64,000 bases of DNA from positions 32,001 to 96,000 of the forward strand of contig OY730476.1 of NCBI GenBank assembly GCA_963422735.1. The letters are read 5' to 3'. This document shows, one piece after another, positions 1 to 64,000 of the stretch. This DNA is from Candidatus Latescibacterota bacterium. GTDB taxonomy: Bacteria > Latescibacterota > UBA2968 > UBA8231. Positions within the stretch are counted from its first letter, which is position 1. Every line of letters starts with the position of its first letter. The position numbers and the translations under genes are program-made. The notes beneath the pieces are model-generated. The model did not search any database. It saw only the letters and a program-made list of their open reading frames with translations, and was not told the origin of the DNA.

Positions 1-66
1 TGTTGCCCGAGGTTATTACTCCAGAAATGGTCGTCGAAAAACTAGACGCGGCCGCCGCGCTCGCCA

Positions 67-906
67 GTGAGAACTGAGGCCGCCGTGTTCTCGGTTGTCA
101 TTCCCGTGTACAACCGCCGCGCGGTAGTCGGCCGGGCAATCCGTTCGGTACTGGCGCAGCAGGGGGCGGATTTTGAGGTGATCGTGGTTGACGACGCCTC
201 CGACGACGGTACATCCGAGCGGGTGCGCGAGGAATTTGGCAATACAGTCAAAATAGTGATCTTAAAAGAAAACAGTGGTGTCTCGGCCGCACGCAATCGC
301 GGGATCGCGGCGGCCGAGGGCGAGTGGATCGCCCTGCTCGACTCGGACGACGAGTGGCTGCCCAACAAACTCGCGCAACAAGCAGCAGCTCTGCGCGAGA
401 GTGGAATGTTGGTCTGCCACACCGACGAGATTTGGATCCGCAATGGCGTGCGGGTCAACCCCCACAAACACCACCAGAAATTCGGCGGCGACATTTTCTA
501 CAAAGCCTTGGCCTTGTGTGTTATGTCGCCTTCGTCGATTGCGATTCACCGCCGGGTCTTTGCGGACGTTGGCATGTTTGACGAATGCCTGCCAGCCTGC
601 GAGGACTACGAGCTTTGGCTGCGGATTAGCTGTCGCTATGAGGTGGTCTATTTGGCGGAGAAACTCATCCGCAAATACGGCGGTCACGCCGATCAACTAT
701 CGCAGGCTCACTATGCGATGGACCGCTTCCGGGTGTACGCGCTCGACAAGCTGCTGCGCGAGGAGCCACAACTCGCACCGGCGCGCGCCGCGGCCGCACG
801 CACCATGCTGTTGTGCAAGGCGCGGATTGTCGAGCGAGGCGCTGTTAAGCGCGGCAACGTGGAATTGCAGCAGCAGATGAGCGACTACTTGGTGCGTTGG
901 CAGTGA
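67..906 (+). CDS. Glycosyltransferase family 2 (GT-A fold)
   Basis: FSVVIPVYNR, VIVVDDASDD, GVSAARNRG, LLDSDD and EDYELWLR motifs. Confidence 0.9.
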   Translation: MRTEAAVFSVVIPVYNRRAVVGRAIRSVLAQQGADFEVIVVDDASDDGTSERVREEFGNTVKIVILKENSGVSAARNRGIAAAEGEWIALLDSDDEWLPNKLAQQAAALRESGMLVCHTDEIWIRNGVRVNPHKHHQKFGGDIFYKALALCVMSPSSIAIHRRVFADVGMFDECLPACEDYELWLRISCRYEVVYLAEKLIRKYGGHADQLSQAHYAMDRFRVYALDKLLREEPQLAPARAAAARTMLLCKARIVERGAVKRGNVELQQQMSDYLVRWQ

Positions 907-1042
907 TAGGTCGGGTGAAGCAGCTTGGGTGGTTATACCGATACAGCCTAAGATCCCTTAGCAAAAGGTGGGTTCTCTCCCGCTAAGAGTGCCTGTGTTC
1001 CCAAGGAAGTGTGCTTGCAGGTTTTGCTAGTGACTGAAAAAT

Positions 1043-1077
1043 AAAAACCCCCTAGTCCGCGGACTAGGGGGTTTTTT
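1043..1077. terminator. Bidirectional rho-independent terminator
   Basis: Palindrome AAAAACCCCCTAGTCC-GC-GGACTAGGGGGTTTTTT between convergent genes. Confidence 0.85.
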
Positions 1078-1096
1078 GATTGTTCTGCAGAGCCTG

Positions 1097-1549
1097 TTAT
1101 TCGTCGCGTTGCTTCTTGACTTCCCGCATGCTTATGGAGCGGAGTTGGTCAAGTCTTGGAAGGTGCTTGCTACGCGGTTTGGATGTGCCCGCTTCCCAGC
1201 GCAGAACGGTGTTGGTACTAACGTTGAGCAGTTCGCCGAGTTCGGCTTGGGAGAGCTTGAGGCGCTTGCGATGCTTCTTAATTGTATCCGGGGCGATCCG
1301 AATTTGTTTCTTCTTAGCACCTTCGGGTGTTTTGCGGGCTTTGGCCGTGGCCGGTTTGGTGGCGGCCGGTTTGGCGGCGGCCGGTTTGGCGGCGGCCTTT
1401 GCCTTTACTGGGCCGATTTTCTTTTCTAAGCGAGCGAGCGCATCGCGCTGTTCGCGCACTGTTTTCTTGAGCTCGCGCACTTGGTCTTGCACTTCTTTGC
1501 GAGCGATCTTGCCGATCTCTTCTTTCAAAAGAGTTGCGAGGTTAGGCAT
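1097..1549 (-). CDS. XRE-family HTH protein with N-terminal coiled coil and Ala/Lys/Pro-rich linker
   Basis: RKRLKLSQAELGELLNVSTNTVLRWEAG HTH; ATG at 1549 preceded by AAGG. Confidence 0.8.
   Translation of the reverse strand: MPNLATLLKEEIGKIARKEVQDQVRELKKTVREQRDALARLEKKIGPVKAKAAAKPAAAKPAATKPATAKARKTPEGAKKKQIRIAPDTIKKHRKRLKLSQAELGELLNVSTNTVLRWEAGTSKPRSKHLPRLDQLRSISMREVKKQRDE
1349..1393. repeat. 3 x 15-bp in-frame tandem repeat encoding AAAKP/AATKP
   Basis: GGCCGGTTTGGYGGC x3. Confidence 0.9.
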
Positions 1550-2087
1550 GAAAGATCCTTTCACCTTGAGTAAGTATATGCATAATACAAACCTAATTAA
1601 GAGAAAAATCTACTATTTAGCAAATGCGTTTGAAATGGTATTGCGCGTCTAGTGAAAAGGTAGCAAAAGAGAATGGAACAGACATTCGCGTCTGCTGTCC
1701 GTGAAATAGAGACGATGCCCTCGTGCTAGTTCAAACAAAGAACGATCGCAGGGGTGGTTGTTCTTACACCTAAATTGCTAGCGATTTTCTCGACGACATT
1801 TGACCCGATCAACTACGCAAAATTTGCGGAATTAGTGCGTTGGTTTGGCATGTCGTATAGGGAAATTTTGCTGTGGCAAAAGAGTCGTCGAGAAGCACGA
1901 ATCTATCTTATTTGCACTTTTATTTTCTGCGAATGCGCATGGGATAGGCAAGCGCGTTTTGCCCTATTTTATATAGAAACGACGCAAACGGGCGAGCGAT
2001 TGCATCGGCACTAGTGAGAAAGAATGGCGACTGTATGCGACAAGGTGCGTGCGTCAATACAGCTTTTGCCAAATGCTTTTTTGCGGA

Positions 2088-3542
2088 TTAGGCGTTGTAA
2101 GCCGTCGATGCTGTCGTTCCCCCGCGCCCGGTCCAGTTGATATGAAAAAAGATGCCGCGCGGCTTGTCGGTGCGCTCGTACGTGTGGGCACCAAAGTAGT
2201 CGCGCTGGGCTTGGAGCAGATTGGCGGGCAGGCGGGCGGAGCGATAGCCGTCGTAGTACGCGAGGGCACTGGCAAAGGTCGGCACGGGTATGCCAAGGGT
2301 CACAGCCGTGGCCACGACTCTGCGCCAAGACGCTTGGGTTTGCGCGAGTGCTTCGCTGAAGTAAGGCGCGAGTAAGAGATTGGCCAGCGTTGGATCCGCG
2401 TCAAAGGCTTCCTTGATGCGACCCAAAAACTGGGCGCGAATGATACAGCCACCGCGCCACAGCAGGGCGAGGCCTCCGTAGTTGAGGTTCCAGCCGTATT
2501 CGCGGGCGGCGAGGGCGAGCAGCTGATAGCCTTGGGCGTAGGAGCAAATTTTGGCCGCGTACAGTGCTCGGCGGATGTCTTCGACGAAAGCGTCTTTGTC
2601 CCCAGTAAACGAAGTGTCTGGGCCTCGGAGGACGCCGGCCGCAGCCACGCGCTCGTCCTTGAGGAAAGATAGGGCGCGGCTGAAGACCGCCTCGGTAATG
2701 GCGGTTACTGGAGCGCCCAATTGCAGGGCGTCGATACCGGTCCACTTGCCGGTGCCCTTTTGGCCAGCTGTGTCGAGTATTACATCGACCATCGGTTGGG
2801 CAGTCTCGTCGTCTGTCTTGGCGAGGATATCGCCGGTGATTTCGATGAGGTAGCTGTCGAGCTCGCCTTTGTTCCACTGCTTGAAAATTTTGCTCTGTGC
2901 CTGCGGCTCAATGCCGAGGGCCTCGCGCATCAGGGCGTATGCCTCGGCGATCATCTGCATGTCGCCGTACTCGATGCCGTTGTGGACCATTTTCACATAG
3001 TGGCCAGCGCCGTCGCGGCCCACCCAATCGCAACACGGGCTGCCATCTTCTACTTTGGCAGCAATGGCTTGGAAGAGGTCCTTGATGTGGGGCCAAGCAG
3101 CGGGGTTGCCGCCGGGCATGATGCTCGGGCCTTTGAGCGCGCCCTCCTCGCCACCGGAGACGCCAGTGCCCACATAGAGCAAGCCTTTGGCAGATAGCTC
3201 TTGGGTGCGGCGGACCGTGTCTTGATAGTTGGAGTTGCCGCCGTCGATGAGGATGTCGCCTTGGTCGAGTAGGGGCACGAGTTCGGCTATAACGCGGTCC
3301 ACAGCTTGGCCGGCTTGAACCATCAGCATCACGCGGCGCGGCTTTTTGAGTTGGGCAAGCAACTCGGCTGGCGAGTGGGTACCGATGATGGATTTGCCGC
3401 GGGCGCGACCGGCGATAAAGGTATCGACCTTGGTGGTTGTGCGGTTGTAAACGGCAACGGTGAAACCGTGGCTAGCCATGTTGAGGACGAGGTTTTCGCC
3501 CATCACGGCTAGACCGATTAGGCCGATGTCTGCTCGGCTCAT
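2088..3542 (-). CDS. gnd: 6-phosphogluconate dehydrogenase, decarboxylating (NADP+)
   Basis: [35 protein letters not shown] and [12 protein letters not shown]. Confidence 0.97.
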
Positions 3543-5233
3543 TGGACTTCTCCTGTGGGGTCGTTGTTCGGGTCTAGGGCGCGGCGCAATTGGGCAATAC
3601 CCTCGGCGATGTCTGCGCCTAGATGGATGCGGAGCACGGCCCGCCCTTGATTGACGAGGGCTTGGCGGTCGCCGAGGGCTTGGGCTTGGGCGAGGACGCC
3701 GAAGGTGATGCTAGAGGCTACGGCCCCGGCTTCGTCGGGAATCGGCGCGTCCTCGGCTGAGTCGGCCGTTAGCTGAATAAAAAGCCCGTGCCCGGCGTCG
3801 CCCTTGTGCAGCTGCCCGGTTGAGTGCAGGAAGCGCGGCCCAAAGCCGAGGGTCGTGGCTAGGCCGGTGTGTGCTAGTAGCTGGCGGCGCAGGTCCTGTA
3901 GGGCACTGGTGGTCTCCGGGGTCGGCGGGAGGTGGGCTTGCAGGGCAATGTACGTGCGCCCTCGCTCGCTGCTTGCCAGAAAGCGCACTAGGGCCTGTGA
4001 CAGGGTGGTGCCTTGCACCGGCCCGTATAGCGCGAGGCCATCGACGAGGTCGGGTGCCGGTGCGGGTAGCGCGCCGCGTTGTTGATAGGCGGCCACCATC
4101 TGGCGGGCTAGTTCCTTGGCTGCCTCGACATCGGGCTGGTCGAAGGGATGGATGCTGAGGAAGAATCCGGCTATGGTCGTGGCAATTTCCCAGTGAAAGA
4201 AGGCCGCGCTGAGATCGTAGGCGTCCGCTAGTTGGAGGCACAAGAGCGGATGCCCGGCTGCGGCAATAGCGTGGGTGCGGGCGTCGGCTGTGTCGTCCAA
4301 CCGCAGATGGACGAAGATCCGGTCGGCCCCGTAGGCATGGGCTGCACATTCAGGCTCTAGATCGACCGGCAGCAGGCCCTTGCCGTCTTTGCCCGTGCTC
4401 TCGGCGATGAGTTGCTCGATCCAAGCGCCAACTGCGCTGATGGCTGGCGAAGCAATGAGCGTTAGCTTGTCGCGGCCAGCGAGGGCACCTGCGCCGAGAA
4501 AGGCACCGAGTTGGATGCCCGGTTGCGGATCGGCAGTGGCTCGCGCAGCCCGGTCGAGCAGGCGGTCGATATCCGCGCCAATGGCACCGGCTGCGACCAA
4601 GCCATAGTGCGACAGGGCCGAGTAGCGCCCGCCGATGTTGGGATCGTTGCGGAAGATGTGGCGAAAGCCGAGGCGTTGCGCGAGGGCTTCGAGGCCGCTA
4701 CCCGGGTCGGTGATGGCGGCGAAGTGCCGTCCAGCCTCCTCTGGGCCGAGGGCGTTAGCTGTGCAGTTGTAAAAGTACTTGAGCAAGGATAGCGTCTCTA
4801 CTGTGCCGCCGGACTTGGTGGCCGGGAGAAATAGGGTGCGGGCGGGGTCGAGGGCACGCGCCTTGGCCAAGACGGCTTCGGGCTGGGTGCTGTCGAGCAC
4901 TGAGAAGTCGAGAAATCCATCGGCCACGCCAAAGATCGCGCGGAAGACTTCCGGCGCGAGGCTAGAGCCGCCCATGCCCAACAGCAGGGCGTGGGTGTAG
5001 CCATCGGCGCGGACCGCGTCGATGAATTGGCCAATGGGACCGATGGCGTCCCGCATGACATGCGGGTTGTCGAGCCATCCGAGCCGATTGGCAATCTCGG
5101 TTGGATCGGGCCGCCAGACCGTGTGATCGCGTGCGAGGATGCGCTCGTAGATGCGCTCGGCCGCTAGGTGCTCGGCCGCCTGCTGCACCTGTGTGCTAAA
5201 ATTGGCCGAGGCCCAAAGGGCGGAAACCTGCAT
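3539..5233 (-). CDS. pgi: Glucose-6-phosphate isomerase (type found in Tal-Pgi fusions)
   Basis: [45 protein letters not shown] and [14 protein letters not shown]; overlaps the gnd start. Confidence 0.9.
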
Positions 5234-5247
5234 TGGAGGTCCTAAGA

Positions 5248-5334
5248 GTTAGTGGTTAGTGGACAGCGGACAGTGAATAGTGCCCCGTCGCCCCTAGCAT
5301 GGGGAGCAGACGGGAACTAACCACTAACCACTAA
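5248..5334. repeat. Heptamer-repeat inverted element in the pgi leader
   Basis: GTTAGTGGTTAGTGGACAGCGGACAGTGAATAGTG, then an inner CCCGTC/GACGGG hairpin, then ACTAACCACTAACCACTAA. Confidence 0.8.
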
Positions 5335-5379
5335 GAATGTTAAGACAGCTTCTTAGGAAGCGGCCGGGGTGAGGTGATG

Positions 5380-5600
5380 GTTAGCCGGGTAGCTTGTTTA
5401 GGATGTTTAACAGCAAGCTGCCGATGGCTATCTGGATGCCGATAATCCACCGGGTCAACGTGTCGATGCGGCGGCCCAGCTCGCCCAACCGCTCGCTCAA
5501 TGCCGTCTAAGCGGCGGTCTAACTGCTCGGCAATCCCTTCTAAGCGTCCTATGCGCCGGCCGTGGTCTTGGGCTTGCGCGATGGGTTCGGCCCTGGTCTT
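5380..5600 (-). pseudogene. Frameshifted small coiled-coil plus transmembrane protein remnant
   Basis: RIGRLEGIAEQLDRRLD and LSERLGELGRRIDTLTRWIIGIQIAIGSLLL lie in different frames. Confidence 0.4.
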
Positions 5601-6359
5601 TTGTCTCCTCTTTTATGGTCAGGCCGGGGCTTCACCACCCAAAGGTGTCTCGATGATTTGTCCGATGCGTTGGGAGTGGTTGAAGAACCAATGGCGCTAG
5701 TAGATTGACCGTTGTACCACCTTTTGCGGCGTAGGAGCGTCCCCGGACCACGTCCGAGTTTATAATAGCCTTGTTCTATCGAATCGACAATTCCACTAGG
5801 ACCATTAGTATAGTTATGATGCTGATTAAGTTATTCGGCATAATCCACCACGCAAGGCAGTGGTACGATTTGGATTTTTACGCTAGTCCTAGACGCCGCG
5901 TAGGGCGTCGGTGTCGCTGCGGGCGACAATCCTATCGAGAGCGTAGTGCCGATCCGTCCCCCACTTCCCAGTGACCCACTAGGCGTTTTTCAAACTATAC
6001 CACTACCCGACGCGGAATAAGGTTGACTTTCAGCCATATAGCCCTGCTTTACCGGGCACTGAAAACCTCGTAGAATCGTCCGATTTTCCCGATGTTCGCG
6101 TTTAACCCAACAGCTTCTAGTCAGTTGATGAAAGAGATCACTATGCTCGTACAATTCAAAAAAAAGCTGTGGGATTGGTGGGCCATGTAGAACGCTTTTC
6201 TGGCCAAAATAGAGATCAATACGGCCTTTCAACGCGACGCATATCGCCTCCTTGTCTTTTTTCACGGCTATAGTTTAGCCCACACCATCCGCCCCCTCGT
6301 GATAGCACGGACGTTGCGCTAGCGCGGGGCGTGTACGACGCCCCGATGGAGCAGACCAG

Positions 6360-6560
6360 ATGGTGTCCGAGGACGAATTCATCCGCCGTCTCTACCCCCT
6401 GAACGCCATTGCTTCCCGACCGGCCCTCCGCGCCCTACTCGCCGAGGCGCGTCAGCAGGGCATACCGCACGTGCAGAAGGGACGGCTGATGTGATACAAC
6501 AAGCGGACCGCGTAGAACTGGCTCTACGACCACGAGCCGCGCTTCTTCGAGCTGGATGTC
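6360..6560 (+). pseudogene. Excisionase/HTH-like remnant with in-frame stops
   Basis: Reads ...QGIPHVQKGRLM*YNKRTA*NWLYD... Confidence 0.35.
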
Positions 6561-6815
6561 ATGTCGCAATCGGCGCGAGTATCAACATTGGTACGCCGAT
6601 TGCGATAATGCTTACAGAAACAACAAACCATATTCTCCACAGGGACAGAAAGGAGGGAATGCTTATGAAGCACATCGTCTTAACTGGCTTGGGGCTTGAG
6701 GCCCTAGTAGCCCGTGCTTCACCTTGGAGGGTGCCTCCGATAAAACTCACCCTACCTAAGTAAAGGATCTCGTCATAAAAAAATCATCATCCAAAGGGCC
6801 ATTGGCCTCACCACT

Positions 6816-7244
6816 TTGGTCACCAGTTTCCTGCCGCAGCAAGCCGAGGCTTGCGACTACCTCCACGGCTTAGAGATGATCAAGGTCGAGGCCGGGCCCG
6901 AGTTGCTACAGGCCGTTGAGACCATCTCCGTCGAGTCAAGTATTCCCATTACTCCCGAACAAGAAGCCGACTTGCGCGGGTGGCTCTACGACTTCTTAGT
7001 CGCTTTTTCTGTCTCCGGCAGTGACAGCCTCGCCGCTGAGTTTTATCTACGCGAAGGCGTCAATGACCCTGAAGCGATACAGCGGATGAAAGACGACTTC
7101 ATCAACCAAGCCCGCGCCTATCGCGGGCAGATCATCGCTTTTTTAGCAGACCGCGATGCGTTTGGTGCCCGTGAGTGGTTCAACGACGACGATGGCTGGT
7201 GCGCCGACTTGCGCGACTTGCCGAGGTTTCACGAGCGCGGCTAG
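6816..7244 (+). pseudogene. Hypothetical secreted-protein fragment
   Basis: Protein-like ORF without a clear start, preceded by a signal-peptide-like stretch (KKIIIQRAIGLTTL), in a patch of remnants. Confidence 0.3.
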
Positions 7245-8020
7245 GCTGTCGCCGACAGCTTGCGCCATGCCCTACCCGCCCTCACGGCCTCGTGCTGTAT
7301 GCGATGGTGCTCTTTGCATACTACGACGCTATATGAGTACCCCTAAGTACACGAACCTCCTTTGGGTACGCGTCTTTTCGAGTGTCCCTAAGAGGGTGGG
7401 CAAGACGTCCGCGCCCCCGGCTGAGTTTCCAGTGTCGTGTAGTAAATGAGCCCCCACCAGAAAGAAACCTCCTCCTGCGCTTCGGCTTGGCCCTCGTACT
7501 GACGGTGGGGCTAATGGTGCTCAACGCCCTCGGCTTTGTCGGCGGCTCCTACGAGTTCCGGCGCGATTACTATCTCCAGCAAGTCCAAGCCGAGCAGGAA
7601 GTGGGGCGCAGCAACGAACGCCCAACGGGGCCTGTGGAAGCTGATTCTCCATTCAGGGCAAAACTATATCTATAAAAAACCCAGCCCCCTCATGTTCTGC
7701 GCCACCGCTGCCAGAGACGCTCTGCCTGAGCGTCTCTGGACACCGAGTTGGGAAAGCACCTACACCACCACCAAATTCTACGCTCCCTTTGTACTGATCT
7801 ATTGGGACATCATAGACATCTGGGCACCCAAGGTCAGCCAACTGCTAGAGACCCAAGCCATCGACTGGGTCTTTATCATCGGCCTGTGCTTTTTTGCCAT
7901 ACTCGCCTACATGTTGGCCTATCGCTCGTGGCTGCGAACCAGTATTGTCTAGAAAGCTGCTTTCGCCGGAATGGCATAAGCAGGGAAAGCAAACGACGCA
8001 ATTCAGCTAAGAGGGACTCT

Positions 8021-8233
8021 ATGCAGGCGACACTCTACACAGACGACGGGGCGTATTTTGTCCGCTTGGGCAATGGTTTGGTGCTCAGGTGGTGCCGGGC
8101 GGAAGATGAGTGGGACAAGAGCCGGGCCGAGTTGCCGAGCGGAGCTAGGCAGATCGACTTCGCGGCCCTGCCAGAAGCTCTGCGCGAGGAGGTGCTGGCG
8201 GTTTTGGCGCGCGCCGCGGCTGTGTCGCGCTAA
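8021..8233 (+). CDS. Small hypothetical protein (70 aa)
   Basis: ATG with GAGGGA RBS; MQATLYTDDGAYFVRLGNG... Confidence 0.55.
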   Translation: MQATLYTDDGAYFVRLGNGLVLRWCRAEDEWDKSRAELPSGARQIDFAALPEALREEVLAVLARAAAVSR

Positions 8234-11200
8234 CCACTGTTTTCTACGATTTGGGCGACGAGGTCGTCGAGGCGGGTGCGAGTCGCCGCTAGATCCGCTC
8301 GTGTGAAGCGCGTAAGGTGTGCCTCGTCTAAGTCGGCGAAGTACAGCGTCGTGCGGTATTCGTCTTGGTCCGGGTGGAGAGCCTGCAAGCAGAGGGCGTA
8401 GATTCCCAACTGAAGTCGGTAGTGCTGTACGGCCTCTGCTGTATTTGCGTGGTGGCCGGTCTTGTAATCGACTAATTCCCACAGTCCGTCGGCACCGCGT
8501 CCCATGTAATCTACCACTCCATGTACTAAACCGCGCTCTAGCGAGAGCGTAAAGCGCACTTCGGTACGGGCCTCCGCATGGGCGAGCCAGCGCGCGGCTA
8601 AGGGCGATTGGTGGCAGCGGCGCAACAGGGTAGCCAGCTCGCGCTCGAACGAGGCGCGATAGGAGGCTACGGGCAAAGTGGCGGCTGCGACGAGGTCGGC
8701 TGCGAGGGCTGCGGGGTCGGCATCTGGGCTGTTGCTCAGGGCCTCTAGGCCGGCGTGGGCGAGCTTACCAAAGAGTATGCTGCGGCGGCGGGGCGCATCT
8801 GCTTGGCCGAGGGGCCACGGCGGCAGGCCCAACACGTACTGGCGATGGTGCGCGGCCGGATCTGCGGCGAAGAGGACCAACTCGCTGACTGCAAGTTCGG
8901 GCCGGGCCTGTGGATCGTCGAGCGGCGATAGCAGATCCAATACCGGTTCTGCTGCTTGCGCGGGCGCGACGTCGAGGGCGAGAAAGGCCGGCTCGGCCCT
9001 GCGATCGGTGGTCGCGGAGGCCGGGAACGCACTGGGGTCAGTGTAGATGGGTAACGGGGACGGTACGCCTGCAACCGCCTTGGCACCTCGGGCGAGGTCG
9101 GCCTCTGTCAGGGCCAAGCTTCCACAAATCCAACTGAGACAGTCCGCAGCCGCGTCAAGGTCGGCGGCAAAGTGCTTGTCGGTCAGCGCACCGCCGAGCA
9201 GCAGGTGATCTCGGGCGCGGGTACAAGCCACGTACAACAGGCGCTTCTCTTCGGCGTGCTGGCGACGGCTCGCATTGCGATTGATGAGGCTGCGTATAAA
9301 GGAGGAGGTCTTTTTATAGCCCTGCTCGGGGTCGAGTGTGCGCAAGCCTATACCCTTTTCCGCGTCGATGAGTACGGGAGCACTGTTTTGCAAATTGAAT
9401 CTCGCGGCCAAGTCGGGCACTACGACGATGGGAAACTCCAAGCCTTTGGCCGCATGTACAGTCAGGATGTTTAAGGCGTCCGCGTCGAGGCGGGCTTCGC
9501 CCTCTTGTTGTTCTTCATTCGTCAACAAGTCGAGGCGGGCTGCGAAATCAGCGAGAGGGCCGCGGAATTCGCGGGCGAGGTCGAGGAGTTTATGCACGTT
9601 AGCTATGGCCTGCTCCCCGCGCTCGCCATAGCAGAGAAAGCCCCAAGCCCCAGTGTCTTCGAGGATGGTGTGCAGCAGCCTAACGAGGGGTACGCGGTCG
9701 CGCAGCTCTCTCCAGCACTGGAGCCGAGCGACCGCGTCCGCAGCGGCCTCTTGGTCCGCAGGGGCGAGCCGCTGCTGCCGACTAGCGTCGAAGAGGTGCT
9801 CTGCGAGCCGCCCGCCGTGGGGCGCGGCCAGCGCGTACAAGGCGTTGTCCGACAGGCCGAAGTACGGCGAGCGCAACGCGCCCATCAAGGCGATGTCGTC
9901 GCCGGAATTACACAGGGCGCGGAGGATATTGGCTAGGTCGTAGATTTCTTGGCGCTGGTAAAAGCCCCGGCCGCCGACCACTTGGAAGGGAATGCCACCG
10001 GCCCGCAGCGCGTCTTCGTACGCGAAGAGATTGCGGCGACGGCGCAGAAGCAAGGCAATGTCTCCGGGAACGGGCGGACGCAAGCCCTCTTCTTCGGTGA
10101 CCTGCAAGTCGCTGCCCGCCAGCAGGTGGCTCAGGCGGCGAGCCACGAACTCGGCTTCGCGCAGCGCGGCCTCTATCGCGTCGCGGCTGTCGTCCGGCGG
10201 CAAGAGCAAAAGCTCAACCGAACCCTCACTCACACTGGTAGAGCGGCACCCGACGAGCGGGTCGTAACCGACTTGGAAAGGCTCGTCCGGGACCGCCTGC
10301 ATAAACTTGGGAAAGAGCGCGTTGACAAAGGCAATGGGCTGGGCGAGGGTGCGGAAATTTTCGCCCATGACGAGCGCACCGAGCCGCTCTGTGGGGGAGG
10401 CGTCGAGGAGCTCGCCGTCGTCGCAAAAGGGGCGGGAGTCGCGCTTGTGCGCGGCATTGGCCTCGGCGATGGCGTCGCGAACGCGGGCGAAGACCGTGAC
10501 GTCGGCTGCGCGGAACGAGTAAATCGACTGCTTGGGATCGCCGACGATGAAGAGTTTGTCGCCGGCCATTTGCCCATCCGGCGACGCCAGCGAGCGGATG
10601 ATTTCCCACTGCAAGGGATCGGTGTCTTGGAATTCGTCGATCAGCGCGAAGCGATAGTGCTGGGCCAAGCGTTGGCGGATGTCTGCGTTGGCGGCGATGA
10701 GCTGATGGCTTTTCTCTAGAAGGTCGTCCATGTCCAGCATATTGCCGTTGCCTTTGCTGCTCTCACAGCGCGCATCGGCTCGGAGAAAGACGCGCGACAG
10801 GGCGGGCAGTACTGCGGCGGCGCGCTCGTCGGCCGCCCCGAGTTCGAGGCCGAGGCGATCGGCATGCGGGGCTAGGCAGCGCCCCAAGGCGGGCACGAGT
10901 TCGCGGACGCGAGCGAGCGCGGCTTCCTCCCAATTGGATTTCTTGCCCAGCCGGTTGCCGCTTAGAGGTTTGCCATTGGTCAAAAGTCCCTTGGCTAGGC
11001 GTGAGAGGATTTCTATAGCCTCGTCGGGCGGGGGCGTTTGGCTCAGCCGGCGCATGAAGTCGCAGAGGGGGTTTAGCCGCTCGACGGCCGAGTCTCTCGC
11101 GTCGGTTAAGGGTGCGAGCTCGGCAAGCTCGGCGAGCATTTCGGTGAAGTGGGCATCCGCGAGCAGGGCGCGGTACGCGGGGGCACCGGCCGTTTGCTGC

Positions 11201-11832
11201 GTCCTGCGCCAGTCGCTGAGGATTGGGTCGGGCGACTGCTCGGCGTAGCGGCGGCACCACGAGCGGGCGAGATGCTTTTTCTCGAGTAGGTATTCCAAGA
11301 TCTGTTCGAGATAGCGGCGCGGCCATTCGGCTAAGGTGCGCTGCAAAGCCCCTTTGTCCGGGTCGGAGTCGCGCAATCGGGCTAGGGACTCTAGAGTTTG
11401 GCGCACGGCTTGGTGCCGAAGCTGCACGGCATCTACTTCTTCCAAGACCGCAAAGGCCGGGTCCACATCCGCTTCAATGGGATACTCGCGCAACAGGGCT
11501 GTGCAGAAGGCGTGGATGGTGGAAATGCGCGCCGCGGGCAGGTCTGCGCGGATTTGCCGCAGGCGCTGCCGCTCTGGTTCGGGCAGATCCTGATCGAGGG
11601 CGTTGGACAGCCGCCGGGCGATGCGCTCGCGCATTTCCGCCGCGGCCTTTTGGGTAAACGTGATGGCCAGCACTTGGCGCACGCCGATTTCGGGATGCAG
11701 GCGCAACAGCTCGATGTAGCGCTCGACTAGCGTTGCGGTCTTGCCCGCGCCGGCGCTGGCGGTGACCGCGATATTGCGCTGGCTGTCGAGGGCCATGCGC
11801 TGGACTTCAGTTAGGGGGACGGTGCGCTTCAC
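8230..11832 (-). CDS. addA: AddA-like UvrD helicase-nuclease
   Basis: ASAGAGKT, IDEFQDT, VGDPKQSIYSFR, TVHAAKGLEF, LLYVACTRA and C-terminal VDYKTG nuclease. Confidence 0.9.
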   Translation of the reverse strand: MKRTVPLTEVQRMALDSQRNIAVTASAGAGKTATLVERYIELLRLHPEIGVRQVLAITFTQKAAAEMRERIARRLSNALDQDLPEPERQRLRQIRADLPAARISTIHAFCTALLREYPIEADVDPAFAVLEEVDAVQLRHQAVRQTLESLARLRDSDPDKGALQRTLAEWPRRYLEQILEYLLEKKHLARSWCRRYAEQSPDPILSDWRRTQQTAGAPAYRALLADAHFTEMLAELAELAPLTDARDSAVERLNPLCDFMRRLSQTPPPDEAIEILSRLAKGLLTNGKPLSGNRLGKKSNWEEAALARVRELVPALGRCLAPHADRLGLELGAADERAAAVLPALSRVFLRADARCESSKGNGNMLDMDDLLEKSHQLIAANADIRQRLAQHYRFALIDEFQDTDPLQWEIIRSLASPDGQMAGDKLFIVGDPKQSIYSFRAADVTVFARVRDAIAEANAAHKRDSRPFCDDGELLDASPTERLGALVMGENFRTLAQPIAFVNALFPKFMQAVPDEPFQVGYDPLVGCRSTSVSEGSVELLLLPPDDSRDAIEAALREAEFVARRLSHLLAGSDLQVTEEEGLRPPVPGDIALLLRRRRNLFAYEDALRAGGIPFQVVGGRGFYQRQEIYDLANILRALCNSGDDIALMGALRSPYFGLSDNALYALAAPHGGRLAEHLFDASRQQRLAPADQEAAADAVARLQCWRELRDRVPLVRLLHTILEDTGAWGFLCYGERGEQAIANVHKLLDLAREFRGPLADFAARLDLLTNEEQQEGEARLDADALNILTVHAAKGLEFPIVVVPDLAARFNLQNSAPVLIDAEKGIGLRTLDPEQGYKKTSSFIRSLINRNASRRQHAEEKRLLYVACTRARDHLLLGGALTDKHFAADLDAAADCLSWICGSLALTEADLARGAKAVAGVPSPLPIYTDPSAFPASATTDRRAEPAFLALDVAPAQAAEPVLDLLSPLDDPQARPELAVSELVLFAADPAAHHRQYVLGLPPWPLGQADAPRRRSILFGKLAHAGLEALSNSPDADPAALAADLVAAATLPVASYRASFERELATLLRRCHQSPLAARWLAHAEARTEVRFTLSLERGLVHGVVDYMGRGADGLWELVDYKTGHHANTAEAVQHYRLQLGIYALCLQALHPDQDEYRTTLYFADLDEAHLTRFTRADLAATRTRLDDLVAQIVENSG

Positions 11833-14800
11833 GACAAGTCCCTCATGCGTTGGGGATCGAGGCGGCAGCTTTGTTGATAAGGGCAGTGCGGGCAGATTTT
11901 GGCCGGGTCGTGGGCGGTGACGCGAAACACCCCACGGCGCATGGCTCGCGCATAGGAGAGGACGAAGCCGCGCACGGCGTCGAGGCGCTGGCGATACGCT
12001 TCGTGGTCGTACAGGCCGTAGCGACCGCTGGCGACATAGGCCGCATTGCGATGTGTGGCATCGGCAAATAGCCCGCTGCGGCCGCAGTCCTCTAGGTCGC
12101 GGAGCATCAGGTACGCCGCCCCGGCCCCTTCTCGCAGCCCGATTTCCTCGAACAGGGATTCAGCCGCTAGTAAGTAGAGCGGGAGCTGGAGGTTGAGACC
12201 GATGTCAATATCGGCTACGGAGGGCATGCGGCCGGTCTTGTAGTCGAAGACGACGAAGCGGCCATCGGCCGTGCGGTCGATGCGGTCGATCTTGCCGGAA
12301 AGCCGCACTTCGTCCCCGGTTTCTGGGTCGCCGATGGCATAGAGCGTGGTGGTCGATTGCTGGTCGCCCTCCCCCATGCCGGGGTAGCTGCCAAAGCTCA
12401 GCTCAAAATGGGTCGGCACGGCCGGATTAGCCGCGGCCGATTGCAGGCGGAGGAAGCAGGGCAAGATGCCCTCGCGCTCCCCGTCGTCAGAGCCGAGCAG
12501 ACGCTCTAATTCTCGATCCCAGAAAAAGCCCGTAAGCCTCATTCCCTCGGCGATTTGGCGGCCTCGGTGCCGCAGTTCCGCGATATTTGTGGCCAAGTTT
12601 TCCGTGCGTTCAGCCGCTTCGCCCCGGTCCGCATAGAAGTGGTAAAGAATACGGTGGACGAGGTTGCCGCGCTTGAGCGCCGAGTCGTCGGCTCCTGGGT
12701 CGTGGAGGGGCTGGAGGTTGAGCAGTTCTTGGGCAAAAAACCGGAAGGGACAGCGGCCGTACAGCTCTAGTTGAGTCGCGGAAAAAGAATGACCCGCGCC
12801 GAGGCGGGTGCGCAGCGCGTCGAGTAGCGGAGCCTCGTCGAGTACGCCTTCATAGTGGCCGAAACCCTCGGAACTCGTGCGCCGTTCAGCAATGTGCAAG
12901 CCGCGCACGAGATGTGCAGTGGCGCGGTCGTCGAGCCGCACGGCTTGGTTGTAGAGTGCGAGGGCGTCGTGTGCGCGCTCGGATTCGCGCACAGCGCACA
13001 GGCCGTGCCCCAATGCAAGGTGCAACTCGGCAAGGGTCCCCGGTGTGGATCCGACCTCGCACGGGGAAGGCTGCGGAGCGAGCAGGCCGTCTAACTCGGC
13101 GAAAAAGGGAGAGGGGGCAAGCATCTTGCTGCCCGACTGCTGGGGATAGAAGACGCCGAGGCCGCGGCGCGGTGTGCATACGGCGCGGTAGAACAGCAAG
13201 CGCTCGGCGGCGGTGGTGGCGTCCTCGTCTAAGTTCAGGGCGCGGCGCTGGGTTTCTTCGAGGAAAATATCGGCTGGCGGCAAGCGGGGAAATTCGCCTT
13301 GCACCAACCCGCCGAGGAAGAGGTAATCGCAGGGTGTGCTGCCCGCTGCGGCGAGGTCGGTCACCTGAATGCCAGCGCGCGTTGTGGTGGGGACATGCGC
13401 TTGAAAGATGGCGTCGCGCAGCAGGTCGGCGAACTGGCTCAGGGTGCGGGGTTGCAGGGCTGCGGCCGGCGCGCACAATTCGTCGAGTAGCTCCAAAAAG
13501 CACGCCACTGCCCGGCCGTCTTCTACCGTCCCATCTGCGAGCGCGTCTTCTACGCCGAGGGCGCCGAGGGCGTGGAGCAGATGGTGGCGGAAGGAGGGTA
13601 GGTCCTGTCGGCTCTCCAAGGGCTGGAGCAAGTCAAAGAGTGCGGTTAGGCTGGCTCGTAGGGGCTGGAGGGCCTCCCATTCGTCGCGCAGGGACTCGCG
13701 CCAAGTGGGGAAATCGTCGATTTCTTCGGAGACTGGCTCTCCTTCTCGTTCTAACTCGCGCTCTATGTAGGCGAAGGTGTCGTCAATGGCTGCGAGCCAT
13801 GCGCTGCGCCCGGTTGGCGGCGAAATGTTGCGGGTCCACGCAGCGAAGTCTGCGGCGGAAAGCGTGCTGGTCTGGCGCGCGAATGCGTAGCGCAGTCGCA
13901 CCAAGGGCAAGCTGAGCAAGCGGAAGAGCGCGGCGCGGCTGTAGCGCTCTAGCACCGCGTTGATGAGCGCGAAGATGGTGTTCATGGCGGGCGCCGTGGC
14001 AAGGGGCCGCCCACGCGCGAGATAAAAAGGCAGGCCGTGGCGCGGCAGCACTTCCTCCACCAGCGCGGCATAGTCGTCGAGGTTGCGGAAGCCAATGCGG
14101 ATCTGCGCTAGTGCTACCCCTTGCTCTTGATGCAACTGGCGGACGCGGCGGGCCATCGCTGCGACTTCACCGACCCGGTCTGGGCAGGCGACCCGCTCTA
14201 CGGGCGCATCGAGGGAGTCGCGGCTGTGGGTGAAGAGACGGCCGGCAAACGCGGCGGCTGGGTATTGCTCGGCGGTGCTGTATTCGACGCGGACAGCGCG
14301 GGCGCGGAGGAATTCGTACAGGGAGCGCGTGCGGGCAAAAAAACTTGGGGCCTCGGGAATGTAGTCGAGCAACGCGATGGATTCTGGAACGAGGGCTAGC
14401 AGCTTGTCCAGCACGGGCAAAAAAGGTGTGGGCACTTCTACAAAGCCGCAGAACACGAGCAGGCTAAGGCCGGGGAAGTGCCGGGCGAGAACCGAGCGGT
14501 CGAGGTAGGTATCCACGGCGGCAAAACGCTCGCGGCTCCCGCTCCAGCCAGCCGCAAGGCGCTCTAGGTAGGTTGCATAAAGAGCCTGCAATTCCGCGCT
14601 GCGCTGAGTTGTTCCCCGCAGGTCACTCGGCTGGGTGCCCGTTTCCTCCAACCGGCGGAACAACTGAGTTAGCCCCCGGCTCAGCCGCTCGGGTCGGCTG
14701 CTGTAATAGGGTGCGCTGGCTGCGAGGGCGTCTTCGACTAAGAGCCGGTGGGCGCTGAGGGGCAGGGTTGGTCGCTGGCCGGGGCAGAGGCTATAGAGGA

Positions 14801-15017
14801 TGTCGGTAAAACTGTTTAGGTCGAGGGCCAAGTGCCCGGTGAGCAGGTGGCCGGCGCGGATGAGCTGCCGCCGCATGAGCTGGGCTTGGAAGTGCGATGG
14901 AAAGAGCCAGAGAAAGGACTCGCTGTCGCTTGCGTCGAGACGCGCCAAACAGCGCTCGTACGCGGGCGATGCCTTGTCGGGATGGGCTGGGCCGTAGATG
15001 AGGGTCAGTTCGCCCAT
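11829..15017 (-). CDS. addB: AddB-like PD-(D/E)XK nuclease subunit
   Basis: SATQLELYGRCPFRFF, GKIDRID, FDYKTG, QLPLY and C-terminal CPHCPYQQSC; coupled to addA. Confidence 0.85.
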   Translation of the reverse strand: MGELTLIYGPAHPDKASPAYERCLARLDASDSESFLWLFPSHFQAQLMRRQLIRAGHLLTGHLALDLNSFTDILYSLCPGQRPTLPLSAHRLLVEDALAASAPYYSSRPERLSRGLTQLFRRLEETGTQPSDLRGTTQRSAELQALYATYLERLAAGWSGSRERFAAVDTYLDRSVLARHFPGLSLLVFCGFVEVPTPFLPVLDKLLALVPESIALLDYIPEAPSFFARTRSLYEFLRARAVRVEYSTAEQYPAAAFAGRLFTHSRDSLDAPVERVACPDRVGEVAAMARRVRQLHQEQGVALAQIRIGFRNLDDYAALVEEVLPRHGLPFYLARGRPLATAPAMNTIFALINAVLERYSRAALFRLLSLPLVRLRYAFARQTSTLSAADFAAWTRNISPPTGRSAWLAAIDDTFAYIERELEREGEPVSEEIDDFPTWRESLRDEWEALQPLRASLTALFDLLQPLESRQDLPSFRHHLLHALGALGVEDALADGTVEDGRAVACFLELLDELCAPAAALQPRTLSQFADLLRDAIFQAHVPTTTRAGIQVTDLAAAGSTPCDYLFLGGLVQGEFPRLPPADIFLEETQRRALNLDEDATTAAERLLFYRAVCTPRRGLGVFYPQQSGSKMLAPSPFFAELDGLLAPQPSPCEVGSTPGTLAELHLALGHGLCAVRESERAHDALALYNQAVRLDDRATAHLVRGLHIAERRTSSEGFGHYEGVLDEAPLLDALRTRLGAGHSFSATQLELYGRCPFRFFAQELLNLQPLHDPGADDSALKRGNLVHRILYHFYADRGEAAERTENLATNIAELRHRGRQIAEGMRLTGFFWDRELERLLGSDDGEREGILPCFLRLQSAAANPAVPTHFELSFGSYPGMGEGDQQSTTTLYAIGDPETGDEVRLSGKIDRIDRTADGRFVVFDYKTGRMPSVADIDIGLNLQLPLYLLAAESLFEEIGLREGAGAAYLMLRDLEDCGRSGLFADATHRNAAYVASGRYGLYDHEAYRQRLDAVRGFVLSYARAMRRGVFRVTAHDPAKICPHCPYQQSCRLDPQRMRDLS

Positions 15018-15023
15018 TAAGAG

Positions 15024-15121
15024 CAGTGGTTAGGGGTTAGTGATCAGTGGTTAGGGGTTAGTGATCAGTGGTTAGGGGTTAGTGATCAGTGGTTAGTGAT
15101 CAGTGATCAGGGGTTAGGGGT
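15024..15121. repeat. Tandem array of 14 heptamers (YAGKGRT), including three perfect 21-bp units
   Basis: (CAGTGGT TAGGGGT TAGTGAT)x3 CAGTGGT TAGTGAT CAGTGAT CAGGGGT TAGGGGT. Confidence 0.95.
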
Positions 15122-15188
15122 CGGTCCCAACTCGCCCTTGGGTGTGGTGCTGGGGCTGACCACAGCCCCTATTCAGGGGTGCGCTGCC

Positions 15189-15217
15189 AACGTATCGCCG
15201 AGGAAAAACACTGTCAA
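15189..15217 (-). promoter_or_regulatory. Putative sigma70 promoter of addBA
   Basis: Minus strand TTGACA-17 nt-TACGTT. Confidence 0.5.
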
Positions 15218-15309
15218 GACGCTCGACGCACCGTGCGTTGACATAGAACCGAGCAGGTCGCTTTTTATGCCACGCGGCAGAACCGCGCCTTTTCTTTGGG
15301 GAACTCGCG

Positions 15310-16320
15310 ATGAAAAAATGGGCTGTTGTATTCTTTCTGTGGTGTAGTTGCGCCCCCTTGACCTCTCCTGCGGGAGAGCCGGGGGAATGGCAGGCACCCG
15401 AGATGCCGGCCGAGCCGCCGAGTGCGCTAGAGCAGTACTTGAAGGTGCGCCAGCACTATGGTTTTGGCCCCCGGCCCGACTTTGTGGCCGTGGTGCCGTT
15501 TGTCGATGAATCGGGGTTTCGCGAGGGGGTGTGGAACGTCGAATACGAACTGGCCAACATGCTTAGCGCAGAATTGGCGACCCTTCGCAAATGGCAGGTC
15601 GTCCCTTTTGACGCGGTCGCCGAGTTGGCTCTGGAGTTTGGGGTTCCCGACCACGCGCAGGCCCTCGCGATCGGCCGCAAGCTGGAGGCTGATTTCGTCG
15701 TCGTGGGCCTTTTGCAGGACTACGACATGCGCCGCCTGTCGGTGGGGGATCCCTTGTTGGGCGGCTACAAATCCTATTCGGCCGTGGCGCAGATGAGGGT
15801 CGAGATCGCACAGGTTGACGACGGCGGCACGATCGGTCAGGCAGAGGTGCATCGCGAGCTCAACGACCGCGATTTGGGACTCGCCCTGTTGGGCAAGCCG
15901 CGCGAGCAGGACTTGCAATTTGCCGGATTGAAGGAGCTAGCGTTTGGCTCAGAGGCGTTCCGCCAAACCCTGTTGGGCGAGGCGACGGTAGAGGCCGTAG
16001 GCGAGCTGGTGCACAAGGTGGCTGCTGCTTTCGACCCAGAAGGCTTGGCGTTTGAGGGCGATGCACCCGAGGTCATCGCCGTGTACAGCGAGGACATTTA
16101 CGCCAATATCGGCAGCGCGCACGGCGTGCGGTCGCGGTTGCGCTTTTTCGTCTATCCGAGCAACGACCGGATAGAGGCTGAGGGGCTAGCACCCGAAGAG
16201 TCGGTTGCCCTCGTCGAGGTCGCTGAAATCATCAGCACCCGGCTCGCCAGCTTGCGGGTGCTCCGCGCAACCGGGGAGATCAAGCCGGGCGATCGACTCG
16301 AGTTAGCGGAAGGAGAATAG
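15310..16320 (+). CDS. Lipoprotein with CsgG/FlgT-like domain
   Basis: Lipoprotein-like N-terminus (WCSC); VAVVPF and ALAIGRKLEADFVVVG. Confidence 0.6.
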   Translation: MKKWAVVFFLWCSCAPLTSPAGEPGEWQAPEMPAEPPSALEQYLKVRQHYGFGPRPDFVAVVPFVDESGFREGVWNVEYELANMLSAELATLRKWQVVPFDAVAELALEFGVPDHAQALAIGRKLEADFVVVGLLQDYDMRRLSVGDPLLGGYKSYSAVAQMRVEIAQVDDGGTIGQAEVHRELNDRDLGLALLGKPREQDLQFAGLKELAFGSEAFRQTLLGEATVEAVGELVHKVAAAFDPEGLAFEGDAPEVIAVYSEDIYANIGSAHGVRSRLRFFVYPSNDRIEAEGLAPEESVALVEVAEIISTRLASLRVLRATGEIKPGDRLELAEGE

Positions 16321-16322
16321 CG

Positions 16323-17357
16323 ATGCAGGGCGTGGTCAAATACCAGCGGGGCGACGGATTTGTCGAGTTGCGCGACGTAGCGGATGCGCCGCCCGGCCCC
16401 AAGCAGGTGAAGGTCGAGGTGCAGGCCACCGGGATTTGCGGATCGGATCTACACGTGTACCGCGATACTATCAACTACCATATCCAGACCCCGGTCGTCA
16501 TGGGGCACGAGTTCAGCGGCGTGGTAGTGGAAAAGGGCTCGGAAGTCGGCGATCAAGTCGAGGTGGGCGACCGCGTGACTGGCGAGCCGAGTGTGTACAT
16601 CTGCGGCGACTGCGAATACTGCTTGAGCGAGCACTACAACCTCTGTCCCGAGCGCAAGGTCATGGGCTACTGGCACCATGGCTGCTTTGCGCCCTACTGC
16701 AATGCGACCTTCGTCCACAAGCTGCCCGCTGGCGTGGGGTTTGAAGCCGGTGCCCTGACTGAGCTGTTAGCCTGCTGCGTGCATTCGGTCATCGAGCAGG
16801 CCGGCGTGACCGCCGGGGACTTCGTCGCCATCACCGGGCCTGGGCCGGTGGGGCTATTCTCGGCACTCGTGGCGCTGGCCGAGGGGGGGACGGTGATCCT
16901 CTGCGGCACCGAGCGGGATGCCGAGCGGCTGCAACTGGCCGCGGATCTGGGCGTACAACACACGGTCGATATTGCGGCCTGCGACCCAGTGGCGCGAGTG
17001 CGCGAGCTGACCGGCGGCTATGGTGCCGACGTGGTGGTCGAGTGCGCGGGCGTGGCACCGGCTATGCGGTTGGCCTTGGAACTTGTGCGCAAGCGGGGCC
17101 GCTACGCCCAGATGGGCCTGCCGGGCGCGCCCGTGGAGATCGACTTCGAGAAGATCGCCTACAACGAACTCAAGGTCTCCGGCGGCATTGGCCAGCGGCG
17201 ACCGGCTTGGAAGCGGGCACTGCGGCTGATGGAGCGGGGCTTTATTCCCAGCGAAAAGCTGATCACCCACCACTTTGCCCTGAGCCAATGGCAGCGAGCC
17301 TTTGACATGGCCGAGGAGCAGGAGGGAATCAAGCTGATGTTCATGCCGCAGGGCTAA
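16323..17357 (+). CDS. Zn-dependent (polyol/L-iditol-type) dehydrogenase
   Basis: GICGSDLH, GHEFSG, CGDCEYC...C and GPGPVG. Confidence 0.9.
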   Translation: MQGVVKYQRGDGFVELRDVADAPPGPKQVKVEVQATGICGSDLHVYRDTINYHIQTPVVMGHEFSGVVVEKGSEVGDQVEVGDRVTGEPSVYICGDCEYCLSEHYNLCPERKVMGYWHHGCFAPYCNATFVHKLPAGVGFEAGALTELLACCVHSVIEQAGVTAGDFVAITGPGPVGLFSALVALAEGGTVILCGTERDAERLQLAADLGVQHTVDIAACDPVARVRELTGGYGADVVVECAGVAPAMRLALELVRKRGRYAQMGLPGAPVEIDFEKIAYNELKVSGGIGQRRPAWKRALRLMERGFIPSEKLITHHFALSQWQRAFDMAEEQEGIKLMFMPQG

Positions 17358-17416
17358 GCGCAACCCGCGCTTGTGGCTTTGGCGAAAATTGACAATCATC
17401 ATAAAAAAGTGATAAA

Positions 17417-17788
17417 TTGGGTGTGTGGGACTTCCGCGAATACCATAGTGCGGTAGGGAAGTGTCCTGTATCGGAATGGTATGGAGAGTTATCAGCGAAA
17501 AATAGAGCGAGAGCCGACCGGTTTTTGCGCATCGCTCGGCGGTTCAACCGGCTTGAACCGCCGCATTTCAAGAAATTTCGCGAGTTATGGGAAGCGCGTT
17601 GGTGGGGTGAAAATAAGGTTCCGCATCGGATATTTTGTTATGTCCCTTCCGATAGACAGTTGACATTGCTCTGTGGCTGCATACACAAGGACGATCGATA
17701 TAAGCCTACGAAAGCCTATAATACGGCGGTACAGCGCCGCAACGAAATAGAAAACGGGGAGGCAAGCACCCATGAGTTCGATTTATAA
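17417..17788 (+). CDS. RelE/HigB-like toxin
   Basis: Y..AVGKCPVSEWY, LWEARW, HRIF and LLCGCIHK pattern, upstream of an HTH gene; start uncertain (GTG 17423). Confidence 0.7.
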   Translation: MGVWDFREYHSAVGKCPVSEWYGELSAKNRARADRFLRIARRFNRLEPPHFKKFRELWEARWWGENKVPHRIFCYVPSDRQLTLLCGCIHKDDRYKPTKAYNTAVQRRNEIENGEASTHEFDL

Positions 17789-18356
17789 GCTCTGGCGTAA
17801 ACTGCGCGACAAAGCGTACCGAGACGGCTATACGGAAGCTCAGCTTTCAATTGAGATGCCCTTTCAGATCCGAGCAATCCGCAAAGCACTCGGCTGGACG
17901 CAAGCCCAACTCGCGGAGCGGAGCGGCATTCCGCAAGCGCGGATATCCCACATTGAACAGCCCGGCCGGGATCCGCTGTCGTTGCGGACGCTGTACCGAT
18001 TGGCAACCGCCTTTGACGTGGGCTTGCTGGTACAGTTTGTGCCGTTTAGCGAGTTGGTACGGCGGGAAGCGGCCTTTGACCCCGAGACGTTTCGCGTCCC
18101 CAGCTATGCAGAGGATCATATAGAGAGAACCGCACAGACTACCGATACATTGGTGACAACGGAGCCTTACACGACCAACCTCAAACTTGAATTCAAGGTA
18201 CAGGTACCGTCCGCAGAGAGTTTGCAGGTTCGGGGCTTATTCTTCCAGTCGCTAGAAACTCAGACTCGCAACGTGATCCTAGCTAGCACAGAACCCGGCA
18301 CCGATTGGTCCACAGAAAGGACACCGTATGAATACAAAGCACAGGCCACAGGATGA
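17772..18356 (+). CDS. HigA-like XRE antitoxin with long C-terminal extension
   Basis: QIRAIRKALGWTQAQLAERSGIPQARISHIE...SLRTLYRLA, followed by an ~80 aa Thr-rich tail. Confidence 0.8.
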   Translation: MSSIYKLWRKLRDKAYRDGYTEAQLSIEMPFQIRAIRKALGWTQAQLAERSGIPQARISHIEQPGRDPLSLRTLYRLATAFDVGLLVQFVPFSELVRREAAFDPETFRVPSYAEDHIERTAQTTDTLVTTEPYTTNLKLEFKVQVPSAESLQVRGLFFQSLETQTRNVILASTEPGTDWSTERTPYEYKAQATG

Positions 18357-18627
18357 GTCTGTAAACATCGATGAACTGCCACAGCAGCGGGCGGCAGGCT
18401 ATCTTTCGACGTACTCGAATCACGTTGAAATGGGATTCTCGCCGTGGGATTTCAGGGTTTTGTTCTTCGAGATCACGGAAGATGAAAACGGAGATATCAT
18501 ACGCGAAAAGAAGGCTCGCGTGGCGATGTCCCCTCAGCATGCGATGGCTTTTTCGCAGCTATTGAACAGCGCTATCGAGAAGTGGGCTAAGGAACACGCC
18601 TCCGATCAGCGGAATGAGCAAGCCTGA
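18328..18627 (+). CDS. DUF3467-like protein
   Basis: YSNHVEMGFSPWDFRVLF...RVAMSPQHAMAFSQLL pattern; overlaps the antitoxin stop. Confidence 0.7.
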   Translation: MNTKHRPQDESVNIDELPQQRAAGYLSTYSNHVEMGFSPWDFRVLFFEITEDENGDIIREKKARVAMSPQHAMAFSQLLNSAIEKWAKEHASDQRNEQA

Positions 18628-18834
18628 ATGAAATGGCCTGAAACTCGGCATTTGACCAAAGGCAACAGGACATCACAGTACTTGCCCCTTGAGAGCACAC
18701 CTGCTGCTCTAGTCGCAGCGGCTGTAGAATTTTTTGGTTTTTTATTAGTCCACGCCGAATGAAATGCGGCCGCTAAAAGCACTTGAAATCGTCTCCCACC
18801 GCTTCTTTGCTTTTTGCTTTTACAAGGCGATAGG

Positions 18835-19040
18835 AGTAGCTGTATTTCGGTGCCACGATTCCGCCGCTCCACTTCGAGCGTGTAAATGAAGCCCGGCACA
18901 TGCGTAAATCCCTCTATTTCCTCATAGAAAAATTCCCACGCTCCAGTTTCCTCGTTTTTTGCCACCAGACACCCGCACTCGATGGAGCCTTGGCACGTCA
19001 TTCTTTCAGGCCCGATCACGAGCGTCTCGATGGAAGATGA
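18835..19040 (-). pseudogene. DUF4377-like fragment
   Basis: TLVIGPERMTCQG...CLVAK...WEFFYEEIEGFTHVPGFIYTLEV, truncated. Confidence 0.5.
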
Positions 19041-19371
19041 AAGCGGGTTTGAGCCGCCGCCGCGATAGCAAAGAGTTGGGCCGCATGATATAGCAGTCCT
19101 AAATGACTTGAAAATATAATATAGAACGTTCATTGGCTCTGTCTCTTCTGTCTATAAGAAGTCATCTCCCGCGAAGGCGGGCTTCACCGAGAGGCGTGAC
19201 ATATAGTATTGAATGACGTAGGATTGCTATATGCTTCCTTTTATTGAGCCTTGACACAGCACTCGTTTTAAGAGCGTGAATAGGTTTACCGCGTAAGCAC
19301 TAGGTAGTTAGGGAGATGGGTCGTTTGGGCACAACGAATAACGGACTTTCCTAGAATAAGGACTGTTTAAT

Positions 19372-19392
19372 TAGTGGTTAGTGGTTAGTGGT
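19372..19392. repeat. 3 x TAGTGGT heptamer upstream of res
   Basis: Three perfect copies of the same unit seen at 5248 and 15024. Confidence 0.85.
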
Positions 19393-19618
19393 CCGTCCCA
19401 TCCGCCCCCTTGGCGACGGGTACCCGGCGACGGGTCCCGGAACATTGACGCGGGGGACTGCGCTGGTCCGGACGAGGGCTACGGGCCAGCCGAGTGAAAC
19501 CGCCTAAATGAAACCGGAATCCCCAACCGTACACTAGGAAATTCCGACTAATAAACCTAAACTAGGTAGGAACTGCACGGCAATGTGTTTAGGTGTCATG
19601 TAGTTAGGGGGCATCGTT

Positions 19619-22600
19619 TTGACTGAATTCTTTGAACAGCCCATTCTCAACTCGCCTTACGAGCGCCCGAACCGGCATTGGGAACTGGACGAGACCGGGC
19701 AGCCGACCCAGCAGATCGTCGAACACCGCCGGCAGGCCGAGTTTATCACGCCGATCCCACAGCCTAAGAAGCGCAAGGGAAAAGAGCAACAAGCCGCGCT
19801 GGTATTCGACGCGGCGGCGCAGAAGCTCGAAACCGCCGGCCAGCAATACGACCTGACGGCCATCATCAACGGGGTTCGTCAGCAGGTTGATCGCTGGCGC
19901 GACCTACCGAATCCGAGCCAATGGCAGGTGACCCCGGAGACCGCTCGGCTGCTCCGGCACTGGCGGGACCACCGCTTCAGTGGGACTCGGCCCTTCTTCT
20001 GCCAAGTCGAAGCGGTAGAGACCGCTATATGGCTCACTGAAGTTGCGCCTAGAACGCGATCCGGCAAGAGCTTCCTCGACCACCTAGCGAACGCCAACAA
20101 CGACGCCAATCCAGACCTGCCCCTGCCGCGGTTGGCACTCAAGTTGGCGACCGGCACCGGCAAGACCACGGTTATGGCCATGTTGATTGCTTGGCAGACC
20201 GTCAACGCGGTGCGCCGGCCTCAGAGCCGCGGCTTCACGCGCGGTTTCCTCGTAGTCACGCCCGGGATCACCATCAAGGACCGCCTGCGGGTGCTGCAAC
20301 CAAACGATCCGGACAGTTACTACCAGAGCCGCGAGTTGGTTCCAAGCGACATGCTCCCCGACTTGGAAAAGGCCAAGATCGTCATTACCAACTACCACGC
20401 CTTCAAGCGGCGCGAACGCATGGAGCTTTCCAAAGGCGGGCGATCTTTGCTTCAGGGACGGGGCGAGACGCTCTCGACCTTGGAGACCGAGGGGCAAATG
20501 CTGCAACGGGTGATGCCCGAACTCATGGGCGTAAAGAACGTCTTGATCCTCAACGACGAAGCGCACCACTGCTACCGCGAGAAGCCGGGCGAGGGGGAGG
20601 AAGGTGCGCTCAAGGGCGATGACAGAAAGGAAGCCGAAAAGAACAGGGAGGCGGCGCGGCTGTGGATTTCCGGGCTGGAAATCGTCGGCAGCAAGCTCGG
20701 CATCAACCGGGTGATGGACCTCTCGGCAACGCCGTTCTTTTTGCGCGGGTCGGGCTACGCCGAAGGTACGTTGTTCCCCTGGACGATGTGCGACTTCTCG
20801 CTCATGGACGCCATTGAATGCGGCATCGTCAAACTGCCCCGCGTGCCGGTGGCCGACAACATCCCCGGCAGCGACATGCCCAAGTTTCGCAATCTTTGGG
20901 AACACATCCGCACCAACATGCCGAAGAAGGGGCGGGGCAAGGCCAAGGAACTCGATCCTCTCAGTTTGCCCGTGGAGCTACAGACCGCACTGGAAGCCCT
21001 GTATGGGCATTATCGGAAGACCTTCGCGCTTATGCAGGAGGCGGGCATTGGCGTGCCGCCGTGCTTCATTGTGGTCTGCAACAACACCTCGACCTCCAAG
21101 TTGGTGTACGACTACATCTCCGGCTTCCACCGCGAGAACGAGGATGGTTCAAAGAAACTTGAGAATGGTCGCCTAGCGCTGTTTCGCAACTTTGACGAAC
21201 AGGGCAACCAGTACCCACGGCCTCGCACCCTGCTAATCGACAGCGAACAATTGGAGTCTGGCGACGCGCTCGACAAGAACTTCCGCAACATGGCGGCAGA
21301 TGAGATCGAGCGTTTCCGCCGCGAGATTATCGAACGTACCGGCGACCGTCGTCAGGCCGGAAATATCACCGACCAAGACTTGCTGCGGGAAGTGATGAAT
21401 ACAGTCGGCAAACCGGGGCGGCTAGGGGATTCGATTCGCTGTGTGGTGTCGGTCTCTATGCTCACGGAAGGGTGGGATGCGAACACCGTCAGCCATGTGT
21501 TGGGCGTGCGGGCCTTTGGGACGCAGTTGCTTTGCGAGCAGGTCGTTGGCCGTGCGTTGCGCCGGCAGTCCTACGATCTCAACGAAAAAGGTTTGTTCGA
21601 TGTCGAGTACGCCGATGTCTTGGGCATTCCATTCGACTTTACGGCCAAGCCCGTTGTGGCCCCGACGAGACCGCCGCGAGAGACCGTTCAGGTGCGGGCC
21701 ATGCGACCTGAACGGGATGCGCTGGAGATTTGTTTTCCTCGGGTAGCCGGGTATCGAGTGGAATTGCCGGAAGAGCGGCTCAAAGCCGAGTTCAACGAGG
21801 ACTCGGTGCTGGAACTCACGCCCGATCTGGTTGGTCCGTCGAGAACGAGGAACCAGGGGATTATCGGCGAGGGCGTGGATCTCAATCTGGTTCACACCAA
21901 CGACCTGCGGCGCTCGACCCTACTTTTTCATCTGACCCATCGGTTGCTCTACACCAAGTACCGCGATCCGGGCGAAGAGCCCAAGCTCTATCTTTTCGGC
22001 CAGCTCAAGCGCATCGCCAAGCAGTGGCTCGATGGCTGCCTCGTCTGCAAGGGCAGCACCTATCCGGCCCAACTCATGTACCAGGGACTAGCCGACACAG
22101 CCTGCGGGCGCATCGCCGCCGCCATCACGCAAGCGAAAATCGACCATCATCCGGTCAAAGCGGTGCTCGATCCGTACAACTCCGTTGGTTCAACAGCCCA
22201 CGTGAATTTCAACACGACCAAGGCCAGCCGCTGGCAGACCGACGCCCGCCGTTGCCACATCAACTGGATCATCCTCGACAGCGACTGGGAAGCGGAGTTT
22301 TGCCGCGTCGCCGAATCCCATCCGCACGTCAAAGCCTACGTCAAAAACCACAATCTCGGCTTGGAAGTGCCCTACCGTTGCGGGTCGGAAACGCGGACGT
22401 ATATCCCGGACTTTATCGTCCGCATTGATGATGGCGGTGGCGATGAGGATCTGCTGCATCTGATCGTCGAGATCAAGGGCTATCGGGGGGAAGACGCCAA
22501 GGACAAGAAGACGACCATGGACACCTATTGGGTGCCTGGCGTGAATCATCGCGGGGACTACGGGCGCTGGGCTTTTGCCGAGCTTACCGATGTGTTCGAG

Positions 22601-22654
22601 GTGGAAGCTGCGTTCAATCGTTTGGTTGAGCGGTTCCGGTTGAGGACCGGGTAG
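19619..22654 (+). CDS. res: Type III-like restriction subunit (Res; SF2 helicase plus PD-(D/E)XK nuclease)
   Basis: KLATGTGKT, NDEAHHCY, SATP, MLTEGWD and YIPDFIV...VEIKG. Confidence 0.88.
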   Translation: MTEFFEQPILNSPYERPNRHWELDETGQPTQQIVEHRRQAEFITPIPQPKKRKGKEQQAALVFDAAAQKLETAGQQYDLTAIINGVRQQVDRWRDLPNPSQWQVTPETARLLRHWRDHRFSGTRPFFCQVEAVETAIWLTEVAPRTRSGKSFLDHLANANNDANPDLPLPRLALKLATGTGKTTVMAMLIAWQTVNAVRRPQSRGFTRGFLVVTPGITIKDRLRVLQPNDPDSYYQSRELVPSDMLPDLEKAKIVITNYHAFKRRERMELSKGGRSLLQGRGETLSTLETEGQMLQRVMPELMGVKNVLILNDEAHHCYREKPGEGEEGALKGDDRKEAEKNREAARLWISGLEIVGSKLGINRVMDLSATPFFLRGSGYAEGTLFPWTMCDFSLMDAIECGIVKLPRVPVADNIPGSDMPKFRNLWEHIRTNMPKKGRGKAKELDPLSLPVELQTALEALYGHYRKTFALMQEAGIGVPPCFIVVCNNTSTSKLVYDYISGFHRENEDGSKKLENGRLALFRNFDEQGNQYPRPRTLLIDSEQLESGDALDKNFRNMAADEIERFRREIIERTGDRRQAGNITDQDLLREVMNTVGKPGRLGDSIRCVVSVSMLTEGWDANTVSHVLGVRAFGTQLLCEQVVGRALRRQSYDLNEKGLFDVEYADVLGIPFDFTAKPVVAPTRPPRETVQVRAMRPERDALEICFPRVAGYRVELPEERLKAEFNEDSVLELTPDLVGPSRTRNQGIIGEGVDLNLVHTNDLRRSTLLFHLTHRLLYTKYRDPGEEPKLYLFGQLKRIAKQWLDGCLVCKGSTYPAQLMYQGLADTACGRIAAAITQAKIDHHPVKAVLDPYNSVGSTAHVNFNTTKASRWQTDARRCHINWIILDSDWEAEFCRVAESHPHVKAYVKNHNLGLEVPYRCGSETRTYIPDFIVRIDDGGGDEDLLHLIVEIKGYRGEDAKDKKTTMDTYWVPGVNHRGDYGRWAFAELTDVFEVEAAFNRLVERFRLRTG

Positions 22655-22695
22655 AGGAGCGGCAATGCGCCGAAGGGTACAAAAGGAGAGCGATC

Positions 22696-24438
22696 ATGCC
22701 TTGGGATAGCGATAGCTTGTTGCAGCAACTCAAGCTTGGCGAGGACAGCCGCGTTGAGTTCAAAGAAGCCGGGTTCACCGGCGACCGCGTCCGTGCGCCT
22801 CATCGGGACGCTATCGCCGACGAGTTGGCCGCTTTGGGCAACACCATCGGCGGCACCTTGATCTTCAGCGCGTCCGACGCTGGTGAGGTGCGGTCGATGA
22901 ACCGCGAACAGATGGATGCGTTGGAAGCCTTCGTCAGCGAGATTTGTGCAGACAGCATCCGTCCTCCGTTGGCGTTTGTCACCCAACGGTTGGCTCTGCC
23001 GGACGGTTCGTTTGTGCTGGTTGTCGAAGTCGAACAAAGTGCGCTGGTCCACAAGAGTCCCGGGGGATACCTTTCCCGACAAGGCAGTGCCAAGCGAGAG
23101 ATGTCGTCGGAGGCATTGAACCGTCTGTTTCAGCAACGGGGGCGTTCTGGCCTGCTCGGCCCTGACGAAGCGATCGTTGCCGGAACCGGATCCAACACGC
23201 TCGATGAAACCCTAACAGATCGTTTCATGAGTTCGCGCGCCACCGAGCCCACAATCGTCCAACTCACAAAGCTGGGGTTGGTGCGGGAGGATGACAGCGG
23301 TGCGATCCGCGCAACGGTCGCCGGGGTGTTGCTTTGCTCCGGACGCCCGGATGAGCACATACGCGGCGCGATGATCGAAGCAGTTCGCTATCGCGGCACG
23401 GTGCTTGGCCGAGCGAGTCAGCACGACGCGGCGTCCATCACCGGCCCGTTGGACCAGCAGATCCGCGATGCGGTCAACTTCGCTAGACTCAACACGCGGG
23501 TAGCGGCGCGCAAGGCCCCGGGGCGAGTAGAGACCCCGCAATTTAGTCCGCGAGCAGTATTTGAGGCCATCGTCAACGCGGTGGTCCACCGCGACTACTC
23601 AGTGGAGAACGCAAAGATACGGCTCTTCATCTTCGACGACCGCCTTGAGTTGTACTCGCCGGGTGCTCTGCCCAACACGCTGCCCATCGAAGCCATGCGC
23701 AATCGACAAGCCACCCGCAATGAAACGCTCGCGTCCATCCTCCGTATGCTCGCGGTAGGGGATATTGCCGGTGCGGGTGACCGGCAGTATTTCTTGGAGC
23801 AACGCGGTGAAGGGGTTCCGATCATCTACGAGCAGACCCGGGAGCTGACAGGACGCGATCCAGAGTACGAACTGCTCGGCGGCGCGGAACTGCGGCTGAC
23901 GATACCTTCTGCCCGTCCGCCGGTAACGGGCATCGAAGGGGAAGTGTTGGTGTCTGCCGCCGGTCAGCCGCTTGCAAGTGCAAAGGTCGTTGCGCTGTAC
24001 CCCAACAAGACTTGGATGGAGGGGGAAACCAATGCGTTTGGTCGGGTCCATTTCGGGTTTCACTCGAAACTTCCCATCACCGTTTTCTGCGCGGCACCGG
24101 GACACACTGCCCACGTGGAGCGGGATTGGCACCCGCCGGAATCGCTCTCGGTGCAGCTTGAACCGCTGCCAATGGGTGGATCAACGGTGTTCACGGAGGG
24201 GACAGGTCACTTGCCCAATTTGACCGGGCGGCTAGATCCGATCCTCGACGATCTCGACCGCATGTACCTGTACGCGACAAACGTCGCCATTGACGAAGGC
24301 AAGCAGCAACCCGTGCGTTTCAAACTGAATCAGCCCTTGCAGCTTACAGATGTCAACGGGTTTGAATGGATCGTGCGGTTCATTGAGATGATCGGAAAGT
24401 CGGCACTGTTGGAATACGAATCCCCGTCCCCCGATTAA
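22696..24438 (+). CDS. AlbA_2 (Schlafen-like) plus RecG-C/HATPase_c_4 protein with extra C-terminal beta domains
   Basis: GEDSRVEFKE, ALGNTIGG, EAIVNAVVHRDY, DRLELYSPG and EQRGEG. Confidence 0.8.
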   Translation: MPWDSDSLLQQLKLGEDSRVEFKEAGFTGDRVRAPHRDAIADELAALGNTIGGTLIFSASDAGEVRSMNREQMDALEAFVSEICADSIRPPLAFVTQRLALPDGSFVLVVEVEQSALVHKSPGGYLSRQGSAKREMSSEALNRLFQQRGRSGLLGPDEAIVAGTGSNTLDETLTDRFMSSRATEPTIVQLTKLGLVREDDSGAIRATVAGVLLCSGRPDEHIRGAMIEAVRYRGTVLGRASQHDAASITGPLDQQIRDAVNFARLNTRVAARKAPGRVETPQFSPRAVFEAIVNAVVHRDYSVENAKIRLFIFDDRLELYSPGALPNTLPIEAMRNRQATRNETLASILRMLAVGDIAGAGDRQYFLEQRGEGVPIIYEQTRELTGRDPEYELLGGAELRLTIPSARPPVTGIEGEVLVSAAGQPLASAKVVALYPNKTWMEGETNAFGRVHFGFHSKLPITVFCAAPGHTAHVERDWHPPESLSVQLEPLPMGGSTVFTEGTGHLPNLTGRLDPILDDLDRMYLYATNVAIDEGKQQPVRFKLNQPLQLTDVNGFEWIVRFIEMIGKSALLEYESPSPD

Positions 24439-24450
24439 AATGAGGAATCC

Positions 24451-24672
24451 ATGAGAGAGAAAGTTTATCTCGAAACGATCGTGATTAGCTATCTGACTGC
24501 TTGGCGAAGTCCACAACTCTTGATGGCAGCACATCAAGAAGCAACGCGAATTTGGTGGGACGAACAAAAAATAACTTCGATATATTTACGTCAGAGGCCG
24601 TCATTGAAGAAACGTCAGTAGGTGATCCCGAAGCCGCGCAACGGCGACCCTCTCGAATTAATGGAGGAATAA
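24451..24672 (+). pseudogene. PIN-domain toxin remnant (frameshift plus internal deletion)
   Basis: MREKVYLETIVISYLTA...HQEATRIWW, then a shift in an A-run to FDIFTSEAVIEE...GDPEAAQRR, then a jump to the terminal PLELMEE*. Confidence 0.7.
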
Positions 24673-24676
24673 GCTC

Positions 24677-24850
24677 ATGCAACCAGACCCAATCGTCGAA
24701 GAAGTCCGTAAGATACGCGATGAGTATGCTAAGAGATTCAATTATGACCTAGATGCGATTTGCCGAGATTTACAAGAGAAGCAGAGGCAGGGCGAAAAAA
24801 GAGTGATTTCTTTGCCGCCCAAACGCCCAAGAAAGATGAACGACACTTGA
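24677..24850 (+). CDS. 57-aa PIN-associated small protein (putative antitoxin)
   Basis: MQPDPIVEEVRKIRDEYAKRFNYDLDAICRDLQEKQ; GGAGG RBS; absent from the ORF track (<60 aa). Confidence 0.7.
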   Translation: MQPDPIVEEVRKIRDEYAKRFNYDLDAICRDLQEKQRQGEKRVISLPPKRPRKMNDT

Positions 24851-24923
24851 TGGAATTGGCGAGTATCGCTGAATCCGACCTGTAACTGAACCCATTTGTG
24901 ATACGGTAGAAAGACTGCAATCC

Positions 24924-27900
24924 ATGGCAAAACGAAAATCACCTAAGACGGTCGCAACTCTGCGGCACGAGGACGCAGCGCGTAAGAATATCCCCACGGC
25001 CGAGTATCAGGCGGTGATGGAGGAGGACGACCGGAATCCCATTGAGGTCGCGTACGAGCGGCGCAACCGGGACCTCGACCCGCAGCTTGTTTGGCGCGGC
25101 AAGGACGAGCAGAACGAGTCGGACCTCGTGGTGCAAGCACCGCCGCTGTTCATTCAGGAGAAGGTGCATCCGCAGGTGCTGATTGACGATCTGCGGCAGC
25201 GGAGCAAGGAGACGGAGAAGGAGGATGGCGAATCGGGCTTCCAGACGGATCTGTTCGCGGATTTCAACGGCCTGCCGAGTGCAGACGCCCAGACTGAGTT
25301 CTACCAGCACGACGCCAACTGGTCGAATCGGATGATTCTTGGGGACAGCTTGCAGGTGATGGCGTCTTTGGCCGAACGCGAGGGCCTGCGCGGCAAGGTG
25401 CAGTGCATCTATCTCGACCCGCCCTACGGCATCAAGTTCAACTCGAACTTCCAGTGGTCAACCACCAGCCGCGATGTGAAGGACGGCAAGGCCGAGCACA
25501 TCACCCGCGAGCCGGAGCAGGTCAAGGCGTTTCGGGATACGTGGCGGGACGGGATTCATTCGTACCTGACGTACTTGCGGGATCGGCTGACGGTGGCGCG
25601 GGATCTGTTGACGGAGAGTGGATCGATCTTTGTGCAGATTGGGGATGAGAATGTGCATCGGGTAAGGGCGGTGATGGATGAGGTGTTTGGGGAGGGGAAT
25701 TTTGTTGGGTTGATTACTTTTATGAAGGCAACAGCACAGACTTCCAAGCTGCTATCAACAGCATCAGATTACTTGATTTGGTACGCTCGGTTGAAGCCAC
25801 AGGCAAAATATCGCGCACCATTGCTAAAAAAAGTAATTGGTCGGGCCGGAGCTACGGGCTACTCGAACATAGAAGCGTCTGATGGAACTATCTCTCGTCG
25901 TATAAGCCAAGAGGAACGGGAAAATCCTGCTCTTATTTCTACAGATGAGAGAGTGTTCGCATTAGACCATATACGTGGCACAAGGACTCCGAATCCTGCT
26001 GACCTTAAAGGTTATACATTTCAAGGCACAACCTTTAATTCCGACGGACGCTATTGCTGGAAAACCGACAAAAAGGGTCTCGACAACCTTGACAAGAGCT
26101 GGCCGGTTGTAAAAGCAGGAAACCAATTATCGTACAAGCGATATTTCCACGATGATTGCCTATCCCGTTCGACAAACTGGGCGATACCGCTGGTATTGCT
26201 ACGGATAAAGTCGATACGTCGTGGAGACGAAACCAAAGTCATCCAACGCTGCATCCTCATGACCACAGACCCTGGCGACCTCGTCCTCGACCCCACCTGC
26301 GGCTCCGGCACCACCGCCTACGTCGCCGAGCAGTGGGGCCGCCGCTGGATCACCATCGACACCTCCCGCGTCGCCCTCGCACTCGCCCGCGCCCGCATCA
26401 TGGGCGCACGCTATCCCTGGTATCTGCTCGCCGACAGCCCCGAAGGCCGGCGCAAGGAAGCGGAAATCAGTGGCCAGGCGTCAGTGACCGGTGGTCAGTT
26501 TAACGACAACTCGCCGACCACTGGTCACTCTCACTCCATCCGCCAAGGCTTTGTCTATCAGCGCGTCCCCCACATTACGCTCAAGTCCATCGCCAACAAC
26601 GCCGAGATCGACGTAATCTGGGAGAAGTACGAGGAGCGGCTTGCGCCGCTCCGTGAACAGTTGTCAGCCCACCGGCCACAGACCACTGACCACCGGCCAC
26701 TCGAAGAATGGGAGATACCGCGTGAGCGTCCAGAAGACTGGCCACCGGCCACTGAACCACTGATCACTGCTTTCTGGAAGCAGCGCATCGCCCGACAAAA
26801 GGAAATCGACGCTTCCATCGCCGCCAAAGCCGACTATGAATACCTCTACGACAAGCCCTACGAAGACAACAAGAAAGTCCGCGTGGCTGGCCCGTTTACG
26901 GTGGAAAGCCTGTCGCCGCACCGCCTGTTGGGCGTGGACGAGAACGACGAACTCATCATTGATAAAGCTGCCGAAGACAAACCCGACTACGGCGAAAAGC
27001 AGGACTTTGCCGAGATGATCCTCGATAATCTCAAAACCTCTGGCGTCCAGCAGGCGCACAAAGACGACAAAATCAACTTCAGCTCACTCGTCCCCTGGCC
27101 CGGCCACCTCGTCTGCGCCGAAGGCCGGTTTGATAGTGGTCAGTGGCCAGTGGTCAGTGGCCAGAAGAAGAACGCACAAGCCACTGGTCACAGACCACGG
27201 GCTACTGAACACCGCGCCGGCATTTTCATTGGCCCGGAATTCGGCACCGTCTCCCGTCCCGACCTCGTGGAAGCAGTCCGCGAGGCCGCCGACGCCGGCT
27301 TCGACGTTTTAATCGCCTGCGCCTTCAACTATGACGCCCACGCCTCGGAGTTCAACAAACTTGGCCGCGTCCCCATCCTCAAGGCGCGCATGAACGCCGA
27401 CCTGCATATGGCCGACGATCTCAAAAACACCGGCAAAGGCAACCTCTTCGTCATCTTCGGCGAGCCGGATATTACAGTGACCAGTGGTCAGTGGCTGGTG
27501 GCCAGTAACGGGAGAATGATTGCGAATTATGAGCACGTTAAAGAGTTATCAGGACTTGGAAGTCTGGAAGAAATCAATCGAACTGGCAGAGATGGTCTAT
27601 CGAATCTCTGCCAAGTTTCAGCCGGAAGAAAAATTCGGCATAACCAGCCAAGTGCGGAGGGCGGCGGTATCCGTGGCAGCGAATATCGCAGAGGGAGCAG
27701 AGCGTCACGGGACCAAGGAATTTCTCCAATTTCTGGGGATAGCCAGCGGTTCTCTAGCAGAGACGGAGACCTTTCTGATTCTGGCGCAGAAGCTGGGAAT
27801 GGCCCCAGCCGAGCAGATCAACCCCCTGCTATCGCAGGCGGCGGACGTTGGACGGATGCTCAATGGGCTCAAGCGCTCGCTGCGGTCCAGGAACTGACTC

Positions 27901-28262
27901 ACGCGGACTTCCCGCTGTCCCTGACCACAGGCCACTGGTCACAGGCCACTGTCCACGGCGTGGACGTATTTCATCCGAACACCGGCGAAATCCGCAGCGA
28001 CAGCGCCGACGGCATCGCCTGCTGGTTCGTCGATACCGACTACAACGAGGAAAGCTTCTTCGTGCGCCACGCCTACTTCCTCGGCGCCAACGATCCGTAC
28101 AAGACGCTCAAGACGACGCTCAAAGCCGAGATCAATCGAGAAGCTTGGGAAACCCTCAAAAGCGACACCTCCCGGCCTTTCGCCAAGCCGCAGTCGGGCC
28201 GCATCGCGGTGAAGGTGATCAATCACTTAGGGGACGAGGTGATGAAGGTGTTTCGGGTGTGA
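24924..28262 (+). CDS. mod: Type III-like adenine DNA methyltransferase (Mod) carrying in-frame repeat insertions and a nested gene
   Basis: YLDPPYG catalytic motif, VLDPTCGSGTT SAM motif and C-terminal IAVKVINHLGDEVMKVF. Confidence 0.9.
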   Translation: MAKRKSPKTVATLRHEDAARKNIPTAEYQAVMEEDDRNPIEVAYERRNRDLDPQLVWRGKDEQNESDLVVQAPPLFIQEKVHPQVLIDDLRQRSKETEKEDGESGFQTDLFADFNGLPSADAQTEFYQHDANWSNRMILGDSLQVMASLAEREGLRGKVQCIYLDPPYGIKFNSNFQWSTTSRDVKDGKAEHITREPEQVKAFRDTWRDGIHSYLTYLRDRLTVARDLLTESGSIFVQIGDENVHRVRAVMDEVFGEGNFVGLITFMKATAQTSKLLSTASDYLIWYARLKPQAKYRAPLLKKVIGRAGATGYSNIEASDGTISRRISQEERENPALISTDERVFALDHIRGTRTPNPADLKGYTFQGTTFNSDGRYCWKTDKKGLDNLDKSWPVVKAGNQLSYKRYFHDDCLSRSTNWAIPLVLLRIKSIRRGDETKVIQRCILMTTDPGDLVLDPTCGSGTTAYVAEQWGRRWITIDTSRVALALARARIMGARYPWYLLADSPEGRRKEAEISGQASVTGGQFNDNSPTTGHSHSIRQGFVYQRVPHITLKSIANNAEIDVIWEKYEERLAPLREQLSAHRPQTTDHRPLEEWEIPRERPEDWPPATEPLITAFWKQRIARQKEIDASIAAKADYEYLYDKPYEDNKKVRVAGPFTVESLSPHRLLGVDENDELIIDKAAEDKPDYGEKQDFAEMILDNLKTSGVQQAHKDDKINFSSLVPWPGHLVCAEGRFDSGQWPVVSGQKKNAQATGHRPRATEHRAGIFIGPEFGTVSRPDLVEAVREAADAGFDVLIACAFNYDAHASEFNKLGRVPILKARMNADLHMADDLKNTGKGNLFVIFGEPDITVTSGQWLVASNGRMIANYEHVKELSGLGSLEEINRTGRDGLSNLCQVSAGRKIRHNQPSAEGGGIRGSEYRRGSRASRDQGISPISGDSQRFSSRDGDLSDSGAEAGNGPSRADQPPAIAGGGRWTDAQWAQALAAVQELTHADFPLSLTTGHWSQATVHGVDVFHPNTGEIRSDSADGIACWFVDTDYNEESFFVRHAYFLGANDPYKTLKTTLKAEINREAWETLKSDTSRPFAKPQSGRIAVKVINHLGDEVMKVFRV
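26468..26535. repeat. In-frame heptamer hairpin A in mod
   Basis: AGTGACCGGTGGTC (26483-26496) pairs with GACCACTGGTCACT (26516-26529), with one G-U pair. Confidence 0.8.
26668..26769. repeat. In-frame heptamer tracts B in mod (3'-arm type only)
   Basis: CCCACCG GCCACAG ACCACTG ACCACCG GCCACTC and GCCACCG GCCACTG A ACCACTG ATCACTG. Confidence 0.75.
27134..27214. repeat. In-frame heptamer hairpin C in mod
   Basis: TAGTGGT CAGTGGC CAGTGGT CAGTGGC, an 18-nt loop, then GCCACTG GTCACAG ACCACGG GCTACTG. Confidence 0.85.
27474..27952 (+). mobile_element. Intervening-sequence-like insert bounded by 33-nt heptamer inverted repeats
   Basis: Arms 27474-27506 and 27920-27952 give 25/33 Watson-Crick plus 3 G-U pairs; they enclose the four-helix-bundle gene. 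Mobility is inferred. Confidence 0.65.
27529..27897 (+). CDS. Four-helix-bundle protein (23S rRNA IVP / Avd-like), nested in the +1 frame of mod
   Basis: SYQDLEVWKKSIELAEMVY...F.PEEKFGITSQVRRAAVSVAANIAEG...EFLQFLGIASGSLAETET...RMLNGL is the full family signature; GGGAGA upstream. Confidence 0.92.
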   Translation: MSTLKSYQDLEVWKKSIELAEMVYRISAKFQPEEKFGITSQVRRAAVSVAANIAEGAERHGTKEFLQFLGIASGSLAETETFLILAQKLGMAPAEQINPLLSQAADVGRMLNGLKRSLRSRN

Positions 28263-28305
28263 GGATCGGATAAAGACGAATCGCCCATCTCTAACTGACT
28301 ACCCC

Positions 28306-28485
28306 ATGAAAAAACAAACCATCCAATACACTTCGCCCATAGTGCGGTTAAATACCTACGAAAATCAGCAACAGATGAATTCGGAAGAGATCTTTGACTA
28401 GTACAACCGGGGCCAACTATCCGACGATTGGGCCAATGACTACCGCCACTATTTGCAACTCCGCGCCGTTCCAACGCATACAATA
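28306..28485 (+). pseudogene. Small antitoxin-like (TumA-like) remnant
   Basis: MKKQTIQYTSP...YENQQQMNSEEIFD*YNRGQLSDDWANDYRHYL with an internal TAG. Confidence 0.5.
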
Positions 28486-28573
28486 AGGGCACCCACAAGG
28501 GCATCTGTTCCAAGCCAAATAGTTGGAACAAATGACACAAGGGGTGCCCGATAGCGTCGCGTATTAACGCGCC

Positions 28574-30493
28574 CTACTTCTTATCTTCGTCAACGACCTT
28601 AAAGTCGGCGTCCACTACGCCCGAATCCCCGCCTCCTTGCGGCTGACCGGCGGCACCTTCCGGCGCTGGCTCGCCCTGCGCCTGTTGGGCTTGGGCGTCC
28701 TTGTACATTTCCTCCGCCAGCTTGTGCGACGCCTGTTGCATCGCGGCCATGGCCTGAGTGATGGCCTCGTCGTCCGTGCCTTCGAGTGCTTCCTTTAGCG
28801 CAGCGACCGCGTCCTCAACGCCTTTCTTGTCGGCATCGGCTAGCTTGTCGCCGTGTTCGGCGAGCGATTTTTCCGCCGCGTAAATGAGCTGGTCGGCCTC
28901 GTTGCGGCGATCGACGGACTCGCGGCGCTTTTTGTCCTCATCGGCATGGGCCTCGGCGTCCTTCTGCATGGTGTCAATTTCCTCTTGGCTCAGGCCCGAG
29001 GACGACTCAATGCGGATGGATTGCTCCTTGTTGGTGCCCTTGTCCTTGGCCGCGACGTTGAGGATGCCGTTGGCGTCGATGTCGAAGGTCACCTCAATTT
29101 GGGGCATGCCACGTGGAGCTGCGGGGATGCCGTCGAGGTGGAAGCGGCCGAGGGTGCGGTTGTCGTTGGAGAATTCCCGCTCGCCTTGCAGCACGTGGAC
29201 TTCCACCGAGGGCTGGCTGTCCGAGGCCGTGGAAAAGATCTGGCTCTTCTTGGTGGGGATGGTGGTGTTGCGATCGATTAGCCGCGTCATCACCCCGCCC
29301 ATGGTTTCGATCCCGAGCGACAAGGGCGTTACGTCGAGCAGCAGGACGTCGTCGACATCGCCAGCGAGCACGCCGGCTTGGATGGCCGCGCCCAAGGCCA
29401 CGACCTCGTCGGGGTTGACGCCGCGATTCGGCTCTTTGGCGAATAGGGCTTGGATGGTCTCTTGGATTTTCGGGATGCGCGTCGAGCCGCCGACCAAAAT
29501 CACTTGGTCAATGTCGCTAACTTGCAATTCGGCGTCTGCGAGGGCCTGCTGACAGGGGGCCTTGGTGCGCTCGACTAGGTCGTCAACCAAGTGCTCAAAC
29601 TGGGCGCGAGACAGGCTGGTTTGCAAGTGTTTCGGCCCCGTTTGATCGGCGGTGATAAACGGCAGATTGATTTCGGTCGAAGTGGAGGAAGACAGCTCGA
29701 TCTTGGCCTTTTCGGCCGCTTCTTTGAGCCGTTGCAGGGCCATGGGGTCGCGGCGCAGGTCAATGCCCTCCTTCTGTTGGAAGTCCTCGGCGAGCCAGTT
29801 GATGATCTTCTGGTCGAAATCGTCGCCGCCAAGGTGGGTGTCGCCGTTGGTGGATTTGACCTCGAAGACGCCGTCGCCCAGTTCGAGGATGGAAATGTCG
29901 AAGGTGCCGCCGCCGAGGTCGTACACGGCGATCTGCTCGTTGGTGCCGCCCTTGTCCAAGCCGTAAGCCAGCGCCGCGGCGGTCGGCTCGTTGACGATGC
30001 GCAAAACCTCCAGGCCGGCGATGGTGCCCGCGTCCTTGGTGGCTTGGCGTTGGGCGTCGTTGAAGTACGCCGGGACGGTGACGACGGCTTGTTTCACTTC
30101 CTCGCCCAGATAGTCTTCGGCTGTCTGCTTCATCTTTTGCAAGATCATGGCCGAGATTTCCGGCGGCGTGTATTCGTTGCCGTCGATTTTGGCCACGGCT
30201 AAGTCGCGGCTATCGTGGGCCACTTCGTAGGGAACTTCGCTGATTTCGTTGGCGACTTCGCTGTAGCGGCGGCCCATGAAGCGCTTGATCGAATAGATCG
30301 TGTTCTGCGGGTTGGTGACGGCCTGGCGCTTGGCGGTCTGGCCGACGAGGCGCTCGCCGTCTTTGGTGAAACCGACCATGGAGGGCGTGGTGCGGCCCCC
30401 TTCAGAGTTGGCGATTATCTCCGAGTCTTGGCCCTCGATGACGGCGACGCACGAGTTCGTGGTGCCTAAGTCGATGCCGATGGTTTTAGCCAT
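28574..30493 (-). CDS. dnaK: Chaperone DnaK (Hsp70)
   Basis: [26 protein letters not shown] and NPDEVVA. Confidence 0.99.
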
Positions 30494-30580
30494 TGTTTTT
30501 TCTCCAGGATTTTAGATTGAGGTGGTGTGTTGAGGCGCACATGGCCGGACTGTTTACGGCTGCGACGCCCAAGCGAATAA

Positions 30581-30596
30581 AGCAATATACATGCCG
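30581..30596 (-). promoter_or_regulatory. Putative sigma54 (-24/-12) promoter of dnaK
   Basis: Minus strand CGGCATGTATATTGCT fits GG-N10-GC. Confidence 0.7.
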
Positions 30597-30729
30597 CGAT
30601 CTAATAACTATAATATAACATATTGTTTTGAAATAAAATACGGCAATAAATGAGCAATTTGCAAATCGGTTTATGGCGACATGGTGGCAGCGATTTGTGT
30701 TATCGTGTCATTGATATGGAAGCGGCACA

Positions 30730-30758
30730 TTGACAGGGTGCTGCCATCCGGCTAGATT
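30730..30758 (+). promoter_or_regulatory. Putative sigma70 promoter of uvrB
   Basis: TTGACA-17 nt-TAGATT, followed by an AAGGAGG RBS. Confidence 0.7.
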
Positions 30759-30780
30759 GGCCGCCTAGTAAGGAGGGTTC

Positions 30781-32775
<1,995 letters not shown>

Positions 32776-32866
32776 AGGGGGGCCGCCAAATTTGACCTGC
32801 GGCGTTGTTCATTATTAAATTGGCCTGTTCTTGGAGGAGCGGAGCAACATCAAATAGGAGTACATT

Positions 32867-33619
32867 ATGCTGGGAAATGGCCGCGATGTGATTGTCGACG
32901 TCCAAGACGTCAAGATGGTTTACAATGCCAAAAACCGCGACGAATCGACTCATGTTCACGCGCTGCGCGGTTTGAGCGTACAGGTGTACGAAAACGAGTT
33001 TTTTGCCATTATGGGGCCTTCTGGGTCGGGGAAGAGCACGCTTTTCAACATGATTGGTGCCCTGCAGACGCCCACCGGCGGTGAAGTGCTCATCGAGAGC
33101 GTCAATCTGGCCACGCTCAATGCGCAGCAGCTCGCGGCGGTGCGCTGTTTTGAGCTGGGTTACATTTTCCAGACCTACAATCTTTTGCCGGTGATGAGTG
33201 CGCTGATGAACGTGTCGCTGCCCACCGTGTTTGCCGGCATGACCACGGCCGAGGGCGAAAGGCGGGCCATGGAATGTTTGAAGATCGTCGGCCTAGACGA
33301 GAGGGCGCACCACATCCCCTCCGAGCTGTCGGGCGGTCAGCAGCAGCGCGTAGCCATTGCCCGCGCCTTTGTCAACAAGCCGCGCATCATCCTCGCCGAC
33401 GAGCCAACGGGGAACCTCGACAGCAACACCGGTCAGGAAATCATCAACTATATGAAAAGCCTGCAAGAGGAGATGGGGACGACGATTATTACCGTGACCC
33501 ACGACGATAAAATGCTCACTGCCGCCGACCGCATGGCTTGGATCCGCGATGGGCAGTTAGAGCGAGTGGCCAACCGCGAGGACATTGATATCCACATGGG
33601 CAGCATCAGAGAGCACTGA
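32867..33619 (+). CDS. ABC transporter ATP-binding protein (LolD/MacB-like)
   Basis: [33 protein letters not shown] and VTHD. Confidence 0.92.
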
Positions 33620-33944
33620 ATTCGGCTAGACTATAAGGCAATAATCGGCCTAATGGTCAAGGCTGAGAAAAGCGTGTCGTGCCCAATGGACCACCCGTCG
33701 CCTTAAAAGGCAAGTCCAAAGGCTATTACGACGTGTTGGAAGCGGTAGGAATACTGCGGGCTGTGCTTTCTATTGGGCTGGAAGGGTCGCTTTGAATCAG
33801 GCGTTGATGACCCCGTGCCGCTGTTGCCCCAAGCGGCGACAGCGAAATTCCTCGCACGCGTCGTGGTCATGGGCTTCCGCTGTGTGGGGCCGGTGGTTGG
33901 ACGGGAAAAGTGGCACCTGTTTGAGACCAGTGATTTTTTGTGTT

Positions 33945-34140
33945 GCCGACGCATTATTTTACTGAGGCCCTGCCCATTTCGATCATCGAGGCCATGGCGA
34001 ATGGCCTACCGGGCGATTCCGGACTTGGTCGAAGATGGCGTAAGCGGCGTGTTGGTCGAATACAATCAGCCCGAGTAGATCGCCGATGCCATTCGCCGGA
34101 TTGCGGCCGACCGTGCTCGTTAGGCGGCGATGAGCAATAC
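33945..34140 (+). pseudogene. GT4 glycosyltransferase C-terminal remnant
   Basis: EALPISIIEAMANGLP, then a shift to IPDLVEDGVSGVLV...PE*IADAIRRI. Confidence 0.65.
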
Positions 34141-34227
34141 TTTGCGATTCAGCGGCGCCCATTCCGCTTTTAGAGTGTGCCAAACGCAGACAACTCGTGC
34201 GACTCGCAGAAGGATCAACGCAACTCC

Positions 34228-35259
34228 ATGAACATTCTCGTAACCGGTGGGGCCGGCTATATTGGTAGTCATACCTGCTTGGAACTGCTCGACGCGGGAC
34301 ACCGGGTCGTCGTTGTGGACAATCTGGTCAACAGCCGGCAAGAAGCCCTGAAGAGGGTACAGGAGATCGCGGGTAAGAAGCTGGAATTCCACCCGGTTGA
34401 CTTGCTCGACAAGCCGGCCTTAGACGCGGTCTTTGCTGGTTGCAAGATAGACGCCGTGATTCATTTTGCCGGCCTCAAGGCCGTGGGAGAATCCGTGGAA
34501 GTCCCCCTGCGCTATTACCACAACAACCTCACCAGCACCCTGATCCTGTGCGAGGTAATGAATCGGCACGAAGTGAAAAACTTGGTCTTCAGCTCCTCTG
34601 CCGTGGTGTACGGGGATCCTCGCACGGTGCCGATTAAAGAGGATTTCCCCCTGTCGGCAACCAACCCCTACGGCCGCACCAAATTGATGATCGAAGAGCT
34701 CCTGCGCGATGTGCATGCGGCCTCCCCAACTTGGAATATCGCCCTGCTGCGCTACTTCAACCCGGTAGGGGCGCATGCCAGTGGCCGCATCGGGGAAGAT
34801 CCCCGAGGTACGCCCAACAATCTACTGCCCTACATCGCTCAGGTTGCGGTGGGCCGACGCCCCGAAGTGCTGGTGTTCGGCGACGATTACCCCACCTCGG
34901 ACGGCACGGGTGTGCGCGACTACATTCACGTGGTTGACCTAGCCTTGGGTCATCTCAAAGCACTGGAAAAACTCTCTGCACGACCCGGTATCGTCGCCTA
35001 CAACCTCGGCACCGGACGCGGATTTAGCGTCTTGGAAATGATCGAGGCGTTTGCCCGGGCCTCGGGCCGGAAGGTGCCTTATATAGTGGTCGGTCGGCGC
35101 TCCGGAGACATCGCCGAGTGTTACGCGGACCCGTCTCTTGCCCGCGAGGAGTTGGGCTGGTCCGCCGAGCGCGGTCCCGACGAGATGTGCGTGGATGCTT
35201 GGCACTGGCAGGCCAATAATCCGAATGGGTATTCCCGAAGCGCAAGAACCGGTTTTTGA
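34228..35259 (+). CDS. galE: UDP-glucose 4-epimerase
   Basis: [35 protein letters not shown] and [10 protein letters not shown]. Confidence 0.96.
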
Positions 35260-35339
35260 TACCACTCGCTCAGGACCTGCTCGCCCGGTTCGCCAGCGGT
35301 CTGGCCCAGACCGAGATAACGCGGTACTGTCAGTGGCCC

Positions 35340-35580
35340 GGAGCTACAGCCGACGTTGGTCAACGTTGCATTCCGGCGGCTATCCCGGCGATTCACCATG
35401 CTGGCCATCGCGCTGGCGGTAGTAACCTACGGGCTGCTGCTCATACTGCACCGGCCGATCATCCGCATTGCGTTAGGGTCGGAATTCGAGGATGCCGCCG
35501 GCCCCTTGTTGATTCTGATTATAGGCGGCTTCATCTGGATGAGCACAGCCGTGCTGTTGACCCTGCCGGCTAGCGACGGC
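35340..35580 (+). pseudogene. Polysaccharide flippase-like fragment
   Basis: Hydrophobic fragment PIIRIALGSEFEDAAGPLLILIIG. Confidence 0.4.
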
Positions 35581-35665
35581 GCGTGCGCTACCCCGTGGCC
35601 TTTGCAGGACTTGGCGCACCAGTGGGGCGATGCGCCAAGTCTATCTGCACATTTCTTAATTCGAT

Positions 35666-36740
35666 TTAGAAGAGCAACAACTGGTTCAGAGGCAGGGCAA
35701 TAGCGCGGGAAGACAAAACCTTGGGGGCCGGACACGGACAGGCGACCACCCCGAAGGGTGCGGCCTCATAGGTATCGAGAAAAGCGTTCAATCCGGCCAA
35801 ATCCCTGCTCGACGACCTTGGCGTGGCCTTCACTTCCACGGGTATGAGCCGGCGGCCGGTTTCGATGACAAAATCCACTTCGCGGCCGTTGGCAGAGTGC
35901 GTTATATTGAGCCTCGGTACGTGCAGACCCGCCCAGGCCAGCAGGTGGTTTCCCACCCAACTCTCTAGCCAAAAGCCCCATTCCCGCCCTCTCACCAAGC
36001 GGTCCGAGTCGACTAGGCCGGCCAAATGAGCCGCCAGTCCGGTATCGGTCCACAGCAGTTTAGGTGCTTTAACCAAGCGTTTGCCGCGATTGACGGTATA
36101 GGCGGGCACCCGGGGCACTTGAAAAGAAATCTCCAATAGATTGATATAGCCGCGGTGGCCGCTGCGAGGCCAGCATCTCCAGCGAGGGACGCTGTGTTGA
36201 GCAAACGGCCGTTCTGGACCGCGCACAACTGCATGAGCCGAGTTGGTCAATGGCCGACAATTGGCGTAGATCGCGCTCCAGATACGTCTGCACGTATCCG
36301 TCGAACCAGCGCGCCCGAAACCCTGCATCCGCGGCTAAGGCCGGGCCAGCTCACACCGCCTCTTGCAAGGACCTGTCGTCCGCTGGAACGCTAGACGGCA
36401 AGGTGCGCACGACTTGGTCAATGGTCTCTTTCTCGATGAGAAGGTCCAGAGTTCGGCCGTACCCACACTCCTCAACCTCGGCCCAAGTCAGCGGCGGCAA
36501 AGAAAAATAGACCGCCCGCTCAGCCGTTAAGGTGAGGCGGTCCCAGCCTATGAACAGGGCCGCCGGATCGCTCTGGGCCATATCGCGTACATCAAAGTCG
36601 TCGAGGGAAAGGAAGGTGCGCCCTTGAACCAAGGTGGTTTTGCCGGTCTGACGGCCCCATGCACGACGACGGGATATTGAGTCAGGACTTGGGCCAGTAA
36701 AGGGCTTTGTAGGCGGGGTTCTATTTTATGCAAATTGACC
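35666..36740 (-). pseudogene. AAA ATPase-DUF4143 family pseudogene
   Basis: GARQTGKTT, TYLERDLRQL, KRLVKAPKL.WTDTGL and EVDFVIE...PVEVK are spread over several frames. Confidence 0.8.
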
Positions 36741-36994
36741 ATGCCTGAACGATAATCAATCAAGGATCAGATCGTCAATAACGAGAAACGGGCCGGGAGG
36801 GGGATAGTAGGGCGAGGACAAAAAGGACGCGACGAATCATGGCGATTCTCCTTTGGATGGGGAACGAGGGCTTAAAACAATGCCTCGACTTTTAACATGG
36901 AAACGCGCCCCAATGCTTTGTTGCCACCTCCATCTATTATAAAGCTATCCGAGCGCTGCTGAACATAGCCGTTGGGGCACCAAAATCAAATCGG

Positions 36995-37519
36995 CTAGGG
37001 CCGAGGCGCGGCGTTGCGCATGCGGATGAAGGAAAATCGCATAGTGGATTGCAACACTGCGTCGCGCAGGGGCCACAGGGAAGGGGTGATGCGGAGCTCT
37101 ATGTCGCGGGCGGACAAGCTGGCGAGAATGTCGTCGATGGTTTCCACCGCACGGGGCGTCACCCCTTGGCGGGAGATATAGTATCCAGCGCCTTTGTCCA
37201 CCGGTTGGAAGGTTTCATTGGGCAGGGCATAGATGTAGAGGCACCCGGTGCGTAAAGCCTGCAGCCAGGCTGTCTCAATGGCCACCACGTGGCGGGCGGT
37301 TGCAATGCCTAAAAAGCGCTCGGCGTCCTCGGCACTAGTCTGGAGGCCGGCGTAGAAGGTGACCCGGGGACAGTCGCGCGGCACCAAGTAGTTGTGCAGC
37401 AGGCGCTGGCCCACGGCCCAGACCATACGGCCGGTACAGGTGGTATTGCCTGGGGGCGGGGTTCGCGGCTCAAAGCGGGTGATGCCGGGCCGGTCGCTGA
37501 CGTGAAACAGCTCTTCCAT
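36995..37519 (-). CDS. Conserved hypothetical protein (DUF6886-like)
   Basis: LFHVSD.PGITRFEPR...VWAV...YLVPRDCPRV...FSFIRMRNA. Confidence 0.6.
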   Translation of the reverse strand: MEELFHVSDRPGITRFEPRTPPPGNTTCTGRMVWAVGQRLLHNYLVPRDCPRVTFYAGLQTSAEDAERFLGIATARHVVAIETAWLQALRTGCLYIYALPNETFQPVDKGAGYYISRQGVTPRAVETIDDILASLSARDIELRITPSLWPLRDAVLQSTMRFSFIRMRNAAPRP

Positions 37520-37576
37520 GGGACTTAAGACCTAAGAGGATTCTTGCCGCAAGACGGCGAAGGCAGACCCCTGTGG

Positions 37577-38485
37577 TCAAGAACTGGATTGCCGCTTCCG
37601 CAAGCCCTCTTGGAGAAAGACCTCGCGGTTGGGAAAGTTGCCGGGCAGGGTAAAGCCGCCGTCAACGGCGATGAGCTGGCCGGTCATGTAGGGAATCTGG
37701 GTGAAGGCGTAGGCGGCGAAGGCGATGTCCTCAGGGCGTCCGATGCGGCGAATGGGTTGGGAACCCCCTGCGGCCATCAGACCGTAGATCTCGGCCACGG
37801 TGAATTCGCGGCCCGATTGTGGATCTTCCACGCCCGAGGGACGGCTCGTCAGCGGCGTATCGACAACCCCAGGGCGCAGGGCGTTGACCGTGATGTTGTA
37901 CGGCCCGCCGTCGAAGGCCGCCCCCGCGACCACGTGATTGAGGCCGGCCTTGCTGACGCCGTAGGGAATGCGGGTGCTCTCGGGGGCGATATCCGAGATG
38001 GAGGTAATCAAGAGGATGCTGCGGTGGAGGAAATCCGCTTCTTGCGCGGCCTGTTCCACCATGTGTTTGAGGGCGCGTTGGGCCAGCCGGTAGGCCCCCA
38101 TGAGGTTGAGGCTGAGGACGCGGTCCATCTCCTTGTCGAGGTGATCGACCGGGGTTTCGCTGAAGCGATAGCGTACGAGCTGGCCCTGTTCGTCGGCGAC
38201 GTAGTTGGCCACGCCGCTGTTGCTGACCGCCACGTCGAGGCGACCGAAATGCGCGAAGGTGCGGTCAACTAGGTCGAAAGGGGCCTCTGGCTGCGAGAGA
38301 TCGGCCCCGAGGACTAGGGCTTCGACTGAGTACTCGGCGCGAATGGCCGCGGCGATCTGGGCGGCGCGCTCCTCGCCGGCGTTGTAGTGGACCACCACAT
38401 CGTAGCCTTGGGCGGCGAATTGACGGACGATGGCCGCGCCAATCCCGCTCGAGGATCCCGTGACCAAGCAAGCCGGACGCGACAA
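37577..38485 (-). CDS. SDR-family oxidoreductase
   Basis: VTGSSSGIG, YGVSK, VNALRPG and VDGG; TTG start after GAGG. Confidence 0.88.
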   Translation of the reverse strand: MSRPACLVTGSSSGIGAAIVRQFAAQGYDVVVHYNAGEERAAQIAAAIRAEYSVEALVLGADLSQPEAPFDLVDRTFAHFGRLDVAVSNSGVANYVADEQGQLVRYRFSETPVDHLDKEMDRVLSLNLMGAYRLAQRALKHMVEQAAQEADFLHRSILLITSISDIAPESTRIPYGVSKAGLNHVVAGAAFDGGPYNITVNALRPGVVDTPLTSRPSGVEDPQSGREFTVAEIYGLMAAGGSQPIRRIGRPEDIAFAAYAFTQIPYMTGQLIAVDGGFTLPGNFPNREVFLQEGLRKRQSSS

Positions 38486-38489
38486 AAGC

Positions 38490-39473
38490 CTAACCTCGCT
38501 GTGAGAGAACGGTCTCGACGATGCGCTCTTGGCTGGGGATGGTCGGCATCTCGAGGGCTGGGCTGAAGGGGATGGGCACGTCGGCCGCGCCGAGGCGCAA
38601 GACGGGTGCGTCGAGCCAATCGAATGCCTCGGCGTTGAGGATGGAAGCGATCTCGGCCGTGATGCCGTAGCGCTCGACGCCCTCATCAATCACCACAGCA
38701 TAGCCAGTTTTGCGCACCGAGGCGAGCAGGGCTTCTCTGTCTAAAGGCACTAGGGTGCGCGGATCGACGACCTCGGCTTCTAGGCCTTGGGCGGCAAGGT
38801 CTTCCGCGGCAGCCAAGGCGACGCCGACCATGCTAGAGGTGGCGACGAGGGTCAGGTCAGTGCCGGCGCGTTTGATCTCGGCTGCGCCAAAGGGAATGAG
38901 GAAGTCTTCTTCTTCGGGAACGGGACCGGAGTCGTTGTACATCATCTTGTCTTCAAAGAAAAGCACGGGATTGTCATCGCGGATCGCGGTCTTGAGCAGG
39001 CCCTTGGCGTCGCGCGGAGTAGCAGGGATGGCGACTTTGAGGCCGGGAATATGGGCGAAAAGCGCGTGCAAGCTCTGCGAGTGTTGCGCGGCTGACGACC
39101 GCCCGGCTCCCATCGACAGCCGGATCGTCAGCGGCACCTTGCACTGACCGCCCGACATGTAGCGGATTTTAGCAGCCTGATTGACGATCTGATCCATGGT
39201 CAACAGCGAAAAGTCGCCGAACATAAGTTCGCACAGCGGGCGCATGCCGGTCATGGCGGCACCGACGCCGAGACCGATGTAGCCCGCCTCGGCAATGGGG
39301 GTGTCGATGACGCGCTCAGTGCCGAACTCCTCAAAGAGGCCTTCGCAGCATTTGAAGATGCCGCCAGAGGCCCCCACATCCTCGCCCATGACAAAGACGG
39401 TTTCGTCGCGGCGCATTTCCTCGGCCGTGGCCAAGCCGATCGCCTCTCTAAACAGCATGTCCCGATCAGGCAT
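38490..39473 (-). CDS. TPP-dependent 2-oxoacid/acetoin dehydrogenase E1 beta
   Basis: GEDVG, DTPIAE, AAQHSQ and DPRTLVPLD. Confidence 0.92.
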   Translation of the reverse strand: MPDRDMLFREAIGLATAEEMRRDETVFVMGEDVGASGGIFKCCEGLFEEFGTERVIDTPIAEAGYIGLGVGAAMTGMRPLCELMFGDFSLLTMDQIVNQAAKIRYMSGGQCKVPLTIRLSMGAGRSSAAQHSQSLHALFAHIPGLKVAIPATPRDAKGLLKTAIRDDNPVLFFEDKMMYNDSGPVPEEEDFLIPFGAAEIKRAGTDLTLVATSSMVGVALAAAEDLAAQGLEAEVVDPRTLVPLDREALLASVRKTGYAVVIDEGVERYGITAEIASILNAEAFDWLDAPVLRLGAADVPIPFSPALEMPTIPSQERIVETVLSQRG

Positions 39474-40476
39474 ATATATCCTCAAAAGCTTGTTCTGGCG
39501 GGGGAAAGGCGGCTTCTTTGCCGAATTCGATGGCGTCGAGGACCTCGCGCTCTGCTTGCTCGTACAGGGCGTCGAGTTCGGCTTGTTTGGCGACCCTGTT
39601 GGCGACCATGTATTGGCCCAACAGGCGAATGGGATCCTTGTTCTCTGACCACCAGCCGACCTCATCGCGGGTGCGGTAGGTCTGGGCGTCGCCGACGTGG
39701 TGCCCGTGGTAGCGGTAGGTTTTAGCTTCGATTAGGCTCGGGCCGTCGCCCTTGCGCGCCTTGACCACTGCTGAGGTTACTTTTTCGTACATCTCTAGCA
39801 CATCAGCACCGTCGGCGATAACCCCTTCGAGGCCAAGACCCTTGGCGCGGTCGGCGATGTCGGTGACACCAGTGACGCTCTCGTAGGGGGTGTGCTCGCC
39901 GTACTGGTTGTTTTCGCAGATGTAGATGACCGGCAGGTTCCAGATCACGGCCATGTTAATTGTTTCGAGCATGATGCCTTGGTTGGCCGCGCCGTCGCCG
40001 AAGAAGCAGACGCCCGCTTGATCGGTGCCGCGCAGCTTGGCCGAGAGGCCGGCACCAGTGCAGATGCCGAAGCCGCCACCGACAATGCCGTTGGCACCGA
40101 GGATACCCACCGACATATCGGCGATGTGCATGGACCCGCCCTTGCCGCGGCAATAGCCGGCCTCCTTGCCCATGATTTCGGCCATCATGCGGTCGAGTTG
40201 ACCTCCTTTGGCTAGACAATGTCCGTGGCCGCGGTGCGTGCTGGTAATGTAGTCGTCGTCGCGGAGGGCCGCGCAAGTTCCTACTGCCACGCCTTCCTCG
40301 CCGATGTAGAGATGGGCTAGGCCGGGCATTAGCCCTCGGGTATAGACGTCCCAGACGTGCTCTTCAAAGAGGCGTATCTCCGACATTTTGCGGTACATAA
40401 ACCACAGTTTGTCGGGCGTGGCGCGGAGCTTGGCTTTCTTTGCTTTAGATTTTTTTCGGGCAGTTATCTTTGCCAT
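39466..40476 (-). CDS. TPP-dependent 2-oxoacid/acetoin dehydrogenase E1 alpha
   Basis: THRGHGH, GKGGSMH, GDGAANQG...ENN and TYRYHGH. Confidence 0.92.
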   Translation of the reverse strand: MAKITARKKSKAKKAKLRATPDKLWFMYRKMSEIRLFEEHVWDVYTRGLMPGLAHLYIGEEGVAVGTCAALRDDDYITSTHRGHGHCLAKGGQLDRMMAEIMGKEAGYCRGKGGSMHIADMSVGILGANGIVGGGFGICTGAGLSAKLRGTDQAGVCFFGDGAANQGIMLETINMAVIWNLPVIYICENNQYGEHTPYESVTGVTDIADRAKGLGLEGVIADGADVLEMYEKVTSAVVKARKGDGPSLIEAKTYRYHGHHVGDAQTYRTRDEVGWWSENKDPIRLLGQYMVANRVAKQAELDALYEQAEREVLDAIEFGKEAAFPPPEQAFEDIYA

Positions 40477-40539
40477 ATACTCGATCTCCGGCAATGTTCG
40501 TGAAAAAAAATAAGCGGGGTGGGTCCGATATCGTCAAGC

Positions 40540-40582
40540 GCGAAAAAGCCGGGAAACCCGTGGGGCGTCCCGGCTTTTTCGC
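40540..40582. terminator. Rho-independent terminator after the ferredoxin gene
   Basis: GCGAAAAAGCCGGGA...TCCCGGCTTTTTCGC. Confidence 0.75.
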
Positions 40583-40598
40583 ACAAAGGGCGGGCGTC

Positions 40599-40913
40599 CT
40601 AGCTGGTTTTTCCAAATTCGGCCGCGTGTTCCTGCTTCCACTGGTCCCATTCTTCGGTGTCGTCGCGAAGCTCAAAGTACTTGGTGTTGATCTCGACGAA
40701 GCGGCTTTGGTCCTCGGGCATGTCTTCTTCGGCGAAGATCGCCTCGACCGGGCACTCCGGCTCGCAGGCACCGCAATCGATGCACTCGTCCGGGTCGATG
40801 TAGAGCATGGGTTCGCCTTCGCCGTCAATTGGATGGATGCAGTCCACGGGGCAAACCTCAACGCAGGCTTTGTCTTTGACGTCGATGCAGGTTTCGGTGA
40901 TGTAGTAAGCCAT
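40599..40913 (-). CDS. Dicluster (7Fe-type) ferredoxin
   Basis: CIDVKDKACVEVCPVDCI and CIDCGACEPECP. Confidence 0.92.
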   Translation of the reverse strand: MAYYITETCIDVKDKACVEVCPVDCIHPIDGEGEPMLYIDPDECIDCGACEPECPVEAIFAEEDMPEDQSRFVEINTKYFELRDDTEEWDQWKQEHAAEFGKTS

Positions 40914-40996
40914 GGGTTCCTCCTAATAAGGTGCTACTGCTTCATTGCTTCTTTGCGTTGGGAACTATCGCAAAAATACGGGCCTCTTTGCCTCTG

Positions 40997-41575
40997 TCAA
41001 GCGGCGAGATTGTCTAGCCGGGTCGCCGTGTCGGCGTCGGTTTGGCAGCGTATTCTCAGGTTGAGACGCAACTGAGGGGATGGGTCGCGCTCCACTGCGT
41101 ACTCGGTGCCGGCGAAGAGTTGGGCGAGTACCGGGCCGAGGGCGGCCCGCAGGGCGTTTTCGCCTGCTTCGTCGTTGGTTGCGTTGAGACGGTCGTTGGC
41201 TACTAGAAGTACATCGCCGCTGCGAAATTTAACTTTGCCCGCTAGGCTGGGCTCTTCTTCGAGGCGTCGACAGGCTGTGAGCGCCGCTTTGAAGGCACTA
41301 GCAAGCCGCTTAGTCAAGTCGCCGTCTGCGGGTTGTTTGCGCGAGTAGAGCAAACCCAACTCGGCGCTGTGGTTATCGAGGCTGTAGTTGGCTTCGTGGC
41401 CGACGAGCAGGGTCAGCGGTCCCTCGGCCACGTGGCTGTAGTCGGCCACGTCGATGAGGACTTCGTCTGGAGTCGTGGGGATCCAGCTATTGAAGATGCG
41501 AAAAGCCTCTTGGGCCGATAGGGACTCGGGTGCTTCGAGATAGAATTTGACGTTGATGCGCTGTAGGGCTTCCAT
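40997..41575 (-). CDS. Hypothetical protein in the reductase operon
   Basis: ORF between the reductase and the ferredoxin; IDVADYSHV.EGP..LLVGHEA. Confidence 0.7.
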   Translation of the reverse strand: MEALQRINVKFYLEAPESLSAQEAFRIFNSWIPTTPDEVLIDVADYSHVAEGPLTLLVGHEANYSLDNHSAELGLLYSRKQPADGDLTKRLASAFKAALTACRRLEEEPSLAGKVKFRSGDVLLVANDRLNATNDEAGENALRAALGPVLAQLFAGTEYAVERDPSPQLRLNLRIRCQTDADTATRLDNLAA

Positions 41576-41581
41576 GGGGAC

Positions 41582-43858
<2,277 letters not shown>

Positions 43859-43969
43859 TTGACCTTACTAACTGAATGTTACGCAGTTTGCCGCAAAACG
43901 TGCGGTTGCGCCTCGCCTCCTCCCAATGCGTAACGTCAGTTACTAACATTAGGGATTTGCAAGAGACTG

Positions 43970-44812
43970 TCAAGATGAGTCGTCCGCTAGTTTTTCTCGC
44001 ATATAAGCACGGATTTGCGCCCCCCATTCTGGGTCGTCGAGCGCGTAGGCGATAAAGCTCAAAAAATAAGATAGGTGGTTGCCAATGTCCCAGCGCTGCT
44101 CGCCCGTGCCCAAGCGCACGGCGCGCACCGGAGCACTGGCCGCGATTAGGGCGGCAATCGCGTCGGTGAGATATATCTCACCGCTCGGAGAGGGCACAGT
44201 GGCGCGGATGTGGAAAAAAATGGCCGGAGAAAACACGTAGCGCGCACTAACGGCCAAGCGGCTAGAGGTTTGCTCGGGCGTTGGTTTTTCGAGGATGGCA
44301 GTCAGCTTGGAATCTGCGGCCGTCGCCGCTTTGGGTACCAAGATGCCGTAGTGGTGCATCTGCTCTTCGGGCACCTCGTACGCACCGATGGTGCAGGCGG
44401 CGCGATGGCGCAGGTGCGAGTCGATCATCCGCTGCAACAGGGGGCGGCCGCTGCTCGTGTTCACGATGCTGTCGCCAAAGGCCACGACAAATGGCTCGCC
44501 CGCAGCAAAAGCCTCCCCAGCGGCGACCGCAGTACCGGTGCCAGGGGGCTGGGATTGGCGCACGGAGAAAAACTCGATGCCGCGCTCGCGGTAGCCCATC
44601 GCGCTGTCGTCGAAGTAGTCCTCAATCGCGCTCTTGGTGCGCCCGGTGACGAAGAGAATTTGGCGGATGCCGGCGGCGACTAGCTCTTCGACGACGTGGT
44701 GGACGACCGGTAGGCGGCCCACCGGCAGCATTTCCTTGGGCAAGGATTTGGTCGTGGGCAGGAGTCGGGTGCCTAGGCCGGCTACCGGCACGATGGCTTT
44801 GGCGATGTTCAT
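43970..44812 (-). CDS. galU: UTP-glucose-1-phosphate uridylyltransferase-like
   Basis: PVAGLGTRLLPTTK..PKEMLP, EKP and GEIYLTDA. Confidence 0.8.
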   Translation of the reverse strand: MNIAKAIVPVAGLGTRLLPTTKSLPKEMLPVGRLPVVHHVVEELVAAGIRQILFVTGRTKSAIEDYFDDSAMGYRERGIEFFSVRQSQPPGTGTAVAAGEAFAAGEPFVVAFGDSIVNTSSGRPLLQRMIDSHLRHRAACTIGAYEVPEEQMHHYGILVPKAATAADSKLTAILEKPTPEQTSSRLAVSARYVFSPAIFFHIRATVPSPSGEIYLTDAIAALIAASAPVRAVRLGTGEQRWDIGNHLSYFLSFIAYALDDPEWGAQIRAYMREKLADDSS

Positions 44813-44853
44813 TGAATAGGCTCTCGCAAAAAATATGGTTGTGCTGCGGGTGT

Positions 44854-44882
44854 TTGACAAGCAGTAGTCGGCGCGATATTAT
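44854..44882 (+). promoter_or_regulatory. Putative sigma70 promoter
   Basis: TTGACA-17 nt-TATTAT, followed by an AGGAG RBS. Confidence 0.7.
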
Positions 44883-44915
44883 GGGCGATCTACCAGCAAA
44901 ATAGGAGTTGTTTCC

Positions 44916-46331
44916 ATGAGTGAGGCGCGATGTTATCCAACGCTCAGCGAGGACATGCGGGCGCGCGGTCTGGGGGCTATGCTGCGCATTTTTGGTCCGG
45001 GTGCCATCATCGCCTCGGTGACGATTGGCAGCGGCGAGACGGTATTCGCCTCGCGGGGTGGAGCGGTATTCGGCTATGCCCTGCTGTGGTGCTTTATCGG
45101 CGGTGGATTGATGAAGTTCGTCCAAGTCTATACGGCGGCGCGTTATATGACTTTAACGGGGGAACATCCGCTCGAACGCTGGAAGTTTTTGCCTGGGCCG
45201 CAGGGCTGGGTGGTGTGGGTTATGACGGTGCTGACCGTGCTTTGCTTTCCGCTGTGGCTGTCGGGTTTGCCCAAGATGCTCGGCGGGCTGACGGTGTGGA
45301 TCTTGGGCTGTGAGGGGCTGGCTATATGGGGCGATCCCCGCGTGTGGGGCACGGCCTTTGTCGCCTTGGCCATTGCTATTACTATGGTACAGAGCTATGG
45401 CGCGCTGGAGAAATTTCAGACTGTGGTCGTCGGCGTCCTGCTGCTCTCGGTCTTGACGGCCGCTGCTGCCGCGCAGCCCGACTGGCTGGCGGTGTTGATA
45501 GGGTCTGTCGTGCCGACTATGCCCGCGTATGATGCTTGGCTGATTAGCAAGTATCCGGCGGTGGCGGCGCGCTCGGCTTGGGTGGAATTGGGCACCTACC
45601 TAGGTGCGATCGGCGGCGGCACTCAGGACTACTTTGGCTACATCGGTATGTTGCGGGAGAAGGCTTGGGGCCTGTTGGGCCGCAAAGTGGAGGCCGCCGA
45701 GGAAGGAGTGGCCATCGAGTCTGACGATGAAAATATCGCCCGGGGCCGAGCTTGGCTGCGGGGTCCATTGGTGGACTCAGGGGTCTCCTTTGTTTGCGTA
45801 GTGATTTTTACCATGGCTTTTGTGGTGCTCGGCGCGGCCGTGCTTCGCCCCCAGCATATCGTGCCGGAGGGGATGCAGCTACTGTCGGTGCAGGCTGATT
45901 TCCTCACGCTCCTGCACCCGGCCTTGGTCTATCTGTATCAATTAGGCGTGTTCACCGCGTTTTTTGGCACTATCATGGCCGCGTACGAGCTCTATACGCG
46001 CACCACCTACGAGTGCTTACGGCCCATCGTCCGGCGGATGCGCGAGGTACCCGTTGCCCGGTTGCGGCCGTGGGTGGTAGCCTACTGCGGCGTTGGCGGC
46101 GTTGCCATTATGTGGATGGGTGGCAACCCGGTGGTGATCGTGACGCCAGCGGCGATTTTCGGTGGGGTTCTCACCTGCGGTCTGTGGTGCTTGCTGATGG
46201 TGTGGACCGACCACCGCTTCCTGCCAGCACCGCTGCGCATGGGGTGGCCGCTGCGGGTGCTCAATTTGGTCAGCGGCCTCTTCCTCACGGGCTGGGGCCT
46301 CCGCAGTGCCTTCGACTTCTTCACGGGTTGA
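44916..46331 (+). CDS. NRAMP-like (APC superfamily) transporter
   Basis: GPGAIIASVTIGSGE...GAVFGYALLW and many transmembrane segments. Confidence 0.8.
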   Translation: MSEARCYPTLSEDMRARGLGAMLRIFGPGAIIASVTIGSGETVFASRGGAVFGYALLWCFIGGGLMKFVQVYTAARYMTLTGEHPLERWKFLPGPQGWVVWVMTVLTVLCFPLWLSGLPKMLGGLTVWILGCEGLAIWGDPRVWGTAFVALAIAITMVQSYGALEKFQTVVVGVLLLSVLTAAAAAQPDWLAVLIGSVVPTMPAYDAWLISKYPAVAARSAWVELGTYLGAIGGGTQDYFGYIGMLREKAWGLLGRKVEAAEEGVAIESDDENIARGRAWLRGPLVDSGVSFVCVVIFTMAFVVLGAAVLRPQHIVPEGMQLLSVQADFLTLLHPALVYLYQLGVFTAFFGTIMAAYELYTRTTYECLRPIVRRMREVPVARLRPWVVAYCGVGGVAIMWMGGNPVVIVTPAAIFGGVLTCGLWCLLMVWTDHRFLPAPLRMGWPLRVLNLVSGLFLTGWGLRSAFDFFTG

Positions 46332-46336
46332 ACGGC

Positions 46337-47473
46337 GTGCGCGTCTCCAGCGACATCTGGACACAAGTCGAAGCCGTATTGCACAGCGGCACCCGGCTGG
46401 CCTTGGCGACCACCGGCGGGGGCAGTAAACTCATTAGCTGGCTCTTGAATCACCCCGGGGCCTCGTGCGCGGTCGTCGAAGCCCAAGTCCCCTATAGTGC
46501 GCGCGCACTAGCGGCGTATTTGGCCTCGGTGGGGCCGCATCGGGTAAACGAGCAAACGGCGCGGGATATGGCGGGGCGAGCCTTTGTGCGGGCCGCTTCC
46601 TTTGCCGAGCCGGGGCAGGGTTGCATCGGCGTGGGCTGCAGTGCGGCCTTGGCGACGAACAGGGCACGGCGCGGCGCGGACCGAGGCTGCATCGCGCTGC
46701 GTTTGGAGTGCGCCTATCGCTTGTACACCCTGCGCTTTGAACAGGGCGCAGCCGACCGCTTGGAGCAAGAGGAGGTCTTGAGCCGCTTGGCCTTGGAGGC
46801 CATAGTGGAGGCCTGCGGTGGCCCGGTCGCCGGTGCATCGCTGCCCGACTACATGCACCTTGCGCGGCGCGAGCTGTCGTTGGACGATCCGCTGAGCTTG
46901 CTGTTTGCGGGCGAGTTGGATGTCGTCGAAATGCGGCCCGATGGGGCGCTCGCGCCCGAGGTTGAGCGCGGGCAACGCCTGCTCTTGTCCGGGTCCTTCA
47001 ACCCGCTGCATGAGGGACACGAGCAGCTCGCGGCCGCGGCGGGACAGCTAAGTGGTCGGCAGCCGAGCCTGGAACTGTCCATCGAAAATGTCGATAAGCC
47101 ACCTCTGCAAAGGAGCGCGGTCGAGCAGCGCCTAGCACAGATGCGCGGTCGCTTCCCAGTGGTGGTTACGCGGTCGCCGACCTTTTTGCAGAAGGCCCGG
47201 CTATTTGGCGGTTGCCATTTCGCGATTGGGTACGATACGGCCGTGCGGCTTTTGCAGGGCCAGTATTACGATGAAGGAGAGCGGGGCGCGACTGCGGCCT
47301 TGGAGGAATTTGCCGCTGGGGGCTATCGCTTTTGGGTCGCCGGCCGGGTGGATAAAGAGGCGTACCGCACCTTAGCTGATATAGAGGTACCCGCAAAGTA
47401 CGCGGACCTTTTCTCGCCCGTGCCCTTTAGGATGGATATCAGCTCCACGGAACTCCGCGTGCGGAAGGCTTAG
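46337..47473 (+). CDS. CinA-like domain fused to an HxGH nucleotidyltransferase domain
   Basis: TGGGS...PGAS...VPYS N-terminal domain; SGSFNPLHEGH, NVDKP and DISSTELR. Confidence 0.75.
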   Translation: MRVSSDIWTQVEAVLHSGTRLALATTGGGSKLISWLLNHPGASCAVVEAQVPYSARALAAYLASVGPHRVNEQTARDMAGRAFVRAASFAEPGQGCIGVGCSAALATNRARRGADRGCIALRLECAYRLYTLRFEQGAADRLEQEEVLSRLALEAIVEACGGPVAGASLPDYMHLARRELSLDDPLSLLFAGELDVVEMRPDGALAPEVERGQRLLLSGSFNPLHEGHEQLAAAAGQLSGRQPSLELSIENVDKPPLQRSAVEQRLAQMRGRFPVVVTRSPTFLQKARLFGGCHFAIGYDTAVRLLQGQYYDEGERGATAALEEFAAGGYRFWVAGRVDKEAYRTLADIEVPAKYADLFSPVPFRMDISSTELRVRKA

Positions 47474-47477
47474 GGCG

Positions 47478-47777
47478 ATGCTGGAAGAAGAATGGGAAGA
47501 GCCTGAGGCTGTGGAAGTGCCCATCGACGGCACGCTGGACCTGCACACCTTCCATCCGCGCGACCTCAAAGAGCTGTTGCCCGACTATTTGGACGCCTGT
47601 CGCCAAGCGGGCATTTTGCAGGTGCGCGTCATCCACGGCAAGGGCACGGGCCAGTTGCGGCGCTCGGTCCACGCTATTTTGGCCCGCTTACCCGAAGTGG
47701 AGGCATTCCGCTTGGCCGGCGAAGGTGGCGGCGGCTGGGGGGCCACCTTGGTCTGGTTGGTGCCGCTCGACGTTTGA
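47478..47777 (+). CDS. Smr-domain protein
   Basis: LDLHTF, IHGKGTG and GGWGAT. Confidence 0.88.
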   Translation: MLEEEWEEPEAVEVPIDGTLDLHTFHPRDLKELLPDYLDACRQAGILQVRVIHGKGTGQLRRSVHAILARLPEVEAFRLAGEGGGGWGATLVWLVPLDV

Positions 47778-48210
47778 CTATAGAAGGAACGTCGCGGCAG
47801 GACGGCCCTGGTGCTTCCAGCCGACCACAATCCCCTCGTCGAGGAGGCGGCACTCCGTCTGGCTGAAGCCGGCCTCAGCCATCAGTGCTTCGATTTCCGG
47901 CCCGGTGCGCTGATCCCCAATTTCCTCGGAGAGAATCTAGGCGGTTTTGGCCCGTTCGACATGATGGATTTTGGCCGGACGCGTCGCGTCAACGCAACGA
48001 GAATGTCGGCTCGCCCGCTCCTGAAGTATTCAAAGCTAAGCCCCGTATTTTCTTGATTTATCCAATGCGCATAGATAGATTGCTACAATTATTTAGACTG
48101 TAACAACCTGTAGTAAATGTCATAATTTCAAAGAGTTGCAGTCTCCGACGTGCCATTCAGAAGTGCGCAAGACTAGAATCGCGGCCGCTATTAAGGAGCC
48201 GGTCCTCACC

Positions 48211-50229
48211 ATGGAATATCGTCCTACGGGTCTCCTTTTCAAGCTACTGCATTCGTTGCAGATAGTCCCTCCTCTGCCAATCCTCCTCTTGCTGCTGTCC
48301 GTGTGCTCAATCAGCGCGCAGGATGTTTTTACGGTCGGTGGCGACAAACATCCTTGGCTCAATTCCGGCACAACTCCCGGGGGCGTGATCGATTTTGTCG
48401 AGCAATTGGAAACGATCGAAGACGCCAACGGCGAAAAAGTGTTCGCCGTTGGCATGGATTCCCGGCAAAACTGGATCATGCCGCTGCGCTTGCGCTCTGA
48501 TTTCAACATTTCGCTCGGTGTTCTCGAGCGGGGAGGTACTATAGATATTCCGGGGCTGGATGCTAGTCAGAAGAATCCAGAGCAATTGGCAGGCATGCTC
48601 AATGGCGATCACCGAGTGGCTTTTGATCGCAAGTTCGTCGCCGGCCGCATCGTGCGCAACAACGGCGTCACCATTCGCATTGACCTCGGTGCGCGCTTCG
48701 GAGTGGACCGAATCGCGTTCTATCCGAGAATGACGGCGTCGTTTCCCTTTGAGAACGAATTCATGCGGGGATATGAGTTGTTCCTCAACGACGGCTCGCC
48801 GCAAAATCTCTTTGCCAGTGGTCAGCCCATTTTTACCTCGCCGGTGCGGCGCGATCCAGACAACCGCGAGGCCAGAGTAGAAGCACAGATCACCCCCCAA
48901 TTTGTCCGCTTTCTGCAACTCAAGTCGATTTCTACGCTCGGATTTGAAATTGACGAGATAGAGGTGTACGGCAGGGGTTTCGTACCGACGGCCAGCTATG
49001 TGTCCAATGTGCTAGATCTGGGCGAGGAGGTAGTCTGGGGGCGAATCGCTTGGGGCGAAGTGGCCGCGGGCAATAGCGCGGATTCTAAGATAGAAGTCCG
49101 CGTACGCAGCGGGCAGGATACGACGCCGGATATCTTTTTCCGCAATGCCAATGTAGGAGGCAGGCAACCCGAATATGTGACCACCGACAGCGAGGGCAAT
49201 GCGCTGACAGAAGAAGCCTTCGAAAAACTGGCGAAAAATCAGCGGGGACCCATCAGATCCGACACCGACAACGGCTGGGTCCAGTGGCAAGTGGTCGACA
49301 ATGGCACCCTTCTGACGGTGCCGGCACCACGGCGCTACTTCCAGTTTCGCATCGACTTTACCAATCTAAGCTTGGATGCTAGCCGCGCTGTCTCCGACTT
49401 GGGCTTCCAGTTTGCACGGCCCCCAGTTGACCGCATCGTCGCCGAGGTGGGACCACCGTGGACCGAGGTTGGCAAACAGACGACTTTTACGTACTTTGCC
49501 CGCATCGCCAATACTACGGGCCGGCCGGGATTCACGCGCTTTGAAATCGAAACCCCGGCCCGCATCGCGGCCATCCATTCGGTGGAGATCCAAGATAGAG
49601 GGGGCAATCGCCTAGATGGAGCCGAGTTCAGCGGCGATTTGGCTGATGTGTCTTTGCCCCTGCGCGTCGGATCGTTCTCCATTGAGGCGGTGAAGGACGA
49701 CCACTTTGCCCTAAGCTTACCTCTGATCAACGCCGATGGCACCCTTTTGAAGATTGTCTTTGATGCAGCCGTGTTCCGCTATGGTACGCGTTTCCAAGGG
49801 CGGGCCTTTGCCGATGCTAGCGTACAAGTACCACTACAGACCGAGGGCGGGGATGCTTCAGCCGAACAGGATACCGACGAGTTGCTAGTGCGGATTCCCG
49901 TGGGCTCGCAAGTGGCTGGTCCGCTGGCAATCCAGCCGCGGATCTTCACCCCCAATGGAGATGGGGCCAATGACGCGGCGGAAATAAGCTATGCGGTTCT
50001 GCACCTGCTCGAACCATCGCCGAGCGAGGTAAGTATCTATGACTTGGCCGGTGGCCGCGTGCGGCGGCTCAACGCTGCCGAGGTCCAAAACGGCCACATC
50101 CAGCTACAGTGGGACGGTCGCGGCGACGACGATCGCCTAGTGCGGCCGGGCATCTACTTGGCGGTAGTGGAAATTCGCTCCGACCGGGAGACCGAGCGGC
50201 GGTTCAACAGTGTATCCGTGGTATACTAG
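48211..50229 (+). CDS. Secreted protein with discoidin-like region and C-terminal FlgD-Ig/CHU_C-like domain
   Basis: Signal peptide; FTPNGDGAND...IYDLAG...WDGRGD..G.Y; start uncertain. Confidence 0.75.
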   Translation: MEYRPTGLLFKLLHSLQIVPPLPILLLLLSVCSISAQDVFTVGGDKHPWLNSGTTPGGVIDFVEQLETIEDANGEKVFAVGMDSRQNWIMPLRLRSDFNISLGVLERGGTIDIPGLDASQKNPEQLAGMLNGDHRVAFDRKFVAGRIVRNNGVTIRIDLGARFGVDRIAFYPRMTASFPFENEFMRGYELFLNDGSPQNLFASGQPIFTSPVRRDPDNREARVEAQITPQFVRFLQLKSISTLGFEIDEIEVYGRGFVPTASYVSNVLDLGEEVVWGRIAWGEVAAGNSADSKIEVRVRSGQDTTPDIFFRNANVGGRQPEYVTTDSEGNALTEEAFEKLAKNQRGPIRSDTDNGWVQWQVVDNGTLLTVPAPRRYFQFRIDFTNLSLDASRAVSDLGFQFARPPVDRIVAEVGPPWTEVGKQTTFTYFARIANTTGRPGFTRFEIETPARIAAIHSVEIQDRGGNRLDGAEFSGDLADVSLPLRVGSFSIEAVKDDHFALSLPLINADGTLLKIVFDAAVFRYGTRFQGRAFADASVQVPLQTEGGDASAEQDTDELLVRIPVGSQVAGPLAIQPRIFTPNGDGANDAAEISYAVLHLLEPSPSEVSIYDLAGGRVRRLNAAEVQNGHIQLQWDGRGDDDRLVRPGIYLAVVEIRSDRETERRFNSVSVVY

Positions 50230-50256
50230 GTGCTAGCCAAGTGAGGAGGGAGGATT

Positions 50257-52926
50257 TTGAGCAAGTGCCATCTGATTGTAGTAGGTGCTGTTCTCTACGC
50301 GCTAGGTTGGAGTGCTCCGACGGGGGTCGGTGCCCAAGATTACGGCTCGCGCCTCGGTAGGGTGAAGCAGGGTGGAGAGGTGGATTTTTCCCCACGAGGA
50401 CCGGGGGTATTATTCGATGGGCTGAATCCGGCAGTACGCAAATGGTACGTCCCTCAAGAATTGTATAAAGAGTACCAGTGGAGACAGTGGGAGTACTCCA
50501 GTTACGCCCGCGATCCCTATCAGCGCTATGTGGACACCGCATTGGAGGGCGATTACTTCTACGATTTCTTCGGCAATCTAGTCACCCGGGGCTGGTTGAT
50601 CTACGATTGGCAGCAAGATCGCCCCCAGCAATTCGGCAGCAGCATCCTCAAGACCAACAGGTTCAACCAATGGTTCAACCGAGTAGCCGTCTCTTCGGAC
50701 CACAAGGGACAATACTACTACAGCATCACGATTGGCGATGAGATCCGCACTACTTTGACGCCAATGACTTTTTCTAAACCCACATTCAACGGTATTCAGT
50801 GGGACTTTGCTGCCGACAAGTACCAGGGTACTCTCCTGTTGGCTCGGCCCAGTCGGCCGGCCGTGGCCACTTCGCTGGATATCCCCGATCAGAAGACTAG
50901 TGTCACCAACTTACTAGGTGGGCGGGGCATCGTCCAAGTAGGAGACTTCGTCGAGGTCGGGGCGACCTATGTGACCGCCTTTCAGGGGCAGACGCTATTC
51001 GACGATTTCACCGGCAACCCTTTTGCGGGTGGGGCTCTGACCACCGACCAGAATGCGCTGCCTATATCCCGCATCATTATTCGGTTGTCGGACGACTCGC
51101 CCGCAGACGGAGTGGGTGGGGCGGCCCTGTTTGACGACGAGATTGTCATCGAGGATGTGGACGGCAACATTTTCAGAGGCAGTGCCATAGGATTCGAGCC
51201 CATACGCGAAGGGGGGTTCCAACGGGTGGGGTTTTTAGCTGCGGACGGAGACGAGCGCATTACCCTCACCTACGACTTTACTGACCCTTTGTACACCGGG
51301 CCCGATCCTACGACTATTGAAAGAGTATCCTTTGAATTGGTGATCTCCAACGACTACAAGGTGGAAATCACGTCGGACCGGCAGACTAACCGGGACTCAC
51401 AGCCCGTCTTCTTGCTGATCGAACGGGCCCAGAACAATATCCGCGACAACTCCAACCAGCGACTGTTGAAATTCGACTACGGTCTGCCCACGGCCAATAC
51501 CATCCTTGGCGTTACCTTCGAGGCCAACAAGGTCTGGGGTTTTGACTTTTACGGGGAGTACGATTTCAACAATCAGTACCGCCAGTATCCCAATCTCAAT
51601 CTAAAGGATCATCGCAAGGCGGTTAACGACGCCCAGGCATGGATGTTCAACCTGTCCAAGTCGCCCTATCCTTGGTTCGTCTTCCTCGAAGGCTATAGCA
51701 TGGACGCGGACTATTCTACCCGCACCTTCCTAGCGGGTACTCGGGGACAGGACGAAATCGATTACGAAGACGAAATATCCTATATCTACGAGTTCGTCGA
51801 GGACAACGATGACCAAGACCGCCGGCCGGACTGGAACCGCTATGGTATGCTGTCGGACAATGCGGTCTTTCCAGGTTTTGACGAGAACAACGATTTCGTC
51901 TCGGATTTCAACCAGAACGATACGGAGGATCGACAGAACTTCATTCCCGATTACGAAGAGCCTTTCCTGCGCTATCACGCCGATAGACCCGAATACCTCT
52001 TTGGCGTTGACATGAACAACAATAGCTGGATCGACCGCTTTGAAAACGACGAAGAACCCGATTATCCCTACGGGCGCGACCACCGTGGCTACAATATCTA
52101 TGCGGGAACCCACATCGGGCCCGAGGCCCGGCTAACCGTCGGGCGTTTGCGCGAAAAACTGCTGGCGGGGGATCGCAAAAACGAATCCACGTACCTGCTC
52201 TTCACCTACGAAAGAGATTTTGCTCAGTTGGGCCGTTTGCGGGTGTTCGACAATTTCAAGCTGGTCGAGGACGACATTCCCGACAACCTCTTCCAGTGGG
52301 TGCAGCCGTCTAATTCCCGCGGTACTCAACAGCGCGTTTTCGATTTGCTCCCGGCTCGCGACACTTGGGTCAACACTTCCTATGTACAGTTCGATTTCAC
52401 GCGCATAAGGAACCTGAATGTAATCAACAAATTCAAGACTGAAATCTACAACCAGCGCCGGGATCAGCGCGACCTGCGCGGCACGGCCAGCTTTGTTGGT
52501 CTTATCAACAAAGTCGATTACACTTTCCCAGTGAGAAATATCGAACTTGAACCGCGCTTCAAGAGCGAATTTTTGCGCGAGTACCCCATTCGCAAGCGCG
52601 ACCCGGAGCGCCGGGAGTTGGCCGAGACGCTTTTTCTCATTGCCCGCATTCCTCTGCTCTCCCATACGCTCATCGAGTTGGGACTGGAACTATCCCATTT
52701 TGAGCAGTTCCGCGACGACGAGGAGGGGGTGCCGGTCAATCGCGATTTGGAGCCGGATTCCTTTAGTCGCATCGTCGCGGTGCAATTTAATAACTCCTCG
52801 GATTACTTGGGCTACAGGCTCCATCTGCAGACGGGATTTCGCCTGCAGAAGCTGACGTTTGAAAATCTGCCCCCTAGCACGACTAGCAAGATATTCATGA
52901 CGGCCTATGCAGGGCTAGAACGCTAG
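50257..52926 (+). CDS. Large secreted/outer-membrane beta-rich protein
   Basis: Signal peptide, amphipathic beta strands and DxD/DxN Ca-binding-like motifs. Confidence 0.7.
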   Translation: MSKCHLIVVGAVLYALGWSAPTGVGAQDYGSRLGRVKQGGEVDFSPRGPGVLFDGLNPAVRKWYVPQELYKEYQWRQWEYSSYARDPYQRYVDTALEGDYFYDFFGNLVTRGWLIYDWQQDRPQQFGSSILKTNRFNQWFNRVAVSSDHKGQYYYSITIGDEIRTTLTPMTFSKPTFNGIQWDFAADKYQGTLLLARPSRPAVATSLDIPDQKTSVTNLLGGRGIVQVGDFVEVGATYVTAFQGQTLFDDFTGNPFAGGALTTDQNALPISRIIIRLSDDSPADGVGGAALFDDEIVIEDVDGNIFRGSAIGFEPIREGGFQRVGFLAADGDERITLTYDFTDPLYTGPDPTTIERVSFELVISNDYKVEITSDRQTNRDSQPVFLLIERAQNNIRDNSNQRLLKFDYGLPTANTILGVTFEANKVWGFDFYGEYDFNNQYRQYPNLNLKDHRKAVNDAQAWMFNLSKSPYPWFVFLEGYSMDADYSTRTFLAGTRGQDEIDYEDEISYIYEFVEDNDDQDRRPDWNRYGMLSDNAVFPGFDENNDFVSDFNQNDTEDRQNFIPDYEEPFLRYHADRPEYLFGVDMNNNSWIDRFENDEEPDYPYGRDHRGYNIYAGTHIGPEARLTVGRLREKLLAGDRKNESTYLLFTYERDFAQLGRLRVFDNFKLVEDDIPDNLFQWVQPSNSRGTQQRVFDLLPARDTWVNTSYVQFDFTRIRNLNVINKFKTEIYNQRRDQRDLRGTASFVGLINKVDYTFPVRNIELEPRFKSEFLREYPIRKRDPERRELAETLFLIARIPLLSHTLIELGLELSHFEQFRDDEEGVPVNRDLEPDSFSRIVAVQFNNSSDYLGYRLHLQTGFRLQKLTFENLPPSTTSKIFMTAYAGLER

Positions 52927-53086
52927 TGGGTTTGATCTTCGCGAAGTTGAATCAGGTTGAGATTGCAGTGATATAACATGGCGATCTGTTAGTAGCTGAA
53001 AGGAGGAGAAAAAACAGTCGTCGTTTTATCCCCGATTGGGGTAGCAAAAGACACAATGACTCACTAACTGAAAAAGAGGTATTGCA

Positions 53087-53959
53087 ATGAAGAGAATTAA
53101 TGAGGCAGTAAGTGCTTTACTGGTCTCGGCCCTCATGGTCGGCTCGGCTTTTAGCCACCAAGGGGAGATGAAGTTCATGTTCCAGTTCCCAGATCACCTG
53201 ACGCCAGTGCTGGATGGCGATATGTCGGACTGGGACATTGTCACCGATGTGTACAAGATCAAAGCCGAAACCATGTTCAATCAGTTCGGCGCGCCCATGG
53301 ATTTGAGCGACTTCAATGCCTCGCTCATTTGGGGCTACAACATCAACGACGGCAAGGCCTATTTTGCAGCTTGGGTTGCCGACGACTTCATCAACAATAC
53401 CGAGAAATGGTCGACGACTACAGATTGGGACCACTCCGGCGGCATCTTTCGCGGCTTCGACCAGGGGGATGATTTCGAGACCCGCTGGGCCAGTGCCCAA
53501 GCCCAACGCTACGATCTAGCCGGCCCAATTTTCAGCTCTTCCGGTTATTATACCCGGATTATCGATGGCTCCAAAGCTTGGGCGGGCCAGCCCCCTTACG
53601 TGGAGTGGGCCGGCAAGTTTCTCCGCGGCGACGTCAATACCCAGGAGCCAGCTGAAATGTTCGGCGAGTACTCCATTGTGCCCTTTGACGACATCCATCC
53701 CGACGGTGCCGAACAGAGTGTTAGACACAATTGGGTCGAAGGCACAATTGTCGGCACAGAGGTCAACTGGGGCGACAAGGATGCCGATCCCGGCTCCTAT
53801 GACGATGCCTACTGGTCCGGTTTCGGCGGCATAGGTGCTTCTCGGGATGCCGACCAGTTCGGCGACTATTTGTTGGCCCCCATCGAAGAGGGGTTGCCCG
53901 ACACCAGAGCGACCGCAGTCGAGGCCAGCACTTGGGGCCAGATCAAGTCCACCTTCTAA
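53087..53959 (+). CDS. Secreted CBM9/DOMON-like protein with AVE..TWG.IK tail
   Basis: Signal peptide, PVLDGDMSDW and C-terminal ATAVEASTWGQIKSTF. Confidence 0.7.
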   Translation: MKRINEAVSALLVSALMVGSAFSHQGEMKFMFQFPDHLTPVLDGDMSDWDIVTDVYKIKAETMFNQFGAPMDLSDFNASLIWGYNINDGKAYFAAWVADDFINNTEKWSTTTDWDHSGGIFRGFDQGDDFETRWASAQAQRYDLAGPIFSSSGYYTRIIDGSKAWAGQPPYVEWAGKFLRGDVNTQEPAEMFGEYSIVPFDDIHPDGAEQSVRHNWVEGTIVGTEVNWGDKDADPGSYDDAYWSGFGGIGASRDADQFGDYLLAPIEEGLPDTRATAVEASTWGQIKSTF

Positions 53960-54007
53960 TAAGGCCGACTCGACTGCCTGTACCATAGACGTTGAAGGAT
54001 AGTTTCA

Positions 54008-54039
54008 GGCGGGATTTACGGGTGACTGTAAATCCCGCC
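54008..54039 (+). terminator. Intra-operon stem-loop
   Basis: GGCGGGATTTAC-8 nt-GTAAATCCCGCC with a weak U tail. Confidence 0.65.
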
Positions 54040-54076
54040 GTTCTATTAGCTGGCGACCAAGCAAAGGAGGCACCGG

Positions 54077-55927
54077 GTGAGACAGGTACTGATTCTAGTC
54101 CTGACAGTGTTGGGGATGGGAGCGGGATATCGGGCCGAGGCGCGCCAATTTTACCAACTGGGGGGCCACGCTGGAAACCCTTGGAGTGAAAGCGGCACTC
54201 TGAGTTTCATCGATGTGGCAAAAGTGCCGGGTGCCATCCGCCCGTTTAGTGCCGAAAGCGGTGAGAACTTGATCGCCTCGATGGGCGAGCGAAATGGCGA
54301 CATTACCAGCTTAGTGAGCATTTACACCCTGCCGGCCAATTGGCTAGAAGACCGCGTGTTGGTAGTAGATGGCGATTCGAATACGGCTTTTGTGCATCCG
54401 CCGCGCATCAACTTCTTCCGCGGCCCTGGGTTCTTCTATACTACGCCGATGTTCTTCGATTTGGGGGCCCCATTCCCAATCGAAGAGATCCGCTTTGCAA
54501 CCCGCGCCGATCATCCGGGGCACAAGATCCGCCAATTTAGGCTTTCTATCAACGACGGCAGGGAAGAGAACAAAAACGAAAAAGGAAATCTCATCTGGAC
54601 CTTGGTTCGCGAAGAGAAGGACAACTTAAGCCCAGTCGTCGAACTGGATATCGAACCCCGGATAGCACGCCACGTCTATCTCCATCCCCTCGAAGTGGGG
54701 GAGACCTGGGAAGTGGCCGAGTTCGAAGTGTACGGTCAGGGGTTCGTTCCTCAAGCCTCATTTCTGTCCGACCCGATTGATCTGGGACGGGCATCCAGTT
54801 TGGGACGCATCTGGTGGAGCGGCCAACTTGATTTAGGAGCGAAAGTAGTCATCGAGAGCCGCAGCGGCAGCGATGACCAGCCCGAGGTCTATTGGCGCAA
54901 GACCGGAGTGGGGGGAGAGGAAGTGCCACTGGGAGCCAATGGCCGGCCCATGAGCCGCCAAGAGTATGGAGCTATGCCCCAGAATGTGCGGGGGAGCATT
55001 ACTCAAGATCTGGAAAATTGGAGCGTATGGCACACCTATGAGTATGCGGACGGACTCGCCGGCACCCAGGTTCGATCTCCCAGCCCCCGGCAGTATGTGC
55101 AGTTACACATCGCTTTTTTTTCCGCCAGATTGGAGGGGGGACAGATCGACTCGCTGTTTTTTGAATTTTCCCAACCCCCTATAGTCTCCGAGGCGATTGG
55201 CGAAATCTACCCTTCTTTTGTAGAGTCGGCCGACCCGGTTCGTTTCACCTATGCGGTGCGGACTCGACTGGAGGCAGAGCAATCCGGTTTCAATGTCTTT
55301 GAAGTGCGCACATCCGCCCGTCTGGAGACTATCCACGAGGTGCGCATCGACCGCGAAGTAGTTGGTTTTACCCCAAATTTCGATTCGGCAGCTCCCCACC
55401 AGTTCGCCGTCCAATTTGATCGCATCGACCAAGATCAGACGCTGCTAGAAGTCGATTTCGACGCCCGGGTCTTCAACTACGGAACGACCTTCAGCGGCGC
55501 AGTATCGGATGCGGATAGCGACGAAGTACCCCAAAGCGTGATCCCCGGAGATGCTATGAGTGAGTTGTTGAGCAACGCCTTGAACGTCCGTACGCCCCTC
55601 AAGGGCAGTCTGCTCAGCGCCGTGCAGGTGGTTCCCAACCCGTTCTCACCCAACGGAGATGGCGTCAACGACCAAGTACAGTTCTCCTATACAGTACTGC
55701 GTCTGACCGATGTCGTGCCCCTTGAGACGGAAATCTATACGCTGGCGGGAAACCGAGTGTGCATCTTAGGTGCTGGGGAGGGGGGTAGCGCGCTTTATCA
55801 AACTGCTTGGGACGGGCGGGATGCCCAAGGCGAATTGGTAGCCCCAGGACTATACATTTACCGCGTCGTGGTAGAAGCGGGCAGTGGCCGAGAGGAGCGA
55901 CTGGGGCCTATTGCTCTAGTGTACTGA
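54077..55927 (+). CDS. Secreted FlgD-Ig/CHU_C-like protein (paralog 2)
   Basis: Shares EVYG.GFVP and RSG.D..P with 48211; FSPNGDGVND and WDGRD. Confidence 0.8.
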   Translation: MRQVLILVLTVLGMGAGYRAEARQFYQLGGHAGNPWSESGTLSFIDVAKVPGAIRPFSAESGENLIASMGERNGDITSLVSIYTLPANWLEDRVLVVDGDSNTAFVHPPRINFFRGPGFFYTTPMFFDLGAPFPIEEIRFATRADHPGHKIRQFRLSINDGREENKNEKGNLIWTLVREEKDNLSPVVELDIEPRIARHVYLHPLEVGETWEVAEFEVYGQGFVPQASFLSDPIDLGRASSLGRIWWSGQLDLGAKVVIESRSGSDDQPEVYWRKTGVGGEEVPLGANGRPMSRQEYGAMPQNVRGSITQDLENWSVWHTYEYADGLAGTQVRSPSPRQYVQLHIAFFSARLEGGQIDSLFFEFSQPPIVSEAIGEIYPSFVESADPVRFTYAVRTRLEAEQSGFNVFEVRTSARLETIHEVRIDREVVGFTPNFDSAAPHQFAVQFDRIDQDQTLLEVDFDARVFNYGTTFSGAVSDADSDEVPQSVIPGDAMSELLSNALNVRTPLKGSLLSAVQVVPNPFSPNGDGVNDQVQFSYTVLRLTDVVPLETEIYTLAGNRVCILGAGEGGSALYQTAWDGRDAQGELVAPGLYIYRVVVEAGSGREERLGPIALVY

Positions 55928-55935
55928 TAGAAGAC

Positions 55936-57666
55936 ATGAGCAAAAGAAAACCATGGACTTGGCAAGGATGCGGGCTGGTACTCTTATGGAGTCTCGCGGC
56001 CTGTTCTCCGGATGCAGAAGTCGTCCTCGAACCCGGTGTGGTGGCGCGTATTGATTCCACTTCTATCTCGGCTGCCGAGATGCGCGATTTCGTCGTCCAG
56101 ATGCCCCAGTCCTTGCGCCTTCAGGGACAGGGCGACCCAGTGCGGAAGCGCTACCTGCGCAGCCTGCTGGCCAAGTCCCTACTCGTACTAGAGGCTAAAG
56201 AGCGGGGATTGGATACCGCCTATGTGGTACAGACTGAGGTGATGCAGTACTGGCGCCGGCACTTGGTTGACGCCTATCGCCAACTCGCGCTGGTGCCCAA
56301 CGTGCAGGTTTCTGAGGAGGAGGTACGCGCCTATTTCGCCCACAGTGGCCTAGACCGCAAGCGCCAAATGGCGGGCATTCTGGTGGAAGAGGATAGCACT
56401 GCAAAGCAAATCTATGAGCAACTCAAAGCGGGCGGGGATTTTGCCCAACTGGCCGCCAAATACACCATAGACGAACGGTCGGCTGCCCAAGGGGGCGTAC
56501 TGGGATTCATCGATCTGGAGCAGGCCCGCAGGTTGCAGATTCCAGACGAGATGTTTCGCAGTCTGCCGAGTGGACAGCTATCCTCTATCCTGCCCATGGG
56601 TACGCGCTACCAGATCGTGCGTTTCCTCCAGAACCAGCCCGTTCCGCTAGAGGAGAAACGACAGCAGATTCGCAATATACTCTACGAACGCAAGCGCTTG
56701 GAGCAGGATAGGGCGGAAATCGCGGCCCTCGCCCGCAAACTGGATGTGCAGCTAGTGCCAGAGGGATTAGATCTTCTATTAAATAAAGCGGCACTCCACG
56801 CCCGGGTGCGACTCGCCCATCTGGGCACCGAGGAGGTGAGCCAGCCCCTCTTTACCTATAAGGGGGGGCAGATCTCTCTGGGAGATTACCTCAACGCCCT
56901 GTGGAAGGATATGCGGGCCCTGTCCGGCTGGGGCGTACGGGACAGTGCCGAGGTGGTTGATGCAGCGAGGGAACTCGTTTTGATGCCGGTTTTGTTGGCA
57001 GAGGCGGCGCAGCGGGCCGGGTTAGAGGAGATGGCAGATGGACAACAGCGATTGCAGGAAATACGCACGGAATTCATGATTAAACAGCTACGCCAGGAAG
57101 AGATCATCGACCAATCCGAGGCGAGCGAGGAGGAAGCTAGGGATTTTTACGAGAACAATGAGGAGTTGTTCAGGGAACCGGCCCAATACATCGTTGTTGA
57201 AGTGCTGGTCGAGACCAAGGTGGAAGCCGTCGGTTTGCTGCGCGCGATCGCACAAGGTGCGACCATAGGAACGCTCGCCCAAAAGCACACCATCCGCCCT
57301 AATATGAAGAAAGAAGATGGCTTGCTGCATCTGGGCGAGTACGAGCGTTTGACCCTGCCGCGGCTCTTCAAAGCAATAAAGGCGGCCGATCTCAACAAAA
57401 TCGCCGGCCCGGAGCACGTAGAAGGAGGATATAGCATTTTCAAAGTTCTCAACCGCCAGGGAGGGGAATTATCTCCCTTTTTTCAAGTCGAGAAAAAGGC
57501 GCGGGCTTTGGTGCGCGGACAGAAGCGAGAGCAACTGTTCGAGGAACTGGTCGATGGCCTGCTGGATAAGTACAAAGAGCGGATCGCCGTATCTGACAGC
57601 GCATTGGCGGCGGCTCTACCCGATGCGTTCCTACAGCGCCAATCAAGGGCGACGGTTAGTAAATAG
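55936..57666 (+). CDS. Lipoprotein with two parvulin/PpiC (SurA/PrsA-like) domains
   Basis: LAAC lipobox; GGDFAQLAAKYTID..SAAQGGVLGF and a second degenerate rotamase domain. Confidence 0.8.
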   Translation: MSKRKPWTWQGCGLVLLWSLAACSPDAEVVLEPGVVARIDSTSISAAEMRDFVVQMPQSLRLQGQGDPVRKRYLRSLLAKSLLVLEAKERGLDTAYVVQTEVMQYWRRHLVDAYRQLALVPNVQVSEEEVRAYFAHSGLDRKRQMAGILVEEDSTAKQIYEQLKAGGDFAQLAAKYTIDERSAAQGGVLGFIDLEQARRLQIPDEMFRSLPSGQLSSILPMGTRYQIVRFLQNQPVPLEEKRQQIRNILYERKRLEQDRAEIAALARKLDVQLVPEGLDLLLNKAALHARVRLAHLGTEEVSQPLFTYKGGQISLGDYLNALWKDMRALSGWGVRDSAEVVDAARELVLMPVLLAEAAQRAGLEEMADGQQRLQEIRTEFMIKQLRQEEIIDQSEASEEEARDFYENNEELFREPAQYIVVEVLVETKVEAVGLLRAIAQGATIGTLAQKHTIRPNMKKEDGLLHLGEYERLTLPRLFKAIKAADLNKIAGPEHVEGGYSIFKVLNRQGGELSPFFQVEKKARALVRGQKREQLFEELVDGLLDKYKERIAVSDSALAAALPDAFLQRQSRATVSK

Positions 57667-57699
57667 ATACGTAAATACGTCTTATCGGGATGATAGGTT

Positions 57700-60384
57700 A
57701 TGGAACGCCGCTTGCCTTTGCAGTACTCGATGATTTCGGAGACGACCGCTTTGTCCACGGTGCTCTGTTTTGTAGCCCTTTTTCTCCCTGTGGCCCTAAA
57801 CGGGGTATGGGCCCAGGCGAGGGGTTACAGTCTGGGCGAGGACCGGGTGGAGGTGCGGACTCAGGCGCATTGGCAGGCCTGGGACTTTCCGAGGGATATG
57901 GTGACCGCAACGCCGTCTGGCTCGGTGCAGGCCAAATTTATACAAGTACCGCACAACGCCATATTGAATGCGGCAGACTTCAGCTATCCCATTGATGGCA
58001 GCCTGCGCGATCAGTACGCCAATTCGTTCCAAGATGAGAATAACACTCTGCTAGCGCGCGGCGGTATCAAAAGGGCTGGTTCAAATCCGCAGCTAGCGGA
58101 GCGGGCCATTGACGCAGATCCGACTACAGCTTGGGAGCCGGATCCGGCCGATCCCCTGAGGGACTGGGTGTTGGAGATTGATCTTGGCCGTCTGGTGTCG
58201 GCTACCAAGGTCGTTGTACGCTTTGCCGAAGAAGGGGATCCGTTTCTGCAATTCAGAGTACATTCGGCAGGAGGGCAAAACCCCTTTGGCACGGCTGACC
58301 GCAGCGGTGCCTTGGACTACACCCTAGTTGGCAGCACTACCCAGCCCAATCGCGACCAGCGAGTCTTTGAGTTCGACCTCGCACCACTGGGGCCCCATAC
58401 AGAAGAGTGGACCGGCCGCATTGTGCAGTACCTGCGCGTCGCGGTCACGGCCACCAATGGCGAGCGGGCGCGACAGCTTTCTGTCGAGGATTATCAGGCG
58501 TTGGCAGCAGAGAACCAAGGCGCTGTGGAATACGTCTGGAAAATCGCCGGCGAAGAGCGTCTAGTAACGGCCGAGCGCTACGACCAGTTGCCATTTGAGC
58601 AGCAGGGCGGGGTGCGCTATTACCGCCGCGAACGGCCCCAACTCGCCGAGGTGGAGGTATGGACTATAGGCGAGAACATCGCCTTGGGGATCGTAGAGCG
58701 CGGAGGTAATTTACACGACGTCAATCCCAATTCTTCGCCCGAACTTGCCGTTGACGGCAACGTGCGCACCGAGTGGCAGGGCATGGTTTACTTTCCCACC
58801 GGAGAGACCGCCGAGTGGGGTCTGTTGAACGTAAATCTGGGCTCCCACTTCTTGGTCCATGCCGTGCGCATCATTACCCGCGTCGGAGGAAGAAACCTGA
58901 CTGGTTATCTATTGCGCGGTTCGGACGGCTCGCTGGCACCCGATGGCAGTTTGATCTGGGAGGAATTGAGTGGTGAGACGCGGCAGCTAAACCAGAATAC
59001 GCGGCTGTTTGAGGATCGCTTTGCGCCGCGTCCGATACGCTTTCTGGAATTCCGCAACCTAGATATTGCCCGCCGCACTAGGGCCCATGAAGGGCACCGG
59101 ATACTGAGCACAGTGACCGAAATCCAAGTCTTCGCCAACGGGCACTTGCCGATCCTCGAAATGACTTCCGACCTCATTGATTTGGAGAGCTCCAAGACAC
59201 TGACTACCATCGAATGGGAAGCTAATACCCCCTCGGGCACGGCGGTGGAGATCCGCACCCGGACGGGAAACGATCTGCGCGAAGTAAACCGCTATTTCAA
59301 AAAAGACGGTACGGAAGTAGCCAATAAAGAAGAGTACGAAGATCAGCCGTCTTTCTTCAGGGGGGAGATCCTTACCGAGTTCTTGCCGGGACCGGGCTGG
59401 AGCAACTGGAGTCAAGTCTATGTCAAACCGGGCGAAGTCGTACGTTCCCCCAATCCCCGGCGCTATATGATGATCCAGACGAGACTGCTCAGTGAAGACG
59501 CGGCCGTAGCCGCCAGCCTGCAGTCGATCCAAGTCCATTTCACAGCGCCGCTGGTGGAGCGCATCGCTGGGGAAATAGGGCCCAAGCGGAATGTCCCCCT
59601 CGGCGAACTCACCGATTTCGACCTCTTCATCCGCCCCTCCTTCGCTGCTCGAGACCCGGGATTCGACCGCATCCGTCTCGTAGCGCCTTCGCAAGCGAAT
59701 ATCGAACTGCGCCAAGTGAGTTTGGGAGACGAAAGCGAATTTACCGCCGGAAACGAGGAAATATTTGCCGAAGTGGCAAAAGGCCGTTTTGAGAATGGGG
59801 CGGGGGAGGAATTGGAATTGACCAAGGTAGCAAGTGACACGCTGCAACTCGGCTTGCCAAGAATACTGCGGCGAGGCAGTGCGGATATTGTGCGGCTCTC
59901 TTTTTCGTCGCGCGTTTTCCTCAGCGGTGCCACTTTTGTAGCCGAAGTTGGGCGTTCGACGCAAGCGAACAACTGGCAGAGGGTGGATCCAGCAGACCCG
60001 GTGGGAGACGAATTGGCCGCTGGTGAGGGGTTGACCGTATTGACGATAGATCGCCGCGGGCAGATCGGGACAATCGAGGTAGATCCCGCCACTTTTACCC
60101 CAAATGGCGACGGCATCAACGATGCGGCGGTCCTTTCTTTTTTCGTACTCAAAGTCAATGTAGCCCGGCAAGTAGCGGTGGATTTCTACGACTTGGCAGG
60201 CAGGAAAGTGAGGTGCCTTTCTGAGAAGCGCGATATGGCGAACGGGCTGTATCGCCTTGTCTGGGATGGACGGGATGAAGGAGGAACTTTAGTATCCCCG
60301 GGCTTTTACATCGCCCGTATTGAGGTAGATGACGACGCGGGGGATGCCAACTCCGCTGCTCGCCTAGTTGGGGTGGCGTATTGA
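57700..60384 (+). CDS. Secreted FlgD-Ig/CHU_C-like protein (paralog 3, two discoidin-like regions)
   Basis: AIDADPTTAW, AVDGNVRTEW, FTPNGDGIND and WDGRDEGG. Confidence 0.8.
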   Translation: MERRLPLQYSMISETTALSTVLCFVALFLPVALNGVWAQARGYSLGEDRVEVRTQAHWQAWDFPRDMVTATPSGSVQAKFIQVPHNAILNAADFSYPIDGSLRDQYANSFQDENNTLLARGGIKRAGSNPQLAERAIDADPTTAWEPDPADPLRDWVLEIDLGRLVSATKVVVRFAEEGDPFLQFRVHSAGGQNPFGTADRSGALDYTLVGSTTQPNRDQRVFEFDLAPLGPHTEEWTGRIVQYLRVAVTATNGERARQLSVEDYQALAAENQGAVEYVWKIAGEERLVTAERYDQLPFEQQGGVRYYRRERPQLAEVEVWTIGENIALGIVERGGNLHDVNPNSSPELAVDGNVRTEWQGMVYFPTGETAEWGLLNVNLGSHFLVHAVRIITRVGGRNLTGYLLRGSDGSLAPDGSLIWEELSGETRQLNQNTRLFEDRFAPRPIRFLEFRNLDIARRTRAHEGHRILSTVTEIQVFANGHLPILEMTSDLIDLESSKTLTTIEWEANTPSGTAVEIRTRTGNDLREVNRYFKKDGTEVANKEEYEDQPSFFRGEILTEFLPGPGWSNWSQVYVKPGEVVRSPNPRRYMMIQTRLLSEDAAVAASLQSIQVHFTAPLVERIAGEIGPKRNVPLGELTDFDLFIRPSFAARDPGFDRIRLVAPSQANIELRQVSLGDESEFTAGNEEIFAEVAKGRFENGAGEELELTKVASDTLQLGLPRILRRGSADIVRLSFSSRVFLSGATFVAEVGRSTQANNWQRVDPADPVGDELAAGEGLTVLTIDRRGQIGTIEVDPATFTPNGDGINDAAVLSFFVLKVNVARQVAVDFYDLAGRKVRCLSEKRDMANGLYRLVWDGRDEGGTLVSPGFYIARIEVDDDAGDANSAARLVGVAY

Positions 60385-60464
60385 CTTTTGCGATCCGCTG
60401 ACGGTCGTACAACAAGGTGGCTTCTCACAGGACCAAGTCTGTTCCTCGTCTCCACGCGGCTCCG

Positions 60465-62189
60465 CTACTCGTATAGCTCCACTGCAGTCTCACCCCGGGC
60501 AAAGCGCTGCGCTGTCTGCACGGCCGACTGGCTCCCCGTATTGCGCCGCACATCCGTAGCCCAGCGAGCCAGCCCCACCAGCAACTGTCCCCGCGCCGGA
60601 TGACCGGCGCAACGGCTCCATTCCTCGCTGATTATGCGCAAGCCGTGCAGCAAATCCCAGCCATTGTCGTCCTTGAGGATGGTCTGGCCCAATTCGCGCA
60701 GCAGACAGTCTCCATCAAAGCCGCGGTGTAAGTACTCGCGCACCAAGCGGCCCACCTCGCGGATCTGGATGGCCTCAATCGCTTCTATTACCTCGGCTAG
60801 GGCTTCGCCTTGGCCAGCGGACGCCTCTTCTGGGGCCGGGTGTGCTCTCAGGGGACGGGGCGCGATATTGAGCCAGCGGTTTTCAAAGAATTGCCAAGCT
60901 GCATGGTACAAGGCTCGGGCCGCCACTTGGTCCCCGGCGCAGCGCCGAGCCGTGCGCACGGACGCGACTAGAATCAATTCGCGGTTCAGATCGAACCAAC
61001 CAGGGCTCATATTTACAGGTGTGCGGGCCATGCGGTCAGCCGCCAGCAGCACCATGGTGGAGACTACCTGCTCGATATCGGCCCCCGCTTTTAGCACCCG
61101 GGTTACTGCGCCAAAGATCTCTTCCAGATCGCCGCTGACCAAGCCGGCAGCTAGCTGATCCGAGTCGAAATCCCCCGAACCGGACGCGTACTGGGCGACC
61201 ACCGGTTCCACCCCGATGAACAAATCTATGGCCTCCCGACGGGCCTCGTGAGGGGCCGGCCGATTCCGGCCCAGCATTTTGGCGGCCAAATTGCACACCA
61301 AGAGTTGAGAGCGGTCCCAGCCGAATTCCTCTAGCAACTCGGCCAGATAGCCCAAGTGGATCAGATTCTCGGTCATGCCCAGCAAGTAAGGCTCGACCGC
61401 GCACTCGTACAACAGCGGCACAATGCGGTCGTCGCAGCCGCCCAAATGCCGAGCGGTTACTAGGCACTTCTCAATGCCCTCCCAGGTCTTGTCGGCGCTG
61501 AAGACGCGGATCCAGCGGGCCAGTTTGTCCCAGTTTATCGGCTGCGGCAGCGGGTGGATCTGGGGGCGGTCTCCGGCCCGGCCCGCCGCCCCCGAGGCCG
61601 CCATCATCAGCGGGATGAGGCGGTCAGCCGGCTCGTACAGGCGGGCTACCTTTACGCCGTTGACTAGCAGGGCCACATCCCGGCCTCCGTCGGGCCCCCG
61701 CTCGGTGGCGATAAAGCGGCCCATGTGCTCTACTAGCAGGTGCAGCGTCTCATCCTCAGAGACCCCCCGGGCCAGCAGAATGGCGATGGCTTTGGACAGG
61801 GTCCAATTGTCGCCGCTGAGTAGTCCTTCCTTCAGGAGCAGGAAGTGGACGTCTCCGCTCTTGGAGTTGGCGCCGGCCACATTGACGAATATCTGACCGT
61901 CGCGCTCTTCCACCGGATAGGTGTCCAGATCGTCGCAGCCCCCGGTGAAGCAGCCGCCGCCCCGCATGTCGTAGCTCCAGCCGTGCCAGTCGCAGGTGAG
62001 TACGCCATTGCGCACTCGGCCCCGGGTGAGGGGGTATCCCATGTGCGGACATTGGTTGTCCGTGGCGTACAAGGTGCCTTGGTGGCGAAACAGAGCCACG
62101 CTGCGGCCCTCGATCCGCACCGCCTTGGGCCGCCCTTCCTCCACCTCGTCGGCGCGGACCACAGGTACAAAAGTCGTTTGTTCGGACAT
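60465..62189 (-). CDS. Rieske [2Fe-2S] plus helical-domain protein
   Basis: CPHMGYPL...CDWHG N-terminal Rieske domain. Confidence 0.8.
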   Translation of the reverse strand: MSEQTTFVPVVRADEVEEGRPKAVRIEGRSVALFRHQGTLYATDNQCPHMGYPLTRGRVRNGVLTCDWHGWSYDMRGGGCFTGGCDDLDTYPVEERDGQIFVNVAGANSKSGDVHFLLLKEGLLSGDNWTLSKAIAILLARGVSEDETLHLLVEHMGRFIATERGPDGGRDVALLVNGVKVARLYEPADRLIPLMMAASGAAGRAGDRPQIHPLPQPINWDKLARWIRVFSADKTWEGIEKCLVTARHLGGCDDRIVPLLYECAVEPYLLGMTENLIHLGYLAELLEEFGWDRSQLLVCNLAAKMLGRNRPAPHEARREAIDLFIGVEPVVAQYASGSGDFDSDQLAAGLVSGDLEEIFGAVTRVLKAGADIEQVVSTMVLLAADRMARTPVNMSPGWFDLNRELILVASVRTARRCAGDQVAARALYHAAWQFFENRWLNIAPRPLRAHPAPEEASAGQGEALAEVIEAIEAIQIREVGRLVREYLHRGFDGDCLLRELGQTILKDDNGWDLLHGLRIISEEWSRCAGHPARGQLLVGLARWATDVRRNTGSQSAVQTAQRFARGETAVELYE

Positions 62190-62199
62190 GGCTTTCTCC

Positions 62200-63930
62200 T
62201 TAATCCTCAAAGATATCTACGGTCGTATGCCCTTGGGCAAAGCGCAGGGCCGCACGTGCGGCCGAGCCGCTGTCTTTGTTCGTGCGCACATCTGTGGCAA
62301 AGCGGGCTAGCCCCGCCAAAATCTGCAGCCGGGCCGGGTGGTCGCTTGCGGCAAAGCGCTCCCACTCCGCGAAAACGGTCCCCAGCGTGGGGAGTAGCTG
62401 ATGGGCTGTGTCGTCCCACAAGATGGCCCGGCCCATAGCCTCTATCAGAGGCTCCCCTAAGTGACCGGACAGGCCATAGGCCAAGACGCGGGGGCCTACC
62501 TCTTGGACATTGAGCGCCTGGATGGCCTCCACAATGGACGCCGGATCCTCTGCGGTCGCCGAGGTGGTCAGAGGCTCACTCAGGGGGCGGTAGGGAATGT
62601 TGAGCCAGCGGTCGTCGAAAAACTGCCAAGCCGCGTGGACCAGCCCCCGAGCCGCGGCCGCGGGACCTCCGTAGTGCCGCACAGTGCGCAGGGCCGCGGC
62701 CAAGTTGAATTCTCGGGTGAGACAGGGCCAGCCCGCCTCCACGTTCACCGGCACCCGGGCCATGCGGTCGGCCGCCAGCAACAGGCAGGTATCGATGAGA
62801 CGGTCGAGACTAACTCCGGCCTCTATTTGCTGAGTCAAGGATCCAAAAGCGGTCTCCAAGTCGGCGCTCACTAGGGCCTTGACCAAGCCGTCTTCGTCGT
62901 AGGGGACCTCTGGATCGCCAGCTTGGGCTTGGGATAAGACCGGCTCCATGTTGCTCATAAGGGCCATGGCGTCTCTGCGGAAGCGCTCAGGCTCACCGCG
63001 ACCGCGACCCACTAGTTTAGCCCCTAAGTTGAAAACCAACTCCCCGGCCTGATCCCAGCCGAATTCCTCCTGTACCCGGGCTAGGTGGTCCAGCCAGATG
63101 ATGTGGTCGGCAAAACCGAGAAAGTAGGGGGCTGTCGCGCAGTCGAAAAGCAGGGGCAGGATCCGCTCCTGATGCCCTGCGTGGCCCGCGGTGAATAGGC
63201 AGCGCTCAATGCGCCCAGCCTGACCGTCGCGGGAAAAAGTGCGCACCCAACGCGCAATGGAGGCCCAATCGACTGGATCGGGTAAAGGTACCACATCCAA
63301 CCGCTCGGCCGCTCCTCCGGCCGCGGCTCCGGCCGCAGTGGTCAGGGCGATCAGGCGATCCGCTCCCTCGTAGTGCCGCCCTATTTGGAGGCCGGACAGC
63401 AGGAGTACCACGTCTTGGCCTCCCTCGGCCCCGTGGGAGCTGGCGATGTGACGGCCTAGGTGGCGCACGACCAACTCCACGATATCGTCTTGGGGCACGT
63501 CGCCGCGCAACAGCAGGGCAATGGCCTTGGATTGGGTCCAGCGGTCGCAACTCAACAGGCCCTCCCACAGGAGATTCAGGTGCTCCTCGCGCCGCCGGTA
63601 GTCCAACTCGGGCACCTCGACCCAGATATCGGGCCCGCGCACCTCCACTGCAAAAGTCTGCAGATCGTCGCACTCGCGATTAAAACAACCGCCGCCCTCT
63701 AAATCGAAACTGCGGCCGTGCCAGTCGCAGGTGAGCACCCCGTGCCGCACCACTCCGCGCACTAGCGGGTAGCCCATGTGGGGGCATTGGTTGTCGGTAG
63801 CGTAGATCTTTTCTCCTTCGTTGAACAAAGCAATGCTGCGCTCGTGGCCCAACCGCACTGCCCGGGCTTGGCCCGGCGGCACGGCTGCGAGCTGGGCAGC
63901 GTTTACCCACTGCGTTTTCTGTGCGGACAT
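62200..63930 (-). CDS. Rieske [2Fe-2S] plus helical-domain protein (paralog)
   Basis: Same Rieske motif; shares LLAADRMAR.PVN, AAWQFF..RWLNI and RFA.G with its neighbour. Confidence 0.8.
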   Translation of the reverse strand: MSAQKTQWVNAAQLAAVPPGQARAVRLGHERSIALFNEGEKIYATDNQCPHMGYPLVRGVVRHGVLTCDWHGRSFDLEGGGCFNRECDDLQTFAVEVRGPDIWVEVPELDYRRREEHLNLLWEGLLSCDRWTQSKAIALLLRGDVPQDDIVELVVRHLGRHIASSHGAEGGQDVVLLLSGLQIGRHYEGADRLIALTTAAGAAAGGAAERLDVVPLPDPVDWASIARWVRTFSRDGQAGRIERCLFTAGHAGHQERILPLLFDCATAPYFLGFADHIIWLDHLARVQEEFGWDQAGELVFNLGAKLVGRGRGEPERFRRDAMALMSNMEPVLSQAQAGDPEVPYDEDGLVKALVSADLETAFGSLTQQIEAGVSLDRLIDTCLLLAADRMARVPVNVEAGWPCLTREFNLAAALRTVRHYGGPAAAARGLVHAAWQFFDDRWLNIPYRPLSEPLTTSATAEDPASIVEAIQALNVQEVGPRVLAYGLSGHLGEPLIEAMGRAILWDDTAHQLLPTLGTVFAEWERFAASDHPARLQILAGLARFATDVRTNKDSGSAARAALRFAQGHTTVDIFED

Positions 63931-64000
63931 GACACCTCCTCTCTGGGGTAGGTTGGGGATAAGCGTTTGCTTTAGTCGGTTTTCTCTCGAACAAGAGTAC

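What the first reader, a model, noticed from the sequence alone, without database searches (positions are those of the whole stretch)
27474..27952. Complete four-helix-bundle gene nested in the +1 frame inside a DNA methyltransferase gene, enclosed by a heptamer-repeat stem
SEEN: between mod residues GEPDI and GVDVFHPNTG there are about 160 codons. They contain an intact 122-aa ORF (27529-27897) in the +1 frame with its own GGGAGA RBS, and the mod frame has no stop codon across the whole overlap. The flanks ACAGTGACCAGTGGTCAGTGGCTGGTGGCCAGT and CCTGACCACAGGCCACTGGTCACAGGCCACTGT pair at 25/33 Watson-Crick plus 3 G-U positions, which suggests an RNA-level stem. KNOWN: this protein family (23S_rRNA_IVP) is encoded in stem-bounded intervening sequences excised from 23S rRNA by RNase III, and it shares its fold with the nucleic-acid-binding DGR protein Avd. 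As I recall, Mod homologues have only about 15 residues at this site. INFERENCE: this is an IVS-like cassette living in an mRNA. It could be tolerated as a disordered in-frame loop, removed or bypassed at RNA or translation level, or used to tune Mod expression. No transposase, RT, intein or intron signature is visible.
Basis: partly seen in the sequence, partly recalled or inferred. Interest (0 to 1): 0.95.

Follow-up and report, generated by a model that had tools for sequence, protein, structure and literature searches.

The report
Small gene nested inside methyltransferase gene
A complete small gene of the kind known from ribosomal-RNA "intervening sequences", closed off by a stem of 7-base repeats, sits in a second reading frame inside a DNA-methyltransferase gene whose own frame is kept readable across it in dozens of bacterial species, which makes it an unusually clear bacterial case of one DNA stretch coding for two proteins.

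Summary
Window 27474-27952 is a 479-nt cassette: two inverted heptamer-repeat arms (25 Watson-Crick, 3 G-U, 5 mismatches) around an intact 122-aa PF05635/TIGR02436 four-helix-bundle (4HB) gene. It lies in the +1 frame of a Type III mod gene (24924-28262), whose frame stays open.

It is a conserved arrangement. The same cassette sits at the same Mod site in 67 of the 80 closest 4HB loci, from many phyla. Empty-site homologues have 15-20 residues there.

Inside the 4HB ORF, codon-position variability follows the 4HB frame. In the arms and flanks it follows the Mod frame. Host-frame stops are avoided: T before AA/AG/GA codons occurs at 1 of 1954 junctions when nested, against 21 of 269 in free-standing copies.

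The stem shows compensatory changes at synonymous sites. The first ~24 4HB codons carry extra synonymous constraint only when nested, and AlphaFold folds the corresponding Mod-frame peptide confidently.

Related cassettes occur free-standing and inside MmeI/Eco57I-type methyltransferase and peptidase-like genes. The anatomy matches the ORF-bearing 23S rRNA intervening sequence.

Seven paper searches found no description. Earlier notes of this scan (e1-4059063, e1-774459) report the same arrangement on other DNA. The function of the 4HB protein is still unknown.

The parts
19619..22654 (+). res gene of the Type III restriction-modification locus (1011 aa)
   Evidence: PF04851 ResIII at E 1.2e-8; weak PF19778 endonuclease domain; weak PADLOC REase_III hits.
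22696..24438 (+). Gene between res and mod encoding a Schlafen/AlbA_2 plus HATPase_c_4 protein (580 aa)
   Evidence: PF04326 at 5.2e-11 and PF13749 at 2.7e-17.
24924..28262 (+). mod gene (1112 aa), the host of the cassette
   Evidence: PF01555 at 2e-28. PADLOC MTase_III PDLC03632 at E 0. DPPY (165-168) and DPTCGSGTT (456-464) are invariant or nearly so in alignment A1.
27474..27506 (+). 5' arm of the cassette: heptamer repeats, read in the Mod frame as TVTSGQWLVAS
   Evidence: Pairs with the 3' arm in 79.2% of cells across 55 sequences. Most variable at Mod codon position 3.
27510..27515 (+). Shine-Dalgarno-like GGGAGA before the nested gene
   Evidence: Consensus GGGAGG, with G37 and G38 invariant in 55 sequences. 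The spacing to the ATG is 13 nt, which is long.
27529..27897 (+). Nested four-helix-bundle gene (122 aa plus stop), +1 frame relative to mod
   Evidence: PF05635 at 1.4e-38 and TIGR02436 at 1.2e-36. PDB 2gsc_A at E 1.6e-24. ATG in 54 of 55 sequences. The codon-position pattern follows this frame.
27529..27600 (+). Doubly constrained stretch: 4HB codons 1-24, read in the Mod frame as about EHVKELSGLGSLEEINRTGRDGLS
   Evidence: Synonymous differences are 0.24 here against 0.43-0.58 elsewhere in Mod-nested pairs, and 0.55 in pairs that include a free-standing copy. Predicted helices have pLDDT of about 85.
27920..27952 (+). 3' arm of the cassette: complementary heptamers, read in the Mod frame as LTTGHWSQAT
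27134..27206 (+). Cargo-less heptamer hairpin inside mod, in frame (SGQWPVVSGQKKNAQATGHRPRATEH)
   Evidence: Present at the same site in P0002-4, P0010 and P0024, and absent from empty-site homologues.
26467..26535 (+). Cargo-less heptamer hairpin inside mod, in frame
26664..26770 (+). Two same-orientation heptamer arrays inside mod, in frame (HRPQTTDHRP ... WPPATEPLIT)

Best explanation
The feature is an intervening-sequence-type cassette: a four-helix-bundle gene between two inverted arrays of 7-base repeats. It is lodged at the tip of a beta-hairpin in the C-terminal part of a Type III Mod methyltransferase. Both reading frames are used. The 4HB protein is made from its own start codon on the mod transcript, and this frame is the one under ordinary protein-level selection. 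Ribosomes translating Mod read straight through the cassette in the -1 frame relative to the 4HB gene. This yields a full-length Mod with about 146 extra residues. The arms and the first and last parts of the insert form a folded stalk, and the middle roughly 75 residues are disordered. Selection keeps the Mod frame free of stop codons, keeps the length at 161 codons and keeps the two arms complementary at the nucleic-acid level. The unit has spread with this mod gene across many phyla. Now and then it has moved between mod, intergenic sites and other genes.

Shown here: conservation, selection in both frames, stem covariation, other contexts. Inferred: actual translation of both products, the role of the stem (RNase III processing or translational coupling), the mechanism of movement, and what the 4HB protein does.
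For: Family membership of the nested gene is clear.

Site and length are conserved:
- 96 of the 120 best Mod homologues have exactly 161 residues between the anchors, and 5 are empty with 15-20.
- Of 80 loci found with the 4HB protein alone, 67 lie in this Mod. 57 of these are intact, 4 are cut by contig ends and 6 have lesions elsewhere.

The codon-position signal switches at the ORF borders. Mod position 3 is the most variable in the flanks and arms (0.40-0.49). 4HB position 3 is the most variable (0.438) and Mod position 3 the least (0.149) inside the ORF.

Host-frame stops are avoided:
- 0 of 1618 junctions carry T against 734 of 5037 elsewhere.
- By context the counts are 1 of 1954 when nested in Mod, 0 of 79 in other hosts and 21 of 269 when free-standing.
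- At fourfold-degenerate sites T is 0 of 956 against 11.7% of 2554, while site diversity is equal at 0.47 and 0.49.
- Free-standing copies have host-equivalent-frame stops in 17 of 19 cases.

The stem is conserved. 79.2% of cells pair against 23-45% when slid, and 70 cells changed on both sides against 42.9 +/- 7.4 in shuffles (0 of 500). Pairs 3/477, 9/471 and 24/456 join two Mod third positions.

There is extra synonymous constraint on 4HB codons 4-20 only in nested copies: 0.214 against 0.503 in Mod-Mod pairs, 0.560 against 0.597 in free-Mod pairs (regions). AlphaFold gives pLDDT 72-89 for the two ends of the insert and 23-28 for the middle.

Other hosts keep their frame open: L090, L092 and P0166 (MmeI/Eco57I-type methyltransferases) and L021 (LysM/PA/M28 protein).

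The 4HB tree intersperses free-standing and other-host copies among the Mod-nested ones.
Against: There is no direct evidence that either product is made. The RNA-library contigs that I laid come from relatives, and contigs cannot show ends or levels.

The Shine-Dalgarno-like motif is 13 nt from the ATG, which is a poor spacing. In Coxiella the homologous ORF is reported as probably not translated (PMC4990558, passages).

The sequences are related, so the counts overstate the number of independent events. The shuffle control does not preserve relatedness.

Both AlphaFold models are poor overall, with mean pLDDT 52.6 and 52.4. Local confidence may partly reflect conservation that the other frame imposes.

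The within-gene synonymous permutation alone is weak per sequence: the median probability of an open frame is 0.10.

Six Mod-nested copies are broken outside the ORF, three of them by gain or loss of one 7-nt unit. So the arrangement also decays.
Confidence: 0.8

Rival explanations
1. RNA-level removal or processing is the main fate. RNase III cuts the 33-bp stem, as it does in 23S rRNA intervening sequences. This either releases a 4HB mRNA and destroys the mod message (down-tuning the restriction system), or the insert is skipped by the ribosome. On this view read-through translation is incidental.
For: The anatomy equals that of RNase III-excised rRNA intervening sequences (PMC4990558, passages). 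The stem is kept by compensatory changes at synonymous sites, which points to nucleic-acid-level selection. The fold is stable, z = -3.56.
Against: If the insert were always removed or bypassed, nothing would keep the host frame stop-free or fix the length at 161 codons. Nothing would constrain the Mod-frame peptide either. The two 'joints' seen in RNA contigs carry other letters between the two sides or match empty-site allele sequence, so they come from other organisms. Partial cleavage as an added regulatory layer is not excluded.
Confidence: 0.1
2. The 4HB protein is a working partner or regulator of the methyltransferase or restriction system, and not a selfish passenger. On this view the nesting ensures co-expression.
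For: The cassette sits in two unrelated DNA-methyltransferase families: PF01555 Mod, and the MmeI/Eco57I type in L090, L092 and P0166. It has been retained with this Mod across many phyla, and the 4HB frame is under purifying selection.
Against: Close relatives of the same 4HB are free-standing between heptamer arrays or lie in a LysM/PA/M28 protein gene. Most same-genus Mod genes work without it, having empty sites. Two nested copies (L056, L072) carry a stop in the 4HB frame while Mod stays open. No PADLOC model matches the 4HB protein.
Confidence: 0.2
3. The heptamer arms act as a phase-variation switch. Gain or loss of one 7-nt unit shifts the mod frame on or off, as simple-sequence repeats do in the phasevarion mod genes of Haemophilus and Neisseria.
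For: The spacing from GEPDI to the ATG is 55 nt in 63 loci. It is 48 (-7) in L017, L041 and L094, and 62 (+7) in L099. L045 lacks 14 nt on the 3' side. 7 is not a multiple of 3.
Against: The arms are only 4-5 imperfect units. L041 and L094 are the same sequence. L017 and L041 have further lesions upstream, with N-part frames of 613 and 381 aa. L099 also has a stop in the 4HB frame. This looks like decay. I made no within-population read analysis.
Confidence: 0.08
4. It is a simple disruptive insertion or an assembly artefact, mod is dead here and the open frame is chance.
For: Off-frame stops are rarer in a genome of 59.5% G+C. The per-sequence permutation gives a probability of an open frame as high as 0.37.
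Against: The arrangement is the same in 57 intact independent assemblies. The third frame has 2-11 stops. T is excluded only where it would make a host-frame stop. The catalytic motifs are intact, and the res gene beside it is intact.
Confidence: 0.02

Closest known systems
ORF-bearing intervening sequences of 23S rRNA (Coxiella burnetii helix 45, Leptospira; S23p protein)
   Same: The same protein family sits in the loop (PF05635). There are terminal inverted repeats, a 33-bp stem here against 28 bp. The length is similar, 479 nt against 428-444 nt. Tandem heptameric repeats lie beside the ORF (PMC4990558, passages).
   Different: The host is a protein-coding gene and not an rRNA. The element is tolerated by read-through in a second frame that selection keeps open, and not, as far as shown, by RNase III excision. 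Part of that second frame is itself conserved and predicted to fold. Here the ORF is under purifying selection, whereas the Coxiella ORF is reported as decaying.
Same-strand overlapping (nested) genes, as in viruses and a few proposed bacterial cases
   Same: One DNA stretch is read in two frames on the same strand, with selection visible in both.
   Different: This did not arise by overprinting of an old gene. The inner gene is a member of a large pre-existing family that arrived as a cassette, and the outer frame across it is the newcomer. The overlap covers the whole 366-nt inner gene and recurs in many phyla.
Inteins and other in-frame insertions in host proteins
   Same: It is inserted in frame at a defined site of a host protein, and homologues with an empty site exist.
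   Different: The host-frame peptide has no Hint or endonuclease domain and no Pfam hit at all at E up to 10. The cargo protein is encoded in another frame. Nothing suggests protein splicing.
Phase-variable Type III mod genes (phasevarions)
   Same: It is a Type III mod gene carrying short tandem repeats whose unit length is not a multiple of three.
   Different: The repeats are imperfect and few, and they are arranged as inverted arms around a gene. Unit-number variants among relatives come with other lesions.
Avd accessory protein of diversity-generating retroelements
   Same: Distant sequence likeness of the nested protein: PF22296 bAvd at 2.6e-5 and NF033474 at 3.5e-5, both below their cut-offs.
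   Different: I saw no reverse transcriptase or template/variable repeats in the ORF and family tables of 8230-32775. The scores are far below the Avd family cut-offs, so it is not a member.

Membership tests
PF05635 / TIGR02436 four-helix-bundle (23S rRNA IVS protein, S23p) | Profile score above the curated cut-off over the full domain | tested here: met
   PF05635: 131.8 bits against 33.8, profile positions 1-106 of 106. TIGR02436: 125.3 bits against 24.
PF05635 / TIGR02436 four-helix-bundle (23S rRNA IVS protein, S23p) | Sequence relative of a solved four-helix-bundle member | tested here: met
   2gsc_A (XCC0516) at E 1.6e-24 over residues 5-121; 2rld_A at 7.7e-6. I did not model the fold of the window protein itself.
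ORF-bearing rRNA intervening sequence | Terminal inverted repeats that form a long stem around the ORF | tested here: met
   A 33-position stem with 25 Watson-Crick and 3 G-U pairs. Conserved with compensatory changes.
ORF-bearing rRNA intervening sequence | Heptameric repeats beside the ORF | tested here: met
   Heptameric repeats in the Coxiella IVS are described in PMC4990558.
ORF-bearing rRNA intervening sequence | Inserted in a helix of 23S rRNA | tested here: not met
   It lies inside the mod coding sequence.
ORF-bearing rRNA intervening sequence | Excised from the transcript by RNase III | not testable with these tools
   Only contigs of RNA libraries were available, and these cannot show ends.
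Type III restriction-modification Mod | Beta-class N6/N4 methyltransferase domain with DPPY and FxGxG-type motifs | tested here: met
   PF01555 at 2e-28. D165-P166-P167-Y168 are invariant and D456, P457, T458, G460, G462 and T463 are invariant in A3. Similar to the EcoP15I Mod 4zcf_A at 5.1e-16 through P0034.
Type III restriction-modification Mod | Adjacent Res helicase-nuclease gene | tested here: met
   19619-22654: ResIII at 1.2e-8 and a weak endonuclease domain. The order is res, extra gene, mod, which differs from the classical mod-res order (recalled).
Intein | Hint splicing domain in the host frame | tested here: not met
   No Pfam family at E up to 10 for the 161-aa host-frame peptide.
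Overlapping gene pair | Selection detectable in both frames of the shared DNA | tested here: met
   4HB frame: codon-position pattern. Mod frame: stop avoidance, and extra synonymous constraint on codons 1-24 only in nested copies.
Phase-variable mod (phasevarion) | Repeat-number change that switches the frame within a population | tested here: inconclusive
   Variants of +/-7 nt exist between genomes but come with other lesions. No read-level test was made.
DGR Avd | Score above the family cut-off and a neighbouring reverse transcriptase | tested here: not met
   NF033474 scores 24.1 bits against a cut-off of 80, and PF22296 scores 25.1 against 40. No RT appears among the neighbours scanned.

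The most novel reading that the evidence does not exclude
The cassette is a gene-invading mobile element of a kind not yet described. It carries, in the -1 frame of its own gene, an evolved adaptor: a stop-free reading frame whose ends fold into a stalk. This lets it sit inside protein-coding genes without killing them, and is the translational counterpart of its RNase III excision from ribosomal RNA. It would be a third way, beside introns and inteins, for an element to live inside a gene. It would also tie the unexplained bacterial heptamer-repeat hairpins to a defined cargo.
Probability: 0.35. Interest if true: 0.9.

Novelty: new variant of a known kind. Interest (0 to 1): 0.85.

Why it matters
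Long same-strand overlapping genes in bacteria are disputed, and genome annotation pipelines disallow them. Here the inner gene belongs to a large curated family, and the outer gene is a recognisable enzyme with empty-site relatives. The arrangement recurs in dozens of species, so selection on both frames can be measured directly.

The finding extends the intervening-sequence cassette, known for over 25 years only from rRNA genes, to protein-coding genes. It suggests how such elements survive there. It also gives a concrete handle on two long-standing unknowns: the function of the PF05635/S23p proteins, and the nature of bacterial heptamer-repeat hairpins.

In practice, annotators will either miss the 4HB gene or split the mod gene. 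Methyltransferase catalogues will also carry about 146 residues of shadow-frame sequence in these proteins.

Tried and rejected
1. Do the genome-wide heptamer arrays depend on a resident 4HB gene? No. Genomes with many arrays have no PF05635 match: G053 with 566 pattern matches, G004 with 263, G012 with 211 and G002 with 157.

2. RNA evidence. Of 23 runs listed, I laid 4 (X1-X4). The RNA runs among those listed hold only 6-11% of the sampled words, and X1 is only guessed to be RNA. All four were contigs from relatives. The two 'joints' that skip 482-487 nt are empty-site alleles of other organisms: one has 49 letters between the sides, and loose ends read as the empty-site peptide. One X4 contig bridges the 5' junction (27431-27576, 16 differences). 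This shows neither expression nor processing in this organism.

3. Full-length AlphaFold model of Mod: mean pLDDT 52.6, pTM 0.28, not usable as a whole. The C-terminal-half model is also poor overall at 52.4, so I used only local confidence. A Foldseek search of that model against the PDB gave 0 matches at E up to 0.001.

4. Pfam scan of the Mod-frame insert peptide at E up to 10: nothing. A recalled likeness of ELSGLGSLEEIN to helix-hairpin-helix motifs therefore has no support.

5. RNAalifold also pairs the GGGAG motif (columns 37-41) with columns 143-147. Those pairs barely vary, so this says nothing.

6. No sigma-70-like promoter was found in 27000-28600: 0 against 0.6 expected.

7. A search of 1.84 billion representatives with the host-frame peptide gave 51 hits at E up to 0.001, mostly fragments. 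Of the 10 I scanned, 6 were PF01555, 1 was MmeI/Eco57I type and 3 had no family. Full-length Mod clusters are probably represented by other members, so this is not a census.

8. I considered clean phase variation and set it low.

9. I did not run complex prediction, because I do not claim that the 4HB protein binds Mod.

10. Slips corrected and re-sent.

Full report
THE OBSERVATION.
The window holds a Type III restriction-modification locus. It consists of res (19619-22654), a Schlafen/AlbA_2-HATPase_c_4 gene (22696-24438) and mod (24924-28262, 1112 aa).

Between the Mod residues GEPDI and GVDV lie 161 codons without a stop. In the +1 frame they contain an ATG-to-TGA ORF, 27529-27897, of 122 aa. 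This ORF scores 131.8 bits on PF05635 (cut-off 33.8) and 125.3 bits on TIGR02436 (cut-off 24). It matches the solved four-helix-bundle protein 2gsc_A at E 1.6e-24.

The flanks 27474-27506 and 27920-27952 are inverted arrays of CAGTGRY-type heptamers. Read base by base, they pair at 25 Watson-Crick and 3 G-U positions out of 33. The predicted fold forms this stem, z = -3.56.

These are hairpins at 26467-26535 and 27134-27206, and same-orientation arrays at 26664-26770.

IT IS A CONSERVED ARRANGEMENT.
Among the 120 best-scoring Mod homologues, the spacing between the two anchors falls out as follows:
- 96 have exactly 161 residues.
- 9 have 129 residues.
- 2 have 152-157 residues.
- 3 have 75-99 residues.
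- 5 have 15-20 residues (the empty site, GEPDI-DILDAEDSQIQVKVN-GVDV).
- In 5 my first anchor mis-hit, although the C-terminal arm peptide is present.

This ranking favours insert-bearing proteins, because the query carries the insert. I therefore sampled independently of the host frame. A search of one genome per species with the 4HB protein alone found 154 relatives, of which the best 80 were kept. They sort as follows:
- 57 lie in an intact Mod of this family. 54 have 161 codons, 2 have 159, and L057 has diverged anchors.
- 4 lie in this Mod but are cut by contig ends.
- 6 lie in this Mod with lesions outside the ORF.
- 3 lie in other host genes.
- 10 are free-standing.

The record titles name many groups: Arenicellales, Dehalococcoidia, Nitrospirales, Poribacteria, Entotheonella, Latescibacterota, Opitutales, Desulfobacteraceae, Methylomirabilis, Planctomycetota, Acidobacteriota and others.

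In the window's own genus most genomes have the empty site, matching residues 1-854 and 1007-1112 with about 18 nt between. G004 and G025 keep an internally deleted remnant. The window's closest cassette, at 98% identity, is in an Arenicellales genome (L014).

The window's Mod shares its target-recognition region with empty-site proteins (P0031, P0046) and its backbone with P0002-P0004. The gene is therefore a mosaic, as mod genes often are.

WHICH FRAME IS SELECTED?
I used a gapless alignment of 55 cassettes (A2). In the 300 nt on either side, and in the arms, the most variable codon position is Mod position 3 (0.40-0.49). Inside the nested ORF the most variable is 4HB position 3 (0.438), and Mod position 3 is the least variable (0.149).

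The 4HB gene is therefore a real gene under purifying selection. The arms are selected as Mod coding sequence. The ATG is kept in 54 of 55 sequences, and a stop stands at the same place in 52 of 55.

IS THE MOD FRAME OPEN BY SELECTION?
A host-frame stop can arise only where a 4HB codon ending in T precedes a codon starting AA, AG or GA.
- In the 55 aligned cassettes, T occurs at 0 of 1618 such junctions, against 734 of 5037 other junctions.
- Over all 80 usable ORFs the counts are 1 of 1954 in Mod-nested copies (the one is the truncated L089) and 0 of 79 in other hosts. They are 21 of 269 in free-standing copies, against a background of 12-18%.
- At fourfold-degenerate sites T is 0 of 956 before risk codons, against 11.7% of 2554 elsewhere. 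These sites are as diverse as the others (0.47 against 0.49) and use A, C and G.

Many substitutions have therefore happened, and only the one that would stop Mod is missing.

The third frame has 2-11 stops. Free-standing copies have stops in the host-equivalent frame in 17 of 19 cases. The exceptions are L083 and L101. I left out three degraded copies, L105, L113 and L118.

The within-gene synonymous permutation is weak per sequence, with a median probability of an open frame of 0.10. The sequences are also related, so none of these counts is a probability.

THE STEM.
Columns 1-33 pair with columns 479-447 in 79.2% of cells, against 23-45% when the partner is slid by 1-3 columns. Cells changed on both sides number 70, against 42.9 +/- 7.4 in shuffles, with 0 of 500 shuffles reaching this. 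RNAalifold recovers the same helix independently.

The pairs 3/477, 9/471 and 24/456 switch between G-C and A-U and join two Mod third positions. Pairing is therefore maintained at the nucleic-acid level and not through the peptide.

PART OF THE SHADOW FRAME IS MORE THAN A SPACER.
4HB third-position diversity is 0.18-0.30 in codons 1-24, against 0.42-0.65 further on. I took pairs of ORFs with 55-80% 4HB identity and counted codons with the same amino acid but different letters.
- In 1941 Mod-Mod pairs the fraction is 0.214 for codons 4-20, against 0.503 for codons 25-108.
- In 490 free-Mod pairs it is 0.560 against 0.597.

By region, codons 1-24 give 0.24 against 0.55, and codons 109-122 give 0.43 against 0.67. 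The extra constraint exists only in nested copies. It coincides with the best-conserved Mod-frame peptide, VKELSGLGSLEEINR.

An AlphaFold model of the Mod C-terminal half is poor overall, with mean pLDDT 52.4. Locally it gives pLDDT 84-86 for construct residues 261-300 and 72 for 301-310, which cover the arm strands plus two helices. It gives 80-89 for 391-420 and 23-28 for 311-384.

My reading is that the arms and the two ends of the insert form a stalk on the Mod surface and the middle roughly 75 residues are disordered. This rests on prediction.

THE CASSETTE AS A UNIT.
The ten free-standing close relatives are all bracketed by inverted heptamer arrays. Of the free-standing copies found in the window's relatives, L096, L097, L107, L109, L112 and L113 are clearly bracketed too, each by arrays of a different unit sequence.

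Three close relatives lie in other genes with the host frame open in the same relative frame. L090 and L092 lie just before motif I of an MmeI/Eco57I-type methyltransferase, with GCGAGCR-type arms. L021 lies in a gene of more than 2274 aa for a LysM/PA/M28 protein. P0166 is a further MmeI-type host.

The frame relation is forced, because the other frame cannot be opened by synonymous changes; the permutation probability is about 0.

A quick maximum-likelihood tree of 81 4HB proteins places free-standing and other-host copies among Mod-nested ones. This tree has few columns and many open forks. The label 'mod' needs 6 changes, and strongly supported branches force at least 2. L021 groups with the Poribacteria Mod copies, and three free alphaproteobacterial copies lie in a 97% clade with Mod-nested alphaproteobacterial ones. 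The unit has therefore moved between contexts.

A divergent 4HB at 48% identity occupies the same Mod site in G044 (L100), again with the host frame open.

In the window's genome, 121 heptamer arrays were found. Adjacent arrays face each other as hairpins 18 times and face apart 3 times. Sixteen of the 18 hairpins have loops of 19-58 nt and no open frame across them. This cassette is the only one with cargo and the only PF05635 gene in the genome.

Heptamer arrays do not need a resident 4HB gene, because several array-rich genomes have none.

COMPARISON WITH WHAT IS KNOWN.
The Coxiella 23S rRNA intervening sequence is 428-444 nt long. It is bounded by inverted repeats that form a 28-bp stem cut by RNase III. 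It carries an S23p ORF of this family, preceded by tandem heptameric repeats (PMC4990558, passages read).

The cassette here works like that element in anatomy, but it fails the defining feature of lying in rRNA. Its excision could not be tested. It is not an intein, having no Pfam hit in the host frame. It is not an Avd, since the scores are far below the cut-offs.

Seven paper searches found no description of a 4HB gene nested in a protein-coding gene. These used terms on the family names, heptamer repeats, overlapping genes and Type III mod. From PMC10053308 and PMC4679880 I read passages only. All other papers I saw only as listings.

Earlier notes of this scan report the same arrangement on other DNA: e1-4059063 and e1-774459. 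Others report heptamer-armed cassettes in general: e1-838458, e1-921855 and e1-2027067. These are unchecked AI notes, and my tests here were made independently of them.

WHAT REMAINS OPEN.
No direct evidence exists for either protein or for RNA processing. The Shine-Dalgarno-like motif stands 13 nt from the ATG.

Three independent loci differ by one 7-nt unit in the 5' arm, which breaks the Mod frame. They carry other lesions as well, so I read them as decay and not as a switch. The function of the 4HB protein and the way the cassette moves are unknown.

VERDICT.
This is a real and conserved feature, and I found no paper describing it. It is a new variant of the intervening-sequence cassette and a strong case of a fully nested same-strand overlapping gene in bacteria.

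Noticed in passing
window 26467-26535, 26664-26770, 27134-27206: Three further heptamer-repeat sites without cargo lie in frame inside the same mod gene: two hairpins and a pair of same-orientation arrays. Insert-bearing homologues (P0002-4, P0010, P0024) have them at the same sites, with large expansions in P0024. Empty-site homologues lack all of them.
   Followed up: partly
G000 whole genome (for example C1:236630-236762, 4785805-4785934): 121 heptamer arrays were found. Neighbouring arrays face each other as hairpins 18 times and face apart 3 times. 16 of the 18 hairpins have loops of 19-58 nt and no open frame across them. Array-rich relatives without any PF05635 gene exist.
   Followed up: partly
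L017, L041 (= L094), L099, L045, L062: Arm-length variants of exactly one heptamer (-7, -7, +7) or two heptamers (-14) break the Mod frame. L062 has lost about 280 codons between an upstream heptamer site and the 5' arm, as if by recombination between arrays. The 4HB ORF stays intact in L017, L041, L045 and L062.
   Followed up: partly
L058 (and L056 in the same genome record): One genome holds a Mod-nested copy whose 4HB frame has a stop (L056). It also holds a free-standing locus where a second 4HB gene follows the first in tandem between heptamer arrays (L058).
   Followed up: no
L100 (G044:C1:3335778-3336083), P0016, P0116: A divergent 4HB lineage (48% identical to the window's protein, insert of about 152 residues) occupies the same Mod site with the host frame open. 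This suggests either an old split or replacement of the cargo.
   Followed up: no
window 24924-28262 compared with P0002-4 and P0031/P0046: The mod gene is a mosaic. Its target-recognition region (about residues 260-440) matches empty-site proteins, while the rest matches insert-bearing proteins with other recognition regions.
   Followed up: no
window 22696-24438: A Schlafen/AlbA_2 plus HATPase_c_4 gene sits between res and mod.
   Followed up: no
window 15080-15111: A short array of TAGTGAT/CAGTGGT heptamers lies between the divergent genes that end at 15017 and start at 15310.
   Followed up: no
window 8230-15017 (- strand): There are two large adjacent genes. One has UvrD-helicase plus PD-(D/E)XK domains (1200 aa) and the other has a PD-(D/E)XK domain (1062 aa). 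This looks like an AddAB-type helicase-nuclease pair.
   Followed up: no
window 27463-27955 in the laid runs X2-X4: Contigs from RNA libraries carry empty-site alleles of this mod family, with loose ends reading IDILDAEDNQIQVK-like sequence. One X4 contig crosses the 5' junction of a cassette-bearing relative.
   Followed up: no

Follow-up and report, generated by a model that had tools for sequence, protein, structure and literature searches.

The known cases of in-frame palindromic DNA translated as part of a protein come mainly from Rickettsia, the STRRs of cyanobacteria are tandem 7-nt repeats dispersed in genomes, and phase-variable mod genes of pathogens (phasevarions) carry simple-sequence repeats. 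Among the 23S rRNA IVSs, short forms without an ORF exist in Salmonella and others. For Coxiella, PMC4990558 describes tandem heptameric repeats of variable number beside an ORF, and insertion sites of IVSs that are conserved across species. The Rickettsia palindromic elements (RPEs) are characterized in PMC10969869 as being in frame in ORFs, translated and judged to be compatible with protein fold and function.

The stretch of DNA analysed here (the window, 64,000 nt from Candidatus Latescibacterota bacterium) contains a type III-like mod gene in which a nested gene cassette is bracketed by heptamer arrays (YAGTGRY, or RYCACTR in the 3' arms) and in which further patches of the same heptamers lie in frame. 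From our point of view, the best explanation, to which we assign a probability of about 0.5, is that these patches are satellites of the IVS-like cassette with its heptamer arms, translated but without an ORF of their own, and that they are tolerated in loops in the manner of RPEs. The likeness to the 23S rRNA IVSs, as described in PMC4990558, consists in a terminal inverted-repeat stem that replaces a small native loop and in an IVP-family ORF that is optional; the ORF-bearing IVS form (S23p; Coxiella, Leptospira) and the short form would correspond to the mod cassette and the short hairpins, respectively. In contrast to an IVS, which is cut by RNase III out of the rRNA helix that houses it, the patches reside in a protein-coding ORF and are translated in frame, and the arms of the mod cassette are long YAGTGRY arrays. 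With the RPEs, the patches share the in-frame position, the translation and, at sites B and C, a predicted location in surface loops, whereas RPEs are about 150 bp long, form defined families and occur in many unrelated genes of one genome, and the patches are confined to one gene family and travel with the gene between phyla. A literature search found no description of in-frame heptamer hairpins in mod, and the new part is the ORF-less in-frame hairpins at five further mod sites together with their cis link to the cassette.

The host gene and its surroundings comprise the following features:
19619-22654: Res gene with ResIII and RE_endonuc domains, upstream of mod
22696-24438: gene with SLFN/AlbA_2 and HATPase_c_4 domains, upstream of mod
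24924..28262, + strand: type III-like mod ORF, an open frame of 1112 aa that hosts all patches and the nested cassette
26150..26235, + strand: garbled mod segment in which the conserved NWxDT...KxYVVQT motif is distributed over three frames, compared with P0031 and P0046

The N6_N4_Mtase match of Mod (PF01555, Pfam, 2e-28, residues 159-486) and the neighbouring Res helicase-nuclease mark it as a type III restriction-modification Mod, and its closest solved chains are the type III Mods 6k0w and 4zcf. The codon score of mod is 0.093 vs a median of 0.204. Since the conserved motif of the garbled stretch, which corresponds to about residues 413-437 in the catalytic region, is spread over three frames, the window's copy may be dead or mis-assembled; intact relatives carry the same patches.

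Patches A, B and C are all in frame in mod and translated, as had been pointed out in a first-pass annotation of this DNA, and the open reading frame includes the peptides ISGQASVTGGQFNDNSPTTGHSHS, SAHRPQTTDHRPL, WPPATEPLIT and DSGQWPVVSGQKKNAQATGHRPRATEH. Their parts are:
26468..26495, + strand: patch A, 5' arm of YAGTGRY units, encoding ISGQASVTGG, with the paired stem starting at 26483
26510..26530, - strand: patch A, 3' arm (RYCACTR on the sense strand; match 26517-26530), encoding SPTTGHSHS and pairing with the 5' arm
26668..26702, - strand: patch B1, orphan 3'-type array of 5 units, encoding AHRPQTTDHRPL
26734..26769, - strand: patch B2, orphan 3'-type array, encoding DWPPATEPLIT
27134..27164, + strand: patch C, 5' arm of 4 units, encoding DSGQWPVVSGQ
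27180..27207, - strand: patch C, 3' arm, encoding ATGHRPRATE

YAGTGRY dimers with at most one mismatch occur 33 times in the window vs 0.49 expected (shuffle maximum 3, n=100), with 16 of them inside 26482-27951; a three-unit detector found 12 arrays in the window, 8 of them in mod, while 20 shuffles gave 0-1. That the patches are built of the same unit family as the arms around the nested gene, as first proposed, is borne out, and architecture and polarity agree as well: A and C are inverted same-unit arrays of the architecture (YAGTGRY)n-loop-(RYCACTR)n in 5'-then-3' polarity and fold into strong hairpins. Hairpin A (26483-26529) reaches -26.3 kcal/mol (z -2.99; 1/200 shuffles fold equally well) and hairpin C (27136-27212) -42.4 kcal/mol (z -6.2; 0/200 shuffles fold as well). 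B consists of two single-arm tracts, both of the RYCACTR type on the sense strand; the array detector places the start of the second at 26734 and not at 26741 as initially annotated, and no hairpin was found in the B region (26655-26775; z -0.5, 60/200 shuffles fold as well). Immediately upstream of B1, its 5' partner has shrunk to CAGTTGTCAG, and the B2 peptide is equal in length to the native WPEEVKRIHAD. The patch hairpins in mod amount to 60-110 nt of heptamer arrays. Judged by eye only, the patch loops are purine-rich (GGAA/GAAG) like the cassette leader.

The cassette itself lies further downstream in the same gene:
27475..27509, + strand: left heptamer arm
27529..27897, + strand: nested 23S_rRNA_IVP gene (122 aa, four-helix-bundle, Avd-like) in the +1 frame of mod
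27917..27958, - strand: right heptamer arm

The nested gene matches PF05635 (Pfam, 1.4e-38) and is the sole 23S_rRNA_IVP match in the 4.95-Mb genome. Across the Mod family, the cassette occupies one fixed turn and the host frame stays open across it, with 0 stops in 160-174 codons across the cassette junction in 7/7 mod homologues examined. Internally deleted cassettes are present at the IVP site of L005, L112/113 and P0081, and a domain search of the cassette and its neighbouring genes gave no transposase in or beside it. Among 12 IVP loci of relatives, YAGTGRY arms were found at 5, precisely those nested in Mod, by a detector that recognises the YAGTGRY unit family only, and the other 7 may have arms made of other units.

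Mod homologues number more than 600 matches, and in the 108 that were compared the arrays keep to five fixed linkers that tolerate indels (N, A, B1, B2 and C). A genomic link with four-helix-bundle genes, as suggested at the outset, holds in cis, where patches are present in 16/28 Mods with an insert vs 2/58 without (non-arm arrays in 14/25 full-insert, 2/3 partial-insert and 2/58 insert-less Mods), and where arrays were detected at 8/8 genome loci with IVP in Mod vs 2/73 without. At the genome level the co-occurrence is absent and neither the presence of IVP genes nor that of heptamer arrays is predictive of patches, as G048 (13 PF05635 matches, 61 array matches) and G050 (0 and 129, respectively) both have a patch-less Mod. 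Six phylogenetically independent pairs are supported, with about 3.8 in which patch goes with IVP, 0.1 against and 2.1 without difference; with 6 pairs only, the sign test is underpowered and has a median p of 0.125. The flanks of 79/81 mod loci are array-free. Where two arrays of opposite strand neighbour each other in a Mod homologue, the order is 5'-YAGTGRY then RYCACTR in 13/13 pairs. Other alleles possess the full B1 hairpin or its 5' arm alone, and in L112/L113 and L036 the B1 5' arm pairs with the B2 arm across the conserved EEWEIPRE segment, i.e., arms flank native sequence at B; at C, the arms of L074, compared with L008, perhaps flank a native loop. Between patch-bearing alleles, Mod is about 60% and IVP 47-57% identical, with the same sites and heptamer consensus, and mod, cassette and patches travel together between distant bacteria, across phyla. 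At N, A, B and C, cargo is absent from all relatives.

In other Mods, the patch positions hold non-heptamer insertions of 28-94 aa. An AF2 model of P0034, which is of moderate quality (120 alignment rows, mean pLDDT 56.5) and poor at N, A and the IVP site, places B at the tip that joins helices 549-572 and 591-618 (pLDDT blocks 84-91) and C in the turn that connects strands 712-720 and 727-735 (blocks 79 and 68, respectively). A model of the window's own Mod (18-row alignment, mean pLDDT 42.5) was set aside. The earlier proposal that the patches lie in variable loops is supported, and the patch sites are permissive variable linkers and indel hot spots, with B as a predicted helix-hairpin tip and C as a predicted beta-turn.

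According to our preferred explanation, each patch belongs to the hairpin family that brackets the cassette, with (YAGTGRY)n in its 5' arm, (RYCACTR)n in its 3' arm and a short loop rich in purines between them; it stands in for a short turn or linker segment of Mod and is translated within the protein. The carrier would be a family of type III mod alleles that recombine and are transferred horizontally, with the cassette at one fixed turn and hairpins at up to five other fixed indel-tolerant linkers. The patches may derive from the cassette or may have spread via a process common to both, a relation that would parallel the short ORF-less IVSs beside ORF-bearing IVSs in 23S rRNA, and they would persist through tolerance rather than through a need of Mod for them. 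However, a simple course of hairpin insertion followed by loss of cargo does not predict the equal-length replacement at B2 or the arms around native segments.

The allele most informative on the origin of the patches is L009, which shares the A, B2 and C patches with the window's mod and is 97-99% identical to it in the 3' half. As the same peptides occur in L009 and its genome (G041) has no other strict heptamer array, the patches are inherited with the mod allele and not produced by this genome. This partly contradicts the initial expectation that the peptides would be missing from the Mods of genomes lacking heptamer repeats. In G041, G042 and G043 the sole strict triple-heptamer match genome-wide adjoins the Mod-nested IVP. 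The window's own genome holds 210 arrays of the heptamer family, about 30-35 of which are hairpins of the same polarity as the patches; 35 opposite-strand array pairs (gap <=60 nt) are in YAGTGRY->RYCACTR order and 0 in the reverse order within 200 nt. Given this supply, it could be argued that the patches are local products of dispersed STRR-like repeats that landed in mod by chance, but we regard this as very improbable: L009 largely refutes it, related genomes with 94-129 array matches have patch-less Mods (G050/L007), and patches are also found in other lineages. Moreover, a genome scan of the kind proposed in the first-pass annotation did recover arrays within coding sequences, but only 15/210 lie in a convincing CDS, 6 of those 15 in mod; the remaining nine comprise eight minimal matches of 21 nt and a 189-nt array within a dubious 118-aa ORF, and arrays in coding sequences are thus essentially a feature of mod. 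Intergenic hairpins also have C-rich/G-rich apical stems, unlike the A-rich loops of the coding hairpins, and STRRs are described as intergenic tandem arrays; in the literature searched, that description does not extend to paired hairpins that lie in frame and are linked to an IVP cassette, as the mod patches are. The intergenic hairpins further show a strand asymmetry of G.U pairs.

One could also imagine that the cassette seeds arrays locally, i.e., that paired YAGTGRY arms are written into permissive sites in its vicinity by a process linked to IVP, in one polarity and sometimes around native sequence, either by hopping of internally deleted cassettes or by templated repeat addition at breaks or nicks. 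This scenario, which we consider unlikely, would accommodate that patches go with the cassette in cis and not with IVP genes or arrays elsewhere (G048, G050), the fixed polarity in the genome and in Mods, the single-arm tracts, the arms flanking native sequence, the internally deleted cassettes and the likeness by eye between patch loops and cassette leader. However, no enzyme for such a process was seen in or beside the cassette, there are heptamer-rich genomes without any IVP gene (G002-G004, G012, G050) and genomes with IVP genes but without arrays (G030, G034), and among 114 insert-bearing Mods the sites farther from the cassette are not progressively less occupied (C 36%, B1 32%, N 21%, B2 18%, A 16%). 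In addition, patch units resemble the arms within the same gene no more closely than arms in other genes (8/15), and there is hence no sign of concerted evolution. If, improbable as we hold it, the cassette is the source of arrays, the patches would be fresh satellites of an active element and bacterial heptamer repeats the footprints of that element.

Compared with L009, the window's mod shows two exact 21-nt (three-unit) indels, at 26669 (B1) and at 27183 (C). As the array indels are 21 nt, the frame keeping of the patches is a matter of ordinary purifying selection, in agreement with the first reading of their frame-neutrality. CACTnn junctions form stop triplets in 747/864 cases in non-mod arrays vs 2/6 in mod 3' arms, and stop-giving CACT(R)(R) units are replaced in mod arrays. 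Tandem repeats of a unit length not divisible by three that lie in a type III mod gene and differ in unit number between close relatives resemble simple-sequence contingency loci, in which slippage by 7 nt would turn the mod frame on and off in the manner of phasevarions. Nevertheless, this seems most unlikely, as the mod arrays are short (3-5 units), imperfect and paired as hairpins, both indels seen keep the frame, the frame is open across the junction in all homologues examined, and no length variants appeared among the RNA-run contigs, which come mostly from other alleles. In addition, a frameshift at the patches would truncate Mod and not switch it, given their position in the 3' half.

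A further possibility is that the hairpins have a selected function in cis, at the level of the mod transcript or of its DNA, namely as putative docking sites of the nested protein or RNase III-type processing sites that tune expression. The heptamer consensus and the arm complementarity are kept at the same sites in diverged alleles, hairpins and IVP gene go together in cis, 91% of the cells of the site C alignment pair and, by analogy, the stems of ORF-bearing 23S rRNA IVSs are RNase III substrates according to PMC4990558. Nonetheless, we judge such a role to be rather unlikely. Each site is filled in only 18-41 of the 114 insert-bearing Mods, so none is required, and with each patch present in 16-36% of these alleles an obligatory binding-site role is argued against. 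In the 11 sequences of site C, covariation falls short of significance (27/500 shuffles reach the score, and 195/500 reach the observed number of double-change pairs), and the pairing follows from the invariant AGTG/CACT cores. The sense RNA folds worse than the antisense in 11/13 patches, and the window's B comprises two unpaired orphan arms. Finally, the patches are the indel-prone parts of the gene, with 42 gap columns in about 212 nt of patches vs 15 in 1302 elsewhere between the window's mod and L009. Their substitution rate, which resembles that of the remaining 3' half (5/170 vs 51/1302), favours neither side.

As for turnover, the IVP state requires 15-16 changes on trees of mod, which are uncertain because the gene recombines internally, with swaps of target-recognition domains. 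Within each of the close pairs L074/L008 and L110/L030, both hairpins and cassette differ, and the boundaries in L074/L008, L110/L030 and L005/L007 are devoid of target-site duplications. Since no cargo, target-site duplication or transposase was seen, mobility is deduced from presence and absence alone. The earlier idea of non-autonomous mini-elements is therefore retained as far as ORF-less hairpins of the same family are concerned, but not in the sense of MITEs, which were rejected for want of target-site duplications at the checked boundaries and of a transposase in or beside the cassette. Patch-less L008 retains an 'ALTTSW' stretch that resembles an arm remnant; because of it, gain and loss of the patch look alike in this pair.

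Taken as satellites of the cassette, the patches would represent an RPE-like phenomenon that is built of heptamer repeats, cis-tied to an IVS-type cassette and spread across phyla in a defence gene. Together, the full and the partly deleted cassettes, the full hairpins and the single arms constitute a natural series that could show how cassettes and bacterial heptamer arrays arise and decay, and the one-way polarity of the hairpins constrains any proposed mechanism. Hairpins A and C provide defined RNA/DNA ligands for asking what IVP/Avd-like proteins bind. Peptides of the type SGQW... and TTDH... mark repeat-derived loop insertions, which annotators and structure predictors should treat as dispensable.

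With respect to transcripts, four RNA or possibly-RNA runs were compared as contigs, most of whose pieces are 90-95% alike and hence represent other alleles. Contigs from these runs, mostly from other alleles, gave no evidence of patch excision and none that could be used on expression or cleavage. Splicing at the 27124/27213 joints was considered and rejected, as the joints hold a 40-nt native linker and thus reflect patch-less alleles. One run of uncertain kind, X11, contains a near-identical 254-nt contig that spans A and B1.

The mod ORF belongs to a type III-like restriction-modification locus and carries, nested in it, a 23S_rRNA_IVP (IVP) gene; the 4.95-Mb genome has no other PF05635 match. 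We refer to this gene and its flanking heptamer arms as the cassette, to the cassette at its fixed mod site as the insert, and to all other YAGTGRY/RYCACTR arrays inside mod genes as patches.

Features of the mod locus (window coordinates)
19619-22654, ResIII/endonuclease gene, preceding mod
22696-24438, SLFN/AlbA_2 and HATPase_c_4 gene, preceding mod
24924-28262, plus strand, mod ORF (1112 aa, N6_N4_Mtase domain)
26468-26495, plus strand, patch A, 5' arm
about 26510-30, minus strand, patch A, 3' arm
26668-26702, minus strand, patch B1
26734-26769, minus strand, patch B2
27134-27164, plus strand, patch C, 5' arm
27180-27207, minus strand, patch C, 3' arm
27475-27509, plus strand, left cassette arm, YAGTGRY array
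27529-27897, +1 frame of mod, nested IVP gene (122 aa, PF05635 1.4e-38)
27917-27958, minus strand, right cassette arm, YAGTGRY array

All patches of the window lie within the mod ORF and upstream of the IVP gene, and the features listed in the first-pass annotation are real. The tell-tale peptides are present in the mod translation, and YAGTGRY dimers are in excess (0.49 expected in the window, 33 observed, 16 of them in the patch-cassette stretch of mod). A (z -2.99; 1/200 shuffles equally good) and C (z -6.2; 0/200) fold as hairpins, and the B region gave no hairpin fold in the same test (z -0.5). In a literature search, heptamer hairpins lying in frame in mod were not found described. Related arrangements are described for the Coxiella IVS, which is 428 nt long and has a terminal stem of 28 bp that RNase III cleaves and an S23p ORF that variable-number tandem heptameric repeats adjoin, the same source stating that IVSs take the place of small tetraloops at conserved sites (PMC4990558); a MITE review mentions RPEs as in-frame insertions in many Rickettsia genes (PMC10969869).

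From our point of view, the patches are inherited as components of mod alleles that form a mobile family, and are tolerated in loops. With a 3-unit detector (one array in a shuffled megabase against 48 in the real one), 210 arrays were found in the own genome, only 15 of them in convincingly coding ORFs. Six of these 15 are in mod. Of the remaining nine, one is 189 nt long and lies in a 118-aa ORF of doubtful status, and the other eight are 21-nt matches of minimal length. Homologues of Mod are very widespread, and cassette-bearing ones occur across phyla. Among 81 loci (80 genome loci and the window), eight have an IVP gene inside Mod and all eight also have arrays there, compared with 2/73 Mods without an IVP match (L011, L016); the roughly 12-kb flanks contain arrays at 2/81 loci. 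The Mod of locus L009, recorded as Arenicellales, shares patches A, B2 and C with the window and is 97-99% identical over the 3' half of mod. In its genome, as in those of loci L036 and L048, the sole strict triple-heptamer match adjoins the Mod-nested IVP gene. Conversely, genome G048 has 13 PF05635 and 61 array matches and G050 has 0 and 129, yet both have Mods without cassette or patches. Taken together, these comparisons show that the patches belong to the mod allele and are not produced by the own genome. Among 40 relatives, G002-4 and G012 are array-rich without IVP, and G030 and G034 bear IVP without arrays.

When the arrays in an alignment of 108 Mod ORFs, drawn from 80 genome loci, 27 metagenome loci and loci of relatives, were placed on the residues of the window's Mod, they fell at the cassette arms and at five sites.

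Recurrent patch sites (window Mod residues)
about 88-110, site N, found in homologues
510-540, site A
576-594, site B1
604-618, site B2
735-763, site C

Arrays outside the arms occurred in 14/25 full-insert, 2/3 partial-insert and 2/58 insert-less Mods, and in 2/22 with the junction uncovered. In 120 database proteins scored with our own peptide motifs, a sample biased to insert-bearers (the query carried the insert), 114 insert-bearing Mods had patches at A in 18, B1 in 36, B2 in 20, C in 41 and N in 24 (16-36% per site), and insert-less ones in 0/5. Insert-bearing alleles are scattered on trees (Fitch parsimony, 16 changes for 23/81 tips on the C-terminal tree; 15 changes in IVP state on an IQ-TREE tree of 76 tips), and the very close pairs L074/L008, L110/L030 and L005/L007 differ in both cassette and hairpins. 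Target-recognition regions are swapped between mod alleles, and this recombination within the gene weakens the trees. In a phylogenetically corrected test on six supported pairs, the patch went with IVP in about 3.8, against it in 0.1 and did not differ in 2.1 (median p 0.125). The association in cis is consistent in direction but formally not established. Of the readings available, the proposal that the patches are versions of the element lacking cargo is the best, its basis being architecture and this cis association only.

In L074 versus L008 and L110 versus L030, about 16 codons (DILDAEDSQIQVKVN) at the cassette site have given way to the arms, which is no simple interruption of a native turn, and even the native sequence on the right side, CAGGTCAAGGTCAACGG, is similar to the heptamer arm CAGGTCACTGTCCACGG. 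In P0024, a Mod named from Thioflavicoccus mobilis, site C holds about four tandem copies of the entire hairpin peptide GDQWPV.GGRQDPSP.TGHQPPTT (~100 extra residues), an extreme expansion of patch C.

At the patch positions, other Mods carry insertions of non-heptamer sequence, 28-94 aa long (residue 607, ten loci; 602, one; 519-530, two; 588-593, three; 738-750, two), and the ten at 607 make the B2 site a general insertion hot spot. The latter insertion (47-94 aa; L002, L006, L019, L021, L033, L042, L043, L055, L060, L103) is conserved as ...ALN..LGR.Y.L..VP..P.DPW; L042 and L103 carry a cassette, the other eight do not. Solved Mod relatives cover the methylase core only. In an AF2 model of P0034, which has no patches (mean pLDDT 56.5), sites B1 and B2 lie on either side of the tip that joins helices 549-572 and 591-618 (blocks 84-91), and C takes the place of the turn from strand 712-720 to strand 727-735 (blocks 79 and 68). 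Site A comes after helix 504-514, in low-confidence coil. Model confidence is also low at N and at the IVP site; the latter lies between predicted strands 815-819 and 827-836. A position in permissive loops is supported for B and C and plausible for A, N and the IVP site.

The suspicion that frame-neutral patches reflect selection was borne out, although as ordinary purifying selection on the ORF, of which frame-keeping is a product; a special mechanism is not needed. The only two patch indels between window and L009 (26669 and 27183) are each exactly 21 nt, i.e. three units, between direct repeats. On the RYCACTR strand of non-mod arrays, 747/864 CACTnn junctions are TAA, TGA or TAG, so a canonical 3' arm is not readable through. 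The mod 3' arms use CACCGG, CACAGA and CACGGG in place of stop-giving units; six CACT junctions are left, two of them TGA, with the mod frame open. It is likewise open across the cassette (0 stops in 160-174 codons, 7/7 loci). The L009 copy has a 15-nt tandem duplication (GIACW twice) at about 9090, aligning with window 28011 in the conserved C-terminal part. At window 26150-26235, the near-invariant NWxDT...KxYVVQT motif is split among three reading frames and the main frame is still open with unrelated residues WAIPLVLLRIKSIRRGD; either the gene is decaying in the window or the assembly has indels here.

Most relatives have well-folding hairpins at N, A, B1 and C despite differing sequences, and in L112/113 and L036 a 5' arm at B1 is paired with the 3' arm of B2 over the conserved EEWEIPRE segment. 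Covariation at site C was not significant, and the 91% of paired cells is due to invariant cores. In 11/13 patches folding is better for the antisense strand than for the sense RNA, which we read as a by-product, since replacing the stop-giving T in 3' arms would yield it; the cassette arms showed no strand bias (15 to 10). Occupancy of 16-36% per site and orphan arms argue against an obligatory role, and facultative occupancy weakens the suggestion that the patches may be binding sites for the nested protein.

All 35 array pairs with gaps of <=60 nt in the own genome run 5'-YAGTGRY then RYCACTR, without a reverse-order pair within 200 nt, as do 13/13 pairs in Mod homologues. Since the reverse complement of such a hairpin keeps the arm order, this polarity stems from the element itself or from how it originated, and not from transcription direction.

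The own genome has ~30-35 intergenic heptamer hairpins (e.g. C1:117030-117122, 236630-236776, 4338053-4338146), which all show this arm order (35 to 0), often occupy the entire spacer between two genes (gaps 3-17 nt) and have C-rich/G-rich apical stems versus the A-rich coding loops in mod. Many are strongly strand-asymmetric (e.g. -81.9 vs -51.5 kcal/mol; C1:236630-236776 and 2269212-2269437 are examples), their arms consisting of different unit variants, TAGTGGT and CAGTGAT, so that G.U pairs arise in just one of the strands; where the neighbouring genes are co-directional, it is usually the antisense strand that folds better. Further heptamer tracts in the window are an intergenic hairpin at 5250-5333, a (TTAGTGG)3 tract at 19371-19392, ~230 nt upstream of the res gene, and a 14-unit array with a 21-nt super-period CAGTGGTTAGGGGTTAGTGAT at 15024-15121, immediately following the stop codon of a PD-(D/E)XK nuclease gene (1061 aa; 11829-15017, minus strand).
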